Under the pieces are notes generated by a model. The model had not been told where the DNA came from, did no database searches, and was given only the letters and a program-made list of their open reading frames with translations. DNA of 39,781 bases from Candidatus Rokuibacteriota bacterium (lineage in GTDB: Bacteria; Methylomirabilota; Methylomirabilia; Rokubacteriales; CSP1-6). This document shows positions 1 to 39,781 of this stretch, in pieces. Made by a program: the position numbers and the translations under genes. Positions within the stretch are counted from its first letter, which is position 1; every line of letters starts with the position of its first letter. The DNA lies in assembly GCA_050731715.1 (NCBI GenBank), contig JBOHPM010000001.1, positions 1-39,781 of the forward strand. Direction: 5' to 3'.

Positions 1-39
1 TGCCTCGGCGGGTGTCTACATGGCGTCTACACGCACGAA

Positions 40-73
40 ACGGGCACCCCGGAGTTGCCTCCGAAGTGCCCGT
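40..73 (-). terminator. Hairpin just downstream of the displaced tRNA-Lys 3' half (candidate native tRNA terminator)
   Basis: Compound inverted repeat ACGGGCAC-C-CGGAG-TTGC-CTCCG-AA-GTGCCCGT. On the minus strand it lies 6 nt after the CCA end at 80 and is followed by TTTCGTG. The U-tract is short, so this is only a moderate intrinsic-terminator candidate. Confidence 0.35.
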
Positions 74-79
74 TCTCAT

Positions 80-124
80 TGGTGGGCCGTCAAGGACTCG
101 AACCTTGGACCCGCTGATTAAGAG
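80..124 (-). repeat. attL: 45-nt 3' half of a tRNA-Lys(CUU) gene (anticodon loop to CCA), with no 5' half
   Basis: Minus-strand reading is CTCTTAATCAGCGGGTCCAAGGTTCGAGTCCTTGACGGCCCACCA. This gives anticodon loop CUCUUAA, T arm CAAGG-TTCGAGT-CCTTG, acceptor 3' strand ACGGCCC, discriminator A and CCA. Sequence 5' of it cannot pair with the acceptor strand or form a D arm. It matches 32008-32052 at 42 of 45 positions. Confidence 0.75.
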
Positions 125-229
125 TGACGATGAGCACCGAACCGAGGAGAACCGAGACTATCTAACTCCGCGAGAACCCGAATGACTGATTCTCGGCGAG
201 AGCGGCTCGGTGCGGGGTGATTCGGGTTG

Positions 230-253
230 GTTGGTAGCCAATTGGTAGCCAAT
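230..253. repeat. Tandem 2 x TTGGTAGCCAA (candidate integrase arm-type binding site, left arm)
   Basis: GTTGGTAGCCAATTGGTAGCCAAT is identical over 24 nt to 31927-31950. Each 11-mer is an internal palindrome (TTGG-N3-CCAA). In a circularised element the two copies would flank the 45-nt core. Confidence 0.5.
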
Positions 254-257
254 TTTC

Positions 258-704
258 ATGGGGAGGGTGCGCACCGAACCTCTGCTGCTGGCTTCAGGCA
301 TCTCGAGGCCCTTGAGTGCTTCGACGTGGCGCCGTCGCATCTCCGGAGTCGCTGTCGTACACTACCCTCGCATCAACTCCGGAGAGGCAGGTAATCGAGT
401 GGGGCCGTCTGACTGGCTCGGCGTCCTGAGGTTCGCGCAGGATCTCTTCACGGGGCGCGCCCGCCGAAAGCGCGACGAACTGAAGGGTCGCATCGTCGTG
501 GCCATGCGGCGCGCTCAGAGTCGGAATCCAGCACCGCTCATCTTCTCTCCGGAAAGGATCGCCGGGATGCTCGACATCCCCCCGTCCGAGCTGGTCGTCG
601 CGTTGGAAGAGCTTGAGCGCGAGCGCCGGGTATTCTGCGACAACCGAGTCGGAGACTACAGCCTCGATCCGATGCCGTGGACACAGCCGCGCTCGATCCC
701 GTGA
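258..704 (+). CDS. Hypothetical small protein, start uncertain (an internal ATG at 504 would give a 66-aa product)
   Basis: ORF in the track. The C-terminal part (MRRAQSRNPAPLIFSPERIAGMLDIPPSELVVALEELERERRVF...) looks like a small winged-helix or HTH protein, while the N-terminal part is low complexity. Its end overlaps the GTG start of the next ORF. Confidence 0.3.
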   Translation: MGRVRTEPLLLASGISRPLSASTWRRRISGVAVVHYPRINSGEAGNRVGPSDWLGVLRFAQDLFTGRARRKRDELKGRIVVAMRRAQSRNPAPLIFSPERIAGMLDIPPSELVVALEELERERRVFCDNRVGDYSLDPMPWTQPRSIP

Positions 705-1996
705 TCGCCGCCGGACTGGGCACCGTTCCGACCCGAACCTTCACCTTCATCGTCGACCCGGTCTACGCTCCCGAGCTCGCCGCGCCTGAGCACTCCGGCC
801 TACGAGCCCTGATCGAGGACCTGCGGGATCTCAGTCCTGCTATCACCGCGCGACTTCTTATGCCATCCACCGAGGGTGTTGATGCTGACCAACTGGGCGA
901 CCTGTTCGAGCCGGTCGGCGCGCTTGCCGACGCTGCCCCTCTCAGCCTTTCGCGCTACATGGCCGAGGAGGACCGCGTTCGTCTCGAGACGGCAAATCAG
1001 ACCGACCACTCTCTGAGATTGTTCGGGATCGCCACTGCCAACCGTGCGGACGGTGTTGTCACCGACGCCGCGCCCCTGGTCGGAACGCGCTATCCCCTGC
1101 TCCAGCACCACCGCATCCGGTTGATCCCTACGGCCGAGCTTCTCGACGTGGTCGAAGTCTGCGCCCACGGCCACTCGGTCTTCTGGTCGGGCTTGAATCC
1201 GGTGCGCTCTCTTACGCCAGACATCTACTACCAGTGGACGCACTGGAAGGGTCGCCGGCTCGCGAACTGGTTCTCGACGGTCCAGGGCCGGCTCAACGAG
1301 GACACGCGCGAGGCGCTCCGCAACGTCATCCTCAATCGCTATCCTTTCATTCTCTACTCGCGCGACATGGTGCGCTTCCACGAACTTCAGCTCGATCACT
1401 TCAGTCGTCGGGGCCTCTGGCGACGATTCAGCACTCCCCTCGGGTACTTCATGACAAACTTCTATCTACACCTGTGGGGGATGCTCGAGCACCTCACCAT
1501 GATCGCGAAGTACACTCTCGGCCTCACGGTCCGCGACCGCGACTGCGGCATCAAGAGCGAAAGGTTGCTGACGGCGCTCAGGGAGCAGCGGCCCGGGTTG
1601 GTCGCTTTTCTGGAGCGGCAGACGATCGCCGACTGGATCGCGGCGATGGCCGACGCGCGCCACGCCGCCGCACACCGATCGATGCTCTTACCGACCGACA
1701 TCGTCGCCGAAACAGAGGAATCCCGCAAGACCGACGACGAGATTCGGGCAATCCTCCACCGCGAAGACCCCGCGCTCTACCGCCTCTTCTCAGGGGCCAT
1801 GCTCGAGGAGTTCGAGCGCCAGTCCATCGAGCACTGGCGATTTGAGCGGCTGAGAAAGATCGCGACCAACGCCGTGGTGGTAAGCAAGGAGGCCGGCGGG
1901 TACATCCGCTTCCCGGTGGACAGCGTGGACCACGATCTACAAATGTTGAACGGCGCGATCGACGCCTTCCTGGTGGCCCTCTTCGGCTCCAGGTAA
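677..1996 (+). CDS. Hypothetical protein, 439 aa, with an Rx4H (HEPN-like) motif near the C-terminus
   Basis: Long ORF with balanced, W/Y/F-containing composition. The motif ADARHAAAHRS (R-H-A-A-A-H) fits the HEPN Rx4-6H signature. GTG start at 677, so the true start is uncertain. I recognise no other family. Confidence 0.6.
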   Translation: MDTAALDPVIAAGLGTVPTRTFTFIVDPVYAPELAAPEHSGLRALIEDLRDLSPAITARLLMPSTEGVDADQLGDLFEPVGALADAAPLSLSRYMAEEDRVRLETANQTDHSLRLFGIATANRADGVVTDAAPLVGTRYPLLQHHRIRLIPTAELLDVVEVCAHGHSVFWSGLNPVRSLTPDIYYQWTHWKGRRLANWFSTVQGRLNEDTREALRNVILNRYPFILYSRDMVRFHELQLDHFSRRGLWRRFSTPLGYFMTNFYLHLWGMLEHLTMIAKYTLGLTVRDRDCGIKSERLLTALREQRPGLVAFLERQTIADWIAAMADARHAAAHRSMLLPTDIVAETEESRKTDDEIRAILHREDPALYRLFSGAMLEEFERQSIEHWRFERLRKIATNAVVVSKEAGGYIRFPVDSVDHDLQMLNGAIDAFLVALFGSR

Positions 1997-2030
1997 CCTC
2001 TGGTGACGGTCGAGGAACTATCTGATTTTC

Positions 2031-2102
2031 TGGTGCGCCTGGCAGGAGTCGAACCTGGGACCCTCGGATTAGAAGTTCGCTGGGCGATTTCCTGAAAGGC
2101 GC
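2031..2102 (-). pseudogene. Degenerate tRNA-Arg(UCU)-like sequence (good 3' half, decayed 5' half)
   Basis: Minus-strand 3' part is CTTCTAATCCGAGGGTCCCAGGTTCGACTCCTGCCAGGCGCACCA, with loop CUUCUAA, T arm, acceptor strand and CCA. The 5' part GCGCCTTTCAGGAAATCGCCCAGCGAA pairs 6 of 7 in the acceptor stem. However, it gives only 3 of 5 pairs in the anticodon stem and no credible D arm. Confidence 0.4.
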
Positions 2103-2347
2103 TGCACTCTCAGATGCTTATACCCTCGTCCCCGGCCCGAGGCCAGTGCGCGAAAGCACGGCCGGGTGCGCCGTCCGGCGGGCGATTGGTGACATCTTTG
2201 GGGACAGCGCTGGGCCAGACTTCGAGAACGCGGCCAGATGAGAACATGCTGTGCACTCAAGGTGGGCTTTCTGCTTGGGGTTGTGGTGGGTTGGCGACGG
2301 ACCTACGCTGAGCAACGTCCGCAGCGACGAAACTACCGTTTCAGTCG

Positions 2348-2836
2348 TCAACGCCGAGGGCGGCGGCGTTTTCCCGCCCCTGGCGCTGCGCGCTCCAGTG
2401 CTGCCGCATCTGATCGCTCTTGTGCCCGTCCCCGCTGAAACGCGTCAAACCATCCCGCCCACGTCGCGACGGTCTTCGGTGACCGTTCTCCGTAGGCTTC
2501 GATGTGACGCTCGAAATGATCCCGATAGCGCCGGCCATCCGCACCCTCGGGGTGGCGCATCAAGAAAATCTCCAAACTCGCCCGTGCTGCGACCTCCCAC
2601 GTCTCCATGCTGTCGTATTCGGGCGCAGCACCGAAAAGGTACTCGACCCGAACCTCGAGCCAGAGCGCGAGACGGACCGCATCATGAGGTCGCCCCGGTG
2701 GGGACGCATGCGTCTTGCGCTGTACCCAGCCGCGCGCGAATCCCTGAGCGATGTAGTCGCCCATCGTGAAGCCGGGTCCCTTGACGGTCAGAAGATGGTT
2801 GACGCGGGACGGAATGAAGGCGACGGGTCCGACCAT
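2348..2836 (-). CDS. Hypothetical protein, 162 aa
   Basis: ATG at 2836 is preceded by AGGAGA (complement of 2837-2842). Composition is protein-like (MVGPVAFIPSRVNHLLTVKGPGFTMGDYIAQGF...WEVAARASLEIFLMRHPEG...). No family recognised. Confidence 0.6.
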   Translation of the reverse strand: MVGPVAFIPSRVNHLLTVKGPGFTMGDYIAQGFARGWVQRKTHASPPGRPHDAVRLALWLEVRVEYLFGAAPEYDSMETWEVAARASLEIFLMRHPEGADGRRYRDHFERHIEAYGERSPKTVATWAGWFDAFQRGRAQERSDAAALERAAPGAGKRRRPRR

Positions 2837-2854
2837 TCTCCTATTGTGCGTCTG

Positions 2855-2872
2855 CTACACTTTTTAGTGTAG
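2855..2872. promoter_or_regulatory. Perfect 7-bp inverted repeat CTACACT-TTTT-AGTGTAG upstream of the 2348-2836 gene (operator candidate)
   Basis: It sits 19 nt upstream of the ATG at 2836 in an unusually AT-rich patch (2840-2960). That patch contains further GTGTAG/CTACA-type half sites (GCACTACATGGTG, GTGTAGCGG). Confidence 0.35.
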
Positions 2873-3030
2873 TAGCCACACAAATAACTTGACGCCGGGT
2901 TGTGGAGTCGCGTAGCGTACTGCACTACATGGTGTATGTGCTGTGTAGCGGGTTTCGGCTTGACGCTCCGTGCGGATTGTCGGTAAATCGAGGTCCCCGG
3001 TATAGGGGGTCGATACACTGAACTAGGGTT

Positions 3031-3103
3031 TGGTGGAGGGCGGGGGGATCGAACCCCGTCAGCCGGTTTTAAAGACCGGCCCCATCGCCAGATGACGCCC
3101 CCC
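3031..3103 (-). tRNA. Compact non-canonical tRNA with anticodon UUA (ochre-suppressor type), CCA encoded
   Basis: RNA is GGGGGGCGUCAUCUGGCGAUGGGGCCGGUCUUUAAAACCGGCUGACGGGGUUCGAUCCCCCCGCCCUCCACCA. The acceptor is GGGGGGC/GCCCUCC with one G:U pair. It extends to 8 bp if the T stem is drawn as 4 bp. The D arm is CAUC-UGGC-GAUG with only a 4-nt loop. The anticodon stem is 6 bp (GCCGGU/ACCGGC) with loop CUUUAAA. The T loop is UUCGAUC. Hand-folded. Confidence 0.6.
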
Positions 3104-3140
3104 ATCAAGACGCGGAGTCGAGACGGCGCGGTGGCTTGAG

Positions 3141-3235
3141 AGGCGGGAGCCGGATTCGAACCGGCGCGGACGTGCTGGAACACGTCTTCTCCTTGCAAGG
3201 GAGACGCCCTTCGGCCTAGCTCGGGCCATCCCGCC
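3141..3235 (-). tRNA. Class II (long variable arm, tRNA-Ser-like) tRNA with anticodon UGC, no encoded CCA, discriminator U
   Basis: RNA is GGCGGGAUGGCCCGAGCUAGGCCGAAGGGCGUCUCCCUUGCAAGGAGAAGACGUGUUCCAGCACGUCCGCGCCGGUUCGAAUCCGGCUCCCGCCU. The acceptor is GGCGGGA/UCCCGCC and the D stem GCCC/GGGC. The anticodon stem is UCUCC/GGAGA with loop CUUGCAA. The variable arm is 6 bp (GACGUG/CACGUC) and the T arm is GCCGG-UUCGAAU-CCGGC. Hand-folded. Confidence 0.65.
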
Positions 3236-3320
3236 GTCTCGACCGAGCGGCGTAAGGAGAAACGCCACCCGTCACCACGCATCAATATCTTGTGGTGAAC
3301 GCGACTCTAGCACGCAGAAT

Positions 3321-3503
3321 CTAGGGGTCGTCAAGAAAAAAGGTGCCCACCGGCTGTCCACAACGCCAGTTACCCACGTTGGCACGATCGAAGCGTGCAA
3401 GTCCTGCAAGACGCGAGCATTCCGTCGCCTCGCTCGGAGTGACGCCGATCGTCCGGGCCCTGTAGCGGATAGATCCCGCCGCGTGCGAGGCCAAGATCGT
3501 CAT
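3321..3503 (-). CDS. Small hypothetical ORF (60 aa) translationally coupled to the upstream gene
   Basis: Its ATG at 3503 overlaps the TGA of the 3500-4279 gene (ATGA). No recognisable family. Its 3' end overlaps a possible tRNA promoter region, so it may not be real. Confidence 0.3.
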   Translation of the reverse strand: MTILASHAAGSIRYRARTIGVTPSEATECSRLAGLARFDRANVGNWRCGQPVGTFFLDDP

Positions 3504-4279
3504 CCTTCGGCTGGCCCATCCAACTCGTCGCCCGGCAGGACAACCGGCGGCACTTTATCGGTGTCCGGCAAGCTGGCGAGCGCCGTCTTGACGATGTTCT
3601 CCATGCGGACGCGAGCGTCGCCCAAGTCGATCTTGAAGAACGCTGCCCAACGGGTAACGACGTCGGCGAAGGCCGTCGACGCGATGGTTACCACTTCGGA
3701 GACCATCGTGTCACTCGGACCGCTGCTGGCAATGAACCCCCGGGCGGTGACCGCCAGAAAGGACTCGAAGCTCGCCGCGTCGGAGTGCTCATAGATCGAA
3801 CCATGCCGGTAGGCCAGGTTGTAGAAGTTCTGGGTGTCGCTCCTGGCAGCGCGGTCGGCGAGGTTCAACCACTTCTTGGCAAGCTCTTCTTCTTCGCCCC
3901 AGTTAACGGTGTCGGCTTGCAGGGTTCGTCCGAGCGACGTTGCCCACCTGCGGAGCTGAATGCGCGCGGACGCAAGCCATACGCGGACCCGCTCCGGAGT
4001 GTCCGCAGCCGTGAGGTACGCAAGGTCAATGCAGAGGTTCGTAAGGCTGCGTGCCAGGATCATGGCGTCCTCGCCGTAGCCCTCGCGTGCAACAAGTAAG
4101 ATCGCGCCGAACGTCTTTCGAGCCTTCGCGTGCAGGAAGACGACAGCCAGCCTACCGCCGCCCTTCGCGGAGATGGGGTGCGCGGCGCGGATGTCCCGAT
4201 CAAGAGCAGCGAGGTCTTCGCAGGCCAGAAGCGCCGTGCCGTACCTCTCTCGGATTGCTGCTCGGACGTCGTTCGTCAT
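3500..4279 (-). CDS. Hypothetical protein, DUF5677-like (start moved to the internal ATG)
   Basis: ATG at 4279 is preceded by GAGGAAG with a 4-nt spacer. The track ORF extends to 4354, but those extra residues are R-rich. The helical protein contains ...FGAILLVAREGYGEDAMILARSLTNLCIDLAYL..., which resembles the DUF5677 core as I remember it. Confidence 0.65.
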   Translation of the reverse strand: MTNDVRAAIRERYGTALLACEDLAALDRDIRAAHPISAKGGGRLAVVFLHAKARKTFGAILLVAREGYGEDAMILARSLTNLCIDLAYLTAADTPERVRVWLASARIQLRRWATSLGRTLQADTVNWGEEEELAKKWLNLADRAARSDTQNFYNLAYRHGSIYEHSDAASFESFLAVTARGFIASSGPSDTMVSEVVTIASTAFADVVTRWAAFFKIDLGDARVRMENIVKTALASLPDTDKVPPVVLPGDELDGPAEG

Positions 4280-4512
4280 CGTGCTTCCTCGGCTTCGCGC
4301 GCGGCGTTGCAGTCGAACGGATCGTCCAGCGGTATCACGAGTATATCGTCGCAATCACGCCGCGGTGTCAACCTCTGGTGAACTGCTCTCGGGCTGATCG
4401 CGACGTGTCCTCCTCGATGCTCCTCCGGGTCTCACACGTTGGGCATTCTAGCGGACGCCTCTGGGGAAGATCGTCGCCGCCGCTGCTGTCGGTTGACGGG
4501 TGCCGGAGGATC

Positions 4513-5028
4513 TCATGTTCGGAATCGCACTGGTGGGGAGGGACCAAATCGTGATGACGAGGGAGGATTCCGCTGTTTGTCCGACCGCTTGCCGGTTTCC
4601 TCGATGGCCTGCGCGAATCGCTTCAGGTCACCGTCCCAATCATACGCGGGGAACTCGACGGTAGGCGGCACGGCCGGCTTCGGCCCGCGGAACGGGGAAG
4701 CCGCCATTCCGCGCTGGTCCTTCAGATGGTGAATGTAGATGCCGAGGAGGCCGTTGCTCCGCGCTATCGACTGCTCGATCTCGTACTGCACGTACGGGCG
4801 GTAGGCCGTTTGAGGTCCGATGAGGACCACGGTGACCGAAGTATTCTGAAGCTTCGCTCGGATCAACAGCTTGATCTCATCGTCGCCCTTGCGCTTGGCC
4901 TCCTCGTACTCGGAATGGTCGAAGAACCCGGCCACGTCGGGGCCGGCGACCACGTTCGCGTTGCGCACCTGGTTGGCACGCCAGATGTCGTTTTCGAAAT
5001 GGAACGAGAAGAACACTCGACGGGCCAT
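4513..5028 (-). CDS. TIR-like domain protein (ThsB-like / DUF1863 type)
   Basis: The N-terminus MARRVFFSFHFENDIWRANQVRN...VTVVLIGPQTAYRPYVQYEIEQSI is the characteristic TIR-like (MTH538/ThsB) pattern. It is the last gene of the 7943-to-4513 operon, 4 nt after the preceding gene. Confidence 0.85.
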   Translation of the reverse strand: MARRVFFSFHFENDIWRANQVRNANVVAGPDVAGFFDHSEYEEAKRKGDDEIKLLIRAKLQNTSVTVVLIGPQTAYRPYVQYEIEQSIARSNGLLGIYIHHLKDQRGMAASPFRGPKPAVPPTVEFPAYDWDGDLKRFAQAIEETGKRSDKQRNPPSSSRFGPSPPVRFRT

Positions 5029-5032
5029 AGGC

Positions 5033-5449
5033 TCATCTCCGGGAGAGGGTAATGATGATCGCGACGATCACGACGGCGATCGCCAGGTGAAGATAGAGAA
5101 CCGTTGGACGAAAAAGCGTCCCGAGCCAGCCTCGCAATCTTTTCCGCCGAGAGAGGTGCGGAGGGGCCAGCGAGTACGTCTTCCTCGTGCCGGCGCACAC
5201 TTCGTCGTAGACGGCCCGAAACCGTCGTTCCTGCCAGAGGTAGTAGGCGTCCAGGGCCCAGAAGATGGCGCTCGGGAAGAGCGCGAGCAGCGCGTACGAC
5301 CGCCGATGGGTATTGACAGCGAGCGCCATGAGCGCCGCCACGAGCGTGACCGACCAGCCTTTCAGGGCGAAGGAGTTCTGACCCATCCGGCTGATCACGC
5401 CCTGGACGAGCTTGAGGTGCTCGAGGCACGAGTACTCGTCGGCGTGCAC
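5033..5449 (-). CDS. Small membrane protein (predicted 3 TM segments), unknown family
   Basis: Hydrophobic segments are GWSVTLVAALMALAV, ALLALFPSAIFWALDAYYLW and VLYLHLAIAVVIVAIIITL. It is sandwiched between the two TIR-like genes with 4-nt gaps on each side. Confidence 0.75.
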   Translation of the reverse strand: MHADEYSCLEHLKLVQGVISRMGQNSFALKGWSVTLVAALMALAVNTHRRSYALLALFPSAIFWALDAYYLWQERRFRAVYDEVCAGTRKTYSLAPPHLSRRKRLRGWLGTLFRPTVLYLHLAIAVVIVAIIITLSRR

Positions 5450-5453
5450 GCTT

Positions 5454-6137
5454 TTAGCCGAGCAGCTTCTTCAGGTTTTCCCAGTCCCACTGATAGAGCC
5501 GCCCGGCGTTGGGGACGGGGGTATACGTCCCATCCCGGTATCCGATCATCTGCGCGATCGTGATCCCTTCCTCGCGGGCCATCCGCACCTCCTTCAGAAC
5601 GCCGGGCGCCCCGTATGTGTACCGGCCCACCATGACAAGAACGAGATCGGAACGGCTGATCGCCACCCGGGCCTTGTCCTCCCAGGCCTTCATCGGCGCC
5701 GCTTCCTTCAATGAGCTATCGATGACCTCGAACGGCGAGTCCGGGTTTCGAGCCTGGCCGATGATGAAGTCCTTCAGGACCTTGTCGTTGTCGAAATCGA
5801 AGCTGACGAACACGCGCTTCTTGCCCGTGCGCCTCTCGGGCCGCGAGGTGACATCCAACCCACGCGGAGTCTCAGTCGCGGTGGAACCGGATGCTGCGAT
5901 GGCTAGCGCCGCCAGTGTGCCGAGCCCGAGCAAGGCACCCCAGTTCACCTGTGGGGCGGGAAAGTACGGTCGCAGTTCAGGATGTTCGCCCGCGCGTAAC
6001 CAGACACCACGAACTGGGTCATAGAGCTGGTGCTCCGGGCGCAATTGCCCAGAGAGCGCGAGCTGCCGCCACTCGCTGATCGACCGGTACACCAGAGGTG
6101 GGCCGTATGGCCCGGGCAGGAAGCCAGACATGGCCAA
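5454..6137 (-). CDS. GYF_2-like N-terminal domain + TM helix + TIR-like (ThsB-like) domain protein
   Basis: The N-terminus ...YRSISEWRQLALSGQLRPEHQLYDPVRGVWLRAGEHPELRPYF is GYF_2/DUF4339-like. The TM helix is WGALLGLGTLAALAIAA. The C-terminus KKRVFVSFDFDNDKVLKDFIIGQ...LVLVMVGRYTYGAPGVLKEVRMA is TIR-like. Its start codon directly abuts the stop of the PIN gene (6137/6138). Confidence 0.85.
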   Translation of the reverse strand: MAMSGFLPGPYGPPLVYRSISEWRQLALSGQLRPEHQLYDPVRGVWLRAGEHPELRPYFPAPQVNWGALLGLGTLAALAIAASGSTATETPRGLDVTSRPERRTGKKRVFVSFDFDNDKVLKDFIIGQARNPDSPFEVIDSSLKEAAPMKAWEDKARVAISRSDLVLVMVGRYTYGAPGVLKEVRMAREEGITIAQMIGYRDGTYTPVPNAGRLYQWDWENLKKLLG

Positions 6138-6659
6138 TCACTCCTCCTTTATGAGCTCGTCGAACGGTCGCGGATCCATCTCGAAGCGGTTGTCTCGGAG
6201 TTGCACGCGCAGCGTCTCCGCCAGCGCCGTGGTGATCGCTCCGGCCCTGATCGCCGTCACCAGCGCGCCGACAGTGTCCAGCAAGTAGTTCTCCCCAAGC
6301 CGCGCGAACAGCTCCCGCCGGAAACGCCCCTTCTCATCGGCGGCAATCACCCACCGCCGGCTGACAGCGAGAGCAAGGGACGCGGACTCTCCATCTCCAA
6401 GAAATCGCCGAAACTCGTCGTACAGCAGGATCTCTCCCGACTCGGTAATCTCGATCTCCGTCACGACGCCGCTCTCGATCGCGGCCCGAAGTCGGCGACG
6501 CTGGTCCTCGTACTGGATCTCGGCGCTCACGTGGTTGACAACGTGGAACCGGAACTGCGGGAGCCCGCCCAGGATGTCCATCCGGTCCAGCACGAGGAAG
6601 TTGATGAGGAAGCTGGAGTCGGTGACCACCAGCAGGCGCCCATCGCCCCCTCGTTCCAC
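6138..6659 (-). CDS. PIN-domain protein (DUF3368-like)
   Basis: RLLVVTDSSFLINFLVLDRMDILGGL... shows the N-terminal acidic residue pattern of PIN nucleases. It lies 3 nt downstream of the XRE-ImmA gene. Confidence 0.75.
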   Translation of the reverse strand: MERGGDGRLLVVTDSSFLINFLVLDRMDILGGLPQFRFHVVNHVSAEIQYEDQRRRLRAAIESGVVTEIEITESGEILLYDEFRRFLGDGESASLALAVSRRWVIAADEKGRFRRELFARLGENYLLDTVGALVTAIRAGAITTALAETLRVQLRDNRFEMDPRPFDELIKEE

Positions 6660-6662
6660 CCC

Positions 6663-7943
6663 TCATGCACGCGGGACGTGGGCCCCTCGCCCGCTCTGTC
6701 CCGGCTCCGGCTCTTGCTTCACTGTCGCAACCAGCGCCTTGAACTCGCCCGACTGAACCTGCGCCAGATCGCAGAGCTCCCTCAGCTTCGCCCGGCTGAT
6801 GACCTCCCGGCGCAGCGCCTCAACCGCGAGCAGCACGAGCTGGTGCCGGAACGGCATGTGCCCAGGCGCCTTCGCGTCGGGCTCGGGCCCAAGGAAGCGC
6901 ATGACGTTGGCGGCGGCCTCCTTCTGCTGGACGAGCCCGCCCCGCTCCTCCTCGGTAACGAGCTTGAGATTCAGCAGCCGGTAGAGTGCCGTCTCGTAGC
7001 TCACGCTGAAGTGGTGGGCGAGGTGGGCGACGTCGTAGACCTGGATGTCCTGCGAGTGGGCCTCGCGGCGCCGCTGCCCCTCCACCACGGCGGTCTCGTC
7101 GTACGCCCGGAGCTGGCTCCGGCTCTGCTCGCCCTTGCCCAGCCGCCGGACGAAGGCGCGGACGCCCCCCTCGGGCATCAGAAAGGCCGCGGCAAAGGCA
7201 TTGGCCCGTACCTCGGGCAGCTCCTCGCGGTTTTCGGCCCGGCTCACGAGCCCTCCGCGGTCGTGGTCGACGAGGACATGGCAGTACTCGTGCGCGCACG
7301 AGAACAGCCGGCGCCGCGGCGGGTGATCCTCGTTCACGATGATCGACGGGCCGTACCGGGTGTCGCTCAGGAACAGGCCGGAGATCGTCTCGGACAACGA
7401 CATCTCGATGAACCGGACGCCCTGCGCCTCGAGGAGCTCGGCGAGGTTCGTCAGGGGATCTTCGCCCAGGCGAAGGCGCGCCCGCTCGAGCTCGGCCAAC
7501 CGCTCGCCCTGCCGGATGGCGTCCCAGCGCGTGCGCATGAGTGGGGTGTTGTAGTTGACATCGTAGACGCGGTCCTGGTCGATGCCGAGGAGCGTCTCCA
7601 GGTTCGTGTACTCCCGGCAGAGCTTGACGCACTCGGCGACGGCACCGGCCCGCTCACGGTCGCCCGCGAGCTGGGGGTCCGCCCGGAACAGTGCCGTAAG
7701 GGGATCGCGCTGGGCCTCGTCGAACTCTTCTGCCAGCAGTTCACCAAGCTCGCGCCGATAGATCTCGGCGAGCCGCACGAGGTGGAGGCTGTTCGGCGCC
7801 TTGGCGCCGGCTTCGAAATGCGCGAGGGCGCCGCGCGAGATGCCAAGCTGATCGGCGACGTCCTGCTGGGCGAGCCCCACCGCTTCCCTGGCGCTCTTCA
7901 AACGACGGCCCAACTCCTCCTTGTCCAAGGGCACTTGCGCCAC
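6663..7943 (-). CDS. XRE-family HTH fused to ImmA/IrrE (COG2856, M78) zinc metallopeptidase
   Basis: The HTH is LGRRLKSAREAVGLAQQDVADQLGISRGALAHFEAG. The HExxH motif is in FSCAHEYCHVLVDH. There is a GTG at 7943. A second in-frame GTG at 7934 has better spacing to AGGAGG and may be the true start. Confidence 0.9.
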   Translation of the reverse strand: MAQVPLDKEELGRRLKSAREAVGLAQQDVADQLGISRGALAHFEAGAKAPNSLHLVRLAEIYRRELGELLAEEFDEAQRDPLTALFRADPQLAGDRERAGAVAECVKLCREYTNLETLLGIDQDRVYDVNYNTPLMRTRWDAIRQGERLAELERARLRLGEDPLTNLAELLEAQGVRFIEMSLSETISGLFLSDTRYGPSIIVNEDHPPRRRLFSCAHEYCHVLVDHDRGGLVSRAENREELPEVRANAFAAAFLMPEGGVRAFVRRLGKGEQSRSQLRAYDETAVVEGQRRREAHSQDIQVYDVAHLAHHFSVSYETALYRLLNLKLVTEEERGGLVQQKEAAANVMRFLGPEPDAKAPGHMPFRHQLVLLAVEALRREVISRAKLRELCDLAQVQSGEFKALVATVKQEPEPGQSGRGAHVPRA

Positions 7944-7961
7944 CTCCTCTCTGGGTAACGG

Positions 7962-7974
7962 ATTATGGCATAAT
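7962..7974. promoter_or_regulatory. 13-bp palindrome ATTATG-G-CATAAT overlapping a -10-like CATAAT for the minus-strand operon (operator candidate)
   Basis: Perfect inverted repeat about 20-30 nt upstream of the operon start codons, in the divergent intergenic region 7944-8159. The first gene of the operon encodes an XRE HTH, so autoregulation is plausible. Confidence 0.4.
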
Positions 7975-8114
7975 TCTTCTCATGGCGCTACCAAGGCTTG
8001 GGCCGGCCGTCGCCGCGGATATGGGGCACCGAGCAGGATCAAAAGCGCTGGCTTGGAGGCTCTGATGCGAGTTGTCGGGCTGGCCGCGGGTAAGGGGTCG
8101 ACTCCCAGGGATGG

Positions 8115-8144
8115 TTGACAAAGGGGGCTCGGAGAGCCTATTTT
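8115..8144 (+). promoter_or_regulatory. Sigma70-like promoter TTGACA-18 nt-TATTTT for the AbiE pair
   Basis: TTGACA is at 8115-8120 and TATTTT at 8139-8144. The ATG at 8160 follows. Confidence 0.45.
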
Positions 8145-8159
8145 ACCCGTACGGTAAAA

Positions 8160-9212
8160 ATGGCATATACAGTAAAACTCAAGAAGGGCAGCGCCCTCGA
8201 AACTAGCGTCCTGGGCGCCCTGCGCGAGGTACTACCCGCTTTCAGGGTCGCCCAGGAACGCACCGGAAGGCAGGCGACCTGGGATCTGACGTTCACGGTC
8301 CGGTCGGGCAGCACCGCGCGGCGGCTCCTCGTCGAGTGCAAGTCCGTCGGCGAACCCAGGTACCTCGCCCAGGCGATCACCGTCCTCACGCTGGCATCCA
8401 AGAGGTCCCCCCTGGGCTACCCCGTTGTCGCCGCGCCCTACATCGGGCCCGAGGGACAGCGGCTCTGCCGCGAGGCCGGCGTCGGTTACCTGGATCTGAC
8501 GGGCAACGCCTTCCTCAAGTTCGACGGCGTCCTTGTGGACCGGCGAAGCGGTGAACACCCGCCGCGCGCCAAGGCGCGGCTCCGACGCCTCTTCTCCCCC
8601 AAGTCGTCCCGCATCCTCCGCGTCCTGCTCGAGAACCCCGACCAGGAGTGGACACTGGCGCGGCTCGCAACTGAAGCCGCGATCAGCGTGAGGACCGCCC
8701 ACCTCGTCATCAACGCGCTAGAGGAGAAGGCCTTCGTCGACAAGCGGCGTGGCGCCATCAGGCTCGAAAAGCCGGCGCCGCTCCTGGATCTCTGGACCGA
8801 GAACTATCGGCTCGACCAGCACCGCCGCCAGACCTTCTACAGCTTCGTCCGAAGTCCTCGGGAGCTGGCCGCCAAGCTCGCCGCCCAGACCACTGCCCAG
8901 CGCGTATCGCTGGCGCTTACGGTCCACGCGGGCGCTGCGCTTGTGGCCCCTTTCGTCCGCTACACTGACGTCCACGCGTACGTCTTGGACGACATCGATC
9001 GTCTCGTGAAGTCTCTTGATCTCCGCCCGACAGAAGCTGGCGGCAATGTTCACCTCCTCACGCCAAACGACGAAGGCGTCTTCTACAGAATCCAGACGAT
9101 CGACGGCGTTCCGGTGGTCTGCAACACCCAGCTCTTTCTCGACCTGCTCCACTACCCTGGGCGTGGCCGCGAGGCCGCCGAAGAGCTTCGCCGCCAGAAG
9201 ATGGGGTATTAG
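8160..9212 (+). CDS. abiEi: AbiEi-like type IV antitoxin/transcriptional regulator with an extra N-terminal domain
   Basis: The central winged-helix segment is SSRILRVLLENPDQEWTLARLATEAAISVRTAHLVINALEEKAFV. The C-terminal region ends ...CNTQLFLDLLHYPGRGREAAEEL, typical of AbiEi-type partners. It lies immediately upstream of an AbiEii NTase. The start is placed at the ATG at 8160 because the TTG at 8115 is the -35 hexamer. Confidence 0.7.
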   Translation: MAYTVKLKKGSALETSVLGALREVLPAFRVAQERTGRQATWDLTFTVRSGSTARRLLVECKSVGEPRYLAQAITVLTLASKRSPLGYPVVAAPYIGPEGQRLCREAGVGYLDLTGNAFLKFDGVLVDRRSGEHPPRAKARLRRLFSPKSSRILRVLLENPDQEWTLARLATEAAISVRTAHLVINALEEKAFVDKRRGAIRLEKPAPLLDLWTENYRLDQHRRQTFYSFVRSPRELAAKLAAQTTAQRVSLALTVHAGAALVAPFVRYTDVHAYVLDDIDRLVKSLDLRPTEAGGNVHLLTPNDEGVFYRIQTIDGVPVVCNTQLFLDLLHYPGRGREAAEELRRQKMGY

Positions 9213-9216
9213 GCGC

Positions 9217-10116
9217 GTGACGCCCAAACCCAGGACGGCCGGCGACTACGAAGACGATGCCACCGCCGCCTCTCGCCTCGGCTTGGCGGAGATCATGACC
9301 GCGCTCGGCGCCTACCGCGACGCTCTCGTGCTGATTGGCGGCTGGGCGCCGTATCTGATCCTCGAGCAGTTCGGGGAGCAGGGCGCCTTCCAGGCTGATG
9401 CATTTCAGGGCGACGCGTTCCAGACGGGATTTGCCCACGTCGGGTCGATCGACATCGACTTCGTGGTGGATCCCGCAATCGTCGACGCCGACCGCTACGC
9501 GACCATCGTGGAATCGCTGCTCGGCCGCGCTTACGAGCCCGTCAAGGATTCCCGCTTTCAGTTCCAGAAGATCGTCGCCTCCCCGCTGAACGGTCGGCCG
9601 CATCTGATCCGCGTGGACTTCCTGACGCCGAGGCCTCTCGCGGGACAGGGTCGCTCACACCGCCACCGCGAGATCCAACACGATCTCCAGGCGCGGACGC
9701 TTGAGGGCGCCGACGTCGCCCTCAGGCATTGGTTCTGGTACGAGTTCGACGCCCAGCTCCCCGACGGCGCCCAGACGCGCGTCCGTGTGAAAGTCGCCGA
9801 CGTCGTGGGAAGTCTCGCCCTCAAGGGCATCGCCATCGGTGAGCGTTACGCCGAGAAGGATGCTTACGATATCTGGGCGCTCTGCGCCCACTACCGCGGA
9901 GGACCCCCCGATGTTGCCGAGGCGCTTCGCCGGTGTCGAGACGAGGAGGCAGTGCGCCGAGGTCTCACCATGATCTCCGAGAAATTCCGCGCCCGCGATG
10001 CCGAGGGCCCCACATGGGTCGCAGTGTTCGTGGGCTCGGGGAGCGCTGAGGAATACGAACGGATTCGCACCGATGCTCACATGACAGTGGGCGAGGTGCT
10101 TCGCATTCTCGGTTGA
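9217..10116 (+). CDS. abiEii: AbiEii/AbiGii-family nucleotidyltransferase toxin
   Basis: LVLIGGWAPYLIL ... HVGSIDIDFVVD match the NTase G-G and DxD motifs of the AbiEii family. The GTG at 9217 is 5 nt after the abiEi stop, with an alternative ATG at 9295. The track ORF from 9016 overlaps abiEi and is rejected. Confidence 0.8.
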   Translation: MTPKPRTAGDYEDDATAASRLGLAEIMTALGAYRDALVLIGGWAPYLILEQFGEQGAFQADAFQGDAFQTGFAHVGSIDIDFVVDPAIVDADRYATIVESLLGRAYEPVKDSRFQFQKIVASPLNGRPHLIRVDFLTPRPLAGQGRSHRHREIQHDLQARTLEGADVALRHWFWYEFDAQLPDGAQTRVRVKVADVVGSLALKGIAIGERYAEKDAYDIWALCAHYRGGPPDVAEALRRCRDEEAVRRGLTMISEKFRARDAEGPTWVAVFVGSGSAEEYERIRTDAHMTVGEVLRILG

Positions 10117-10382
10117 CGCGCGCGAGCCTCACCGGAGCCTGAGCCGCACAGTTCTCTTGCACGGCGAAGGCTCCGCCGCCAAGCGGCGGCGCGGCGCCGA
10201 GCGCCTACGGCGCCTACGCGGCTTTGCGCCCGAGGTAGGTCAGCCAGATGCGCCGCCACTCCCGGGGGGCGCCAAGCGACGGTGACGTTTGGGCGACGGT
10301 CGGGATGACCGTCCTTCCGCCCGCCGGCAACCCGTAGTTGATCCTCTCTCCGTCCCGATGTATCACTTTGGTCACTCTCTGA

Positions 10383-13300
10383 GTGGGGAGACGGAGCTTT
10401 CCCAATGACAACACGAGTTTGATGCCGGCAGACGATACCGCTCTGCCCGAGCTCGGCCAGCTCGCCGAGGTCCGCCAGCGGCGTTGGATCGTCACCGACG
10501 TCCGTGCCAGTACGCTCATGCCCTCTCCTCTCGAACCCCCCAGCGCCAACGGTCACCACCACCTAGTCTCCCTCGCCTCCGTCGAGGACGACGGTCTGGG
10601 CGAGGAACTGCAGTTTATCTGGGAGCTTGAGCCCGGCGCGCGTGTCCACGAACGCGTCTCCCTGCCCGAGCCCACCGGGTTCGACACCTCCCACCGCCTC
10701 GACGCGTTCCTCGATGCCGTGCGGTGGGGCGCCAGCTCGACCGCCGACGTCCGGACGCTCCAGGCGCCGTTCCGGAGCGGCATCGAGATCGAGGACTATC
10801 AGCTCGACCCCGTCGTCCGTGCGATCCAGATGCCGCGCGTGAACCTCCTCATCGCCGACGATGTCGGGCTCGGCAAGACGATCGAGGCCGGACTCGTCAT
10901 CCAGGAGCTGATCGTCCGTCATCGGGCGCGGCGGGTGCTGATCGTCTGCCCGGCGTCGCTCCAGATCAAGTGGCAAACCGAGATGCGAGAGAAGTTCGGG
11001 CTCGACTTCCGCATCGTGGATGCCGATCTGCTCAAGCAGCTCCGCCGCCAGCGCGGCCTGCATGCGAATCCGTGGACGCACTTCCCCCGGCTGATTGCCT
11101 CCCTCGACTTCGTCAAACGGGAGCGCCCCTTGCGCCTCCTGCGCGAGGCGCTGCCGGCCCCTGGCCAGCCGGCCTACCCGCGGCGCTTCGACTTCCTCGT
11201 CGTGGACGAGGCGCACAACGTCGCACCGTCAGGACGTGGACGGTATGCCACCGACTCGCTGCGAACGCATGCGATCCGGACGATCGCCCCACACGCGGAG
11301 CACAAGCTTTTCGTCAGCGCGACGCCCCACAACGGCTACCTCGAAAGCTTCACGGCGCTCCTCGAGCTGCTCGACAACCAGCGCTTCGCCCGCAGCGTGA
11401 AGCCGGATCGGCAGCAGCTCAACGCGGTCATGGTTCGCCGCCTGAAGTCAGAGCTTCCCCCGCGCTGGGATGGCACACCCCGCTTCCCGGGTCGCGTCAT
11501 CGAGCCGATCGAGGTCGACTACACCGATGCCGAGCGGGCCGTGCATGCTGCACTCCAGCGCTACAGCATGCTGCGGCAAGAGCGGGCGCGTGATCACGTC
11601 GAGCGCTTCGCCTCGGAATTCGTCCTGCTGCTTCTCAAGAAACGACTTTTCTCCTCGCCTGCGGCATTCCAGAAGACGCTCTCGCAGCATGAGCAGTCGA
11701 TAACGGCCGCCCGTCGGCGCCGGAGTGCACTCGAAACACCGACGCTCGGCGTCCTCCGGCGCATCGTGGACAAGGTCGACGAGGAGTATGGCGACGACAG
11801 CGCGGCCGATGATGCTGTCGACGAGGCGGTTGACGGTGCCTCGCGGCTCTTCTCCGACCTGAGCGGAGAGGAACGCGATCTCCTTCAGAGCATGCGCGAG
11901 GCGGCGGCGACTGCTGTAGGCCGTCCCGACTCCAAGGCACACGAGCTGATCCGCTGGCTCAACGCCACGCTCCGCCCTGCCGGCACGTGGTCGCACGAGC
12001 GCGTGATCATCTTCACGGAGTACCGGGCAACCCAGAGCTGGCTTCACGAGCGCCTGGCGATGGAGGGCCTCGCTGGCAACGACCGCTTGCTGACGCTCTA
12101 CGGCGGCATGGACGACAAGACCCGCGAAACCGTCAAGGCTGCGTTCCAGGCCGACCCAGCTACCTCGCCCGTGCGTATCCTGCTTGCCACCGATGCGGCC
12201 TCCGAAGGCATCGACCTCCAGCGTTACTGCTCCCGCCTCGTTCACTACGAGATCCCGTGGAACCCGAACCGGATGGAGCAGCGCAACGGGCGAATCGACC
12301 GCCACGGCCAACGCGCGGAATGCGTGCTGGTTTACCACTTCGTCGGTAAGGGCTACCGCGAGCGGGCAGAGGGCGACGCGCTTCCGACGGGCCAGCTCGA
12401 GGGCGACCTGGAGTTCCTCGCACGGGCCACCATCAAGATCGACCGCATTCGGCAGGACCTTGGCACGGTGGGGCCTGTCATCGCCCAGCAGGTGGAAGAG
12501 GCGATGCTCGGTCGTCGCCAGCGTCTCGATACCGAGGGGGCTGAGCGCCGCGCCGAACCCGTTCGTGCCATGCTTCGGTTCGAGCGGCGGCTGCGTGAAC
12601 AAATCGCCGAGCACCTCGAGCAACTACAAGAAACTCGCCGCGAGCTACGGCTCTCGCCGGACAACGTCCAGGCCGTTGTCGAGATCGCGCTGGCGCTCGC
12701 CGGCCAGCCACCCCTCCGGGAGGCCACGCTGCCGGGCGTCTGGCCCGATCCCACGGCGCAGCGCACCCGCTGCCCCGTGTTCCACCTCCCGGCGCTCGGC
12801 GGGACGTGGGCGCTTTGCTCCGAGGGGCTCCAGCACCCTCACACCGGCGTGGTTCGACCGATCACTTTCGACCACGCGATCGCCGGCGACAGGGACGACG
12901 TCGTGCTTGCCCACCTGAACCACCGGCTCGTCCAGATGTGCCTGCGCCTCCTGCGCGGCGAGGTGTGGGCAAGTCACCGCCGCAAGCGCCTGCACCGCGC
13001 GACGGCGCGCGTCGTGCCCGACACCGCTCTCGACACTCCGGCCATGATCGGCCACGCGCGCCTCGTCGTGGTCGGAGGCGACAGCCAGCGGCTGCACGAG
13101 GAGGTGATTACCACCGGCGGTCGCCTCCGCGAGGGGCGCTTCGCTCGGATGAACGTCGGCGAGGTGGCCTCGGCCCTCGCCGCCGCAGGCGATACAGAGC
13201 CGGCCGAGGCGGTCAAGCAGCGTCTTCTCGATCTCTGGCCACGTCATGCCGATGCGCTCGTCGCCGCCTTGGAGGCCCGCATGCGCGACCGCACTGACGG

Positions 13301-13610
13301 CCTCCAGAAGGCCCTCGCCGACCGGGCTGAGCAGGAAATCCAGACGATCACTGCCGTGCTCACCGAGCTGCGTCAGAGCATCCTCGCCGAGATCGAGGCC
13401 CCGTCCGTTGAGCAGCTGGAACTGTTCTCGTCCGCCGAGCGCGATCAGCTCGACCGGAACCTCGCGAGCCTCCGCGCCCGCGCCGAGCGCATCCCAGCAG
13501 AGATCGCGGAGGAGACCGAAGCTATCCGCGCGCGCTTCGCGCGCCCGGAGCCCCGGCTCTTCCCGGTGGCCGTGACGTTCCTCGTGCCCGAGCGGTTCGC
13601 CAGGGGTTGA
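10383..13610 (+). CDS. drmD: DISARM class 1 SNF2-family helicase DrmD
   Basis: SNF2 motifs present are LLIADDVGLGKTIEAG (I), LVVDEAHNV (II), LLATDAASEGIDLQ (V) and WNPNRMEQRNGRIDRHGQ (VI). It is followed by a translationally overlapped large N6-MTase and then drmA/B/C. The start is uncertain (GTG 10383 or ATG 10422). Confidence 0.9.
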   Translation: MGRRSFPNDNTSLMPADDTALPELGQLAEVRQRRWIVTDVRASTLMPSPLEPPSANGHHHLVSLASVEDDGLGEELQFIWELEPGARVHERVSLPEPTGFDTSHRLDAFLDAVRWGASSTADVRTLQAPFRSGIEIEDYQLDPVVRAIQMPRVNLLIADDVGLGKTIEAGLVIQELIVRHRARRVLIVCPASLQIKWQTEMREKFGLDFRIVDADLLKQLRRQRGLHANPWTHFPRLIASLDFVKRERPLRLLREALPAPGQPAYPRRFDFLVVDEAHNVAPSGRGRYATDSLRTHAIRTIAPHAEHKLFVSATPHNGYLESFTALLELLDNQRFARSVKPDRQQLNAVMVRRLKSELPPRWDGTPRFPGRVIEPIEVDYTDAERAVHAALQRYSMLRQERARDHVERFASEFVLLLLKKRLFSSPAAFQKTLSQHEQSITAARRRRSALETPTLGVLRRIVDKVDEEYGDDSAADDAVDEAVDGASRLFSDLSGEERDLLQSMREAAATAVGRPDSKAHELIRWLNATLRPAGTWSHERVIIFTEYRATQSWLHERLAMEGLAGNDRLLTLYGGMDDKTRETVKAAFQADPATSPVRILLATDAASEGIDLQRYCSRLVHYEIPWNPNRMEQRNGRIDRHGQRAECVLVYHFVGKGYRERAEGDALPTGQLEGDLEFLARATIKIDRIRQDLGTVGPVIAQQVEEAMLGRRQRLDTEGAERRAEPVRAMLRFERRLREQIAEHLEQLQETRRELRLSPDNVQAVVEIALALAGQPPLREATLPGVWPDPTAQRTRCPVFHLPALGGTWALCSEGLQHPHTGVVRPITFDHAIAGDRDDVVLAHLNHRLVQMCLRLLRGEVWASHRRKRLHRATARVVPDTALDTPAMIGHARLVVVGGDSQRLHEEVITTGGRLREGRFARMNVGEVASALAAAGDTEPAEAVKQRLLDLWPRHADALVAALEARMRDRTDGLQKALADRAEQEIQTITAVLTELRQSILAEIEAPSVEQLELFSSAERDQLDRNLASLRARAERIPAEIAEETEAIRARFARPEPRLFPVAVTFLVPERFARG

Positions 13611-16600
13611 GCGTGTCCGTCGCCCGCCACCACGTCGAGTGGCTGTCGCTGGTCGAGACCTCCGGGCCCTTCCTCTCGATGCCGGTGCTCTTGCGCGCGT
13701 TCCCGCAGGAGCTCGACAAGGCGGATGCGGACCACACGCGGAGCCTCCGCCTCGCGCACGAGGAGTGGGAGGAGAGCCAGGAGCGGCATCCTGATCCGGC
13801 CTTTCACACTGCGTGGGTTCGCTTCGTCCTGACGGAAACTCTCGGGCTTCCCACCGAGGTATTAGCCGAGGGTCCCCGCATGCCGGCGGGCCTCCGCGTG
13901 ATGGTCGCCGAGCACGGGGAGGTCCTTGCACCCGATCTCGTCGTCGTGAACCCCGATGGGACACCTGGCGCCGGGAGACCCCGCCTCCTCGTTCAGGTCT
14001 ACCCCGCCAGGCAAGACCTCCGCCGTGCTGTCGCGGCATCCCGCTGGAAGGTCTCGCCCGAAACGCGAATGGTCGAACTGCTGCGAGGAACCGACACGCG
14101 GCTCGGCCTAGTAACGAACGGCGAGCACTGGATGCTCGTCTCGGTCCGCCCCGGCGAGCCCGCGGGCTTCGCCTCGTGGTACGCCGCACTCTGGCTCGAG
14201 GAGCCGCTCACGCTCCGGGCCTTCCGGAGCCTGCTCGGCGCCCACCGGTTCTTCTCCGTCGCCGAGAGCGAGACTTTGGAGGCGCTGCTCGCCGAGAGCG
14301 CCGCGGACCAGCAGGAGGTCACGGATCAGCTCGGCTTGCAAGTGCGGCGTGCCGTCGAACTGCTCGTGGCCGCCCTCGACCGTGCCGACCGCGATCACGG
14401 CCGCGCCCTGTTGCGCGACGTGCCAGACGCCCGCCTGTACGAAGCTGCGGTGACGGCTATGATGCGGCTCGTCTTCCTCTTCGCCGCAGAGGAGCGCGGC
14501 TTGCTCCTGTTGGGCGATCCGCTCTACGACCAGCACTACGCGATTTCCACGCTCCGCGCACAGCTGCGCGAGACGGCCGACCGGCACGGCGAGGAGGTGC
14601 TGGAGCAGCGCATCGACGCGTGGTGCCGGCTGCTCGCCACGTTCCGTACGGTTCACAGCGGCATGCGTCACGACCGGCTGACGCTCCCCGCCTACGGCGG
14701 CTCGCTCTTCGACCCCGACCGCTTCCCGTTCCTCGAGGGGCGCGGCGAGGGAACGTCGTGGCGGACGACGGCAGCCGCTCCCCTCCCCGTGAACAACCGC
14801 ACGGTGCTTCACCTCCTCGAGGCCCTCCAGATGCTGGAGGTACGCCTCCCCGGCGGCGGCCCCGCCGAGGCCCGGCGCCTCAGCTTCCGCGCGCTCGACA
14901 TCGAGCAGATCGGCCACGTCTATGAGGGGCTCCTCGACCACACCGCCGCCCGCGCCCCCACCCCCGTGATCGGCCTCGTCGGCACGCGTGAGGGCGAGGC
15001 CGAGGTCCCGCTCGATTCGCTGGAACGATTGCGCGCGGATGGCGAGGCCCGGCTCGTTGAGTTCCTGTCTGAAGAGACCGGGCGTCAGCCGACGACGATC
15101 CGCCGGGCACTGGCCTACGAGCCGGTTGGTGAGGATGTCCATCGCCTGCTCGTTGCCTGCGATAACGACGAACGTCTGGAGCGCCGCGTGCGGCCGTTCG
15201 CCGGCCTCGTGCGCGAGGACACGCGCGGCTATCCAGTGGTGATCCCGCCGGGCAGCGTGTACGTCACGCGCGGCAGCGACCGGCGCACCACGGGCACCCA
15301 CTACACCCCGCGGAGTCTCACCGAGCCGATCGTCCGCTACACGCTGGAACCTCTCGTATACGAGGGCCCCGCCGAGGGGTGGCGGCGTGAGGAGTGGCGC
15401 CTGCGGCCCGCGCGCGACCTCTTTGCCCTTCGCGTCTGCGACATGGCGATGGGCTCGGGCGCCTTTCTCGTTCAGGTGTGCCGATTTCTCTCGGAACGTC
15501 TGGTCGAGGCTTGGGAGGAAACCGAGCGCCAGCATCCGGGCGCGCCTGGCATCACCCCGGAGGGCGCGGTCGCGACAGGGGCGGCGGAGGAGCGGCTCAT
15601 CCCGAAGGACACAGAGGAGCGGCTGGCGCTCGGCCGCCGCCTCGTTGCCGACCGCTGCCTCTACGGCGTGGACAAGAACCCCATGGCCGTGGAGATGGCC
15701 AAGCTCTCGCTCTGGCTTGTTACGCTCCAGAAGGACCGGCCGTTCACGTTCCTCGACCACGCGCTCAAGTCCGGCGACTCTTTGCTGGGCGTCACCAGCG
15801 CCGAGCAGATCGAATGGGCGCACCTGGACCCTCAAAAAGGCCGTCAGCTTCCATTTTGGGCCGCGCTCTGCGCGCCAGCCCTCCGCACGGCGGTCGAAAA
15901 GCGCCGCCAACTCGAGTCGTTCACGGTCGAAACTGTCGTCGATGCCGAAGAGAAGGCGCGTCTCTTGCGCGAGGCGGAGGCTGCCCTCGGTGTCGTCAGG
16001 CTGATCGGTGACCTGATCGTTGGTGCCGGGCTCTCAACGGCGGGGAAGAAAGCCAGCGCTCTCGACGAACGACTCGATGAGATCGGGGAGTTGGTCCGCA
16101 AGACTCTCTCGCCGGCGACACCGACTACCGAGCGCGAGACGCAACTGCTTGCTCTTCGCGAGCGCGCGCGAACGATGCTCGGCATAGCCGGTAGTGCTTC
16201 ACCGGTACCCTTTCACTGGGCGCTGGAGTTCCCCGAGATTTTCGACGCGACGAGGAACGAGCGCTGTGGCTTCGATGCAATCGTCGGCAACCCGCCGTTC
16301 CTTACCGGAACCTCCATAAGTACCTTCCTAGGTCCCAGTTACCGTGCTTATCTCAATTTGGTCTGGCCGCACCTCCACGGGCGTGCCGATCTCTGTGTCG
16401 TATTCATGCTGAGAGGCGCTCAGCTTTGTCCACCAAAGGGCGCGATGGGGTTTGTCGGCTCCAACACGACCTCAGAAACTGATTCTCGCCTCTCTGGACC
16501 TGCCTACCTGTTGAGCTGTGGGTTTTCGATCTACCGTGCTGTGAAGTCCCAGCCGTGGCTAGGCGGCGCCTCGGTTCATGTGTGCCAAGTCCACTACTAT

Positions 16601-17716
16601 AACGGCTCCTGGCGTGGGGCCTATGTTCTGGATGGCGTAGTCACCGCCTCGATCAACTCATCGCTCGATGCAGCACAGGAAGGGCCCGAACCTCACACCC
16701 TTCTCGCAAGCAAAGCGAAGTCATACACGGGAACTAAGGTTTACGGCGAAGGGTTCATTGTCGCCGACGACGAGGCCCTCACGCTCCTTTCGGCTGCGCC
16801 AGAGTACTCACGCGTCGTGAAGCCGTTCCTGATCGGCCGCGAGGTTAACGAGCATCCCGAATGTGCACCCTCACGATATGTCATTGACTTCACAGGTATG
16901 ACAGCGGAGCAAGCGAAGCAATACCCCTTGGCCTGGAGAATTGTTGACGAACGAGTTAGACCCCAGCGACAGTCCGCCCCGGAAAGCAGGATGAGGCGCG
17001 TCTGGTGGCAGTTCCAACGTCCTCGTCTCGCCCTCTATGAACGCCTCCGTACGCTTGGCGTCGCGTGGATTGTCGCGGCCACCAGCGACACTGTTGCATT
17101 TGTTGGTCTACGAATAGGTCCGGAACGCCCTCTTATCCTCTCGCACGCCGTGAACGTCATGTCTCTCGACGGATACGGCGAGTTCGCCGTTGTCCAGAGC
17201 TCGATTCATCTAACATGGGCGCGGCGCTACGGCTCAACTCTGAAAGGCGATTTTCGATACACAACGACCGATTGCTTCGACACGTTTCCATTTCCGGAAC
17301 GGACGCTGGATCTCGAGGCAGCTGGTAAGTCCTATCATGAGTACCGGCAGAACGTGATGCGCACTCGAGGGGAAGGACTAACAGCTGTCTATCGCCGTTT
17401 CAATGATGCAACCGAATCGGGAGTCGACATACTTCGGTTGCGCAGCCTCCACGCCGACGTGGACCGCGGCGTCGCTGCCGCCTACGGCTGGACCAGCCTC
17501 GATCTCGGGCACGGCTTCCACGAGACGAAGCAAGGCCTCCGCTTCACCATCAGTGAGCCCGCCCGCCAGGAAGTCCTGGCCCGCCTCCTCCACCTTAACC
17601 ACGCCCGCTATGCCGACGAGCTCCGCCGTGGCCTTCATGCCAAGAAGAGCCGCAGTCGCCGGAACGATCAGGCCGATGGGGACGCGCTGTTCGAACTGGA
17701 CCGGGACAACGAATAG
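13607..17716 (+). CDS. drmMI: DISARM class 1 N6-adenine DNA methyltransferase DrmMI (Eco57I-like, 1369 aa)
   Basis: Motif I is VCDMAMGSGAFLV and motif IV is AIVGNPPFLTG. The TTG at 13607 overlaps the drmD TGA (TTGA), with an alternative GTG at 13613. Confidence 0.9.
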   Translation: MSVSVARHHVEWLSLVETSGPFLSMPVLLRAFPQELDKADADHTRSLRLAHEEWEESQERHPDPAFHTAWVRFVLTETLGLPTEVLAEGPRMPAGLRVMVAEHGEVLAPDLVVVNPDGTPGAGRPRLLVQVYPARQDLRRAVAASRWKVSPETRMVELLRGTDTRLGLVTNGEHWMLVSVRPGEPAGFASWYAALWLEEPLTLRAFRSLLGAHRFFSVAESETLEALLAESAADQQEVTDQLGLQVRRAVELLVAALDRADRDHGRALLRDVPDARLYEAAVTAMMRLVFLFAAEERGLLLLGDPLYDQHYAISTLRAQLRETADRHGEEVLEQRIDAWCRLLATFRTVHSGMRHDRLTLPAYGGSLFDPDRFPFLEGRGEGTSWRTTAAAPLPVNNRTVLHLLEALQMLEVRLPGGGPAEARRLSFRALDIEQIGHVYEGLLDHTAARAPTPVIGLVGTREGEAEVPLDSLERLRADGEARLVEFLSEETGRQPTTIRRALAYEPVGEDVHRLLVACDNDERLERRVRPFAGLVREDTRGYPVVIPPGSVYVTRGSDRRTTGTHYTPRSLTEPIVRYTLEPLVYEGPAEGWRREEWRLRPARDLFALRVCDMAMGSGAFLVQVCRFLSERLVEAWEETERQHPGAPGITPEGAVATGAAEERLIPKDTEERLALGRRLVADRCLYGVDKNPMAVEMAKLSLWLVTLQKDRPFTFLDHALKSGDSLLGVTSAEQIEWAHLDPQKGRQLPFWAALCAPALRTAVEKRRQLESFTVETVVDAEEKARLLREAEAALGVVRLIGDLIVGAGLSTAGKKASALDERLDEIGELVRKTLSPATPTTERETQLLALRERARTMLGIAGSASPVPFHWALEFPEIFDATRNERCGFDAIVGNPPFLTGTSISTFLGPSYRAYLNLVWPHLHGRADLCVVFMLRGAQLCPPKGAMGFVGSNTTSETDSRLSGPAYLLSCGFSIYRAVKSQPWLGGASVHVCQVHYYNGSWRGAYVLDGVVTASINSSLDAAQEGPEPHTLLASKAKSYTGTKVYGEGFIVADDEALTLLSAAPEYSRVVKPFLIGREVNEHPECAPSRYVIDFTGMTAEQAKQYPLAWRIVDERVRPQRQSAPESRMRRVWWQFQRPRLALYERLRTLGVAWIVAATSDTVAFVGLRIGPERPLILSHAVNVMSLDGYGEFAVVQSSIHLTWARRYGSTLKGDFRYTTTDCFDTFPFPERTLDLEAAGKSYHEYRQNVMRTRGEGLTAVYRRFNDATESGVDILRLRSLHADVDRGVAAAYGWTSLDLGHGFHETKQGLRFTISEPARQEVLARLLHLNHARYADELRRGLHAKKSRSRRNDQADGDALFELDRDNE

Positions 17717-17728
17717 CCGAGGGGCCAT

Positions 17729-19948
17729 ATGCCAAAGATCGACACGACCGTCGGGAAATTGGTGGACATGATCACGGGCGGGGAGCTGCGGCTACCGGAG
17801 ATGCAGCGGCGGTACGTGTGGCGGGCCACCCGCGTGCGGGATCTACTGGACTCGCTCTACCGGGGTTATCCCTCCGGCACGATCCTCGTCTGGGAAACCG
17901 AGCGGGAAATGCCGAGCCGCGACGTCGCCGTCGAGCAGGGGCAGAGTCCCTTCAAGGGCCACAAGCTCCTGCTCGACGGCCAGCAGCGGCTGACGTCGCT
18001 GGCCGCGGTGCTCGAGGGAAAGCCGATCGTCGTGCGAAACCGCAAGAGACCCATCGAGATCCTCTTCAACCTCGAGCATCCCGAAGGGCCGCCAGTGGAG
18101 GTCACGGAGGTCGAGGACGACGCGGCTGGCCGCGAGGACGAGGAGCCCGAGGTCGACGACGAGGACGACGCCCCCACAGTCCAGGAACGGCTCAAGAAGC
18201 TGACGTTCGTCGTGGCGAGCCGCGCGCTCCTGGCCGATCCGCACTGGGTGCGGGTCTCCGACGTCTTCAACCCGGGCGTGTCCGACGGGCAGATCCTCAG
18301 GAGCCTCGTGAAGTCCCTGGATGACCCGCTCTATGACAAGTACACACGTCGCCTCCAGCGGGTGCGGAAGATCCGGGACTACCCCTACGTCATGCACCTG
18401 CTCGACAAGGACCTCTCCTACGAGGAAGTCGCCGAGATCTTCGTCCGGGTGAACTCGCTCGGCGTGAAGCTCCGCGGCTCCGACCTCGCCCTGGCCCAGA
18501 TCACGTCTCGATGGCAGGACTCGCTCAAGCTCTTCGAGGGGTTCCAGGAGGAATGCGAGGAGAAGTGGTTCACGCTGGACCTGGGGCTGATCGTTCGCGC
18601 ACTCGTGGTCTGCGCGACGGGACAGTCGCGGTTCAAGACTGCGAGCACGATCCCGGTCAGCCGGCTCCAGACGGCCTGGGAGCATGCGAAGAACGGCATG
18701 CGGTTTGCCGTCAATTTCCTGCGGAGCAATGCAGGGATCGAAGACGAGAGCCTCCTTTCGTCCCCGTTCTTCTTCATCGCGCTAGCGTACTACGCACACG
18801 CAAAGAACTATCGCCTCGTCGCCGACGAGGAAGGTGAACTCCGGCGGTGGCTTTATATCGCCAACGCGCGCGGCCACTACTCGAGAGGGTCATCGGAATC
18901 CTTGCTGGACGCCGACCTCAGTGCGATTCGCCGAGCTGGTGGCCCGGCGGCCTTGCTCGAATTGCTCCGCCAGCAAGTGGGGCGGTTCGAGATCGAGCCG
19001 GCGGACCTCGCCGGGCGCGGGGAACGCGCCGGTCTCTTCCCGATGGCGTACTTGGCTCTCAAGGAACGCGGTGCCAAGGACTGGCGCACTCGCCTCGGCC
19101 TTTCCTTGACTCACCAGGGACGCCAGCACTTCATCGAGTACCACCACATCTTCCCGAAGTCGCACCTGAAGAAGGCTGACTACCCCTCGGAGGAGATCCA
19201 CGAGATCGCCAATATGGCGTTCGTCTCCGGAGCGACGAACCGCAAGATCGCCTCGACGCTGCCGGAGAAGTACCTGGCCGAGGTGGTCGAGGAGCAGGGG
19301 GAGGAGGCCCTGCGCGCACATTGCATCCCCCTCGATCCGCGGCTCTGGAAGCTCGACGCGTTTCGCGAGTTTCTTGAGTACAGGCGGGCCGCGCTCGCCG
19401 CCGCTATCAACGAACTGGTCGGGCAGACCGGCGCGCGGCCGTTCGGGGTGAGCCTCGGGGATCTGCTCGCGCACGGCGAGAATGATGAGATCGAGTTCAA
19501 GACCGCGGTGCGCTGGGACTCGAAGCAGGAACGGCACAACCCGGCTCTCGAGATGGTGGTCCCGAAGACCCTTGCGGGCTTCCTCAACGGCAGGGGTGGC
19601 GTGCTCGTCCTCGGCGTCGACGACCACGGCAGGGTGGTCGGCCTTGAGCATGACTACAGGACGCTCCGTGAGCGCTCCAATCGCGACGGGTATCAACAAT
19701 TCCTCGTCAATCTGATCTCGGTGACGCTCGGGAAGCCGGTGTTCCAGGACCTCACCATCTCGTTCGAGGAGGCGAACGGCAAGGAGGTCTGCATCGTCCG
19801 CGCGAAGTCGAGCCTAACCCCGGTCTACCTCAAAGAGAAGGAGGGCGGTCAGACGGCTTTCTACGTGCGGACCGGCAACGCGACCCAGGCGCTCGGGATC
19901 AAGGAAGCCACGGAGTACATCCGCGCGCACTGGAAGGGAGGCCCGTGA
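17729..19948 (+). CDS. GmrSD-like DUF262 + DUF1524 (His-Me finger) protein with C-terminal AlbA_2/Schlafen-type domain
   Basis: DUF262 motifs are LRLPEMQRRYVW and LLDGQQRLTSL. The DUF1524/HNH-like motif is IEYHHIFPKSHL...NMAFVSGATNRKI. The C-terminal ENDEIEFKTAVRWD...LNGRGGVLVLGVDDHGRVVGL is AlbA_2-like. It starts 13 nt after drmMI. Confidence 0.85.
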   Translation: MPKIDTTVGKLVDMITGGELRLPEMQRRYVWRATRVRDLLDSLYRGYPSGTILVWETEREMPSRDVAVEQGQSPFKGHKLLLDGQQRLTSLAAVLEGKPIVVRNRKRPIEILFNLEHPEGPPVEVTEVEDDAAGREDEEPEVDDEDDAPTVQERLKKLTFVVASRALLADPHWVRVSDVFNPGVSDGQILRSLVKSLDDPLYDKYTRRLQRVRKIRDYPYVMHLLDKDLSYEEVAEIFVRVNSLGVKLRGSDLALAQITSRWQDSLKLFEGFQEECEEKWFTLDLGLIVRALVVCATGQSRFKTASTIPVSRLQTAWEHAKNGMRFAVNFLRSNAGIEDESLLSSPFFFIALAYYAHAKNYRLVADEEGELRRWLYIANARGHYSRGSSESLLDADLSAIRRAGGPAALLELLRQQVGRFEIEPADLAGRGERAGLFPMAYLALKERGAKDWRTRLGLSLTHQGRQHFIEYHHIFPKSHLKKADYPSEEIHEIANMAFVSGATNRKIASTLPEKYLAEVVEEQGEEALRAHCIPLDPRLWKLDAFREFLEYRRAALAAAINELVGQTGARPFGVSLGDLLAHGENDEIEFKTAVRWDSKQERHNPALEMVVPKTLAGFLNGRGGVLVLGVDDHGRVVGLEHDYRTLRERSNRDGYQQFLVNLISVTLGKPVFQDLTISFEEANGKEVCIVRAKSSLTPVYLKEKEGGQTAFYVRTGNATQALGIKEATEYIRAHWKGGP

Positions 19949-20341
19949 GGCGCCCCCCTTGCGATCGCGACCACCGGGGAGACCGCGCGTGACCGTCCTT
20001 GTCACAGTGAGGTTGGATACGGGGAACTGCCATGCGGGATGACGAGACCTGGGTAGGCCGAAGAGCACTTCCGTCGCTTCGCCGTGGCCTATGATTAATC
20101 AATCCCGCCAGAGGAAGGTCCTGATGTCGGCCTGCTCCCGCCTGAGCCCCTTCCGTTGGGCCGGAAGCCGAGCGCACCGAGTGGCATCCCGGACTACGCC
20201 GACACGGAGGACCTCGTGTGAAGACTCCAACGCGATTTCAGGGTCTCGAGCTGCCCACCCCGGCCATGTCGACCGCATGGCGTGGGAACATCCCCCAAGA
20301 GACCGATGCCCGTGACCGTTCTCGGCTAAACTCTCCGCACT

Positions 20342-23300
20342 ATGGCCGACGCTGTTCTTCAGCCGCCCTCTTCCTGGCAAGTCCGCGACGAACTCGAGGA
20401 GGCGGTGACCCGCGACCTCCTCGGCCCGGCCGGCGGACCGGAGGAGGAGATCGAGGATGCGCCCCGCGACCGCTACCTCGTCGGCATGCTGGCGCCGCGC
20501 CGTCAGCTGCTGGCCCCGGAGACGTTCGACGATCTCGCAGTCGGGGGCGAGGGAACGGTCGAGGAGGGCAGCGTCGACATCAACGCACCACAGGCCACGA
20601 CGATGTTCCCCTCGTCCTTCGGCATGACATTCTGCGTTGCCGGCTCAACGACTGCCATCCAGCTAGCCGTGCGGTGGGGCCGCTACGAGCGCATCGAGAG
20701 CGCGGTCCTCAAGAACGAAGCCGGCAACCCGAGGAGGGTGTGGAAGCGGCGGCCGATCGAAGGCACGTCGACGCCGATCTCTCTCAAATCGGGTCTGCTG
20801 AAATGGACAGTGACGACAGAGTTTCCCGAGGTCACGGTCCAGGGCCTTGTCCGCCTCCAGCAGCACGACTGGATCGTGACGCTGTTCCTCGTCAACGGGC
20901 AGGAGGAGCCCAAGCAATTGCGCGACAGCGCATGGCTCTTCCAGCCGGAGCTGATCGTGATCACGCCCGACAAGGCGCCCGCCTTCCTCAGGCGGCCGCA
21001 GAACCTCGATCCGGCGCACACCGACGCCGAGGACCTGGCCATGGCGATGATCTATCGCAAACATGTCGAGTTCGCCGTCGGACACGGCGTGAGCGTGCAC
21101 GCCGATCGGTCCCCGGGCGACATCGACCGCGCCGCGCGTCTGTCGACGCGCGTCGTCCCCGTGGGCGAGGTGCCGCAGGTGACGGCTCCCTCGTCAGCCG
21201 ATCTTCCCGGCCTTTGTGGCCTCGTGCGCGACATGAAGATGCTGGCAGAAACAGCGCCAGCGGACTTCGCGGCAAGGCTCGGGCCGCTCGTTGTCGCGTA
21301 CCGGGAGTGGATCCAGGCTCAAACCGCGCGGATCACCGACGCGGAGTCAGGCCTCGGCCAGTTTCAGGATACGGCCCACGTGGCCATCCAGCGCTGCAGA
21401 GAGGCCATCGAGCGCATCGAGGCCGGAGTGTCGTTGCTCGGAACGAGCGCCCCAGCTGCCGAGGCCTTCCGATTCCTCAACAGAGCCATGTGGCGACAGC
21501 GCATCCACTCGCTCTTCGCTGAGAAGGTTCGACGCGGCGAGGACGTCGCGCTGGAGGCGCTGGACGTGGCCGAAAACAGGAGCTGGTATCCGTTCCAGCT
21601 CGCCTTCATCCTGCTCAACCTCCCGGCGCTCACCGACCTCCACCACCCCGAACGGGCCGACGAGCAGCAGGCGACCGCCGACCTCCTCTGGTTTCCGACG
21701 GGCGGCGGCAAGACCGAGGCCTACCTCGGGCTCGCGGCATACACGATGGCACTACGACGGCTCCAGGGCGCGGTGGCCGGGCGCGAGGGCGAGCCCGGAG
21801 TCGCCGTGCTCATGCGTTACACGCTCCGTCTCCTCACCCTCCAACAATTCCAGCGCGCGGCGACGCTCCTGTGCGCGTGTGAGGCGATCCGCCGCGAGGC
21901 GTTGGAAGCGGGCGATGCGCGGTGGGACAAGACGCCCTTTCGCATCGGCCTCTGGGTAGGACAACGGGCCACGCCGAACACTACGGAGCAGAGCGCCGAG
22001 GCGGTCCGGCAGGCGCACGGGCACTTTCACCGCGCGACGATCGCCGGTGGCGTTGGCTCGCCGGCGCAGCTCACCAACTGCCCGTGGTGCGGGGCACGCA
22101 TCGAGCCGGGTCAGCACATCCGAGTAGAGACACGCACGGGCGGGCGCGGGCGCACGATCACCTACTGCGGCGACAGGCTCGGTCGATGCCTGTTCAGCGA
22201 GCGGCAGGCGCCAGGTGAAGGACTTCCGGTCGTGGTCGTCGACGAGGAGATCTACCGGCTCCTCCCGGCGATGCTCGTGGCCACCGTGGACAAGTTCGCG
22301 CAGATGCCGTGGAACGGCGCCACGCAGATGCTGTTCGGCCAGGTCGATGGGCGATGCCCGCGTCACGGGTTCCGCTCGCCGGAGATCGAAGATAGCGACA
22401 GTCATCCTGCGCGTGGGACGCTCCCAGCGGCGAGAACGGAACCGGCCAACCCGGTACGGCCGCCCGACCTGATCATCCAGGACGAGCTCCATCTCATCAG
22501 CGGGCCGCTCGGCACGCTGGTCGGGCTGTACGAGACGGCGGTAGACCGACTCATGACGTGGGAGGTGGATGGCAAGCCCGTGCGTCCCAAGGTCATTGCC
22601 TCGACGGCAACGATTCGCCGGGCGCCCGACCAGGTCCACGCCTTGTTCGTCCGTCGCGTGCGCGTGTTCCCACCGCACGGGCTCGACGTAGAGGATAACT
22701 TCTTCGCGCTCCAGCGCACGCCGAGCCCCGACCATCCCGGTCGGCGTTATCTCGGCATCTGCGCGCCCGGGCGTCGCCTCAAGGCCGTGCTCATCCGGAC
22801 GTACGTCGCGTTCCTCGCCGCCAGCCAGCAGCTCTACGAAAAGTACGGGCGGGCCGCCGACCCGTGGATGACGCTCGTCGGCTACTTCAATGCGATGCGC
22901 GAACTGGGCGGCATGCGCCGGCTGGTCGACGATGATGTCCGCACCCGGCTCGCGAAAGCCGATCGGCTTGGTCTCGCCGTCCGCGCGATCTTCTACGACA
23001 CGGTGGACGAGCTGACGTCGCGCAAAGGCGGGACGGACATCCCACAGGTGCTGGACGCGCTGGAGGCGCCGTTCGACCCGGCGCTCGAGACCAAGTGCCG
23101 CGCGATGCTCAAGACGGGGCAGCGAGAGGGCCTGCCCCGCAAGCCGCTCGACGTGCTCCTGGCAACGAACATGCTTTCCGTGGGCGTGGACGTCCGGCGC
23201 CTCGGCCTCATGGTGGTCGCGGGCCAGCCGAAGACTACCGCGGAGTACATCCAGGCCACCAGCCGCGTCGGGCGCGCGGCGCCCGGGCTCGTTTGCACAG

Positions 23301-23875
23301 TGCTCAACTGGGTGCGCCCGCGCGACTTCTCGCACTACGAGCGTTTCGAGCACTACCACGCCACGTTCTACAAGCATGTCGAGGCGCTGTCAGTCACGCC
23401 CTTCGCGCCGCGCGCGATCGACCGGGGCCTCACGGCGCTCCTCGTCTCCTGCATTCGGCTCATGGGCATGGAGTTCAACGAGAACCTCCGAGCGGGACGG
23501 ATCACGCTCGATCACCCGTACGTGCGGGCCGCGGTCGAGCACATCGCCCGCCGGGCGCACCTCGTTGGCCAAGGGGCGGCCGTCGAGCAGCTCGTCCGTG
23601 CGGAGCTCGAGAAGCGGCTGGACGAATGGCACGCCGAAGCCCAGCGGGGCACCGGCGGCCGCCGTCTCGGGTATCGAGACACGAGAGACGGGCTGACCGT
23701 CGGCCTGCTCCGTCGGCCCGGGCGCGAGCCGTGGCACGACTTCACGTGCCTCAACTCGCTCCGCGACGTCGAGCCCGAGGTCGGGTTGGTCCTCGACGAT
23801 CGCGGACTGGACGACGAAACCACGGCGGTTCCGGTTGTTCCCGCCGGTGACGACGACGAGAAGACCGAGCCGTGA
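20342..23875 (+). CDS. drmA: DISARM helicase DrmA (DEAD/DEAH-box, 1177 aa)
   Basis: The Walker A motif is WFPTGGGKTEAYLG and the DExH motif is LIIQDELHLISGPLG. The helicase C motifs are LLATNMLSVGVDVRRLGLMVVAGQPKTTAEYIQATSRVGR. It overlaps the drmB start. Confidence 0.9.
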   Translation: MADAVLQPPSSWQVRDELEEAVTRDLLGPAGGPEEEIEDAPRDRYLVGMLAPRRQLLAPETFDDLAVGGEGTVEEGSVDINAPQATTMFPSSFGMTFCVAGSTTAIQLAVRWGRYERIESAVLKNEAGNPRRVWKRRPIEGTSTPISLKSGLLKWTVTTEFPEVTVQGLVRLQQHDWIVTLFLVNGQEEPKQLRDSAWLFQPELIVITPDKAPAFLRRPQNLDPAHTDAEDLAMAMIYRKHVEFAVGHGVSVHADRSPGDIDRAARLSTRVVPVGEVPQVTAPSSADLPGLCGLVRDMKMLAETAPADFAARLGPLVVAYREWIQAQTARITDAESGLGQFQDTAHVAIQRCREAIERIEAGVSLLGTSAPAAEAFRFLNRAMWRQRIHSLFAEKVRRGEDVALEALDVAENRSWYPFQLAFILLNLPALTDLHHPERADEQQATADLLWFPTGGGKTEAYLGLAAYTMALRRLQGAVAGREGEPGVAVLMRYTLRLLTLQQFQRAATLLCACEAIRREALEAGDARWDKTPFRIGLWVGQRATPNTTEQSAEAVRQAHGHFHRATIAGGVGSPAQLTNCPWCGARIEPGQHIRVETRTGGRGRTITYCGDRLGRCLFSERQAPGEGLPVVVVDEEIYRLLPAMLVATVDKFAQMPWNGATQMLFGQVDGRCPRHGFRSPEIEDSDSHPARGTLPAARTEPANPVRPPDLIIQDELHLISGPLGTLVGLYETAVDRLMTWEVDGKPVRPKVIASTATIRRAPDQVHALFVRRVRVFPPHGLDVEDNFFALQRTPSPDHPGRRYLGICAPGRRLKAVLIRTYVAFLAASQQLYEKYGRAADPWMTLVGYFNAMRELGGMRRLVDDDVRTRLAKADRLGLAVRAIFYDTVDELTSRKGGTDIPQVLDALEAPFDPALETKCRAMLKTGQREGLPRKPLDVLLATNMLSVGVDVRRLGLMVVAGQPKTTAEYIQATSRVGRAAPGLVCTVLNWVRPRDFSHYERFEHYHATFYKHVEALSVTPFAPRAIDRGLTALLVSCIRLMGMEFNENLRAGRITLDHPYVRAAVEHIARRAHLVGQGAAVEQLVRAELEKRLDEWHAEAQRGTGGRRLGYRDTRDGLTVGLLRRPGREPWHDFTCLNSLRDVEPEVGLVLDDRGLDDETTAVPVVPAGDDDEKTEP

Positions 23876-25740
23876 CCATCCATCGGCCTCGGTATCGGGT
23901 GGGCGAGCTTCGCCCGAGCCAGATCCTCCTCACGTTCGGCGTCGGCTCCGTGGTCGATCTCCCGAGCCTCTCCGTCATGGTGATGGGGCTCAACGACTGG
24001 GATCCGGCGTACTGCGTGGAGATCAACGAGCCGCGGTTGCTGGCCGCCGTACAGAAGCAGGTTGGCGAGCAGGTGCAGCGCCTCCTGTCGCCGCCGCTGC
24101 CTCCGGACTCGCCATTCCAGGCTGGTCCCTTCGACGAGAGCGTGCTGATCGGAGTCCCGGTCGCCTCGTTCCCCCGCTGGGTCGTGTGTCCCGCGTGCCG
24201 ACTGCTCGCGCCGCTCGCGTCAGGGTTGTTCGCGCTAAAGGCCGAACCCTATCGGCCGGACAAGACGCGCTACGTCCACCAGAACTGCGCGCGGAGCCTG
24301 ACAAGGCCCCCGACCGTCAATCCGGCCCGCTTCCTCGTCGCGTGCGACAAGGGACACCTCGACGAGTTCCCATGGGTGTGGTTCGTCCATCGAGGACAGG
24401 GCGGATGCCAGGGGCCGCTGCGATTCGCCGAGCTTGGCGTGTCTGGCGAGGCCGCCGACATCCAGGTGTCGTGCGACGGTTGCCAGAGCCAGCGGCGGAT
24501 GGTCGAGGCCTTCGCGAGCGACGGTCGGCAGAACCTGCCGGGCTGTCACGGGCGACGTCCCCACCTCAGGGATTACGAGGAAGGCTGCACCGAACCGATG
24601 ACCGCGATTCTGCTCGGCGCATCGAATAGCTGGTTCCCGATCGTGCTGTCAGCCCTATCGGTGCCAACAGTCTCGGGCAAGCTCGACCAGCTCGTCGAAA
24701 GCCACTGGGCCACCCTCGACAAGGCGACAAGCAAGGACATCCTCGCCGCCTTCCGTCAGATCGGCCAGCTCGCCGCATTCACGAAGTACACCGACGACGA
24801 GCTCTGGGCGGCGATCGAAGGACGCCGCCACCAGCAGGGCGGCGGCGCCGCCGCCGGCGACCTGAAGCTCCCCGAGTGGGAACTGCTCTCTCAGCCCGAT
24901 CCCGAGCGAAACACCCACGACTTCCTTGTGAAGCCTGGAGCCCCACCCTCACAGTACGAGGCGCGGCTCGCGCGGGTCGTCCTCGTCGAACGCCTGCGTG
25001 AAGTCCGCGCCCTAATCGGCTTTACCAGGATCGAGTCGCCCGGCGACTTCGGCGACGAGGCGTGGGTCGCGCCTGATCGCCGCGCGCCGCTCTCTCGGAC
25101 GCCGCCCCCGTGGCTGCCGGCGAGCGAAGTCCGTGGCGAGGGCATCTTCCTTCAGCTGAACGAGGCGGCCGTGCACGCGTGGGTGGCGGACGCGCGGCGG
25201 CGCGCGCACGAGGCGGAGTTCTTCGAAGCTCACCGGAGCTGGCGGCGCGTCCGCGGGCGCGAGCCGCTGGATGCCGGCTTTCCCGGCTTGCGCTACGTCC
25301 TCCTCCACTCGCTGGCGCACGTGCTGATGCGCCAGCTCGCGATCGAGTGCGGCTACGCCGCCGCGAGCATCCGAGAGCGCATCTACTCCGCCGACGCGAC
25401 CCAGACCGGCGGGCCTATGGCCGGTGTTCTCATCTACACCGCCGCGGCAGATAGCGAAGGGACTCTCGGGGGCCTCGTGAGCCTCGGCCAGCCGAAAACA
25501 CTTGGGCGCCTTCTCGACCCGGCGCTCGAGCAGGCGCGGCTGTGCGCGTCGGATCCGCTGTGCGCCGAGCATCACCCATGGCGCGATGGCCAGAGTCTCC
25601 ACGCGGCCGCCTGTCACGCGTGCATGTTCGCCCCGGAGACCTCGTGCGAACGCGGCAACCGGTATCTCGACCGGGCGGTGCTCATCGAGACGGTGGAGGC
25701 CCGCGGCCTCGCCTTCCTTGCGAGGCCAGAAGGCGCATGA
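23872..25740 (+). CDS. drmB: DISARM DUF1998 protein DrmB
   Basis: The C-terminal Cys cluster LHAAACHACMFAPETSCERGNRYLDR is typical of DUF1998. The GTG at 23872 overlaps the drmA TGA (GTGA). Confidence 0.9.
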   Translation: MTIHRPRYRVGELRPSQILLTFGVGSVVDLPSLSVMVMGLNDWDPAYCVEINEPRLLAAVQKQVGEQVQRLLSPPLPPDSPFQAGPFDESVLIGVPVASFPRWVVCPACRLLAPLASGLFALKAEPYRPDKTRYVHQNCARSLTRPPTVNPARFLVACDKGHLDEFPWVWFVHRGQGGCQGPLRFAELGVSGEAADIQVSCDGCQSQRRMVEAFASDGRQNLPGCHGRRPHLRDYEEGCTEPMTAILLGASNSWFPIVLSALSVPTVSGKLDQLVESHWATLDKATSKDILAAFRQIGQLAAFTKYTDDELWAAIEGRRHQQGGGAAAGDLKLPEWELLSQPDPERNTHDFLVKPGAPPSQYEARLARVVLVERLREVRALIGFTRIESPGDFGDEAWVAPDRRAPLSRTPPPWLPASEVRGEGIFLQLNEAAVHAWVADARRRAHEAEFFEAHRSWRRVRGREPLDAGFPGLRYVLLHSLAHVLMRQLAIECGYAAASIRERIYSADATQTGGPMAGVLIYTAAADSEGTLGGLVSLGQPKTLGRLLDPALEQARLCASDPLCAEHHPWRDGQSLHAAACHACMFAPETSCERGNRYLDRAVLIETVEARGLAFLARPEGA

Positions 25741-26546
25741 ACGCCCGCCAGCAGGAGCTGGCCGACAAGGTCCGTCAGCTCGCGAGCGAGTTCCCGCTCG
25801 CGCTTGTCGAGGGTCTGGCGGACGCGATCGAGGCTAGTGACCCGTCGTCGCCCGGCAGCCCTCAGGCCGCTGTCGAGGCGGCGGTTCCCCAGGCCCATTA
25901 CCGCGCCATCGCGCTGAGTCTTGTCGAGCTGTGGCGACGCTACGCTCCCGGCGTACACCCGCACAGTCTTGCGTTTGCCCTGTTGGCCGCGGGGCGCTGT
26001 GAAGAGTTCGCGAGAAAGAACCAGCGGCTGGAGCTCGTCTGGACTGGCCCGGAGGTCGAGGCTGTGCCTCCCCGTCGCACCGAGCAGGCGCTCCTTCAGC
26101 TGATCGACTCGGCCAAGACGACGCTGACCGTCGTGAGTTTCGTCGCCTACAAGGTGCCGCTGGTCGGCGAGGCGCTGGCCGAGGCAGCGCGCCGCGGAGT
26201 GACCGTGCGGCTCATCGTCGAAGATCCCGACGTCAGCCAAGGCAAGGTCGCCTTTGACGCAATGAACGCGTTCGGCCCGGATGTGATCGCGCGTTCATCG
26301 GTCTATGTTTGGCCTCTCGACAAGCGCCCGTTGGACGGCACGGGCAACCACGGGTCCCTCCACGCGAAATGCGCGGTTGCCGACGCACGCCATCTCCTCA
26401 TCTCCAGTGCCAACCTCACCGAGCACGCCTTCACATTGAACATGGAGCTTGGCATCCTGATTAGAGGTGGCGACCTGCCCGCTCGTGTTGAAACCTATTT
26501 CACGTCGCTGATCGAGAAGCGCCTCCTTCGCTCTGTCCTAGACTAG
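25737..26546 (+). CDS. drmC: DISARM phospholipase D-family nuclease DrmC
   Basis: The HxKxxxxD motif is in GSLHAKCAVADARHLLISSANLT. The ATG at 25737 overlaps the drmB TGA (ATGA). The longer track ORF from 25542 lies inside drmB and is rejected. Confidence 0.85.
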   Translation: MNARQQELADKVRQLASEFPLALVEGLADAIEASDPSSPGSPQAAVEAAVPQAHYRAIALSLVELWRRYAPGVHPHSLAFALLAAGRCEEFARKNQRLELVWTGPEVEAVPPRRTEQALLQLIDSAKTTLTVVSFVAYKVPLVGEALAEAARRGVTVRLIVEDPDVSQGKVAFDAMNAFGPDVIARSSVYVWPLDKRPLDGTGNHGSLHAKCAVADARHLLISSANLTEHAFTLNMELGILIRGGDLPARVETYFTSLIEKRLLRSVLD

Positions 26547-26577
26547 ACCGAGTGTCACCCCAGTAACAGTTGCACCA

Positions 26578-27426
26578 TCAGAACGGCAGTCTCCGTTGGC
26601 CGCTCGCCTCGATCCTTGTAATGTTTCGCCACAGGGTCAGCCCGGCAACGTGTTGCGAGAAGAACAACAGATGGTACATCTTGACGTTTTTCTCATTGGT
26701 GAAGTACGGCTCTCCCTGCCCCGAGTACTGGTAGCCGAGCGTTCCCATCCGATTCATGAATGCCATGACAAAGGGCTGGTCCCGAGCCGCCATCTCCCCT
26801 TGAGTCAACTGTGCGCCCGCCGCTAGCTTTGCGCGTTTCAGGGAACGCCATCCAGGAATCAGATCGTCCAACGGGGCGTGGGCCTGCTTCGCGAAAGCGC
26901 CAAGGTTCCTCGCAATGCCAATTCCTCCAGGGAAGAGGTAGAGGATATCGATGGGGCGGCTCGCAAGAGTCTGGAAGAGGCGGAACCCCACCTCGAATCC
27001 CTCGGGATCCACGAAAGCGAGCCCGAGTGTCCGCCGCGACAGGCTGGCCACAACTTTCGCCGCGATGCCATGGCAATCGCCATCGTTTAAAACGACACGG
27101 TTCAGTTCACCCTGGGCAATCCGCTTGCGGAGCGCCTCGACATTCTTCGGGCTTACGTCGCTGAAGTAAAGGCGGTCGAACGGCGGAGTGATCTTTAGCG
27201 CGCGTAGAGGCGATCCATCGAACTCGGCACCGGTCTTCCTGTCAATCCCGCGGCCGGGACCTGCGAGGAAGTCCATGTACACGAGCTCCGACCACTTCCC
27301 GGCCTTGCGCTTCGGCGCCATAGCCGTCATAAAAGCCCGCGCGTAGCGTTCCACGTACGCGAGCTTCTCCTGGGTCCAGGGGCCGCTTACCCGCGCGGGC
27401 AGACCGTCCTTGGCGCGGCGGATCAC
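26578..27426 (-). CDS. tcmP: Three-Cys-motif partner protein TcmP
   Basis: [26 protein letters not shown]... and the position directly downstream of a DUF5131 (Gp37/Gp68) gene fit the TcmP family. The GTG at 27426 overlaps the upstream TGA (GTGA). The track ORF from 27564 overlaps the upstream gene. Confidence 0.7.
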
Positions 27427-28163
27427 CAGACGACAGTTGCAAAAGCGGGGAGACGAGGTCTTGGCATCTCGTCCCACGTCCGGCCGTCCAGCACGCGACC
27501 ACCCGACTTCGGTGTCCGACCGCCCCACTGCTTGAAAAAGAACCGAACACCGGCCGAGCTGCACTGATCACGAATCTGGCGAGCCCACTCGGGCGCCATC
27601 GGCCGACGCCGGCCACCACTCTCGCCGCCGACGATCACCCAGTCGATACCCGTGAGCGGCAACTCTGGGATGGGACCTAGAAGCGGTTCCACCGAAAGAA
27701 ATCTGACGGCCGTCGGGACTGTCTGCAGGTCGCGAACGCGGCGGGTGTACCGAGCGTTCTCGACGGACACTCCTTGCCAGATGTTCGGCGCCCAGGACAA
27801 GCCTGCCGCCATGGCTGCAAGCCGCTGGCTCCTCTTGGTGAGGACCTGGAAGACGTGCCAGTCCGCTCGCTTCATGACCTCGAACACCTGATGGATGAAG
27901 TCGTCCGGGACGGCTTCATGGAACAGATCACTCATGCTGTTCACGAAGATCCGCCTCGGCTGCCGCCACCGGAGCGGCAACGCGAGTTGATCTGCGTGCA
28001 GGGTGACAGCGAACCCGTTCCGGTACCGAGGATTGCCCATGGCTCTGAGCCGAAGCGCGAGACGCTCCGCGTAGCAGTTCTTGCAGCCCGGGCTAATCTT
28101 GGTGCACCCGGTCACCGGGTTCCAGGTCGCATCCGTCCATTCGATGGCCGAGTTATCGCCCAT
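27423..28163 (-). CDS. DUF5131 (phage Gp37/Gp68 family) three-Cys-motif protein
   Basis: [33 protein letters not shown]... is the hallmark N-terminus (C-x6-C-x2-C). ...[10 protein letters not shown]... is also family-typical. Confidence 0.85.
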
Positions 28164-28385
28164 GCCGCATCCGCGTCACCAGCATAGCAGCCCTCTTCGG
28201 TTACTGGCCCTGACTGAGATAGGCGTCGAGGAAGTCCACCCACCCTGTCCACCAGGCGAAATCCAGATCGCGATAGAACGCCGACGGATCGCGGAACGGC
28301 GGGAAGCAGATCGAGAGCCCGGGCGCCGGCTGCATCCTCGACCCGGTGTGCTCCTCGGCTATGATCGAACCCTTGACGCCCTTGC

Positions 28386-28680
28386 CCTCTCGCGTGCGAA
28401 GGAACTCAATACCTCACCAAGACCATCTCGTCGAAATCAGAGCGCCGCGTGCCACGAGGCCACCCAAGGGGAGCAATACCCCGCGCCCGGACGAAGAGCA
28501 CCGCGAGCGAGCGAACGACCCAGCGCGATGGAACCAAGATCGCCACGCCGACACCAAGCCGCGGGGGGGCATCGTGGCAGAACGGGTTTCGCGGGCGCCC
28601 GACCGTCACCTGCGTCGAATGCGGCGGGACACGGAGCGCACGCAGCATAGCGCCCCTATATATTCATTCGGCGTCTCCAC
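28386..28680 (-). ncRNA. Repeat block A copy 1: candidate structured ncRNA (family not recognised, strand tentative)
   Basis: There are long identical stretches with copy 2, such as GAAATCAGAGCGCCGCGTGCCACGAGGCCACCCAAGGGGAGCAATACCCCGCGCCCGGACGAAGAGCACCGCGAGCGAGCGAACGACC. They are interrupted by variable patches. The block ends in an AT-rich CCCCTATATATTCATT box that is unique in this GC-rich context. No frame gives a protein-like translation. On the minus strand the TATATA box would sit just upstream of the conserved block. Confidence 0.4.
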
Positions 28681-28934
28681 GACCATAAGGCGTCTCCACA
28701 CTCGGCCTCGGCCGGTGTCAACGCCAACTGAGCGTGGCCGAAGGTGAATTCGTCCGAGATCGGCGCGCGTCGATATCCAACGCGCGGTGCGCACCGATCG
28801 CATCGTCTCGGATAGCAGCCGCACCCGCCGCCGGCGGATTGTGGGCGGGGCCTGAACCGCCGATGGTCGACCGAGGTGGCCGTTGTCCCGACTTGCGAAG
28901 AAACGCGGCTGCCCACTTCTGTCACGGGCCCCGA

Positions 28935-29235
28935 CCTCTCGCGTGCGAAGGAACTCAACAACCTCACCAAGAACCTCTCGACGAAATCAGAGCGCCGCGT
29001 GCCACGAGGCCACCCAAGGGGAGCAATACCCCGCGCCCGGACGAAGAGCACCGCGAGCGAGCGAACGACCCCGCGCGAGCGAATCAAGGTCGCCAAGCCG
29101 ACACCAAGCCGCGGCGGGGCGTTATGGCGCAACAGGATCTCGCGGGCGCCCGACCACCGCCAGAGCGCATCGAATCGGGCGGCACACGGAGCGCACGCAG
29201 CACACCGCCCCTATATATTCATTAGGCATCTCCAC
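28935..29235 (-). ncRNA. Repeat block A copy 2: candidate structured ncRNA (paralogue of 28386-28680)
   Basis: Same evidence as copy 1. It has the same CCCCTATATATTCATT box at 29208-29223. Confidence 0.4.
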
Positions 29236-29860
29236 ACCCGGTTGCGGCACGACTTCGCGTCGCCGAGGTGAATTCGCCCGATATCGACGCGCGATATCCA
29301 ACGCGCGTGCACGCCGATCGCATCGACTCGGATCGCGGCCGCGCAGGCGTAGCGGCGCGTCGTGAGCGGGCCCTAAACGACCGATACCTGCCCCTGGGGC
29401 GACGCCCGCGCGCGCCGGCCGTCAGCCGATCTAGCGTTTTTCATGAGCTGGTCGAGCTTTCTCTCGAGCAGGCGCTCGGCCGTCGGTGCGTCGGGCGAAT
29501 CCTCCGCTCGCGAAATCCCCCCGCCGGGCTCGGGAATCTCTCGCGGGGGTCTTCTCGGGCGCGGTCGACGCCCGGGTCGGCCCGTTCGGCTGGCCGGGGG
29601 CACGGTGGGGCCCCCGCGCCCGGACCGTGCACGCGACGATCGTGCGCGCCTCGTCAGGACCGAGCGGCGGGCCGTCGAGGATCGTCGGGAGGTACTGCTC
29701 AGGCGCACGCTTGATGGCGTCCGAATGATGCCAGCGCGGCAGAGCGAGGAGCATTCCGAGGAGCATCAGGTCTTCCGGACTGTCACGGCTGAAAGGCTAC
29801 GGTAGTACGCATCAGTGCCATGCTGACGTCCAGGGCGTGAGGACGGGCCAGTGGACCCTC

Positions 29861-29884
29861 TGTGAGAAACTCACAGATCTCACA
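29861..29884. promoter_or_regulatory. Operator-like TGTGAG-AAA-CTCACA palindrome plus a third CTCACA half-site
   Basis: TGTGAGAAACTCACAGATCTCACA lies about 190 nt upstream of the Xis-like gene at 30072, in a region without convincing CDS. Confidence 0.3.
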
Positions 29885-30071
29885 GACCGTCCACAGCCGG
29901 GCAACCTCCTTGGCGTGTCGGTCGAGGAGGGGCTCGGGCGCCTCGCGGCCCCTTCCATGGCTAAAGATCGCAGGAGCTTCCCGAAGGGCCAATCTGGCCC
30001 GGGTCGCCGATTACCACGCGTGGCCGAGTATTTTCCAAGTTCGCCGCCAATAGCTCAAGAAGTCCGCCTCG

Positions 30072-30671
30072 ATGAACCGAAAGAGGGCATGTGAAACCGA
30101 TTTCGCGGAGGCAGACTGCCCGCGATGGCCCAGGGCAAATCCGACCTCGCTAGCCGTGCACGGGATCGACAACTCACCGCCCGTGGACGAGAAGCCTGAC
30201 CTCGCGCTCGTGGTCGCGGATCTACGGCGGATCGCCGACCTCCGCGCCGAGGACGTCCCGGCGCTCCTCGGCGCCCTCGAGCAGGTCAGGACCGCCCTGT
30301 GGGCTCAGATGATGCGCGTGCCGACGCCGACCCCTCGCGAGCCCGACGTCGGCGACGAGATCCTCACCGTCCCGGAGGTCGCACGGGAACTGAGGTTCAC
30401 GCGCGGCTACCTCTACGAGGCCGTGCGCCGTGGCGACCTCGCCGCCGTCCGCAAGGGCAAGTACGTGCGCATCCGGCGCGCGGACCTTCGCGCCTGGCTC
30501 GACGGGCACTCACCACAACGACTTGACGCGCAGCCTCGACGTCCGGATATTGCACCACATGCCCCCAAGCGAGCCGGGCCGACGTCTCTCTCGAACGGGA
30601 TCGGACGTGTATCTCGGAGGGGACATGTCCGCGCCGCGCCGGTCGGGGAGCCGACCAGCGGAGACCCTTGA
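30072..30671 (+). CDS. xis: Excisionase-family helix-turn-helix DNA-binding protein (Xis-like)
   Basis: EILTVPEVARELRFTRGYLYEAVRRGDLAAVRKGKYVRIRRADLRAWLDG is the MerR-type excisionase HTH signature. It lies directly upstream of the integrase. The N-terminal limit is uncertain. Confidence 0.65.
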   Translation: MNRKRACETDFAEADCPRWPRANPTSLAVHGIDNSPPVDEKPDLALVVADLRRIADLRAEDVPALLGALEQVRTALWAQMMRVPTPTPREPDVGDEILTVPEVARELRFTRGYLYEAVRRGDLAAVRKGKYVRIRRADLRAWLDGHSPQRLDAQPRRPDIAPHAPKRAGPTSLSNGIGRVSRRGHVRAAPVGEPTSGDP

Positions 30672-30772
30672 ATGGGACGGTTGATGGGCCCGAGCCGCTC
30701 GAACGAGCACACACCCGCGCAGTGGCGGCCAGAGATCTCGCCGGCGCCGCCGACGGCTGAGCGGGGACGCTG

Positions 30773-32116
30773 ATGGCCTCGATCCGCCGCCGACGGCGCG
30801 CCAGGGGCGACGTGTGGGTGGTGGACTACCGCGACGGCGCGGGCGTCCGCCGGTGGGCGACCTTCCGCAGCCGGCGCGAGGCAGAGGACGCGCTCGCGCG
30901 GATCATCCCCGAGTCACGCCAGGCGGCCCCGCGCGTGGTCGACCGCGACATCACCCTCGACGACTGCGCCGCGCGGTGGCTCGCCCAGGTCGCGACCGAG
31001 ATCAAGCCGCGCACGCTCGACTCGTACAAGAGGAACCTCGATCGCCACGTGCTGCCAGCTTTCGGCCGGTTCAAGCTCCGCGAGCTTCACCGCGGGCACC
31101 TCAGGGACTTCCTCGCGCGCAAGCGAGGCACCGGTCTCGGCAAGAACTCGGTGCGCCTCATCCGCGCCGTGCTGTCGGTCCTGCTCTCCGATGCCGTCGA
31201 CGACGGGATCATCCTCGCGAACCCGGCGCTGCAGCTGCGCGGCTCGCGCCGCCGGCGTCCCGACTCCATCAGCCAGGCCGAGCGGCAGAAGAAGATTCGC
31301 CCGATGGACCACAGCCAGCTCGCGGCCTTCCTGTCCGCGGCCCAGACCGATCCGCGACACTACCCGCTCTTCCTGCTGCTCGCGCGCACCGGGCTACGTC
31401 CCGGCGAGGCCTACGCACTCCAGTGGGGCGACCTCGACTTCCGCGGGCGCGAGATCCGCGTGGAGCGCGCGCTGAGCGCCGGCGCGATCGAGACGCCGAA
31501 GACGGGACAGACAAGGACTGTGGACATGAGCGAGCAGCTCACGCGCACGCTCCGTCGCCTCGAGATCGACCGCATGGTCGAGAAACCCCGCCGCGGGTGG
31601 CAGGAGATGCCGCCGTGGGTCTTCTGCACGGAGGCCGGAACGCCGCTCGACGAGAGCCGCGTGAGGAAGGCGTTCGCCGGGGCGCTCAAGCGCGCGAAGC
31701 TGCCGGGCTTCCGCCTCTACGACCTCCGCCACACGTTCGCGTCGTTGCTCCTGGCCCAGAACGCGCCCATCACCTACGTGAGCGCGCAGCTCGGGCACAC
31801 GGACGCGACGACGACGCTCCGGTGGTACGCGCGCTGGCTGCCGCGCACGGACACGCGCGCGGTGGACATGCTGGACGACGGCTGGGTCAGCCCGGTTGAG
31901 CGTCTTGGTGAGGCTCAGGTCGGGACAGTTGGTAGCCAATTGGTAGCCAATCCGGGGTCTGAAGACGAATCAGGCGCTCCGGATGACTCCGAAGCGCCTG
32001 ATTTGTTTGGTGGGCCGTCAGGGACTCGAACCCCGGACCCGCTGATTAAGAGGCGCGCTGGCGTCCTGTCCCGCGTTGTCCTGAATCATCACAAATCAGT
32101 TACTTGCGCGGCATAG
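30773..32116 (+). CDS. int: Tyrosine site-specific integrase of island 1
   Basis: The N-terminus is VWVVDYRDGAGVRRWATFRSRREAEDAL. The catalytic region has TGLRPGEAYALQW (R), LYDLRHTFASLLL (H-x-x-R) and GHTDATTTLRWYARW (H...Y). The ORF runs on through the arm repeats and the attR core to a stop at 32116. Confidence 0.9.
   Translation: MASIRRRRRARGDVWVVDYRDGAGVRRWATFRSRREAEDALARIIPESRQAAPRVVDRDITLDDCAARWLAQVATEIKPRTLDSYKRNLDRHVLPAFGRFKLRELHRGHLRDFLARKRGTGLGKNSVRLIRAVLSVLLSDAVDDGIILANPALQLRGSRRRRPDSISQAERQKKIRPMDHSQLAAFLSAAQTDPRHYPLFLLLARTGLRPGEAYALQWGDLDFRGREIRVERALSAGAIETPKTGQTRTVDMSEQLTRTLRRLEIDRMVEKPRRGWQEMPPWVFCTEAGTPLDESRVRKAFAGALKRAKLPGFRLYDLRHTFASLLLAQNAPITYVSAQLGHTDATTTLRWYARWLPRTDTRAVDMLDDGWVSPVERLGEAQVGTVGSQLVANPGSEDESGAPDDSEAPDLFGGPSGTRTPDPLIKRRAGVLSRVVLNHHKSVTCAA
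31927..31950. repeat. Tandem 2 x TTGGTAGCCAA (candidate integrase arm-type binding site, right arm)
   Basis: Identical 24-mer to 230-253, same orientation. It lies 57 nt left of the attR core and inside the integrase 3' tail. Confidence 0.5.
32008..32052 (-). repeat. attR: second 45-nt tRNA-Lys(CUU) 3' half, not joined to a 5' half
   Basis: Minus-strand reading is CTCTTAATCAGCGGGTCCGGGGTTCGAGTCCCTGACGGCCCACCA. It matches attL at 42 of 45 positions, and the differences are confined to the T stem, which stays paired. The flanking GCGCGCTGGCGTCC... cannot complete the anticodon stem, D arm or acceptor stem. Confidence 0.75.
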
Positions 32117-32197
32117 CCCCGGCCACGACATCCCAAAAAATCCCGCCGAATCCCTTGAAAACCGTCAGCGTGGCGTCAGCACGATCCTTCCCGCCGC

Positions 32198-33445
32198 ATG
32201 GTACGCTGTCTCCGCTCGGTCGCGCGCGAGCGAACTCTTTTGGCCGGCCAACCTCACGTCCGTGTCGCGTTCCTGTTCGGCTCCGGTGCCTCGATCGGCG
32301 CCGGAGCGCCGAGCACCGCTGATCTCACGCGCGCCGTGTTGAGCGGTCATGGGTATGCGCGCCATTCCGACGGCACGTACTACAAGGGCCGACCGCTCCA
32401 CGGAGACGAATCGGACTCGCACGTTCCCCACCTGACAGGCTTCCTCCGCTGGCTCGCCTCTCGGCTGTCTCGCTACTACGAACGGACCGCCGGCCGGGCA
32501 CCCACCTACGAGGATCTCTACTATGTGATTGAGCAGATCCATGCGGAAGAGTCGGGAGACCTCGATAACCCGTTGGTTGTTGAAGGCCCGCGAGACATCC
32601 GCCAAGAGCTCGTGAAGTGCGCGGACCGGATTTCTCCTCGTTCGAGTTCCGGCGTTCACGTGAACGTCGCGACCAGCGAGATCGTCAGCTACATCACATG
32701 GGTCGTCGCGACGGAGCTCGGCCGCCAGCATGGTGGAGCTGACTACCTTGGCTTCGTCGAGGAAGCGCGTTCCTCGATTCCCTCATCTCATCTGTCTGTA
32801 TTCACCCTGAACCACGACCACCTCCTTGAGGACTACCTGGCGAGCCGTCAGGTCCCGATCATCAACGGGTTCGGCTCACCCGTGAACTCCGTGAGGTACT
32901 GGGACTCCCGCTACCTTTCCGTGAGTCACCCCGGCTGCGCAGTCTTGAAGCTCCATGGATCGATCCGGTGGTTCCGCTTCCGTCCGGATGGCGGCGATTG
33001 GTGGGATGAGCGGATCGGACTCCCGCTTACACCGGATATCCAACACACCCTGGCGCCCGACGGGCGGCGTCATCACGCGATCGACTTCCGCCCGCTTCTC
33101 CTCATCGGGACCTTCAACAAGATTCCTGACTACACTGGCGGCGTCTTCGTTGATCTCTTTGCCGAATTGCGACGCCGTCTCGACCAGGCCGACACGCTCG
33201 TGGTTTGTGGGTACGGCTTCGGGGACAAGGGCATCAATAGCCAGATCATCGAGTGGATCTACCGCGCGCGGGGTCGCCGTATCGCCCTGGTCCATCCGGA
33301 GCCCGACAAACTCCGTCTCGCCGCGCGCGGGGCTGTGCGGAACAAGTGGGATGTCTGGCTTCAGGACGGAGTGCTCCGGTTGTGCGAATCAACCGCCGAG
33401 CGGATCACCTGGGATAAACTGGTCGGGGCAATCGGCGCCGGCTGA
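32198..33445 (+). CDS. SIR2-family (SIR2_2-type) protein, stand-alone, 415 aa
   Basis: VAFLFGSGASIGAGAPS is the Rossmann GAG motif. FTLNHDHLLE and VLKLHGSIRW (candidate catalytic His) and LVVCGYGFGDKGIN are also present. No SLOG, HerA or other partner domain was recognised. Confidence 0.8.
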   Translation: MVRCLRSVARERTLLAGQPHVRVAFLFGSGASIGAGAPSTADLTRAVLSGHGYARHSDGTYYKGRPLHGDESDSHVPHLTGFLRWLASRLSRYYERTAGRAPTYEDLYYVIEQIHAEESGDLDNPLVVEGPRDIRQELVKCADRISPRSSSGVHVNVATSEIVSYITWVVATELGRQHGGADYLGFVEEARSSIPSSHLSVFTLNHDHLLEDYLASRQVPIINGFGSPVNSVRYWDSRYLSVSHPGCAVLKLHGSIRWFRFRPDGGDWWDERIGLPLTPDIQHTLAPDGRRHHAIDFRPLLLIGTFNKIPDYTGGVFVDLFAELRRRLDQADTLVVCGYGFGDKGINSQIIEWIYRARGRRIALVHPEPDKLRLAARGAVRNKWDVWLQDGVLRLCESTAERITWDKLVGAIGAG

Positions 33446-33639
33446 CGGCGTCTCGATCTGACGCGACGCATCATCGAGGGCCCGCCCGCGCTCGACGGCC
33501 CGACGCGGCCACCGGATCCATTGGTTGAGATAGCGGTCGCGGTTCGGTACTCAACCGCCAGCGACCCGCTCGACCGTTGCGGTCGGGGCCGAAAAGGGCA
33601 TTACAGGGCAGGTCAGCCGGAGGCCAGATAGAGCGCACC

Positions 33640-34206
33640 ATGCCTAATAGCCGTCCTCGCGAAGGCTTGAAGGCCGCGCGACTCTTGATGGTCCTGAGCA
33701 GCATCTCACCGCTTTTCATTCTCTGGGCGATCCGAGGCAACAGGCTCATCCCTGATTTCTACTTGCTCGTTTTCTGCGCGGTGATGGTTATTGTGCCCAA
33801 CGCGTTCCTCTGGCTCCGGATCAGGACGGCAAGGAAACTACGGGAACGGCGTGAACTCACGGTAGGCTCGGCGGAAGATCACCGGGACCACCTGCTGGTG
33901 TATCTGTTCGCGATGCTCTTGCCGTTCTATGCAGCCGACCTCGGCACCTGGCGGGACTTGGCGGCCGTGCTCGCTGCCCTCACGTTCATCGTATTCCTCT
34001 TCTGGCATCTCAACCTCCACTACATGAACTTGCTCTTTGCGGCTATGGGCTACCGCGTCTTCACCATCTCGCCGCCGGCGGACGGAAATCCACTGAGCGG
34101 CAGGACAAGCCAAGTGCTGATCACGCTGCGGGCGACCGTTCCCGACGGCGAGCGCCTGACGGCTTACCGTCTGAGCGACACGGTCTATTTCGAGGTGGAC
34201 GAATGA
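33640..34206 (+). CDS. kwaA: Kiwa membrane protein KwaA-like (4 TM)
   Basis: The four hydrophobic helices are LLMVLSSISPLFILWAI, FYLLVFCAVMVIVPNAFLWL, LLVYLFAMLLPFYAA and AAVLAALTFIVFLFW, followed by a soluble tail. The stop overlaps the start of a DUF4868-like gene (ATGA). The start is placed at the ATG at 33640 rather than the alternative start at 33577. Confidence 0.7.
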   Translation: MPNSRPREGLKAARLLMVLSSISPLFILWAIRGNRLIPDFYLLVFCAVMVIVPNAFLWLRIRTARKLRERRELTVGSAEDHRDHLLVYLFAMLLPFYAADLGTWRDLAAVLAALTFIVFLFWHLNLHYMNLLFAAMGYRVFTISPPADGNPLSGRTSQVLITLRATVPDGERLTAYRLSDTVYFEVDE

Positions 34207-35120
34207 CGCTCGCCTTCAACCTCAGGAACGTGCGGGTCACCGAGTTCGGGGTCGGACGCGATGACGAAGAGGGCCAGACGTTCCACCTGGTTCCGGTGGA
34301 CGCCGACGTGCAGGCCGCCTTGCAGGAGATGGTGGCGGCCACCTGGAGTGCCATGCGCGAGCTGAGCGATGACCCGCCCAGGTACGAGCCGTCCGAGAAG
34401 CATGCGAGTTCCGAGTACGTTTATCTACCGATCGGCGATGATTTGGCTGAGCCGCTGCGCCAGCTGCACGAGGCGAACAACCTGGCGGTGGACTCGGCCG
34501 CGCTCTCTGACCACGCAAAGGTCTTCTGTTACTTCGTGCGCATGACGGACAAGCAGGGTCGGCGCCTCACCGCGATCCGCCGCGCGACCCAGTTCAAGGG
34601 TATCCTCAAGAGTCGCCTGATCCGCCTGGTAACCGACGCCCTCCGCATCATCGAAGACCGGGTCTTCAAGCTCGACAGCGATTTCGACATCCTCATCGAT
34701 AACGCGAGGGTGCACATTCTGAGGCCGAGCGGCTTTGAGTTCGTCGGTAAGCTTCAGGCTGCTGTCTTGGCGGGCGCGCCGGAGAACGTGAAGGCGATCC
34801 AGCGTGATCTGCCGTTCGTCGACTTCGACCTGGTTGAGAACTACGCGGCGAAGCACCCGCGGGCCGCGCGCTATCTCGCCTCAATCCGGGCCCAGAAGGC
34901 GACGACAGATATCGACAAACGCGCTCTCAAGGAGCTGTGCAAGGCGACGGGGGTGGAGATCCAGGAAGCCAAGGGCAAGATCACGGTTGCGGATGGTCAT
35001 GTGATGGGGTTCCTCGAGGTTCTCGATCGGCGACGGTACGAGGTCGAGCTGGTCAAGGGTTCCCCGGAACGCTTCAGGGCCGCGAGCCGGCGAAAGCTCG
35101 AAGGCAGCGGACAATCATGA
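34203..35120 (+). CDS. kwaB: Kiwa KwaB-like (DUF4868) protein
   Basis: The size (305 aa), the position after a 4-TM partner and stretches such as ...VFCYFVRMTDKQGRRLTAIRRATQFKGIL...RVFKLDSDFDILIDNARVHILRPSGFEFVG... fit DUF4868 as I recall it. Confidence 0.7.
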   Translation: MTLAFNLRNVRVTEFGVGRDDEEGQTFHLVPVDADVQAALQEMVAATWSAMRELSDDPPRYEPSEKHASSEYVYLPIGDDLAEPLRQLHEANNLAVDSAALSDHAKVFCYFVRMTDKQGRRLTAIRRATQFKGILKSRLIRLVTDALRIIEDRVFKLDSDFDILIDNARVHILRPSGFEFVGKLQAAVLAGAPENVKAIQRDLPFVDFDLVENYAAKHPRAARYLASIRAQKATTDIDKRALKELCKATGVEIQEAKGKITVADGHVMGFLEVLDRRRYEVELVKGSPERFRAASRRKLEGSGQS

Positions 35121-35713
35121 CCGCGATCTCCGCCGGGCATGTGGAACTCGCGACCGGCTTCACGGTCGCCGACTACTTCGCGGCCGTCGGGAAGCAGGAT
35201 CGCGCGACCATCGCCGACGCGATTCACCGACGGTTTAGGGAGCGCTATCTCGATCCCGTTTCCGATAACAACGCGCCCCGACACGGCTTCACAATGATGG
35301 CCGTCGGCTGCCTCATGATCGAGGCCCTTGAGTCGTTCCGTCGCGGATGGCCTGATACGAGCCAGCGCGGACAAGGCGAACACGCGTTCTGCTCATTCTT
35401 TGATGCGCACACGGCCTTCGCCATCTTTCGGGGACATGCCCGCGATTTCTGGAGAGGAGTCCGGTGCGGCATCCTCCACCAAGCCGAGACGTCACTCGGT
35501 TGGCGGATCCGTCGAGACGGAGAACTTTTGACTATGACTTCAGGGGCTCGGGTCATTAACGCAACCCTCTTTGTCGCCGCACTCGGCACGGTTCTCGACG
35601 ACTATCGAGAGGCGCTGAATGGCGCCAATTGGGACTCGGAGATTTGGGAATGCTTGCGAACGAAGATGAAGAAGGTGTGCGCCAACTGTGAAGTGAAGAC
35701 CATCCCATCATGA
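35117..35713 (+). CDS. Hypothetical protein (198 aa) translationally coupled to kwaB
   Basis: The ATG at 35117 overlaps the kwaB TGA (ATGA). The product is Cys/His/Trp-containing and soluble-looking (…HGFTMMAVGCLMIEALESFRRGW...FWRGVRCGILHQAETSLGWRI...CANCEV). No family recognised. The longer track ORF from 34937 lies inside kwaB. Confidence 0.65.
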   Translation: MTAISAGHVELATGFTVADYFAAVGKQDRATIADAIHRRFRERYLDPVSDNNAPRHGFTMMAVGCLMIEALESFRRGWPDTSQRGQGEHAFCSFFDAHTAFAIFRGHARDFWRGVRCGILHQAETSLGWRIRRDGELLTMTSGARVINATLFVAALGTVLDDYREALNGANWDSEIWECLRTKMKKVCANCEVKTIPS

Positions 35714-35753
35714 TCGTCCTGAGTTGATAGATCGACTGACTAGTTCATGCGCA

Positions 35754-37001
35754 TCAATCGAGTCGCGTGTGAATCCACAGCCTCGCTTTCGGAAATGTCT
35801 TTCGGAACTCCGTCCTCGCCGCCTCCATCGCCGCCTCTTCAAGGCACAGGCCCTGACTTTTCACCTGGTAGGTGAGGCCGGTGAACATGTATCCCAGGCG
35901 CCCCAACGGCTCGATTGCTCCGAGTTTTAACAAGGCGGCCGTGAGTTCCGACTGCGGTTCAGAGATCATGAGTGAAGCGAAGCCACACGCATCCAGGACG
36001 TGTCCCTCCTTGTCTTTCAGAGCCGCGTCGTACGCGGCATCCGCGCCAGCTTGCGCGGCCTGCTCGATGTCACGAAGGACGCGCTTGACCTTTGCAATCA
36101 AGTCGTCGCTCGGCTCGGGGATCTGTATCGGAGTGAGACTATGCATCGGAATGTTTTCGATGCGGAGTACACCTTCCTCCGGACACTCCTCGAGGGCAAT
36201 CACGCGGGTGTTGAGCAGGTTCGTCAAATGTAGTTCGTCGCCAGACGGCTCGCACCCGGAGTCATACTGAGCCTTTAGACGGTCGAGGATCGTCCTCGCT
36301 TCTTGGGTGGTCGGTACGAAAATGAGAACGTTAGACAAGTCGGGAGCCACATGGAGGTAAAGCGGTAATCCCGGGCAGGCATACCGATCCTCGGAATCGC
36401 ACCACCGCCACTCCCGTTCATGCGTCCAGTCGGAATATCTCCCCGGTCCAAGGTTGAAGCTCACGTAGCGGTACTGTTCGTGCTCCGCGAGTCCGCGGTC
36501 CGGCGTTAGGATCCTGGGCCATCCCCTGACGGCGTCTTCGGGCTGGCTTCGATGGTCTCGTACTTCCTCATGGCGCCCTGTGAGCCCGTAGATGACGGGA
36601 CGAGCGCCGAAGGCAAATGCATCGCGCTTCAAAAGAGCAATCCCGTATGCCGTGACGCTCGATGCATCGGCGCGCCGTTTCGCGTACTCCATGAGTGCAT
36701 AGAGCGGCATCTCGGTAAAGCACACCGCAGCTCGAGGACCATAAACTGTCGGCTTGCCGTTCCGGAACGCCCACGTGCTTCGGATGTGGCCGTCATCGAT
36801 GATTTTTCGGAGGACCTGGATTGCTCTGCCGTCGGGTTCAATGGGGTAGTTGTCATCCGAGTGGTACCACCAAGAAAATCGATCGTTCTTCTCGTCGTCA
36901 AAAACGTACGGGAAGCGCACCGACTCGCCTTGACCGAAGATCCAGTCCGGATCGTTGTCCGGATTGCGATGGTGGACAAAGTGAGTGATCCACTCAGACA
37001 T
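35754..37001 (-). CDS. AbiGi-like N-terminal domain protein with ~200-aa C-terminal extension
   Basis: It shows an ordered set of motifs that I associate with the AbiGi family: ITHFVHH, AAVCFTEMPLYAL, YGIALLKRDAFAFGARPVIY and THEREWRW. The ATG at 37001 is preferred over the TTG at 37064. GC content is visibly lower than in the neighbours. Confidence 0.65.
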   Translation of the reverse strand: MSEWITHFVHHRNPDNDPDWIFGQGESVRFPYVFDDEKNDRFSWWYHSDDNYPIEPDGRAIQVLRKIIDDGHIRSTWAFRNGKPTVYGPRAAVCFTEMPLYALMEYAKRRADASSVTAYGIALLKRDAFAFGARPVIYGLTGRHEEVRDHRSQPEDAVRGWPRILTPDRGLAEHEQYRYVSFNLGPGRYSDWTHEREWRWCDSEDRYACPGLPLYLHVAPDLSNVLIFVPTTQEARTILDRLKAQYDSGCEPSGDELHLTNLLNTRVIALEECPEEGVLRIENIPMHSLTPIQIPEPSDDLIAKVKRVLRDIEQAAQAGADAAYDAALKDKEGHVLDACGFASLMISEPQSELTAALLKLGAIEPLGRLGYMFTGLTYQVKSQGLCLEEAAMEAARTEFRKTFPKARLWIHTRLD

Positions 37002-37103
37002 GTCCAAGCGAGGTGCCACCAACGCGCTCCTCCAAACAGGAGATTTGCCATCCCGCCGCAACAACGGATCCCAAGCGACGAGCAGCCTATCCTTGACTTC
37101 AGT

Positions 37104-38213
37104 TTATACCGGCCGGCGGCGCGCAAGCTGCTTCGCAAGCATCATCCCGTCCCGCCGCACGAGGTTCGGCAGGTACCGGTAGTAGGTCGTGAAGATCATC
37201 TGGAGCGTCGTGTGCCCCAGCATCTTCGCCACCCACCCGGGGTCCTCCCCGGCCGCGAGGGCATGCGTCGCGAAGGTGTGCCGCGTCGTGTAAAGGTCGC
37301 GCTGGGCGAGCTTCGCCTTCTCGAGCGCCGGGTACCAGACCCGGTGCCGGAGGTTGTCGAGCCGCATGTAGCCGCCCCGGGTGCTCGGGAAGACGAGCTC
37401 GCTCCCGCCGGCCACGAGCCGCTGCTTCTCAAGAGCCCGAAGGACGGGCGGCAGGAGATCCACCTCCCGGTGCGCCGAGATCACCTTGAGCGCGGTGATC
37501 TCTCCGTCCCGCCAGCCCTCGACTACCTGGAGCTTCTTCCGCTTCCAGTCGACGCGGGCCCACTTCAGGGCGAGCTGCTCGGACGGCCGGAGCCCCGTCC
37601 CGAACGCCACCTCGAAGTACGGTCGCCAGCGGAGCGGCAACGCCTTGAGGAACCGGGCCTTCTCCTCGAAGGTGAACGGCCGGATCTCGGAGGGCCGCCG
37701 GCGCTGGAACGTGATCCAGCGCGTGAGGCCATCCTTCGCGTAGCCGCGGTCCGCCGCGAAGCGGAGGAGCTGCTTCAGGAGCGCAAGCTCGATGTTCACG
37801 GTCCGGGGCGCGAGCTTCTGCGCGACGAGCACCGCTTTGAACTCGTCGAAGTGCCTGGGCTCGAGGTCGTCAAGGCGCCGCTTCCCCCAGAAGGGCAGGA
37901 GGCGGACCCGCGCCGCCTTCTCGTACCAGTGCATGGTGAGCGGCGTGACGTCGTTCTTCTTCTTGGCCTTCCACTCCTCCCAGAGCTCCGAGAAGGTGTG
38001 CCGCGTCTCGGGCTGCCGCTCCGGGAAGTGCCGGGCGAGGTCGAGGGTCCCGAGGAAGGCCTCCCGCTCGATCGTCTCGGCCTTGGCCTGCATGATCTCC
38101 ACGTTCTTCGGGGTGGCCGGAAGCTCCGAGAAGACCCGCCTCCGCCGGCCTCCGACGTGGAGATCGAGGTAGAGCCGGTTGGTGCGGCGGTCCACCCTAA
38201 CCCTTGCGCCCAC
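37104..38213 (-). CDS. int: Tyrosine integrase (Arm-type N-terminal DNA-binding domain + catalytic domain)
   Basis: Motifs present are RVRVDRRTNRLYLDLHVGG..., TGLRPSEQLALKW (R), TTRHTFATHALAAG (H-x-x-R) and GHTTLQMIFTTYYRY (H...Y). GTG start at 38213. Confidence 0.9.
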   Translation of the reverse strand: MGARVRVDRRTNRLYLDLHVGGRRRRVFSELPATPKNVEIMQAKAETIEREAFLGTLDLARHFPERQPETRHTFSELWEEWKAKKKNDVTPLTMHWYEKAARVRLLPFWGKRRLDDLEPRHFDEFKAVLVAQKLAPRTVNIELALLKQLLRFAADRGYAKDGLTRWITFQRRRPSEIRPFTFEEKARFLKALPLRWRPYFEVAFGTGLRPSEQLALKWARVDWKRKKLQVVEGWRDGEITALKVISAHREVDLLPPVLRALEKQRLVAGGSELVFPSTRGGYMRLDNLRHRVWYPALEKAKLAQRDLYTTRHTFATHALAAGEDPGWVAKMLGHTTLQMIFTTYYRYLPNLVRRDGMMLAKQLARRRPV

Positions 38214-38403
38214 GCCTGCCCTCGCGGAGGAGCGCCTCGACTCTCGACCAGTAGAAGATCGGCCGGCCGGTGAGGCGGGTGTAGTGCACGCCCTCCCGAA
38301 AGACGCCCCGGCACATGAGGTTCCGGATCGTCTTCGGCTTGTAGGGGATCCGTCCCGAGAGCTCGCGGACGGAGAGGTACTCCTCGGTCGTCGGATACTT
38401 CAT
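38197..38403 (-). CDS. xis: Excisionase/AlpA-type HTH protein
   Basis: MKYPTTEEYLSVRELSGRIPYKPKTIRNLMCRGVFREGVHYTRLTGRPIFYWSRVEALL is an excisionase-family HTH. Its 3' end overlaps the integrase start by 17 nt. Confidence 0.7.
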   Translation of the reverse strand: MKYPTTEEYLSVRELSGRIPYKPKTIRNLMCRGVFREGVHYTRLTGRPIFYWSRVEALLREGRRGRKG

Positions 38404-38433
38404 GGAAGGGAATAGACGCGGCCCGGTCGCGCC

Positions 38434-39297
38434 CTAAGTGCCGTAGGAATCGAGGCTCTCTGGCGTCCTCCCTTCCTTGCCGTAAGGAAGGGACGCGAGG
38501 TCCTGTAAGGAATGGCGCTCCTCTCCGCCGGCCGGCCTCCAAATGCTGCCTGCCGCCCCCTCCCGGCCGACACCGGGGAGCGTGGCAAACGAGACGGCAA
38601 GCCCGAGACGGAGGTTGGCGAGCGCCTGTCTGTAGCGCTCCACCCACCGCTCGTCCCGGCCGACAATCAAGAGGATGAAGTCCCTGACGCCGTAGAGGTC
38701 CCGGCCGCGGACCCGGAGGGATGCGTACTTGAGGAGCTTCCCCAAGAACCTCCGGGCCGACCGGGTGGCGTTGTCGATCTCAAGCGCGAATGTCTGGAAA
38801 TGCCCCGTCCCTACCCACCCGAGAGCGAATAGCGCGTCGGGGACAATGCGTCCCCGAGCGAGCGCCCGGAGCTCCCAGTCCGAGCGCCAACAGCGGATCT
38901 CTCCCCCGGTCTCCGCGAGGCCGAGGGCGAGCGAGATGCGGACCTCGTTGATCGCGAGGAGGTGGTCGAGGTTCCCGTCGAGGCCTCGTGGTACGGGCCA
39001 GGCGGCCTCTTCCTCCGAGGCCAGGTGCGCCGCACCTCTTCGCGTCAAACTGTAGACGTTGTCCCGCGCGAGGTCGCGGACCCAGACCCGGACGAGACCG
39101 CCGTCCAAGAGCTTCCGGAGGCGCTTGTTGGCGGCCCAGCGGGACCCGCCGAAGCCGAGCCGCGCAAGCTGGCTTGTCGTCAGAAACCGCATCTTGCCCA
39201 GCGCCTCAACGAGCCAGGTGTCGCGCGGGGTCGGACGGCACACCCCCCGGTCAGGCTGGCGCTCTGCGCGACGGGCGCGGCCCGCATGCCTCGCCAT
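38434..39297 (-). CDS. Replication-relaxation family protein
   Basis: RFLTTSQLARLGFGGSRWAANKRLRKLLDGGLVRVW...NLDHLLAINEVRISL...IVPDALFAL...FALEIDNATRS fits the Replic_Relax family of integrative and conjugative plasmid-like elements. The ATG at 39297 overlaps the upstream stop (TGATG), and a TTG at 39303 is the alternative start. Confidence 0.7.
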   Translation of the reverse strand: MARHAGRARRAERQPDRGVCRPTPRDTWLVEALGKMRFLTTSQLARLGFGGSRWAANKRLRKLLDGGLVRVWVRDLARDNVYSLTRRGAAHLASEEEAAWPVPRGLDGNLDHLLAINEVRISLALGLAETGGEIRCWRSDWELRALARGRIVPDALFALGWVGTGHFQTFALEIDNATRSARRFLGKLLKYASLRVRGRDLYGVRDFILLIVGRDERWVERYRQALANLRLGLAVSFATLPGVGREGAAGSIWRPAGGEERHSLQDLASLPYGKEGRTPESLDSYGT

Positions 39298-39701
39298 CAC
39301 CAATCGAAGCCCATCGCCCGGGTCACCCCGGCGAGCGCCAGGCGATTGAACGCCTCGAAGGCGTCAGTTGGAACGTCGCCCCAACTCAGGCCACCCGTGA
39401 GGAGGACGCTCTTCCCGCCGATCTTGCCGACCCATACATCGCGGCGGCGGTCCTCGACCGCCAGCTCCAAGAGGCCGAGATCCGCCTCAAGCCCGTGAAC
39501 CAGATCCGCACGCACCTGCGGCATGCGCTCGCGATCCTTCGATCTCGGGTCGAGATCGACGCCGGCGTAGTCCAAGAACTCGGCCGACCAGGCGCTCAGG
39601 GGCTTGGCGGCAAGCTCTTCGATTGCCTGCCGACCCGCGGTCAAGTCGATCTCGGCCTTCGGGTTCGCCGTCAAGAAACTGATGAGAAAGTCAGCGCCCA
39701 T
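39297..39701 (-). CDS. Hypothetical protein, 134 aa
   Basis: ATG-initiated ORF in an operon with the replication-relaxation gene, with protein-like composition. No family recognised. Confidence 0.55.
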   Translation of the reverse strand: MGADFLISFLTANPKAEIDLTAGRQAIEELAAKPLSAWSAEFLDYAGVDLDPRSKDRERMPQVRADLVHGLEADLGLLELAVEDRRRDVWVGKIGGKSVLLTGGLSWGDVPTDAFEAFNRLALAGVTRAMGFDW

Positions 39702-39781
39702 GGCTCTTCTTCGCGTCCCGACTCCGGATGAATTCGATGACCCCCTCGAGATTCCTTACAAGGTCGAGCTCGCCACTGTCC
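39691..39781 (-). CDS. 3' end of a further minus-strand ORF truncated by the window edge
   Basis: An open frame ...DSGELDLVRNLEGVIEFIRSRDAKKSHGR* runs in from the window end. Its stop overlaps the next gene's start by 11 nt. It is too short to classify. Confidence 0.3.
   Translation of the reverse strand, partial: DSGELDLVRNLEGVIEFIRSRDAKKSHGR

What the first reader, a model, noticed from the sequence alone, without database searches (positions are those of the whole stretch)
3031..3235. Two adjacent island-borne tRNAs with reassigned anticodons: a tRNA-Ser-like body with UGC (Ala codon GCA) and a compact tRNA with UUA (ochre stop)
The 95-nt gene has every class II feature: a 6-bp variable arm, a GCCC/GGGC D stem and a UUCGAAU T loop. 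These would normally direct SerRS, which does not read the anticodon. Its anticodon loop is CUUGCAA, one base away from the canonical Ser-UGA loop CUUGAAA, so it would read Ala GCA codons. It lacks the G3:U70 Ala identity pair. The 73-nt neighbour has loop CUUUAAA, one base away from the Lys-UUU loop CUUUUAA, which gives an ochre-reading UUA anticodon. It combines this with a 6-bp anticodon stem, a 4-nt D loop and an acceptor/T arrangement that can be drawn as 8/4. These traits recall tRNA-Pyl, tRNA-Sec and allo-tRNA-type oddities. A mistranslating or suppressor tRNA pair carried on a defence island could act as a toxin-like or anti-phage (or phage-derived counter-defence) device.
Basis: partly seen in the sequence, partly recalled or inferred. 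Interest (0 to 1): 0.65.

Follow-up and report, generated by a model that had tools for sequence, protein, structure and literature searches.

The report
Conserved mismatched tRNA pair operon
A mobile defence island carries a conserved two-gene tRNA operon, one serine-type tRNA that reads an alanine codon and one alanine-type tRNA that reads stop codons, next to a DNA-binding regulator; together they look built to mistranslate on purpose, which would be an unusual RNA-only weapon or switch.

Summary
Both genes lie on the minus strand. One is a 95-nt class II tRNA with anticodon UGC (3235..3141). The other is a 73-nt compact tRNA with anticodon UUA (3103..3031).

It sits on an 8/4 acceptor/T branch. 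It is therefore most likely an alanine-inserting nonsense suppressor, not Lys-like.

The pair is not a one-off. Two other metagenomic lineages (L189, L192) have the same layout: promoter, tRNA1, tRNA2, about 200 nt, then a divergent XRE-type HTH gene.
- The tRNAs are 83-96% identical, against 46-60% for the flanks.
- Stem changes are compensatory, and G3·U70 is invariant.
- The compact tRNA's anticodon switches between UUA and CUA, both nonsense.

The module sits in a 32-kb element integrated at tRNA-Lys and packed with defence genes.

Best reading: a regulated pair of identity/anticodon-mismatched tRNAs (Ser at GCA, Ala at UAA/UAG) that acts as a mistranslation effector. Charging, expression and any defence role are untested.

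One relative has a 6-nt anticodon loop in tRNA1, which leaves a non-decoding role open. The closest precedent is the irregular suppressor tRNA polycistrons of Mukai et al. (2017). I rate it a new variant of a known kind.

The parts
3304..3334 (-). Putative promoter of the tRNA operon. The -35 element TTGACG is at 3334..3329, followed by a 19-nt spacer ending in TGC (extended -10). The -10 element TAGAGT is at 3309..3304.
   Evidence: It is 87-94% identical in L189 and L192, whereas the leader just downstream is 57-60% identical. A similar element lies upstream of the HTH homologue in L187. The consensus scan missed it because the spacer is 19 nt. Calling it a promoter is my inference.
3236..3303 (-). 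5' leader of the transcript. It contains the hairpin CACCAC-N13-GTGGTG. It also contains the strand GTCGAGAC, which pairs with the trailer of tRNA1.
   Evidence: The leader/trailer helix is kept in all three variants, with one A-U to U-A compensatory change.
3141..3235 (-). tRNA1: a 95-nt class II, tRNASer-like tRNA with a 7/5 branch, anticodon UGC, C3-G70, U73 and no encoded CCA.
   Evidence: ARAGORN. Rfam tRNA, 48.5 bits. Cloverleaf fold. It is 91-92% identical in L189 and L192, with one compensatory pair in the anticodon stem. Its D arm and acceptor resemble canonical tRNASer.
3104..3140 (-). Inter-tRNA spacer (37 nt). It holds GTCTCGAC, which is complementary to the leader, and U at position -1 before tRNA2.
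   Evidence: It is 76-84% identical across variants. RNAalifold pairs it with the leader.
3031..3103 (-). tRNA2: a 73-nt compact tRNA with an 8/4 branch and anticodon UUA. It has G1:C72, G2:C71, G3·U70, G4:C69 and A73, and CCA is encoded at 3033..3031.
   Evidence: ARAGORN tRNA-Stop. Rfam tRNA 30.6 bits and tRNA-Sec 44.6 bits. The minimum-energy fold is the cloverleaf. All 22 pairs are kept, 3 with changes on both sides, and G3·U70 is invariant. Relatives carry UUA (L192) or CUA (L189).
2837..3030 (-). Intergenic region with two GTCAAG boxes and tandem inverted repeats of the form TTGTG-N9-CACAA (about 2843..2886). The repeats overlap a CACAAT -10-like box and the AGGAG ribosome-binding site of the HTH gene.
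   Evidence: The sequence is poorly conserved (46-54%), but the repeat architecture recurs in L187, L189, L191, L192 and L194. Reading the repeats as operators is my inference.
2348..2836 (-). Gene for a 162-aa protein (P0001): a divergent XRE-type HTH domain followed by a three-helix C-terminal domain.
   Evidence: Close homologues are 53-80% identical, with P0012 a more distant 35%. There are 42 clusters among 1.84 billion representatives. HTH_3, HTH_31 or HTH_26 is hit by 11 of 40 family members. The AlphaFold2 model has pLDDT 93.6 and is all-helical. No significant PDB fold match was found; the top weak hits are phage or plasmid repressors. The gene follows the tRNA pair in three lineages.
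677..1996 (+). Gene for a 439-aa protein of unknown family, convergent with the HTH gene. It may be linked to the module.
   Evidence: It has a homologue next to the module in L192 (34% identity over 201 aa, E = 3e-27). It has no Pfam, NCBIfam, PADLOC or PDB match. It contains an RHAAAH motif; reading that as HEPN-like is my own unverified view.
56..124 (-). Left copy of the direct repeat that bounds the island. It is a 3' fragment of a tRNA-Lys(CUU) gene.
   Evidence: It is 86% identical to 31984-32052. The sequence reads as anticodon loop CUCUUAA, T arm, acceptor and CCA, with no 5' half.
30773..32116 (+). Tyrosine integrase gene. Its 3' end overlaps the right copy of the tRNA-Lys fragment repeat (31984-32052). 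Together with the left copy it bounds a ~32-kb integrative element that carries the tRNA module.
   Evidence: Pfam Phage_integrase and the repeats.

Best explanation
The locus is a conserved dicistronic operon of two deliberately mismatched tRNAs, linked to a divergent XRE-type HTH regulator gene. It rides on a ~32-kb integrative defence island.

tRNA1 has a tRNASer-type class II body: a long variable arm, a Ser-like D arm and acceptor, U73 and no G3:U70. Its anticodon is the alanine anticodon UGC. SerRS ignores the anticodon, so tRNA1 should be serylated and put Ser at GCA (and perhaps other GCN) codons.

tRNA2 is a compact 8/4 tRNA. Its acceptor end carries the whole AlaRS identity set and an encoded CCA. 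Its anticodon is a nonsense anticodon, UUA here and CUA in a relative. AlaRS also ignores the anticodon, so tRNA2 should be alanylated and read UAA/UAG as Ala.

When expressed from their shared promoter, the two RNAs would cause Ala-to-Ser substitution and stop-codon read-through. I commit to the reading that this is a mistranslation effector of the island. It would be either held in check or induced through the neighbouring regulator, like a toxic RNA or abortive-infection arm. Alternatively it could be tolerated by the 65% G+C host, because GCA and UAA are rare there, while hitting A+T-richer invaders harder.

Shown: the genes, their folds, the identity nucleotides, conservation, covariation, the linkage to the HTH gene and the island context.
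Inferred: the promoter, co-transcription, charging by SerRS and AlaRS, use on the ribosome, regulation by the HTH protein and any role in defence.
For: 1. Both genes are detected by ARAGORN and Rfam, and the cloverleaf is the minimum-energy fold.
2. The same promoter-tRNA1-tRNA2-HTH layout occurs in two further lineages: L188/L189/L190 and L192/L193. Their HTH proteins are 71% and 54% identical to the window's.
3. Selection acts on the RNAs. The tRNAs are 83-96% identical and the promoter 87-94%, against 57-60% for the leader and 46-54% for the downstream spacer. All modelled pairs stay paired, and 3 + 1 pairs have compensatory double changes.
4. G3·U70, G1:C72, G2:C71, G4:C69 and A73 are invariant in tRNA2. 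The only anticodon difference is UUA versus CUA, both nonsense.
5. Published tests show that 8/4 and 9/3 tRNAs with G3:U70, and natural anticodons GCG or UUA, insert Ala in E. coli once their anticodon is converted to the amber CUA. They also show that Ser-identity allo-tRNAs with Leu anticodons insert Ser and are toxic. The authors take a long variable arm with G73 or U73 to indicate Ser identity (PMC5389517).
6. Engineered tRNAPyl scaffolds given Ala identity are efficient nonsense suppressors (PMC11662663).
7. The D arm and acceptor of tRNA1 resemble canonical tRNASer rather than tRNALeu.
8. In the window's 27 genes, GCA makes up 9.1% of Ala codons. Stop codons are TGA 19, TAG 5 and TAA 3.
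9. Context. The window holds TIR/ThsB-like, PDC-M50, AbiE, DISARM-like, GmrSD and SIR2 genes. HEPN_AbiV lies near the module in L188, and GmrSD plus HEPN lie beside the HTH homologue in L195.
Against: - There are no expression, aminoacylation or phenotype data. All members come from metagenome assemblies and the host is unknown.
- Only three sequence variants exist, so covariation statistics are weak: 17/500 and 170/500 shuffles reach the observed score.
- In L192/L193, tRNA1 has lost one base of the anticodon stem. That leaves a 6-nt loop, or a 4-bp stem. This is hard to reconcile with normal decoding, yet the rest of the gene is conserved.
- U73 is not the canonical G73 of tRNASer.
- The module's own genes avoid neither GCA nor TAA/TAG. 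The window's HTH gene has 6 GCA among 23 Ala codons, the 439-aa gene ends in TAA, and the L192 HTH gene ends in TAG.
- The HTH-type inverted repeats lie in front of the HTH gene, not clearly at the tRNA promoter, so control of the tRNAs by this protein is unproven.
- Two close HTH homologues (L187, L194) and one distant one (L196) have no tRNA pair.
Confidence: 0.45

Rival explanations
1. The RNAs are tRNA-shaped but do not act on the ribosome. They would serve as decoys, antitoxins or sensors for tRNA-directed enzymes of the island or of phages, such as HEPN-type RNases, nucleotidyltransferases or ligases. Anticodon loops would be recognition handles rather than decoders.
For: - tRNA1 of L192/L193 has a 6-nt anticodon loop but is otherwise conserved.
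- HEPN genes lie near the module in L188 (HEPN_AbiV) and near the HTH homologue in L195 (RiboL-PSP HEPN).
- The 439-aa neighbour, which has a homologue in L192, carries an RHAAAH motif.
- AbiEii, a nucleotidyltransferase toxin family, is in the island.
- Mukai et al. found irregular tRNAs near toxin-antitoxin genes that were charged but not used in translation, and suggested regulatory roles.
- The precursor can form a conserved leader/trailer helix that competes with the tRNA1 acceptor stem.
Against: - A complete AlaRS identity set, an encoded CCA, canonical T and D loop contacts and a strict nonsense anticodon (UUA or CUA) are what a working suppressor needs. A decoy would not need them.
- No single nuclease family is shared by all loci.
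- The HEPN reading of the 439-aa protein is unverified.
Confidence: 0.2
2. The tRNAs are helper genes of a mobile element or phage that uses a changed genetic code. They would be needed to translate element genes with in-frame TAA/TAG codons, or to time their expression, as in stop-codon-recoded phages.
For: - The module lies on an integrative element with an integrase and att repeats.
- Suppressor tRNAs are common in large phages: 120 or more viral contigs match a CUA/UUA tRNA pattern.
- The 439-aa gene ends in TAA and has 32 further sense codons in frame after it.
Against: - All 27 genes called in the window are intact under the standard code, with ordinary stops.
- No relative of the HTH protein or of the tRNAs was found in 2.9 million viral contigs or in GenBank phages and plasmids.
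- This reading does not explain a Ser-type tRNA for an Ala codon.
Confidence: 0.08
3. The tRNAs are dedicated amino-acid donors for a non-ribosomal, aminoacyl-tRNA-dependent enzyme, such as a Fem/MurM-type transferase, a cyclodipeptide synthase or a PEARL-type ligase. Odd anticodons would keep them out of translation.
For: - Ala-tRNA and Ser-tRNA are the usual donors for such transferases (established knowledge of MurM and FemX, not tested here).
- The two bodies have Ser and Ala identity.
Against: - No such enzyme family was detected in the window or the related loci.
- UGC is a normal sense anticodon and would not keep tRNA1 off the ribosome.
Confidence: 0.05
4. The genes are decaying pseudogenes or integration-site leftovers with no function.
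For: - The island does contain tRNA fragments used as att sites.
- tRNA1 of L192 has a damaged anticodon arm.
- tRNA2 only just passes the general tRNA threshold, at 30.6 bits against 29.
Against: - Both genes are full-length cloverleafs.
- They are far better conserved than their flanks, across lineages whose neighbouring protein is only 54-71% identical.
- Stem changes are compensatory.
- The promoter is conserved.
Confidence: 0.03

Closest known systems
Allo-tRNAs and 'polycistrons of irregular tRNAs' near toxin-antitoxin genes (Mukai et al., Nucleic Acids Res 2017, PMC5389517)
   Same: - A 12-bp acceptor branch split 8/4.
- A tRNASec-like long D stem with a very small loop.
- Anticodons that do not fit the body, including UUA.
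- Members with G3:U70 that insert Ala in E. coli.
- Ser-identity members that mistranslate and are toxic.
- Clustering of several odd tRNAs next to toxin-antitoxin or defence genes, known only from soil and sediment metagenomes.
   Different: - tRNA2 has no long variable arm, which is a defining trait of allo-tRNA.
- tRNA1 has an ordinary 7/5 branch.
- The fixed pairing of a UGC tRNA with a nonsense tRNA and an XRE-type gene is not described there.
- The published examples are ascribed to Acidobacteria, Clostridia and Proteobacteria, and the host here is unknown.
- Sequence homology to their tRNA0/1/2 could not be checked, because the supplement is not held.
PASS-tRNAs: engineered tRNAPyl scaffolds given alanine identity (Awawdeh et al., Nucleic Acids Res 2024, PMC11662663)
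   Same: A compact tRNA core combined with the AlaRS acceptor-stem identity set and a nonsense anticodon. The core has a minimal D loop, a short variable loop and fewer linker bases. The result is efficient Ala insertion at stop codons.
   Different: - PASS-tRNAs are man-made, whereas tRNA2 is natural.
- tRNA2 has an 8/4 branch.
- tRNA2 keeps GG in the D loop and a canonical UUCGAUC T loop.
tRNASec (Rfam RF01852)
   Same: The best-scoring Rfam family for tRNA2 (44.6 bits). Shared traits are an extended acceptor stem, a 6-bp anticodon stem and a D stem closed by a tetraloop.
   Different: - The score is below the gathering score of 47.
- There is no long variable arm.
- The branch has 12 bp, not 13.
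- The discriminator is A73, not G73.
- The anticodon is UUA/CUA, not UCA.
tRNAPyl
   Same: [quoted passage not shown]
   Different: - tRNA2 has GG in the D loop and a TΨC-type T loop.
- It has A73 and G3·U70.
- It has an 8-bp acceptor stem.
- No pyl genes lie nearby.
tRNAProX/tRNAProA mistranslating tRNAs of Streptomyces (PMC10404621)
   Same: They are natural bacterial tRNAs whose identity elements and anticodon disagree, giving programmed mistranslation in high-G+C bacteria (title and abstract only).
   Different: - The amino acids and codons differ (Pro at Ala, Thr or Asn codons).
- Those tRNAs are paired with a dedicated synthetase paralogue.
- Here no synthetase gene is linked, and the host SerRS and AlaRS would do the charging.
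tmRNA tRNA-like domain and canonical tRNAAla
   Same: The T arm plus 3' acceptor strand ...GGGGUUCGAUNCCCC(C)NNCCUCCA(CCA) of tRNA2 is of the type found at tmRNA 3' ends. The metagenome scan with that pattern returned almost only tmRNA genes. Canonical tRNAAla genes score 32-33 bits on the tRNA2 model.
   Different: tRNA2 has a complete anticodon arm with a nonsense anticodon and no mRNA-like part. ARAGORN calls it a tRNA, not a tmRNA.

Membership tests
Canonical bacterial tRNASer (for tRNA1) | Class II body with a long variable arm | tested here: met
   A 6-7 bp arm GACGUG/CACGUC appears in the Rfam alignment and in RNAfold, and is invariant in three variants.
Canonical bacterial tRNASer (for tRNA1) | Ser-type D arm and acceptor sequence (UGGCCGAG...GAAGGC; G1-C72, G2-C71) | tested here: met
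   By-eye comparison with tRNASer, tRNALeu and other class II genes collected from fetched loci. tRNA1 has UGGCCCGAG...CGAAGGGC, close to tRNASer and unlike tRNALeu. This is qualitative only.
Canonical bacterial tRNASer (for tRNA1) | Serine anticodon (NGA or GCU) | tested here: not met
   The anticodon is UGC in loop CUUGCAA. That loop is one base from the Ser-UGA loop CUUGAAA.
Canonical bacterial tRNASer (for tRNA1) | Discriminator G73 | tested here: not met
   It is U73 in all three variants. Mukai et al. accept G73 or U73 with a long variable arm as Ser-like.
Canonical bacterial tRNASer (for tRNA1) | Serylation by SerRS | not testable with these tools
   Needs an aminoacylation assay or mass spectrometry.
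AlaRS substrates (tRNAAla identity) (for tRNA2) | G3·U70 wobble pair | tested here: met
   Columns 3 and 69 are G·U in all three variants. The same holds in the Bacteroidota analogue L065.
AlaRS substrates (tRNAAla identity) (for tRNA2) | A73, G1:C72, G2:C71, G4:C69 | tested here: met
   These are invariant in the three variants.
AlaRS substrates (tRNAAla identity) (for tRNA2) | Alanylation by AlaRS | not testable with these tools
   There is only indirect support. 8/4 and 9/3 tRNAs with G3:U70 insert Ala in E. coli (PMC5389517).
Allo-tRNA (Mukai 2017) (for tRNA2) | 12-bp acceptor branch split 8/4 or 9/3 | tested here: met
   There are 8 acceptor pairs and 4 T-stem pairs. A fifth T pair would be C·C, while G8 pairs with C.
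Allo-tRNA (Mukai 2017) (for tRNA2) | Long variable arm, as in tRNASer and tRNASec | tested here: not met
   The variable region is only 3-4 nt (GAC/GAA).
Allo-tRNA (Mukai 2017) (for tRNA2) | Long D stem closed by a tetraloop | tested here: met
   The D stem has 4-5 bp and the loop is UGGC, UGGGC or UGGCU. The stem covaries.
tRNASec (RF01852) (for tRNA2) | Covariance-model score at or above the gathering score (47 bits) | tested here: not met
   The score is 44.6 bits in the window and 36.8-42 bits in relatives.
tRNASec (RF01852) (for tRNA2) | UCA anticodon, long variable arm, 13-bp branch and G73 | tested here: not met
   tRNA2 has UUA/CUA, a 3-4 nt variable loop, an 8/4 branch (12 bp) and A73.
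tRNAPyl (for tRNA2) | Compact core: 6-bp anticodon stem, 3-nt variable loop, one base between acceptor and D stems, small D loop | tested here: met
   The list of defining features comes from my own knowledge of tRNAPyl and from the legend quoted.
tRNAPyl (for tRNA2) | CUA anticodon; no G18G19 or TΨC motifs; pylS/pylBCD genes nearby | tested here: not met
   The window has UUA; CUA occurs only in L189. The D loop contains GG and the T loop is UUCGAUC. No pyl genes appear among the annotated neighbours.
Irregular tRNA polycistrons near toxin-antitoxin loci (Mukai 2017, Fig. 4) | Two or more non-canonical tRNAs in one transcription unit | tested here: inconclusive
   The two genes are 37 nt apart, on the same strand, behind one conserved promoter-like element. 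No promoter or terminator was found between them by the simple consensus scan, which also missed the operon's own inferred promoter. No RNA data are available.
Irregular tRNA polycistrons near toxin-antitoxin loci (Mukai 2017, Fig. 4) | Neighbourhood of toxin-antitoxin or defence genes | tested here: met
   Window: AbiE, TIR/ThsB, PDC-M50, DISARM-like and GmrSD genes. L188: HEPN_AbiV.
Irregular tRNA polycistrons near toxin-antitoxin loci (Mukai 2017, Fig. 4) | Sequence relatedness to the published tRNA0/1/2 groups | not testable with these tools
   The supplementary sequences are not held.
XRE (Cro/C1) HTH regulators (for the 162-aa protein) | Match to HTH_3-type profiles | tested here: inconclusive
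   P0001 and its close relatives give no Pfam hit even at E = 10. However, 11 of 40 aligned family members hit HTH_3, best E = 4.5e-16. Foldseek gives only weak repressor hits.

The most novel reading that the evidence does not exclude
This would be a mobile, RNA-only immune or addiction effector that works by programmed mistranslation. It comprises a Ser-charged tRNA for the rare Ala codon GCA and an Ala-charged suppressor for UAA/UAG, under an XRE-type switch. Both target codons are rare in the 65% G+C host. The pair would therefore damage A+T-richer invading genomes far more than the host, which amounts to telling self from non-self by codon usage. Alternatively, it would be switched on to shut down an infected cell without needing new protein synthesis.
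Probability: 0.15. Interest if true: 0.9.

Novelty: new variant of a known kind. Interest (0 to 1): 0.72.

Why it matters
Natural tRNAs whose charging identity and anticodon disagree are rare, and their biology is almost unknown. The allo-tRNA work showed that such RNAs exist and can mistranslate in E. coli, but left their role open.

This case is a clean one.
- It is a fixed two-tRNA operon with a conserved promoter.
- It has a linked regulator gene.
- It shows a natural UUA/CUA switch.
- It sits on a defined mobile defence island.

That makes the question of what natural suppressor and missense tRNAs are for directly testable with a 600-bp construct.

If the pair is a defence or addiction effector, it would be a new class with no protein effector, acting through translation fidelity. 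Whatever its role, tRNA2 is a natural counterpart of engineered Ala-inserting nonsense suppressors. It could therefore interest people working on genetic-code expansion and suppressor-tRNA design.

Tried and rejected
1. BLAST of the tRNA region against GenBank phages and PLSDB plasmids gave no match.

2. A viral scan with the anticodon arm (GCCGGTCTNNNAAACCGGC) found only tRNATrp-like genes, tRNASer genes and chance hits.

3. The genome scan of 185,579 species representatives used GTCTTTAAAACN{7,13}GGTTCGANNCC. It mostly hit the variable arm of tRNASer(GCU). It found no copy of the window's family. It did find one analogous pair in a Bacteroidota MAG (L065) and a few ordinary tRNA(UUA) genes.

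4. The metagenome scan with the T arm and acceptor pattern was largely wasted, because it hit tmRNA 3' ends. It did show what that end resembles. The covariance model R1 found nothing new in those loci.

5. Viral scans for Ala-type UUA/CUA tRNAs found none.

6. A search for relatives of the HTH protein in viral contigs found none.

7. The first AlphaFold2 run, with 8 sequences, was unusable (pLDDT 52.8). The 40-sequence run was good, but Foldseek against the PDB gave no significant match.

8. The PDB sequence search and the Pfam and NCBIfam scans were negative for P0001 and the 439-aa protein.

9. DUF5677 against HEPN_AbiV showed no similarity, so a shared HEPN partner is not established.

10. 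I looked for att-site copies of the odd tRNAs in the window and found none. The island's att repeats are tRNA-Lys fragments instead.

11. I tested whether the module's genes avoid GCA or TAA/TAG. They do not.

12. The host taxon could not be resolved from the integrase.

13. Rejected: tRNA2 as tRNASec, tRNAPyl or Lys-like (see the membership table), and both genes as pseudogenes.
Full report
**1. What is in the sequence**

ARAGORN finds only two tRNA genes in the 39.8-kb window, and both are on the minus strand. They are tRNA(tgc) at 3235..3140 and tRNA-Stop(tta) at 3107..3032. Rfam agrees. Region 3235..3141 scores 48.5 bits on the general tRNA model. Region 3102..3035 scores 30.6 bits on that model (gathering score 29). 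Region 3104..3034 scores 44.6 bits on the tRNA-Sec model (gathering score 47).

The reverse-complement reading, the Rfam alignments and RNAfold give the following anatomy.

tRNA1 (95 nt):
- acceptor GGCGGGA/UCCCGCC, with C3-G70
- D stem GCCC/GGGC
- anticodon stem UCUCC/GGAGA and loop CUUGCAA
- variable arm GACGUG-UUCCAG-CACGUC
- T arm GCCGG-UUCGAAU-CCGGC
- discriminator U73, and no encoded CCA

tRNA2 (73 nt):
- acceptor GGGGGGCG/CGCCCUCC, 8 bp, with the third pair G·U
- one linker U
- D stem CAUC/GAUG with loop UGGC
- anticodon stem (G)GCCGGU/ACCGGC(U) and loop CUUUAAA
- variable loop GAC
- T arm GGGG-UUCGAUC-CCCC, 4 bp
- A73 and an encoded CCA

The strand is the minus strand.

**2.

Counted from the top of the acceptor stem, tRNA2 has G1:C72, G2:C71, G3·U70, G4:C69 and A73. 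This is the acceptor-stem set that defines AlaRS substrates, and AlaRS does not read the anticodon (stated in PMC11662663). A metagenome scan with the T arm and 3' acceptor strand of tRNA2 returned almost only tmRNA 3' ends, that is, the Ala-accepting tRNA-like domain. Canonical tRNAAla genes score 32-33 bits on a covariance model of tRNA2. The anticodon arm GCCGGUCUNNNAAACCGGC is otherwise that of many tRNATrp(CCA) genes. There is nothing Lys-like beyond the loop.

The D arm and acceptor of tRNA1 (UGGCCCGAG...CGAAGGGC) resemble canonical tRNASer genes collected from fetched loci, and do not resemble tRNALeu. Its loop is one base from the Ser-UGA loop.

**3. It is a conserved module, not a curiosity**

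The ORF just downstream on the same strand (2836..2348, 162 aa, AGGAG five bases before the ATG) has a small set of homologues. The contigs that carry them were fetched.
- For the 71%-identical protein (L188, L189, L190, from three different sources), the same class II tRNA(UGC) and a compact tRNA lie upstream in the same order and spacing.
- The same is true for the 54%-identical protein (L192, L193, from two sources).
- The compact tRNA reads UUA in the window and in L192, but CUA in L189. Both are nonsense anticodons.

An alignment of the whole unit shows an invariant TTGACG-N19-TAGAGT element upstream, with TGC before the -10 box. Identity to the window, given as L189/L192, is:
- promoter: 94%/87%
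- tRNA1: 91%/92%
- tRNA2: 96%/83%
- inter-tRNA spacer: 84%/76%
- leader: 60%/57%
- spacer between tRNA2 and the HTH gene: 54%/46%

All 22 modelled pairs of tRNA2 and all 27 of tRNA1 stay paired in every variant. Three pairs of tRNA2 and one pair of tRNA1 change on both sides: acceptor pair 6, two D-stem pairs and one anticodon-stem pair. G3·U70 never varies. With only three variants the shuffle controls are weak (17/500 and 170/500). However, sliding the partners destroys pairing completely. Taken together this is purifying selection on two folded RNAs and their promoter.

**4. The linked protein**

Close family members have no Pfam, NCBIfam, PADLOC or PDB sequence match. A profile search of 1.84 billion representatives found only 42 clusters. 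Of 40 aligned members, 11 hit HTH_3, HTH_31 or HTH_26. With that alignment AlphaFold2 gives a confident all-helical model (pLDDT 93.6). Foldseek finds no significant PDB match, and the best weak hits are phage or plasmid repressors. I read the protein as a divergent XRE-type HTH with a novel three-helix C-terminal domain.

In front of each gene there are tandem inverted repeats of the type TTGTG-N9-CACAA, overlapping a CACAAT box. This suggests autoregulation, which is my inference. I could not show the same site at the tRNA promoter.

The tRNA pair is confined to the close subfamily. L194 and the distant L196 lack it. L187 keeps the promoter and the HTH gene but has about 380 nt of other sequence between them.

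**5. Context**

The minus-strand cluster 7943..3500 encodes five products upstream of the tRNA promoter:
- an HTH plus M78 peptidase protein (RmrA-like)
- a PDC-S70-like protein
- a TIR-like protein
- a PDC-M50A/B pair (ThsB-type TIR)
- a DUF5677 protein

Further on lie AbiEi/AbiEii and a DISARM-like set: SNF2 helicase, MmeI-type methylase, helicase, MZB-domain protein and PLD. The DISARM-like set is interrupted by a GmrSD-Schlafen/AlbA_2 gene. Beyond it lie DUF5131, two integrases, SIR2 and a KwaB-like gene.

Direct repeats that are 3' fragments of a tRNA-Lys(CUU) gene lie at 56-124 and 31984-32052. The second overlaps the end of the integrase gene 30773-32116. The tRNA module is therefore cargo of a ~32-kb integrative element.

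Related loci also sit among defence genes: HEPN_AbiV in L188, GmrSD plus RiboL-PSP HEPN in L195, and DUF3800 in L187. The 439-aa protein convergent with the HTH gene has a homologue beside the module in L192. It carries an RHAAAH motif. Its family is unknown.

**6. How it most likely works**

SerRS and AlaRS are the two synthetases that ignore the anticodon.
- A Ser-type body with anticodon UGC should carry Ser to GCA codons, and perhaps other GCN codons.
- An Ala-type body with UUA or CUA should carry Ala to UAA/UAG.

Published experiments support each half for related odd tRNAs (PMC5389517).
- 8/4 and 9/3 tRNAs with G3:U70, tested as amber (CUA) variants, insert Ala in E. coli.
- Ser-identity allo-tRNAs with Leu anticodons insert Ser and kill the cells.
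- A long variable arm with G73 or U73 is taken as Ser identity.

Engineered compact tRNAPyl scaffolds with Ala identity are strong nonsense suppressors (PMC11662663).

In the window's 27 genes, GCA is 9.1% of Ala codons and stops are TGA 19, TAG 5 and TAA 3. The host-like codon usage would thus blunt the damage. I therefore commit to a regulated mistranslation module, either a toxic RNA effector or a codon-usage-biased weapon of the island.

Charging, ribosomal use, regulation and any defence phenotype are inferences.

**7. What argues against it, and the rivals**

- tRNA1 of L192/L193 has lost one base of the anticodon stem, giving a 6-nt loop or a 4-bp stem. This is seen in two independent assemblies, and the rest of the gene is conserved. 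It fits a non-decoding role better, such as a decoy, antitoxin or sensor for a tRNA-directed enzyme. Mukai et al. likewise found irregular tRNAs that were charged but not used in translation.
- The module's own genes do not avoid GCA or TAA/TAG.
- RNAalifold on the precursor prefers a conserved leader/trailer helix that competes with the acceptor stem of tRNA1. This could be a processing or control device.
- A recoding-helper role is unlikely, because all genes are intact under the standard code and no viral relatives exist.
- A pseudogene reading is contradicted by the conservation pattern.

**8. A possible distant analogue**

The only comparable hit among 185,579 species-representative genomes is in a low-G+C Bacteroidota MAG (L065). 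A class I tRNA(UGC) with a non-Ala acceptor is followed, 11 nt later, by a second tRNA. That tRNA has an 8/4 branch, G3·U70, A73 and anticodon UUA. It also has a 6-bp D stem with a UGGU tetraloop, and scores 44.8 bits on tRNA-Sec.

The loop and T-loop similarity is by construction of the search pattern. The architecture and the UGC neighbour are not. No HTH homologue is nearby. I treat this as a lead for a wider class, not as proof.

**9. Comparison with known kinds, and novelty**

tRNA2 fails defining features of several families.
- tRNASec: score below threshold, no long variable arm, 12-bp rather than 13-bp branch, A73, and an anticodon other than UCA.
- tRNAPyl: GG and TΨC motifs are present, A73 and G3·U70 are present, and there are no pyl genes nearby.
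- Allo-tRNA in the strict sense: no long variable arm.

It works like an Ala-charged allo-tRNA or a PASS-tRNA. tRNA1 is a tRNASer body with an Ala anticodon and U73.

I found no description of this pair, of its linkage to an XRE-type gene, or of suppressor tRNAs as defence-island cargo. The concept of irregular missense or nonsense suppressor tRNAs clustered near toxin-antitoxin genes exists (PMC5389517). I therefore rate it a new variant of a known kind.

**10. Verdict**

- Function as a mistranslation effector is plausible but unproven (confidence 0.45).
- Interest is 0.72.

Noticed in passing
window 56-124 and 31984-32052; also 200-253 and 31898-31951: Direct repeats bound a ~32-kb integrative element. 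The first pair are 3' fragments of a tRNA-Lys(CUU) gene (86% identical), and neither copy has a 5' half. The second pair share GTTGGTAGCCAATTGGTAGCCAAT. The intact tRNA-Lys is not in the window, which suggests tandem elements at one att site. A second integrase lies at 37104-38213.
   Followed up: partly
window 10383-26546: A DISARM-like gene set (SNF2 helicase, MmeI-type methylase, helicase, MZB-domain protein, PLD) has a GmrSD_N plus Schlafen/AlbA_2 gene (17729-19948) inserted in the middle.
   Followed up: no
window 28386-29700: Two to three tandem copies of a ~550-bp unit (88-100% identical pieces) lie between the DUF5131 gene and the HTH_17 excisionase-like gene. They have no clear coding signal.
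   Followed up: no
window 3500-7943 (minus strand): An operon-like cluster lies directly upstream of the tRNA promoter. It encodes an HTH plus M78 peptidase (RmrA-like), a PDC-S70-like protein, a TIR-like protein, PDC-M50A, PDC-M50B/ThsB TIR and DUF5677. The DUF5677 protein has an RHGSIYEH stretch.
   Followed up: no
window 677-1996; L192 2-760: A 439-aa protein with no family match has a homologue next to the tRNA module in L192 (34% identity). It carries an RHAAAH motif that could be a HEPN-type Rx4H site. This might be a third component of the module.
   Followed up: partly
L187 9560-10000 and 9229-9302: Here the same promoter and HTH gene flank about 380 nt that is neither tRNA nor any Rfam family. 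This stretch contains a possible 24-codon ORF, MSCALDAGGCRRSASQGAKIRGTG. About 700 nt upstream of the HTH gene lies a 74-nt class I tRNA(GCU) whose top acceptor pairs are broken.
   Followed up: partly
L065 5717-5874 (minus strand): A Bacteroidota MAG has an analogous pair. A class I tRNA(UGC) with an A1·G72 mismatch, U3-A70 and T loop UUAGAAU is followed 11 nt later by an 8/4, G3·U70, A73 tRNA(UUA). It sits next to a transposase and a RhuM gene.
   Followed up: partly
L197 2089-2163; also L214, L238, L246, L251, L252, L259, L315: tRNA arrays on IMG/VR viral contigs hold a compact Ala-type tRNA(UGC). It has loop CUUGCAA, a 4-bp T stem, a mini D arm and a G3·U70 ...CCUCCACCA end. ARAGORN does not call it. 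It may represent a phage reservoir of the compact Ala scaffold.
   Followed up: partly
L195 1-17: The contig starts with ...CCCGGGCGGCGCCA, which looks like a tRNA 3' end with CCA. It lies at the same distance upstream of the 35%-identical HTH gene as tRNA2 does elsewhere, but has a different, non-Ala acceptor. It is too short to judge.
   Followed up: no
L054 7-80 and 1057-1149; L061 1911-1985: Ordinary-looking 7/5 tRNAs with a UUA anticodon occur in Spirosoma arboris and in a Janthinobacterium MAG. The Spirosoma locus also has a 93-nt 'tRNA-Asn(GTT)' call. Natural ochre-reading tRNAs seem scattered across phyla.
   Followed up: no
window 3104-3140 with 3236-3260: The leader strand GTCGAGAC(GGC) and the trailer strand (GCC)GTCTCGAC bracket tRNA1. 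They can form a helix that competes with its acceptor stem. The helix is kept in all variants with one compensatory change, and could be a processing or gating device.
   Followed up: partly
window 2348-2836: The HTH gene uses GCA for 6 of its 23 Ala codons, against 9% in the island overall. Its relatives end in TGA, TAG or TAA without a pattern.
   Followed up: partly

What the first reader, a model, noticed from the sequence alone, without database searches (positions are those of the whole stretch)
4513..7943. Five-gene, gap-free operon: XRE-ImmA/IrrE, PIN, GYF-TM-TIR-like, small TM protein, TIR-like (candidate undescribed defence system)
All five minus-strand genes are packed with gaps of 0-4 nt (6663/6659, 6138/6137, 5454/5449, 5033/5028). 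This argues for a single co-translated unit rather than neighbouring independent modules. The domain combination is a DNA-binding metallopeptidase (a typical signal-responsive derepressor), a PIN nuclease, two ThsB-type TIR-like proteins (one membrane-anchored with a GYF_2-type N-terminal domain) and a small 3-TM protein. I do not recognise this combination as any named system. It sits in a defence island beside AbiE and DISARM.
Basis: partly seen in the sequence, partly recalled or inferred. Interest (0 to 1): 0.78.

Follow-up and report, generated by a model that had tools for sequence, protein, structure and literature searches.

The report
Thoeris cassette fused behind regulator-toxin pair
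The five tightly packed genes are real, but they are two already-described modules joined together: a repressor-peptidase plus PIN nuclease pair, and a Thoeris-type phage-defence cassette of two TIR enzymes and a small membrane effector.

Summary
Five minus-strand genes at 4513-7943 are separated by 3-6 nt, with no internal promoter- or terminator-like site. A conserved promoter/operator lies upstream at 7954-7992.

1. The parts match existing models. Genes 4 and 5 hit PADLOC PDC-M50A/B. They correspond to type V Thoeris (ThsB TIR plus a three-helix membrane effector, ThsF), validated in a December 2025 preprint. Gene 1 hits RmrA and CapP/CapH models. Gene 2 is a DUF3368/COG2405 VapC-like PIN, a partner of HTH-M78 proteins predicted since 2009.

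2. The modules occur independently. None of 80 loci holding the membrane protein has the PIN. Most loci holding the regulator/PIN pair carry other cargo (Wadjet, STAND, HNH) or none.

The regulator/PIN pair also lies divergent to AbiE and DISARM. That arrangement was published for a DISARM system in Nocardia.

Three things are new:
- The two modules are joined in one operon, kept in at least four flanking contexts in close relatives.
- A weak GYF-like domain plus one membrane helix is fused to a ThsB. In sister loci the same anchor carries an HNH nuclease.
- A variable cargo slot lies behind the regulator/PIN pair.

Verdict: a new variant of known kinds, of moderate interest.

The parts
7954..7992 (-). 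Conserved promoter/operator of the operon: GGTAGC, 16 nt, TGcCATAAT (extended -10), 2 nt, GTTACC. The outer hexamers form an imperfect inverted repeat that brackets the -10 element.
   Evidence: Aligning 230 nt upstream of XRE-M78 from 14 loci shows only this block conserved; the rest does not align. CATAAT-N2-3-GTTACC occurs once in the window (0 expected) and once in each of 12 loci, always just upstream of XRE-M78. Its role as an operator is inferred.
6663..7943 (-). HTH(XRE)-M78/ImmA/IrrE-type zinc peptidase fusion. It resembles a CapH-CapP fusion and RmrA. The probable start is the GTG at 7934, and the HExxH motif is at residues 218-222.
   Evidence: Pfam HTH_3 and Peptidase_M78. PADLOC RmrA 1.2e-28, capP 5.5e-14 and capH 1.1e-7. 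PDB 9VZY 1.9e-11 and IrrE orthologue 8SLM 2.4e-3. Start codon; motif position.
6138..6659 (-). VapC-like PIN nuclease of the DUF3368/COG2405 family. It always lies directly downstream of the XRE-M78 gene.
   Evidence: Precomputed PF11848. PADLOC PDC-S70 1.6e-7. AF2 pLDDT 95, with fold matches to PAE2754 and VapC. Acidic residues D14, E47, E91 and D108 are conserved.
5454..6137 (-). Fusion protein made of a weak GYF_2-like N-terminal domain (residues about 19-55), one membrane helix (64-82), a basic linker and a ThsB-type TIR domain (106-227, conserved Glu183). The probable start is the ATG at 6131.
   Evidence: ThsB_TIR 1.1e-4. The C-terminal 124 aa are about 80% identical to stand-alone TIR proteins. 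They are 44-46% identical to TIRs listed as 'DUF2270 - Type V'. GYF_2 E 0.049. Hydropathy and flanking charge. Sister loci carry the same N-terminus fused to HNH.
5033..5449 (-). Small three-helix membrane protein (PADLOC PDC-M50A). It is ThsF-like and DUF2270-like, and is the presumed Thoeris effector.
   Evidence: PDC-M50A 4e-38. AF2 pLDDT 93.5, all-helical. The family has 5,792 representatives. DUF2270 is the top remote Pfam hit but stays below the cut-off. Its neighbours are TIR or SLOG proteins.
4513..5028 (-). Soluble ThsB-type TIR protein (PDC-M50B). Glu83 aligns with the Glu of the YEI motif in Bacillus cereus ThsB.
   Evidence: ThsB_TIR 2.2e-22. PADLOC ThsB 2.2e-49 and PDC-M50B 1.2e-45. 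PDB 6LHY and 9B7D about 7e-24. 44% identical to a Type V TIR of Table S1.
8115..26546 (+). Context, not part of the operon: a divergently transcribed AbiEi/AbiEii-like pair followed by class 1 DISARM (drmD, drmMI, an inserted HEC-05-like gene, drmA, drmB, drmC). It may be a second target of the XRE-M78 regulator.
   Evidence: PADLOC and Pfam. Lau et al. 2022 report a vapC-like gene plus a CapH-CapP fusion protein upstream of, and opposite to, DISARM in Nocardia wallacei.

Best explanation
The block is a composite operon made of two separately evolving modules that are transcribed from one conserved promoter.

Module 1 is genes 1 and 2. Gene 1 is an HTH-M78 fusion protein and gene 2 is a DUF3368/COG2405 PIN nuclease. 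This pair is a portable regulator/toxin unit. It corresponds to the predicted Xre-COG2856 plus PIN 'three-component' toxin-antitoxin system, is related to RosmerTA RmrA, and is related to CapH/CapP.

I infer that the HTH binds the inverted repeat across the -10 element and keeps the operon repressed. It may also repress the divergent AbiE/DISARM operon. A stress signal then activates the peptidase, which removes the repressor. By analogy with CapP, IrrE and ImmA, the signal would be single-stranded DNA or DNA damage produced during infection. The PIN protein is either a toxin held in check by gene 1 or an accessory nuclease.

Module 2 is genes 3 to 5. It is a Thoeris-type signalling system of the type V kind: two ThsB TIR enzymes flanking a small three-helix membrane effector (ThsF-like). 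On sensing phage, the TIRs convert NAD+ into a cyclic ADP-ribose isomer. The effector oligomer binds this signal and opens or disrupts the membrane, which aborts the infection.

In this lineage the first ThsB has been fused in frame to the GYF-like plus membrane-helix N-terminus of the gene that normally follows the PIN. In sister loci that gene carries an HNH nuclease. The fusion tethers one signal generator to the membrane and places the cassette under the regulator's promoter.

Shown here: gene identities, modular distribution, the fusion, and the conserved cis element.

Inferred: repression and derepression, the chemistry of the signal, effector gating, and the role of the PIN.
For: Module identities:
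- Pfam, PADLOC and PDB matches.
- PIN fold.

The membrane effector family is the type V Thoeris effector family or its close sister:
- Its neighbours in 80 genomes are TIR proteins in 58 loci, with two or more in about 22, and TIR-TM-TIR is common.
- Other neighbours are TIR_2 and SLOG cluster 3 proteins, and a SLOG::TM fusion exists.
- Homologues of the validated B. thuringiensis type V ThsB sit directly next to it in L074, L075, L008 and a Klebsiella plasmid.
- 28 of 33 'DUF2270 - Type V' TIRs from Table S1 find their best match in these loci. Most of those matches lie 2-39 nt from the membrane-protein gene, and identity reaches 82%.
- DUF2270 is the top remote Pfam hit, always in the same register.

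Type V properties come from the preprint: ThsB plus a three-TM ThsF, 3'cADPR as signal, a heptameric channel model, and multi-ThsB loci.

Independence of the modules:
-.

One transcription unit with a conserved promoter/operator:
-.

Published precedents:
- Xre-COG2856 plus PIN (PMC2701414 and PMC5499597).
- ImmA antitoxin node linked to PIN-like toxins (PMC10440598).
- CapH-CapP fusion plus a vapC-like gene opposite DISARM.

The domain swap between GYF-TM-HNH and GYF-TM-TIR:
-.
Against: - The window's membrane protein gives no Pfam hit itself. The family reaches only 12-18 bits against the DUF2270 cut-off of 25. Identity with ThsF therefore rests on neighbour orthology, not on a direct comparison with a ThsF sequence.
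- No experiment bears on regulation. The operator is inferred from conservation only.
- CapH/CapP-type regulators are described as sitting opposite their target operon, whereas here cargo lies downstream on the same strand.
- The five-gene set and the in-frame fusion are kept in several flanking contexts. Some functional integration beyond shared transcription therefore cannot be excluded.
- One type V system in the preprint did not respond to 3'cADPR, so the signal here is uncertain.
Confidence: 0.65

Rival explanations
1. One reading: all five proteins form one integrated and so far undescribed defence system. The repressor-peptidase would sense the signal, the TIRs would signal, and both the PIN and the membrane protein would act as effectors that depend on each other.
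For: - Gaps of 3-6 nt and a single conserved promoter.
- The five-gene order recurs with at least four different flanks in relatives whose membrane protein is 82-88% identical.
- Gene 3 physically fuses a part of module 1 (the GYF-TM anchor) to a part of module 2 (the TIR).
- A distant locus, L093, again places an XRE-M78 gene in front of TIR-TM-TIR.
Against: - None of 80 loci with the membrane protein has the PIN or an adjacent XRE-M78.
- At 59% identity the pair is membrane protein plus TIR alone.
- TIR-TM-TIR stands alone in Leptospirillum.
- Most XRE-M78/PIN loci carry other cargo or none.
- L081-L083 lack the last TIR, and L093 lacks the PIN.
- All conserved five-gene copies are close relatives, so shared ancestry explains the synteny.
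Confidence: 0.1
2. Genes 1-2 are primarily an autonomous RosmerTA-like toxin-antitoxin or abortive-infection module, with the PIN as toxin and the HTH-M78 protein as antitoxin. The module stabilises mobile defence islands or defends in its own right. The Thoeris cassette merely landed in a recombination-prone slot behind it, and co-transcription has no regulatory meaning.
For: - RmrA models are the best PADLOC hits, and NCBIfam hits the spr1629 repressor/antitoxin family.
- NetFlax links the ImmA antitoxin node to PIN-like toxins, and RosmerTA systems defend against phage.
- The Xre-COG2856 plus PIN toxin-antitoxin prediction.
- The pair is often solitary.
- Decayed cargo remnants lie behind it in L104-L106.
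- Integrases are nearby.
Against: - The PIN matches no RmrT model, only PDC-S70.
- The pair is repeatedly placed divergent to defence operons, as described for CapH/CapP regulators.
- Cargo genes start within -4 to +66 nt of the PIN stop. Apart from the 66-nt gap in L112 that leaves little room for a separate promoter, so the pair's promoter must drive most of them.
Confidence: 0.2
3. Genes 1-2 belong functionally to the divergent AbiE/DISARM operon, as its DNA-damage-responsive regulator. Genes 3-5 are an unrelated insertion with no link to them beyond read-through transcription.
For: - Lau et al. 2022 describe a vapC-like gene plus a CapH-CapP fusion upstream of, and opposite to, drmD-drmMI-drmA-drmB-drmC.
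- The window has the same layout.
- Homologous pairs lie divergent to E2-like, E1/JAB and multiubiquitin operons.
Against: - An AbiE-like pair with its own palindrome and promoter-like site lies between the regulator and drmD.
- The closest relatives of this regulator pair sit opposite a 324-aa E2-like gene, not DISARM, so the DISARM link is not conserved.
- This reading is compatible with the best explanation and does not exclude it.
Confidence: 0.3

Closest known systems
Type V Thoeris (ThsB TIR plus ThsF, a DUF2270 three-TM effector; Yirmiya et al., bioRxiv 10.64898/2025.12.03.692087)
   Same: - A small three-helix membrane protein lies next to ThsB-type TIR genes, and loci with several ThsB genes are known.
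- Both window TIRs are 44-46% identical to TIRs listed as Type V.
- TIRs next to this membrane family reach 82% identity to Type V TIRs.
- The catalytic Glu is present in both TIRs.
   Different: - The effector does not reach the Pfam DUF2270 cut-off.
- One ThsB is fused to a GYF-like domain plus a membrane anchor.
- The cassette has no promoter region of its own and sits behind a regulator/PIN pair.
- The signal molecule is untested.
PADLOC candidate system PDC-M50 (A: membrane protein; B: TIR)
   Same: Genes 4 and 5 hit both models strongly (4e-38 and 1.2e-45), and their order and spacing are typical of the 80 genome loci.
   Different: PDC-M50 is a two-gene computational candidate. Here there is an extra upstream TIR, and that TIR is fused to an anchor.
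Xre-COG2856 (HTH-M78) plus PIN 'three-component' toxin-antitoxin system (Makarova 2009; Matelska 2017), and RosmerTA (RmrA/RmrT)
   Same: An HTH-M78 fusion gene lies directly upstream of a COG2405/DUF3368 PIN gene. RmrA models are the top hits.
   Different: - The PIN matches no RmrT model.
- Toxicity and neutralisation are untested.
- The pair here is followed by cargo genes in the same operon.
CapH/CapP (and IrrE/DdrO, ImmR/ImmA) DNA-damage-responsive repressor/peptidase regulators, including the CapH-CapP fusion plus vapC-like gene upstream of DISARM (Lau et al. 2022)
   Same: - It has an HTH plus M78 peptidase, with capP and capH model hits.
- It is placed divergent to a DISARM operon and has a VapC-like neighbour.
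- It has a conserved inverted repeat over its promoter.
   Different: - It is a single fused polypeptide.
- The GAF domain and single-stranded DNA binding were not examined.
- An AbiE pair intervenes before DISARM.
- Defence cargo also lies downstream on the same strand.

Membership tests
Type V Thoeris (ThsB + ThsF) | One or more TIR-domain ThsB genes lie directly adjacent to the effector gene. | tested here: met
   Gene 5 starts 4 nt after gene 4, and gene 3 ends 4 nt before it. Gene 5 hits ThsB_TIR at 2.2e-22, and PDB ThsB 6LHY and 9B7D at about 7e-24.
Type V Thoeris (ThsB + ThsF) | The effector is a small protein with three membrane-spanning helices. | tested here: met
   The AF2 model (pLDDT 93.5) is all-helical, with long helices at 3-47, 57-86 and 115-137. 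Hydropathy gives two strong segments (27-45 and 117-135), and the segment at 52-72 is moderate.
Type V Thoeris (ThsB + ThsF) | The effector belongs to Pfam PF10028 (DUF2270). | tested here: inconclusive
   The window protein has no hit at E<=0.1. Of 135 family members, 35 hit DUF2270, the best at 1.4e-5. Family consensus sequences score 16-18 bits against a cut-off of 25, always aligning to profile positions 23 to about 100. This is a remote relative by sequence. No ThsF sequence was available for a direct comparison.
Type V Thoeris (ThsB + ThsF) | The partner TIRs are of the kinds found with ThsF. | tested here: met
   The window TIRs are 44-46% identical to 'DUF2270 - Type V' TIRs. Of 33 such TIRs, 28 have their best match in loci holding this membrane protein, mostly next to its gene, with identities up to 82%. 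Homologues of the validated B. thuringiensis ThsB are adjacent to it.
Type V Thoeris (ThsB + ThsF) | Phage triggers 3'cADPR synthesis, and the signal activates effector toxicity. | not testable with these tools
   This needs infection lysates with LC-MS, and feeding of the signal molecule to cells.
PADLOC PDC-M50 | Adjacent genes match the PDC-M50A and PDC-M50B models. | tested here: met
   4e-38 and 1.2e-45.
Type I / type II Thoeris | The effector is ThsA (SIR2-SLOG) or a Macro-TM protein. | tested here: not met
   None of the six proteins has a SIR2, SLOG or Macro hit.
SLATT-effector systems (type VII Thoeris) | The membrane effector matches a Pfam SLATT family. | tested here: not met
   No SLATT family appears among the top-ranked hits, even at E<=10 for 33 members or E<=1 for 135 members.
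Xre-COG2856 + PIN three-component TA | A fused HTH and M78/COG2856 peptidase with an HExxH motif. | tested here: met
   HTH_3 1.3e-10 and Peptidase_M78 2.5e-21. HEYCH at residues 218-222.
Xre-COG2856 + PIN three-component TA | A PIN-like (COG2405/DUF3368) gene lies in the same operon. | tested here: met
   Precomputed PF11848 and PIN fold. The XRE-M78 gene lies directly upstream of the PIN in every PIN locus with readable upstream sequence; the gap is 3 nt in the closest relatives.
Xre-COG2856 + PIN three-component TA | The PIN is toxic and its partner neutralises it. | not testable with these tools
   This needs expression assays.
RosmerTA | An RmrA-type antitoxin is paired with a recognised RmrT toxin. 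| tested here: not met
   RmrA models hit gene 1 (1.2e-28). Gene 2 hits no RmrT model, only PDC-S70.
CapH/CapP-type regulators | An HTH repressor plus M78 peptidase is encoded upstream of, and opposite to, a defence operon. | tested here: met
   capP 5.5e-14 and capH 1.1e-7. AbiE and DISARM are on the opposite strand, starting 171 nt away. The published DISARM precedent includes a vapC-like gene.
CapH/CapP-type regulators | Single-stranded DNA stimulates cleavage of the repressor, and the peptidase has a C-terminal GAF domain. | not tested
   The C-terminal 100 residues of gene 1 were not modelled.

The most novel reading that the evidence does not exclude
The GYF-like domain plus single membrane helix could be an exchangeable, outward-facing sensor-anchor. 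The positive-inside rule places the GYF-like part outside the cell and the enzyme part inside. The anchor would couple events at the cell envelope, such as phage adsorption or DNA injection, to a cytoplasmic 'head' that is an HNH nuclease in sister loci and a ThsB TIR here.

In this operon that would give a membrane-localised Thoeris signalling unit, with the tethered ThsB next to the ThsF-like channel. The HTH-M78/PIN pair would make this unit inducible, and the pair itself would act as a general 'regulator plus cargo slot' platform for Wadjet, STAND, HNH and Thoeris cargo.
Probability: 0.12. Interest if true: 0.7.

Novelty: new variant of a known kind. Interest (0 to 1): 0.4.

Why it matters
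If the composite reading is right, three things follow.

1. This would be a natural case of a Thoeris signalling system placed under a CapH/CapP-like, probably damage-inducible, repressor-peptidase. That would bear on why some abortive-infection systems are controlled at the level of transcription.

2. Thoeris TIR sensors are so far described as soluble proteins. A membrane-tethered ThsB, whose anchor carries an HNH nuclease in sister loci, suggests a reusable anchor module and gives a handle on where sensing takes place.

3. The HTH-M78/PIN pair behaves as a portable platform, with variable defence cargo behind it and variable defence operons opposite it. That pattern could be mined for new cargo.

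The membrane family is also very large: 5,792 representatives at 50% identity, found across bacteria, archaea and enterobacterial plasmids. Pfam largely misses it.

Tried and rejected
- **SLATT identity for gene 4.** No SLATT family appears in lenient Pfam scans of 33 and 135 members.
- **Solved-structure relatives of gene 4.** None by fold; the best Foldseek E-value is 0.55.
- **Sequence search of PDB with the PIN profile.** No meaningful hit; the fold search was needed.
- **Fetching a bona fide ThsF sequence** through homologues of the B. thuringiensis ThsB on Bacillus and Priestia plasmids. Those loci are multi-TIR type I/II islands with no membrane ORF next to the TIR.
- **Table S3 of the preprint.** It is truncated and lists none of my genomes.
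- **A separate promoter for the DUF5677 gene.** I first read TTGACA...TATACT upstream of it as a promoter. The spacer is 20 nt and the scanner does not report it, so I withdraw this.
- **GYF_2 domain.** Only a sub-threshold hint.
- **PDB 9VZY.** It is the best structural relative of gene 1, but no held paper mentions it.
- **'PDC-M50' in the literature.** No paper holds the term.
- **PIN homologues in phage genomes.** None.
- **The 324-aa E2-like divergent gene.** No PDB sequence relative.

Full report
**1. The observation**

The window is a contig of a Candidatus Rokuibacteriota genome assembled from a metagenome (source name).

Two starts need correcting. An alignment of the upstream regions of 14 homologous loci shows that the conserved start of gene 1 is the GTG at 7934, which is ATG in some loci. 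It follows a GGAGG ribosome-binding site, and it gives 423 aa as in homologues. The public record for gene 3 is 225 aa, so it starts at the ATG at 6131.

The intergenic gaps are then 3, 6, 4 and 4 nt. A consensus scan finds no promoter-like or terminator-like site on the minus strand inside the block.

**2. What each gene is**

| Gene | Coordinates | Identity | Key evidence |
|---|---|---|---|
| 1 | 6663-7943 | HTH (XRE) fused to an M78/ImmA/IrrE zinc peptidase, HExxH at 218-222 | |
| 2 | 6138-6659 | VapC-like PIN nuclease, DUF3368/COG2405 family | |
| 3 | 5454-6137 | GYF-like domain, one membrane helix, ThsB-type TIR | |
| 4 | 5033-5449 | Three-helix membrane protein, PDC-M50A | |
| 5 | 4513-5028 | Soluble ThsB-type TIR, PDC-M50B | |

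- **Gene 1.** The best PADLOC models are RmrA, the RosmerTA antitoxin (1.2e-28), then capP (5.5e-14) and capH (1.1e-7). The closest solved structure is 9VZY, an HTH-peptidase protein (1.9e-11). An IrrE orthologue is a weaker match.
- **Gene 2.** It carries a precomputed PF11848 (DUF3368) assignment and hits PADLOC PDC-S70. The AlphaFold2 model (pLDDT 95) matches PIN proteins PAE2754 and several VapC toxins with probability 1.00. The acidic residues D14, E47, E91 and D108 are conserved.
- **Gene 5.** It is a clear ThsB: Pfam 2.2e-22, PADLOC ThsB 2.2e-49 and PDC-M50B 1.2e-45. It is about 50% identical over the first 100 residues to Bacillus cereus ThsB structures 6LHY and 9B7D. Glu83 aligns with the Glu of the YEI motif in that enzyme.
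- **Gene 4.** It has no Pfam hit but hits PDC-M50A at 4e-38. Its model (pLDDT 93.5) is all-helical, with three long hydrophobic or amphipathic helices. It has no fold relative in the PDB.
- **Gene 3.** It is a fusion. Residues 106-227 are a TIR domain about 80% identical to a very widespread stand-alone 124-aa ThsB_TIR protein. Residues 64-82 form one membrane helix followed by a basic stretch. Residues 19-55 give only a sub-threshold GYF_2 match (E 0.049).

**3. The TIR and membrane-protein core stands on its own**

A profile of the gene 4 family found 447 loci in representative genomes of bacteria and archaea. An exhaustive search found 5,792 representatives at 50% identity.

In the 80 best loci:
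- 58 have at least one TIR gene directly adjacent.
- About 22 have two or more, and TIR-TM-TIR is a recurrent layout.
- Other neighbours are TIR_2 proteins and SLOG cluster 3 proteins. A SLOG::TM fusion protein also exists.
- None has a PIN homologue, and none has an adjacent XRE-M78 gene.

Further points:
- A relative whose membrane protein is 59% identical is a bare membrane-protein plus TIR pair.
- Leptospirillum has TIR124-TM-ThsB next to Mrr and a type ISP restriction enzyme.
- 127 plasmids, mostly conjugative Klebsiella and E. coli plasmids, hold a relative of the membrane protein. The two inspected have a TIR gene beside it.

**4. The core corresponds to type V Thoeris**

A preprint from December 2025 (bioRxiv 10.64898/2025.12.03.692087) validates Thoeris types V to XI. 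Type V is ThsB plus ThsF, a three-TM protein annotated DUF2270. It signals with 3'cADPR and is modelled as a heptameric channel. Loci with several ThsB genes are recorded.

I could not obtain a ThsF sequence, so I tested the link indirectly, in three ways.

(a) DUF2270 is the most frequent Pfam hit for the gene 4 family. It hits 35 of 135 members (best 1.4e-5), and family consensus sequences score 16-18 bits. The alignment is always in the same register but stays below the 25-bit cut-off.

(b) Both window TIRs are 44-46% identical to TIRs that Table S1 lists as 'DUF2270 - Type V'.

(c) Of 33 such TIRs, 28 have their best match in my loci anchored on the membrane protein. Most of those matches lie 2-39 nt from the membrane-protein gene, at up to 82% identity. 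Homologues of the experimentally validated B. thuringiensis ThsB are directly adjacent to the membrane protein in L074, L075, L008 and a Klebsiella plasmid.

I conclude that gene 4 belongs to the ThsF family as used in that study, or to its immediate sister family. Formal Pfam membership is not shown.

**5. The regulator/PIN pair also stands on its own**

The PIN family has many more close relatives than the membrane protein of this operon. In 31 metagenome loci an XRE-M78 gene lies directly upstream of the PIN wherever the sequence is present, 3 nt away in the closest relatives. What follows the PIN varies:

| Cargo behind the PIN | Loci |
|---|---|
| TIR cassette | L103, L116 |
| Same GYF-like plus TM N-terminus fused to an HNH nuclease (HNH 1.8e-13) | L111, L114 |
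| Decayed remnants of that gene | L104-L106 |
| Membrane protein plus a metallo-beta-lactamase-fold protein | L107, L110, L117 |
| Wadjet (DUF2397, DUF2398) | L108, L109 |
| STAND-like protein of at least 1,242 aa (runs off the contig end) | L112 |
| Nothing | L118-L120, L124, L127 |

On complete plasmids of Methylomonas and Rhizobium the pair stands alone. In Methylomonas it is divergent to a multiubiquitin plus ThiF operon. In close relatives the divergent neighbour is a 324-aa E2-like gene or an E1/JAB/E2-like set.

All of this matches published descriptions:
- The Xre-COG2856 fusion linked to PIN toxins (Makarova 2009).
- COG2405/DUF3368 co-transcribed with HTH and DUF955 (Matelska 2017).
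- The ImmA antitoxin node linked to PIN-like domains (NetFlax).
- CapH/CapP-like regulators encoded opposite defence operons. These include 6a and 6e ubiquitin-like systems, and a DISARM system with a vapC-like gene plus a CapH-CapP fusion (Lau 2022).

The window has that last layout. Genes 2 and 1 run leftward, while AbiE-like genes and a class 1 DISARM run rightward.

**6. What ties the two modules together here**

- **One promoter.** The only conserved block upstream of gene 1 across loci is GGTAGC, 16 nt, TGcCATAAT, 2-3 nt, GTTACC. This is an extended -10 element bracketed by an imperfect inverted repeat, at window 7954-7992. The core motif occurs once in the window (none expected by chance) and once in each of 12 loci, always at this position.
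- **A gene fusion.** The third gene of the regulator module is normally GYF-TM-HNH. Here its N-terminus is joined in frame to the first ThsB of a TIR-TM-TIR cassette.
- **Persistence.** The joined arrangement is found with at least four different flanks among relatives whose membrane protein is 82-88% identical. One of these, L081-L083, has lost the last ThsB next to an integrase fragment.

**7. Most likely mechanism**

Shown here: the gene identities, the modular distribution, the fusion and the conserved cis element.

Inferred:
- Gene 1 represses the promoter through the inverted repeat.
- Its peptidase is activated by an infection or DNA-damage cue, as for CapP, IrrE and ImmA, and this relieves repression.
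- The ThsBs sense phage and make a cADP-ribose isomer from NAD+.
- The ThsF-like oligomer binds the isomer and disrupts the membrane.
- The PIN is either a toxin restrained by gene 1 or an accessory nuclease.

Charge distribution suggests that the GYF-like part of gene 3 faces outward and the TIR faces the cytoplasm. Whether that has a sensing role is open.

**8. Verdict**

The locus is a new variant that combines known kinds:
- a regulator/PIN platform,
- a type V-like Thoeris with two ThsBs,
- a membrane-tethered ThsB created by domain swapping.

Noticed in passing
window 8136-8164: A 29-bp near-perfect palindrome (GCCTATTTTACC-CGTAC-GGTAAAAATGGC) overlaps the promoter-like TTGACA-N18-TATTTT site and the probable ATG of the AbiEi_2-like gene. 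It may be an AbiEi autoregulatory operator.
   Followed up: no
window 17729-19948: A 739-aa gene matching PADLOC HEC-05 (1.5e-50) and PDC-M55C sits between drmMI and drmA inside the DISARM operon.
   Followed up: no
window 3500-4354; L084 4447-5297: A DUF5677 gene (3.5e-15) follows the last ThsB gene in the window. A fragmented copy does the same in L084/L116, but not in the other five-gene loci. Its function and any link to the cassette are unknown.
   Followed up: partly
L019, L041, L067, L069; protein P0369: The ThsF-like membrane family also pairs with SLOG cluster 3 proteins when no TIR is adjacent. It also exists as a SLOG-cluster-2::TM fusion, which suggests effector variants with a built-in nucleotide sensor.
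   Followed up: partly
L134 (K. pneumoniae pCuAs), L135 (Klebsiella sp. plasmid): Relatives of the membrane protein are on 127 plasmids, mostly conjugative Klebsiella and E. coli plasmids. In both records inspected the gene is annotated only as a hypothetical protein and lies next to a TIR protein.
   Followed up: partly
L107-L112, L114, L117; L138 (Methylomonas plasmid): The HTH-M78/PIN pair behaves as a platform. Variable cargo follows it (Wadjet, a STAND-like protein, a membrane protein plus an MBL-fold protein, GYF-TM-HNH). Variable defence-like operons lie opposite it (a 324-aa E2-like gene, E1/JAB/E2-like sets, multiubiquitin plus ThiF).
   Followed up: partly
L096-L102; proteins P0135-P0240: A stand-alone 124-aa ThsB_TIR protein is about 80% identical to the gene 3 TIR domain across distant lineages (source names include Burkholderiales, Betaproteobacteria and Leptospirillum). 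That is unusually conserved for a defence protein. It also occurs in clusters of Patatin-SLOG plus several TIR proteins.
   Followed up: partly
L093 3140-5842: A distant relative (membrane protein 50% identical) has XRE-M78, a TIR_2-like protein, the membrane protein and ThsB, all between integrase genes and without a PIN. This is a second, independent pairing of an M78 regulator with a TIR-TM-TIR cassette.
   Followed up: partly

Follow-up and report, generated by a model that had tools for sequence, protein, structure and literature searches.

Two TIR-like proteins encoded on either side of a small membrane protein raise the question of what such TIR proteins act on when no familiar Thoeris effector lies next to them. 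The locus belongs to Candidatus Rokuibacteriota and was analysed within a stretch of 39,781 nucleotides, hereafter the window. Its minus strand carries three tightly packed genes, TIR1, thsF and TIR2 (4513–6137), which are separated by only 4 nt on each side of thsF. The original prediction had proposed a TIR / 3-TM / TIR cassette, and the three open reading frames were found with exactly the boundaries expected (Table 1). TIR2 has 227 residues if translation starts at the TTG at 6137 and 225 residues if it starts at the ATG at 6131, which is the start chosen by NCBI. A consensus scan of 4200–8300 for promoters and terminators gave counts within about 1 SD of the shuffled means (promoter-like, 1 versus 0.4 ± 0.7; terminator-like, 3 versus 2.0 ± 1.4), and no hit was interpretable by its position. 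The absence of a ThsA-type (SIR2-SLOG or Macro) partner, which had also been predicted, was borne out because Pfam and PADLOC detected no SLOG or Macro domain in the proteins scanned around the cassette. A ThsA farther away within the window was considered and rejected; the only SIR2 (SIR2_2) protein (32198–33445) is located 26 kb away in a separate integrase-flanked module and lacks SLOG.

Table 1. Features of the cassette and of the adjoining genes
Feature	Coordinates	Strand	Length or residues	Assignment
thsB (TIR1)	4513..5028	-	171 aa	ThsB1/DUF1863-type TIR, signal synthase by homology
thsF	5033..5449	-	138 aa	Type V Thoeris membrane effector with three helices, by homology
thsB' (TIR2)	5454..6137	-		Second TIR, putative signal synthase, N-terminally extended
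TIR2, TIR domain	5457..5825	-	residues 105-227	
TIR2, hydrophobic segment	5892..5948	-	residues 64-82	Putative membrane anchor
TIR2, small alpha/beta N-terminal domain	5958..6095	-	residues ~15-60	GYF_2-like
PIN-like protein gene, adjoining on the same strand	6138..6659	-	173 aa	Weak DUF3368; PADLOC PDC-S70
HTH plus M78 peptidase gene, same strand	6663..7943	-	426 aa	RmrA/ImmA-like

Type V Thoeris, which consists of ThsB and ThsF, was published in December 2025 by Yirmiya et al. (bioRxiv 10.64898/2025.12.03.692087), and its ThsF is a membrane effector gated by 3'cADPR (10.64898/2025.12.03.692087). As a reference, we used the 141-aa three-TM gene located directly downstream of the validated ThsB in Bacillus thuringiensis DAR 81934 (Bt ThsF). 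It was reached via this ThsB (P0269), which is 100% identical to a sequence among the listed rows of Table S1 of that study (10.64898/2025.12.03.692087); the two genes have consecutive IMG gene ids, and that of the effector is IMG 2624526260. The plasmid-borne TIRs most similar to Bt ThsB (on the B. cereus and Priestia plasmids L081 and L082) did not lead to this gene; their surroundings resemble type I and type II loci and include no TM gene. The window protein is 38% identical to the Bt gene over 130 aa (BLASTP, E = 6e-33), and the profile of its family aligned with the Bt gene with an hhalign probability of 100% (E = 1.9e-46). The PADLOC model PDC-M50A also matches it, at 4e-38. By these alignments, the 138-aa protein is clearly homologous to ThsF, which has been validated as the type V membrane effector. 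The premise that no described effector is present was therefore wrong by the standard set in the original prediction itself, under which such homology to another described effector would refute it, and the pair is not novel, since it already bears the name of a PADLOC candidate, PDC-M50A/B. The same homology supports one of the two mechanisms predicted, in which a TIR product gates an effector that disrupts the membrane.

Modeling of the 138-aa protein alone, which had been proposed as a check, gave an all-helical AF2 monomer with a mean pLDDT of 94 and helices at residues 3–47, 50–55, 57–86, 101–112, and 115–137. Two regions (27–45 and 110–138) contain 19-residue windows above the hydropathy threshold of 1.6. 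The middle membrane helix was placed at about residues 52–72 from the AF2 helices 50–55 and 57–86 and from the hydrophobic segment 53–73 of Bt ThsF, and the resulting membrane-helix pattern agrees with that of Bt ThsF. The family-invariant residues R21, D67, and E74 are all present. ThsF has been predicted by AF3 to form a ring-shaped homo-oligomer, modeled as a heptamer, with basic pockets between protomers (10.64898/2025.12.03.692087); the invariant R21 and the near-invariant K30 and R78 are compatible with a basic pocket.

The window ThsF has no sequence match in Pfam, NCBIfam, or the PDB, and an identity as a SLATT, Macro, SLOG, or SAVED protein was rejected on these and the following searches. 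No matching fold was found in the PDB by Foldseek (best E = 1.2). The SLATT Pfam families matched neither the window ThsF nor its 34 + 146 homologs in a search at the Pfam level, at which a very remote kinship is still possible, and Pfam found no Macro domain in the window ThsF or in 180 family members. ThsF has been labelled as Pfam PF10028 (DUF2270) (10.64898/2025.12.03.692087). This profile gave nothing for the window ThsF even at E ≤ 10, and the validated Bt ThsF likewise lacks a match in the same Pfam copy. Weak matches were obtained in 7/34 and 8/146 members of the ThsF family (best E = 1.4e-5). The PF10028 label thus fails to separate members from non-members.

TIR1 is a TIR of the ThsB1/DUF1863 type. 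It matches the Pfam family ThsB_TIR (PF08937) with 79.7 bits against a cut-off of 21.2 (E = 2.2e-22), the PADLOC models ThsB1 (2.2e-49) and PDC-M50B (1.2e-45), and the solved ThsB structures 6lhy/9b7d (E = 7e-24), all of which agree with the ThsB-type signature noticed earlier. Its catalytic Glu83 (codon 4780–4782), likewise within a 'YEI' motif, aligns with the glutamate in the 'YEI' motif of ThsB from B. cereus MSX-D12 (E85 by count).

The match of TIR2 to PF08937 is marginal (22.9 bits against the cut-off of 21.2). The same Pfam family is matched by 27 of 28 TIR2 homologs, and a Foldseek search with the AF2 model retrieved 8fz9 (E = 3e-6), followed by 8wcf, 9b7d, and 6lhy, which are bacterial TIR or ThsB structures. 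The TIR fold of TIR2 is therefore confirmed. The profile of the TIR2 family matched no solved structure at E ≤ 0.01. Glu183 in the 'LKEV' motif (codon 5589–5591) is nearly invariant over the 28 homologs and aligns with the 'WEI'/'AEL' motifs of type IV-associated ThsB TIRs; the catalytic glutamate, whose conservation had been put forward as a check, is thus present in both TIRs. The dN/dS of this domain is 0.077. Among the listed rows of Table S1 of 10.64898/2025.12.03.692087, no sequence matches the exact subfamily of TIR2.

The gene context of the ThsF family links it strongly to TIR genes. At 50% identity, the family falls into 5781 clusters, and GTDB species genomes contain 472 of its loci. 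In a set of 80 loci, thsF adjoins a TIR gene in at least 59 cases, and TIR genes are present on both sides in 8 of them. Among the 115 immediate neighbours in these 80 loci, 55 match ThsB_TIR and 28 match TIR_2; the commonest TIR partner is of the TIR1 type (42/67 TIR neighbours). The linkage spans bacterial and archaeal phyla. In some members, a SLOG sensor domain is fused to the ThsF module, an arrangement that fits an effector and places the module downstream of a nucleotide signal. The window cassette is part of a defence island, with class 1 DISARM genes and AbiE-like, RmrA-like, and GmrSD-like genes no more than 20 kb away.

We consider it very probable that the three genes make up an anti-phage system of type V Thoeris, with a ThsB gene on either side of thsF. 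Apart from the unusual, membrane-tether-like N-terminus of TIR2, it is an ordinary addition to type V. The opposite view, that housekeeping DUF1863 proteins happen to lie beside an unrelated small membrane protein, can draw on the fact that Rokuibacteriota are uncultured. However, its probability is almost negligible given the direct homology to a validated system, the position of the genes within a defence island, and the conservation of the TM-TIR linkage across bacterial and archaeal phyla.

The validated type V system protects B. subtilis from phage, and 3'cADPR is made on infection (10.64898/2025.12.03.692087). The TIR alone makes the signal, and added 3'cADPR is toxic only in cells carrying the system; the Tad1 sponge inhibits type V (10.64898/2025.12.03.692087). 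What is observed directly at our locus comprises the homologies and the order of the genes, the conservation of catalytic and family-invariant residues, the helical architecture of the membrane protein, and the surrounding defence island; by analogy with the validated system, phage defence, 3'cADPR synthesis, and signal-triggered toxicity would be shared by the window proteins. On phage infection, one or both TIRs would use NAD+ to make an isomer of cyclic ADP-ribose, for which 3'cADPR is the likeliest candidate, with Glu83 of TIR1 and Glu183 of TIR2 as the catalytic residues. ThsF, whose three-helix chains are predicted to assemble into a ring-shaped homo-oligomer, would bind the signal on its cytosolic side. 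It would then disrupt the membrane, and the infected cell would die or stop growing before phage release. TIR1 and TIR2 belong to different clades and presumably both feed ThsF, which would probably broaden the range of phages sensed by a single effector.

The choice of 3'cADPR is based on both TIRs. The closest solved relative of TIR1 is the B. cereus ThsB, a maker of 3'cADPR, and a 124-aa TIR that is 78% identical to the TIR domain of TIR2 is paired with a SIR2_2-STALD protein, which has the ThsA architecture. A possible but clearly less likely alternative retains the architecture and changes the signal: ThsF would be gated by N7-cADPR, canonical cADPR, or another isomer, or the two TIRs would make different molecules, only one of which activates ThsF. 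The identity of the signal is uncertain in this respect because, among the TIRs listed with type IV (caspase-associated) Thoeris, two are 44% (E = 6e-32) and 37% identical to the TIR domain of TIR2, and type IV TIRs make N7-cADPR (10.64898/2025.12.03.692087). Moreover, 3'cADPR failed to trigger the validated type V variant of Bacillus sp. 1NLA3E (10.64898/2025.12.03.692087), and TIR2-type TIRs are paired with several different effectors. However, one of these effectors is the SIR2_2-STALD protein, the validated Bt ThsF shows a specific response to 3'cADPR (10.64898/2025.12.03.692087), and TIR1 is nearest to a 3'cADPR-making enzyme. In general make-up, type IV TIRs are partnered by a caspase-like protein; the window has no caspase-like gene, and the partner there is ThsF.

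A different question is whether ThsF is the effector at all. The TIR domains might themselves deplete NAD+ at the membrane, with ThsF as a scaffold, sensor, or anchor. Both TIRs have the catalytic glutamate, TIR2 is possibly membrane-associated, and a role as NADase effectors has been considered possible for TIRs whose configuration is unverified (10.64898/2025.12.03.692087). However, the configuration of ThsB and ThsF is a verified one, in which the TIR is the signal maker and 3'cADPR toxicity needs the system (10.64898/2025.12.03.692087). The fusions of the ThsF module with SLOG sensor domains also argue for an effector downstream of a nucleotide signal, and TIR1, a ThsB-type protein of 171 aa, stands alone and has no sensor or oligomerisation domain such as NADase effectors have. 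Direct action of the TIRs as membrane NADases, the second possibility raised in the original prediction, therefore found no support and is very improbable.

The signal-gated effector may not be served by both TIRs. The most closely related contigs (L093 and L094) carry genes for the HTH-M78 protein, the PIN-like protein, TIR2, and ThsF but lack TIR1. Therefore, TIR2 can be the sole partner of ThsF, and ThsF must be responsive to what TIR2 makes, which also speaks against a signal that ThsF does not recognise. One could thus suppose that TIR2 and ThsF form the system and that TIR1 is decaying, an independent extra, or part of another system. We regard this as improbable, because TIR1 is intact and strongly scoring, lies 4 nt after thsF, and is of the type most frequently found next to thsF elsewhere. 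Furthermore, the order TIR2-type, ThsF, TIR1-type was found again in distant lineages, namely Leptospirillum and a Burkholderiales-type metagenome contig.

TIR2 has an N-terminal extension that had been described as a GYF_2-like domain followed by a membrane anchor. Relative to the L093 homolog, the dN/dS is 0.23–0.33 in the extension and 0.23 for its N-terminal domain; the extension is therefore a real coding region under purifying selection. The GYF_2 assignment and the anchor are supported weakly. In the AF2 model, the N-terminal domain consists of a helix (20–29) and two strands (37–40 and 45–48), with block-mean pLDDT values of 55–84 over residues 11–60. GYF_2 (PF14237) did not match TIR2 of the window and was matched weakly by 3 of 28 TIR2 homologs (best E = 0.047), and the domain is confined to close relatives. 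In the segment 64–82, the maximum of the Kyte-Doolittle 19-mer is 1.69, just above the threshold, and the AF2 confidence is low. Its hydrophobic character is retained in about 12 relatives. Seven K/R residues flank it on the C-terminal side and two on the N-terminal side, a bias that favours an N-out, C-in orientation with the TIR domain predicted to be cytoplasmic. Among the other thsF-adjacent TIRs, hydrophobic segments are nearly lacking (1/67). P0498, a TIR of the same clade as TIR2, has a different, Gly-rich hydrophobic N-terminus.

TIR2 may thus have gained a lineage-specific GYF_2-like domain and a hydrophobic segment, a possible membrane anchor beside ThsF. From the marginal hydropathy and the low-confidence model, we would tentatively place TIR2 at the membrane. 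A more speculative and rather unlikely reading is that TIR2 is a membrane-spanning, receptor-like ThsB with the topology of a Toll-like receptor, namely a GYF_2-like domain outside, a single helix, and a cytoplasmic TIR, which would sense events at the envelope, for instance adsorption of a phage or injection, while signalling beside the ThsF channel.

The two genes adjoining TIR2 were considered as further components. The PIN-like protein matches PADLOC PDC-S70 (1.6e-7), and its homolog in L093/L094 has a weak DUF3368 match. The HTH-M78 protein matches Peptidase_M78 (2.5e-21) and HTH_3 (1.3e-10) in Pfam and RmrA (1.2e-28) and capP (5.5e-14) in PADLOC, and its gene is kept upstream of TIR2-thsF in L093/L094. 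No homolog of either gene was found in 80 other thsF loci; they are kept only in close relatives and were therefore rejected as general Thoeris components. The PIN-like gene is probably a separate module, with the HTH-M78 protein as either its antitoxin or regulator or a regulator of the operon.

Compared with the type V system of B. thuringiensis DAR 81934, the window cassette retains the effector family of about 140 aa with three helices, the adjacent TIR gene, and the location in a defence island. The Bt system has a single ThsB of 252 aa from the 'IFISHSH' clade, whereas two ThsBs of other clades flank thsF in the window, and TIR2 has the GYF_2-like and hydrophobic N-terminus. The Bt system is validated, while the host of the window system is an uncultured Rokuibacteriota bacterium. 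In PADLOC-DB v2, both PDC-M50 models (A, small TM protein; B, TIR-like) match adjacent window genes. However, PDC-M50 is a two-gene computational candidate without an assigned mechanism, whereas TIR2 makes a third gene in the window; none of the papers searched mentions PDC-M50. Gene order and all three families are shared with the cassettes of Leptospirillum ferriphilum and the Burkholderiales-type contig (L086–L092), which encode a TIR of 124 aa, a ThsF-like protein of 147 aa, and a ThsB of 162 aa. Identities between the Leptospirillum-type cassette and the window are 83% over the TIR2-type domain, 42% (72 aa) for ThsF, and 44% for the downstream TIR of the TIR1 type; its first TIR is a bare 124-aa domain without the N-terminal extension of about 100 residues.

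Type I Thoeris of B. cereus MSX-D12 has a close ThsB homolog of TIR1 with the catalytic glutamate kept, and 3'cADPR is probably the common signal. However, its effector is a SIR2-SLOG ThsA that depletes NAD+, whereas no SIR2-SLOG effector is found in the window and membrane disruption is the proposed output. In this output, the window system resembles type II (TM-Macro) and type VII (the SLATT effector ThsH), in which a TIR-made signal activates a membrane-spanning killer. They differ from it in their signals, which are His-ADPR in type II and canonical cADPR in type VII (10.64898/2025.12.03.692087) against the proposed 3'cADPR, and in their Macro and SLATT effectors, neither of which has a Pfam match in the window ThsF.

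These results extend type V Thoeris to the uncultured phylum Rokuibacteriota and document that thsF often has a TIR gene on either side, the two belonging to different clades. They also carry a warning for annotation. PF10028 and NCBIfam miss both the window ThsF and the validated Bt ThsF; therefore, such cassettes are called a TIR plus a hypothetical protein in standard annotation and look like orphan TIRs. Two points merit follow-up by specialists. The 124-aa ThsB-type TIR is about 80% identical across phyla and yet wired to at least four different effectors, and one lineage of this TIR type has gained a possible membrane anchor; both points leave the basic picture of the system unchanged.

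The three ORFs of the proposed cassette were found exactly where they had been predicted on the minus strand of this 39.8-kb contig from a Candidatus Rokuibacteriota MAG, and they are separated by 4 nt at each junction. The absence of a SIR2-SLOG or Macro ThsA was also borne out for the window: the only SIR2_2 protein lacks SLOG and is located 26 kb away, beside an integrase. Downstream of TIR1, after a gap of approximately 160 nt, a DUF5677 protein (3.5e-15) is encoded on the same strand.

Features of the window around the TIR2-ThsF-TIR1 cassette
Feature	Position	Strand	Remarks
DUF5677 protein	3500-4354	-	
TIR1	4513-5028	-	171 aa
138-aa membrane protein (ThsF homolog)	5033-5449	-	
TIR2	5454-6137	-	227 aa from TTG; 225 aa from ATG 6131
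TIR2, C-terminal 123 residues	5457-5825		
PIN-like gene	6138-6659	-	173 aa; PADLOC PDC-S70, weak DUF3368; directly upstream of TIR2, packed equally tightly
HTH + M78-peptidase gene	6663-7943	-	426 aa; PADLOC RmrA 1e-28, capP 5e-14; upstream of PIN-like gene
AbiEi/AbiEii-like pair	8115-10116	+	AbiEi_2-like regulator (365 aa), then overlapping ORF
Class 1 DISARM-like set	10383-26546	+	complete
drmD	10383-13610	+	class 1 DISARM
drmMI	13607-17716	+	class 1 DISARM
GmrSD_N + Schlafen/AlbA_2 gene	17729-19948	+	739 aa; PADLOC HEC-05; inserted between drmMI and drmA
drmA	20342-23875	+	class 1 DISARM
drmB	23872-25740	+	class 1 DISARM
drmC	25542-26546	+	class 1 DISARM
Region with two tyrosine integrases	30773-35120 and 37104-38213		integrases flank or adjoin the next two genes
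SIR2_2 protein without SLOG	32198-33445		in integrase-flanked module 30773-35120
KwaB-like protein	34203-35120		in integrase-flanked module 30773-35120

The 138-aa protein has no sequence match in Pfam, NCBIfam, or the PDB. It was modeled by AF2 as an all-helical membrane protein (pLDDT 94), for which no fold match was obtained in the PDB, and none of its 283 close relatives carries a Pfam domain. It matches PDC-M50A (4e-38), which forms with PDC-M50B an untested "phage defence candidate" pair in PADLOC-DB. A profile search yielded 5781 clusters of this family at 50% identity, and 472 loci are present in GTDB species-representative genomes, distributed across many phyla of bacteria and several archaea.

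Thoeris types V to XI were defined by Yirmiya et al. in December 2025; type V consists of a ThsB TIR protein and ThsF, which has three membrane-spanning helices, and the type V system of B. thuringiensis DAR 81934 (Bt) protects against phage (bioRxiv 10.64898/2025.12.03.692087). The Bt ThsB sequence in Table S1 of that study is identical to protein P0269, on whose contig the directly downstream gene encodes a 141-aa three-TM protein and the upstream gene a soluble 271-aa protein. The IMG gene ids of the Bt TIR and effector are consecutive (bioRxiv 10.64898/2025.12.03.692087); therefore, the 141-aa gene is Bt ThsF. The 138-aa protein shares 38% identity with it over 130 residues (E 6e-33), and alignment of the family profile with Bt ThsF gave an hhalign probability of 100%. 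Judged by sequence, the 138-aa protein is a clear homolog of a described and validated effector, an outcome that the original note had named as refuting its proposal. The cassette very probably represents type V Thoeris, a system type already described, and it is extremely unlikely that it is not a defence system.

The genomic neighborhood of the family was surveyed with the best 80 of the 472 GTDB loci. Among 115 immediate same-strand neighbors of thsF-family genes, 55 matched ThsB_TIR, 28 matched TIR_2, and a few matched SLOG families. With eight TIR seed sequences, no fewer than 59 of these loci were seen to have an adjacent TIR gene, and 8 to have TIR genes on both sides; of the rest, several are truncated by the end of a contig or show TIR-like neighbors on inspection by eye. 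On a Klebsiella conjugative plasmid, a Bt-like ThsB adjoins a 136-aa ThsF homolog. Outside the window, the ThsF module also forms the C-terminal part of some longer proteins. In P0130, the SLOG domain LD_cluster2 (1.7e-15, residues 10–198) precedes ThsF (residues 244–375), the arrangement expected of an output module that acts after a nucleotide sensor; no Pfam family matches the N-terminal parts of P0128 and P0186.

TIR1 is unambiguously a ThsB-type TIR protein by its sequence matches to Pfam PF08937 (79.7 bits, cut-off 21.2), PADLOC ThsB1 (2e-49), and two solved structures of B. cereus ThsB, 6lhy and 9b7d (E 7e-24); it also matches PDC-M50B (1.2e-45). TIR2 passes PF08937 only marginally (22.9 bits against the same cut-off). 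However, 27 of its 28 homologs match this family, its AF2 model finds bacterial TIR/ThsB structures (8fz9 at E 3e-6, then 8wcf, 9b7d, and 6lhy), and Glu183 in its LKEV motif is nearly invariant across homologs; therefore, TIR2 is firmly a TIR protein. The catalytic glutamate is conserved in both proteins; Glu83 of the YEI motif in TIR1 aligns with the YEI glutamate of B. cereus ThsB (Glu85 by sequence count).

The C-terminal TIR domain of TIR2 shares approximately 80% identity with a 124-aa TIR that stands alone and is very abundant across phyla. Leptospirillum ferriphilum and a Burkholderiales-type metagenome contig carry a 124-aa TIR, a 147-aa ThsF-like protein, and a 162-aa ThsB, arranged as in the window. 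The Leptospirillum TIR2-type protein is 83% identical to that of the window and far less diverged than the adjoining ThsF (42% over 72 aa) and second TIR (44%); on these sequence comparisons, such conservation is unusual for a presumed phage sensor. In the two contigs closest to the window cassette (L093 and L094), the HTH-M78, PIN-like, TIR2, and ThsF genes are present and TIR1 is missing; therefore, ThsF can have TIR2 as its sole partner. The possibility that only one TIR of the window is functional is nevertheless unlikely, given that the TIR1 sequence is intact and the three-gene cassette recurs in distant lineages. The 124-aa TIR also occurs with a SIR2_2-STALD protein of ThsA architecture, with a SLOG-patatin protein and two further TIRs, and with several TIRs and an LD_cluster3 SLOG protein. 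Including ThsF, this standalone ThsB-type TIR is wired to at least four different effectors across loci L086–L092 and L095–L100.

Residues 1 to approximately 104 of TIR2 are confined to some twelve close relatives. This extension comprises a small α/β unit (helix 20–29, strands 37–40 and 45–48; block-mean pLDDT of 55–84 for residues 11–60 in the AF2 model). The unit was called GYF_2-like in the original note; GYF_2 was matched by only 3 of 28 homologs (best E 0.047). The unit is followed by a hydrophobic stretch (residues 64–82) with a hydropathy of 1.69, barely over the usual threshold, and by a variable linker; the charge bias around the stretch predicts a cytoplasmic TIR domain. Relative to the L093 homolog, dN/dS rises from 0.08 in the TIR domain to 0.23 in the N-terminal unit, 0.33 in the hydrophobic stretch, and 0.42 in the linker; therefore, the extension is coding and under constraint. 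A comparably hydrophobic 19-mer was found in only 1 of 67 other thsF-adjacent TIRs, itself a doubtful case, and the segment is atypical. TIR2 is possibly a membrane-tethered ThsB. This feature and the very high conservation of the TIR domain across effector contexts are the only two unusual traits of the cassette.

In the Bt system, the TIR makes 3'cADPR in an infection-dependent manner, added 3'cADPR is toxic while other isomers are not, and the Tad1 sponge is inhibitory; an AF3 model of ThsF is a channel-like homo-heptamer with basic inter-protomer pockets (bioRxiv 10.64898/2025.12.03.692087). By analogy, infection would cause TIR1 and/or TIR2 to convert NAD+ into a cyclic ADPR signal, which would bind to cytosolic pockets of oligomeric ThsF; ThsF would then breach the membrane and abort the infection. 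Every step is carried over to the window proteins from homologs. Of the two mechanisms suggested earlier, the gating of a membrane effector by a TIR product appears to be right. The other, in which the TIRs are direct NADase effectors, is very unlikely; both the SLOG-ThsF fusions and the way in which the validated homologous system works contradict it. The two TIRs belong to different clades and probably broaden phage recognition.

We slightly favor 3'cADPR as the signal because TIR1 most closely resembles B. cereus ThsB, which makes 3'cADPR, because Bt ThsF responds specifically to this isomer, and because a SIR2-STALD effector resembling ThsA is another partner of the TIR2-type TIR. Two results argue against it: the TIR domain of TIR2 resembles TIRs listed with type IV (caspase) Thoeris (37–44% identity), and one type V variant is not triggered by 3'cADPR (bioRxiv 10.64898/2025.12.03.692087).

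The window is a defence island. The HTH-M78 and PIN-like genes look like a RosmerTA-like pair or possibly a CapH/CapP-style operon regulator; they are kept with TIR2-thsF in L093 and L094, whereas 80 other thsF loci lack them. The AbiE-like genes, divergent from the HTH-M78 gene, are likely a type IV toxin-antitoxin/Abi pair, in which the AbiEii nucleotidyltransferase match of the overlapping ORF is sub-threshold (22.0 bits, cut-off 22.5). In the region of the integrases and the SIR2_2 and KwaB-like genes, G+C falls to 0.58–0.63, and this region may be a separate integrated element with its own defence genes.

ThsF was labeled DUF2270 by its authors (bioRxiv 10.64898/2025.12.03.692087). With the Pfam copy used here, PF10028 (DUF2270) was matched neither by the window protein nor by the validated Bt ThsF (L084:3773-4198), and weak matches were limited to 7 of 34 and 8 of 146 family members. 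Therefore, the label stems from a distant relationship that some cluster representatives show. The only weak Pfam match of Bt ThsF is to PF24838 (8xMP, an octameric membrane protein family; E 0.012), which two other family members also match; these sequence matches may hint at an oligomeric fold. The DUF2270 label is unusable as a test of ThsF membership, and standard annotation will miss ThsF effectors.
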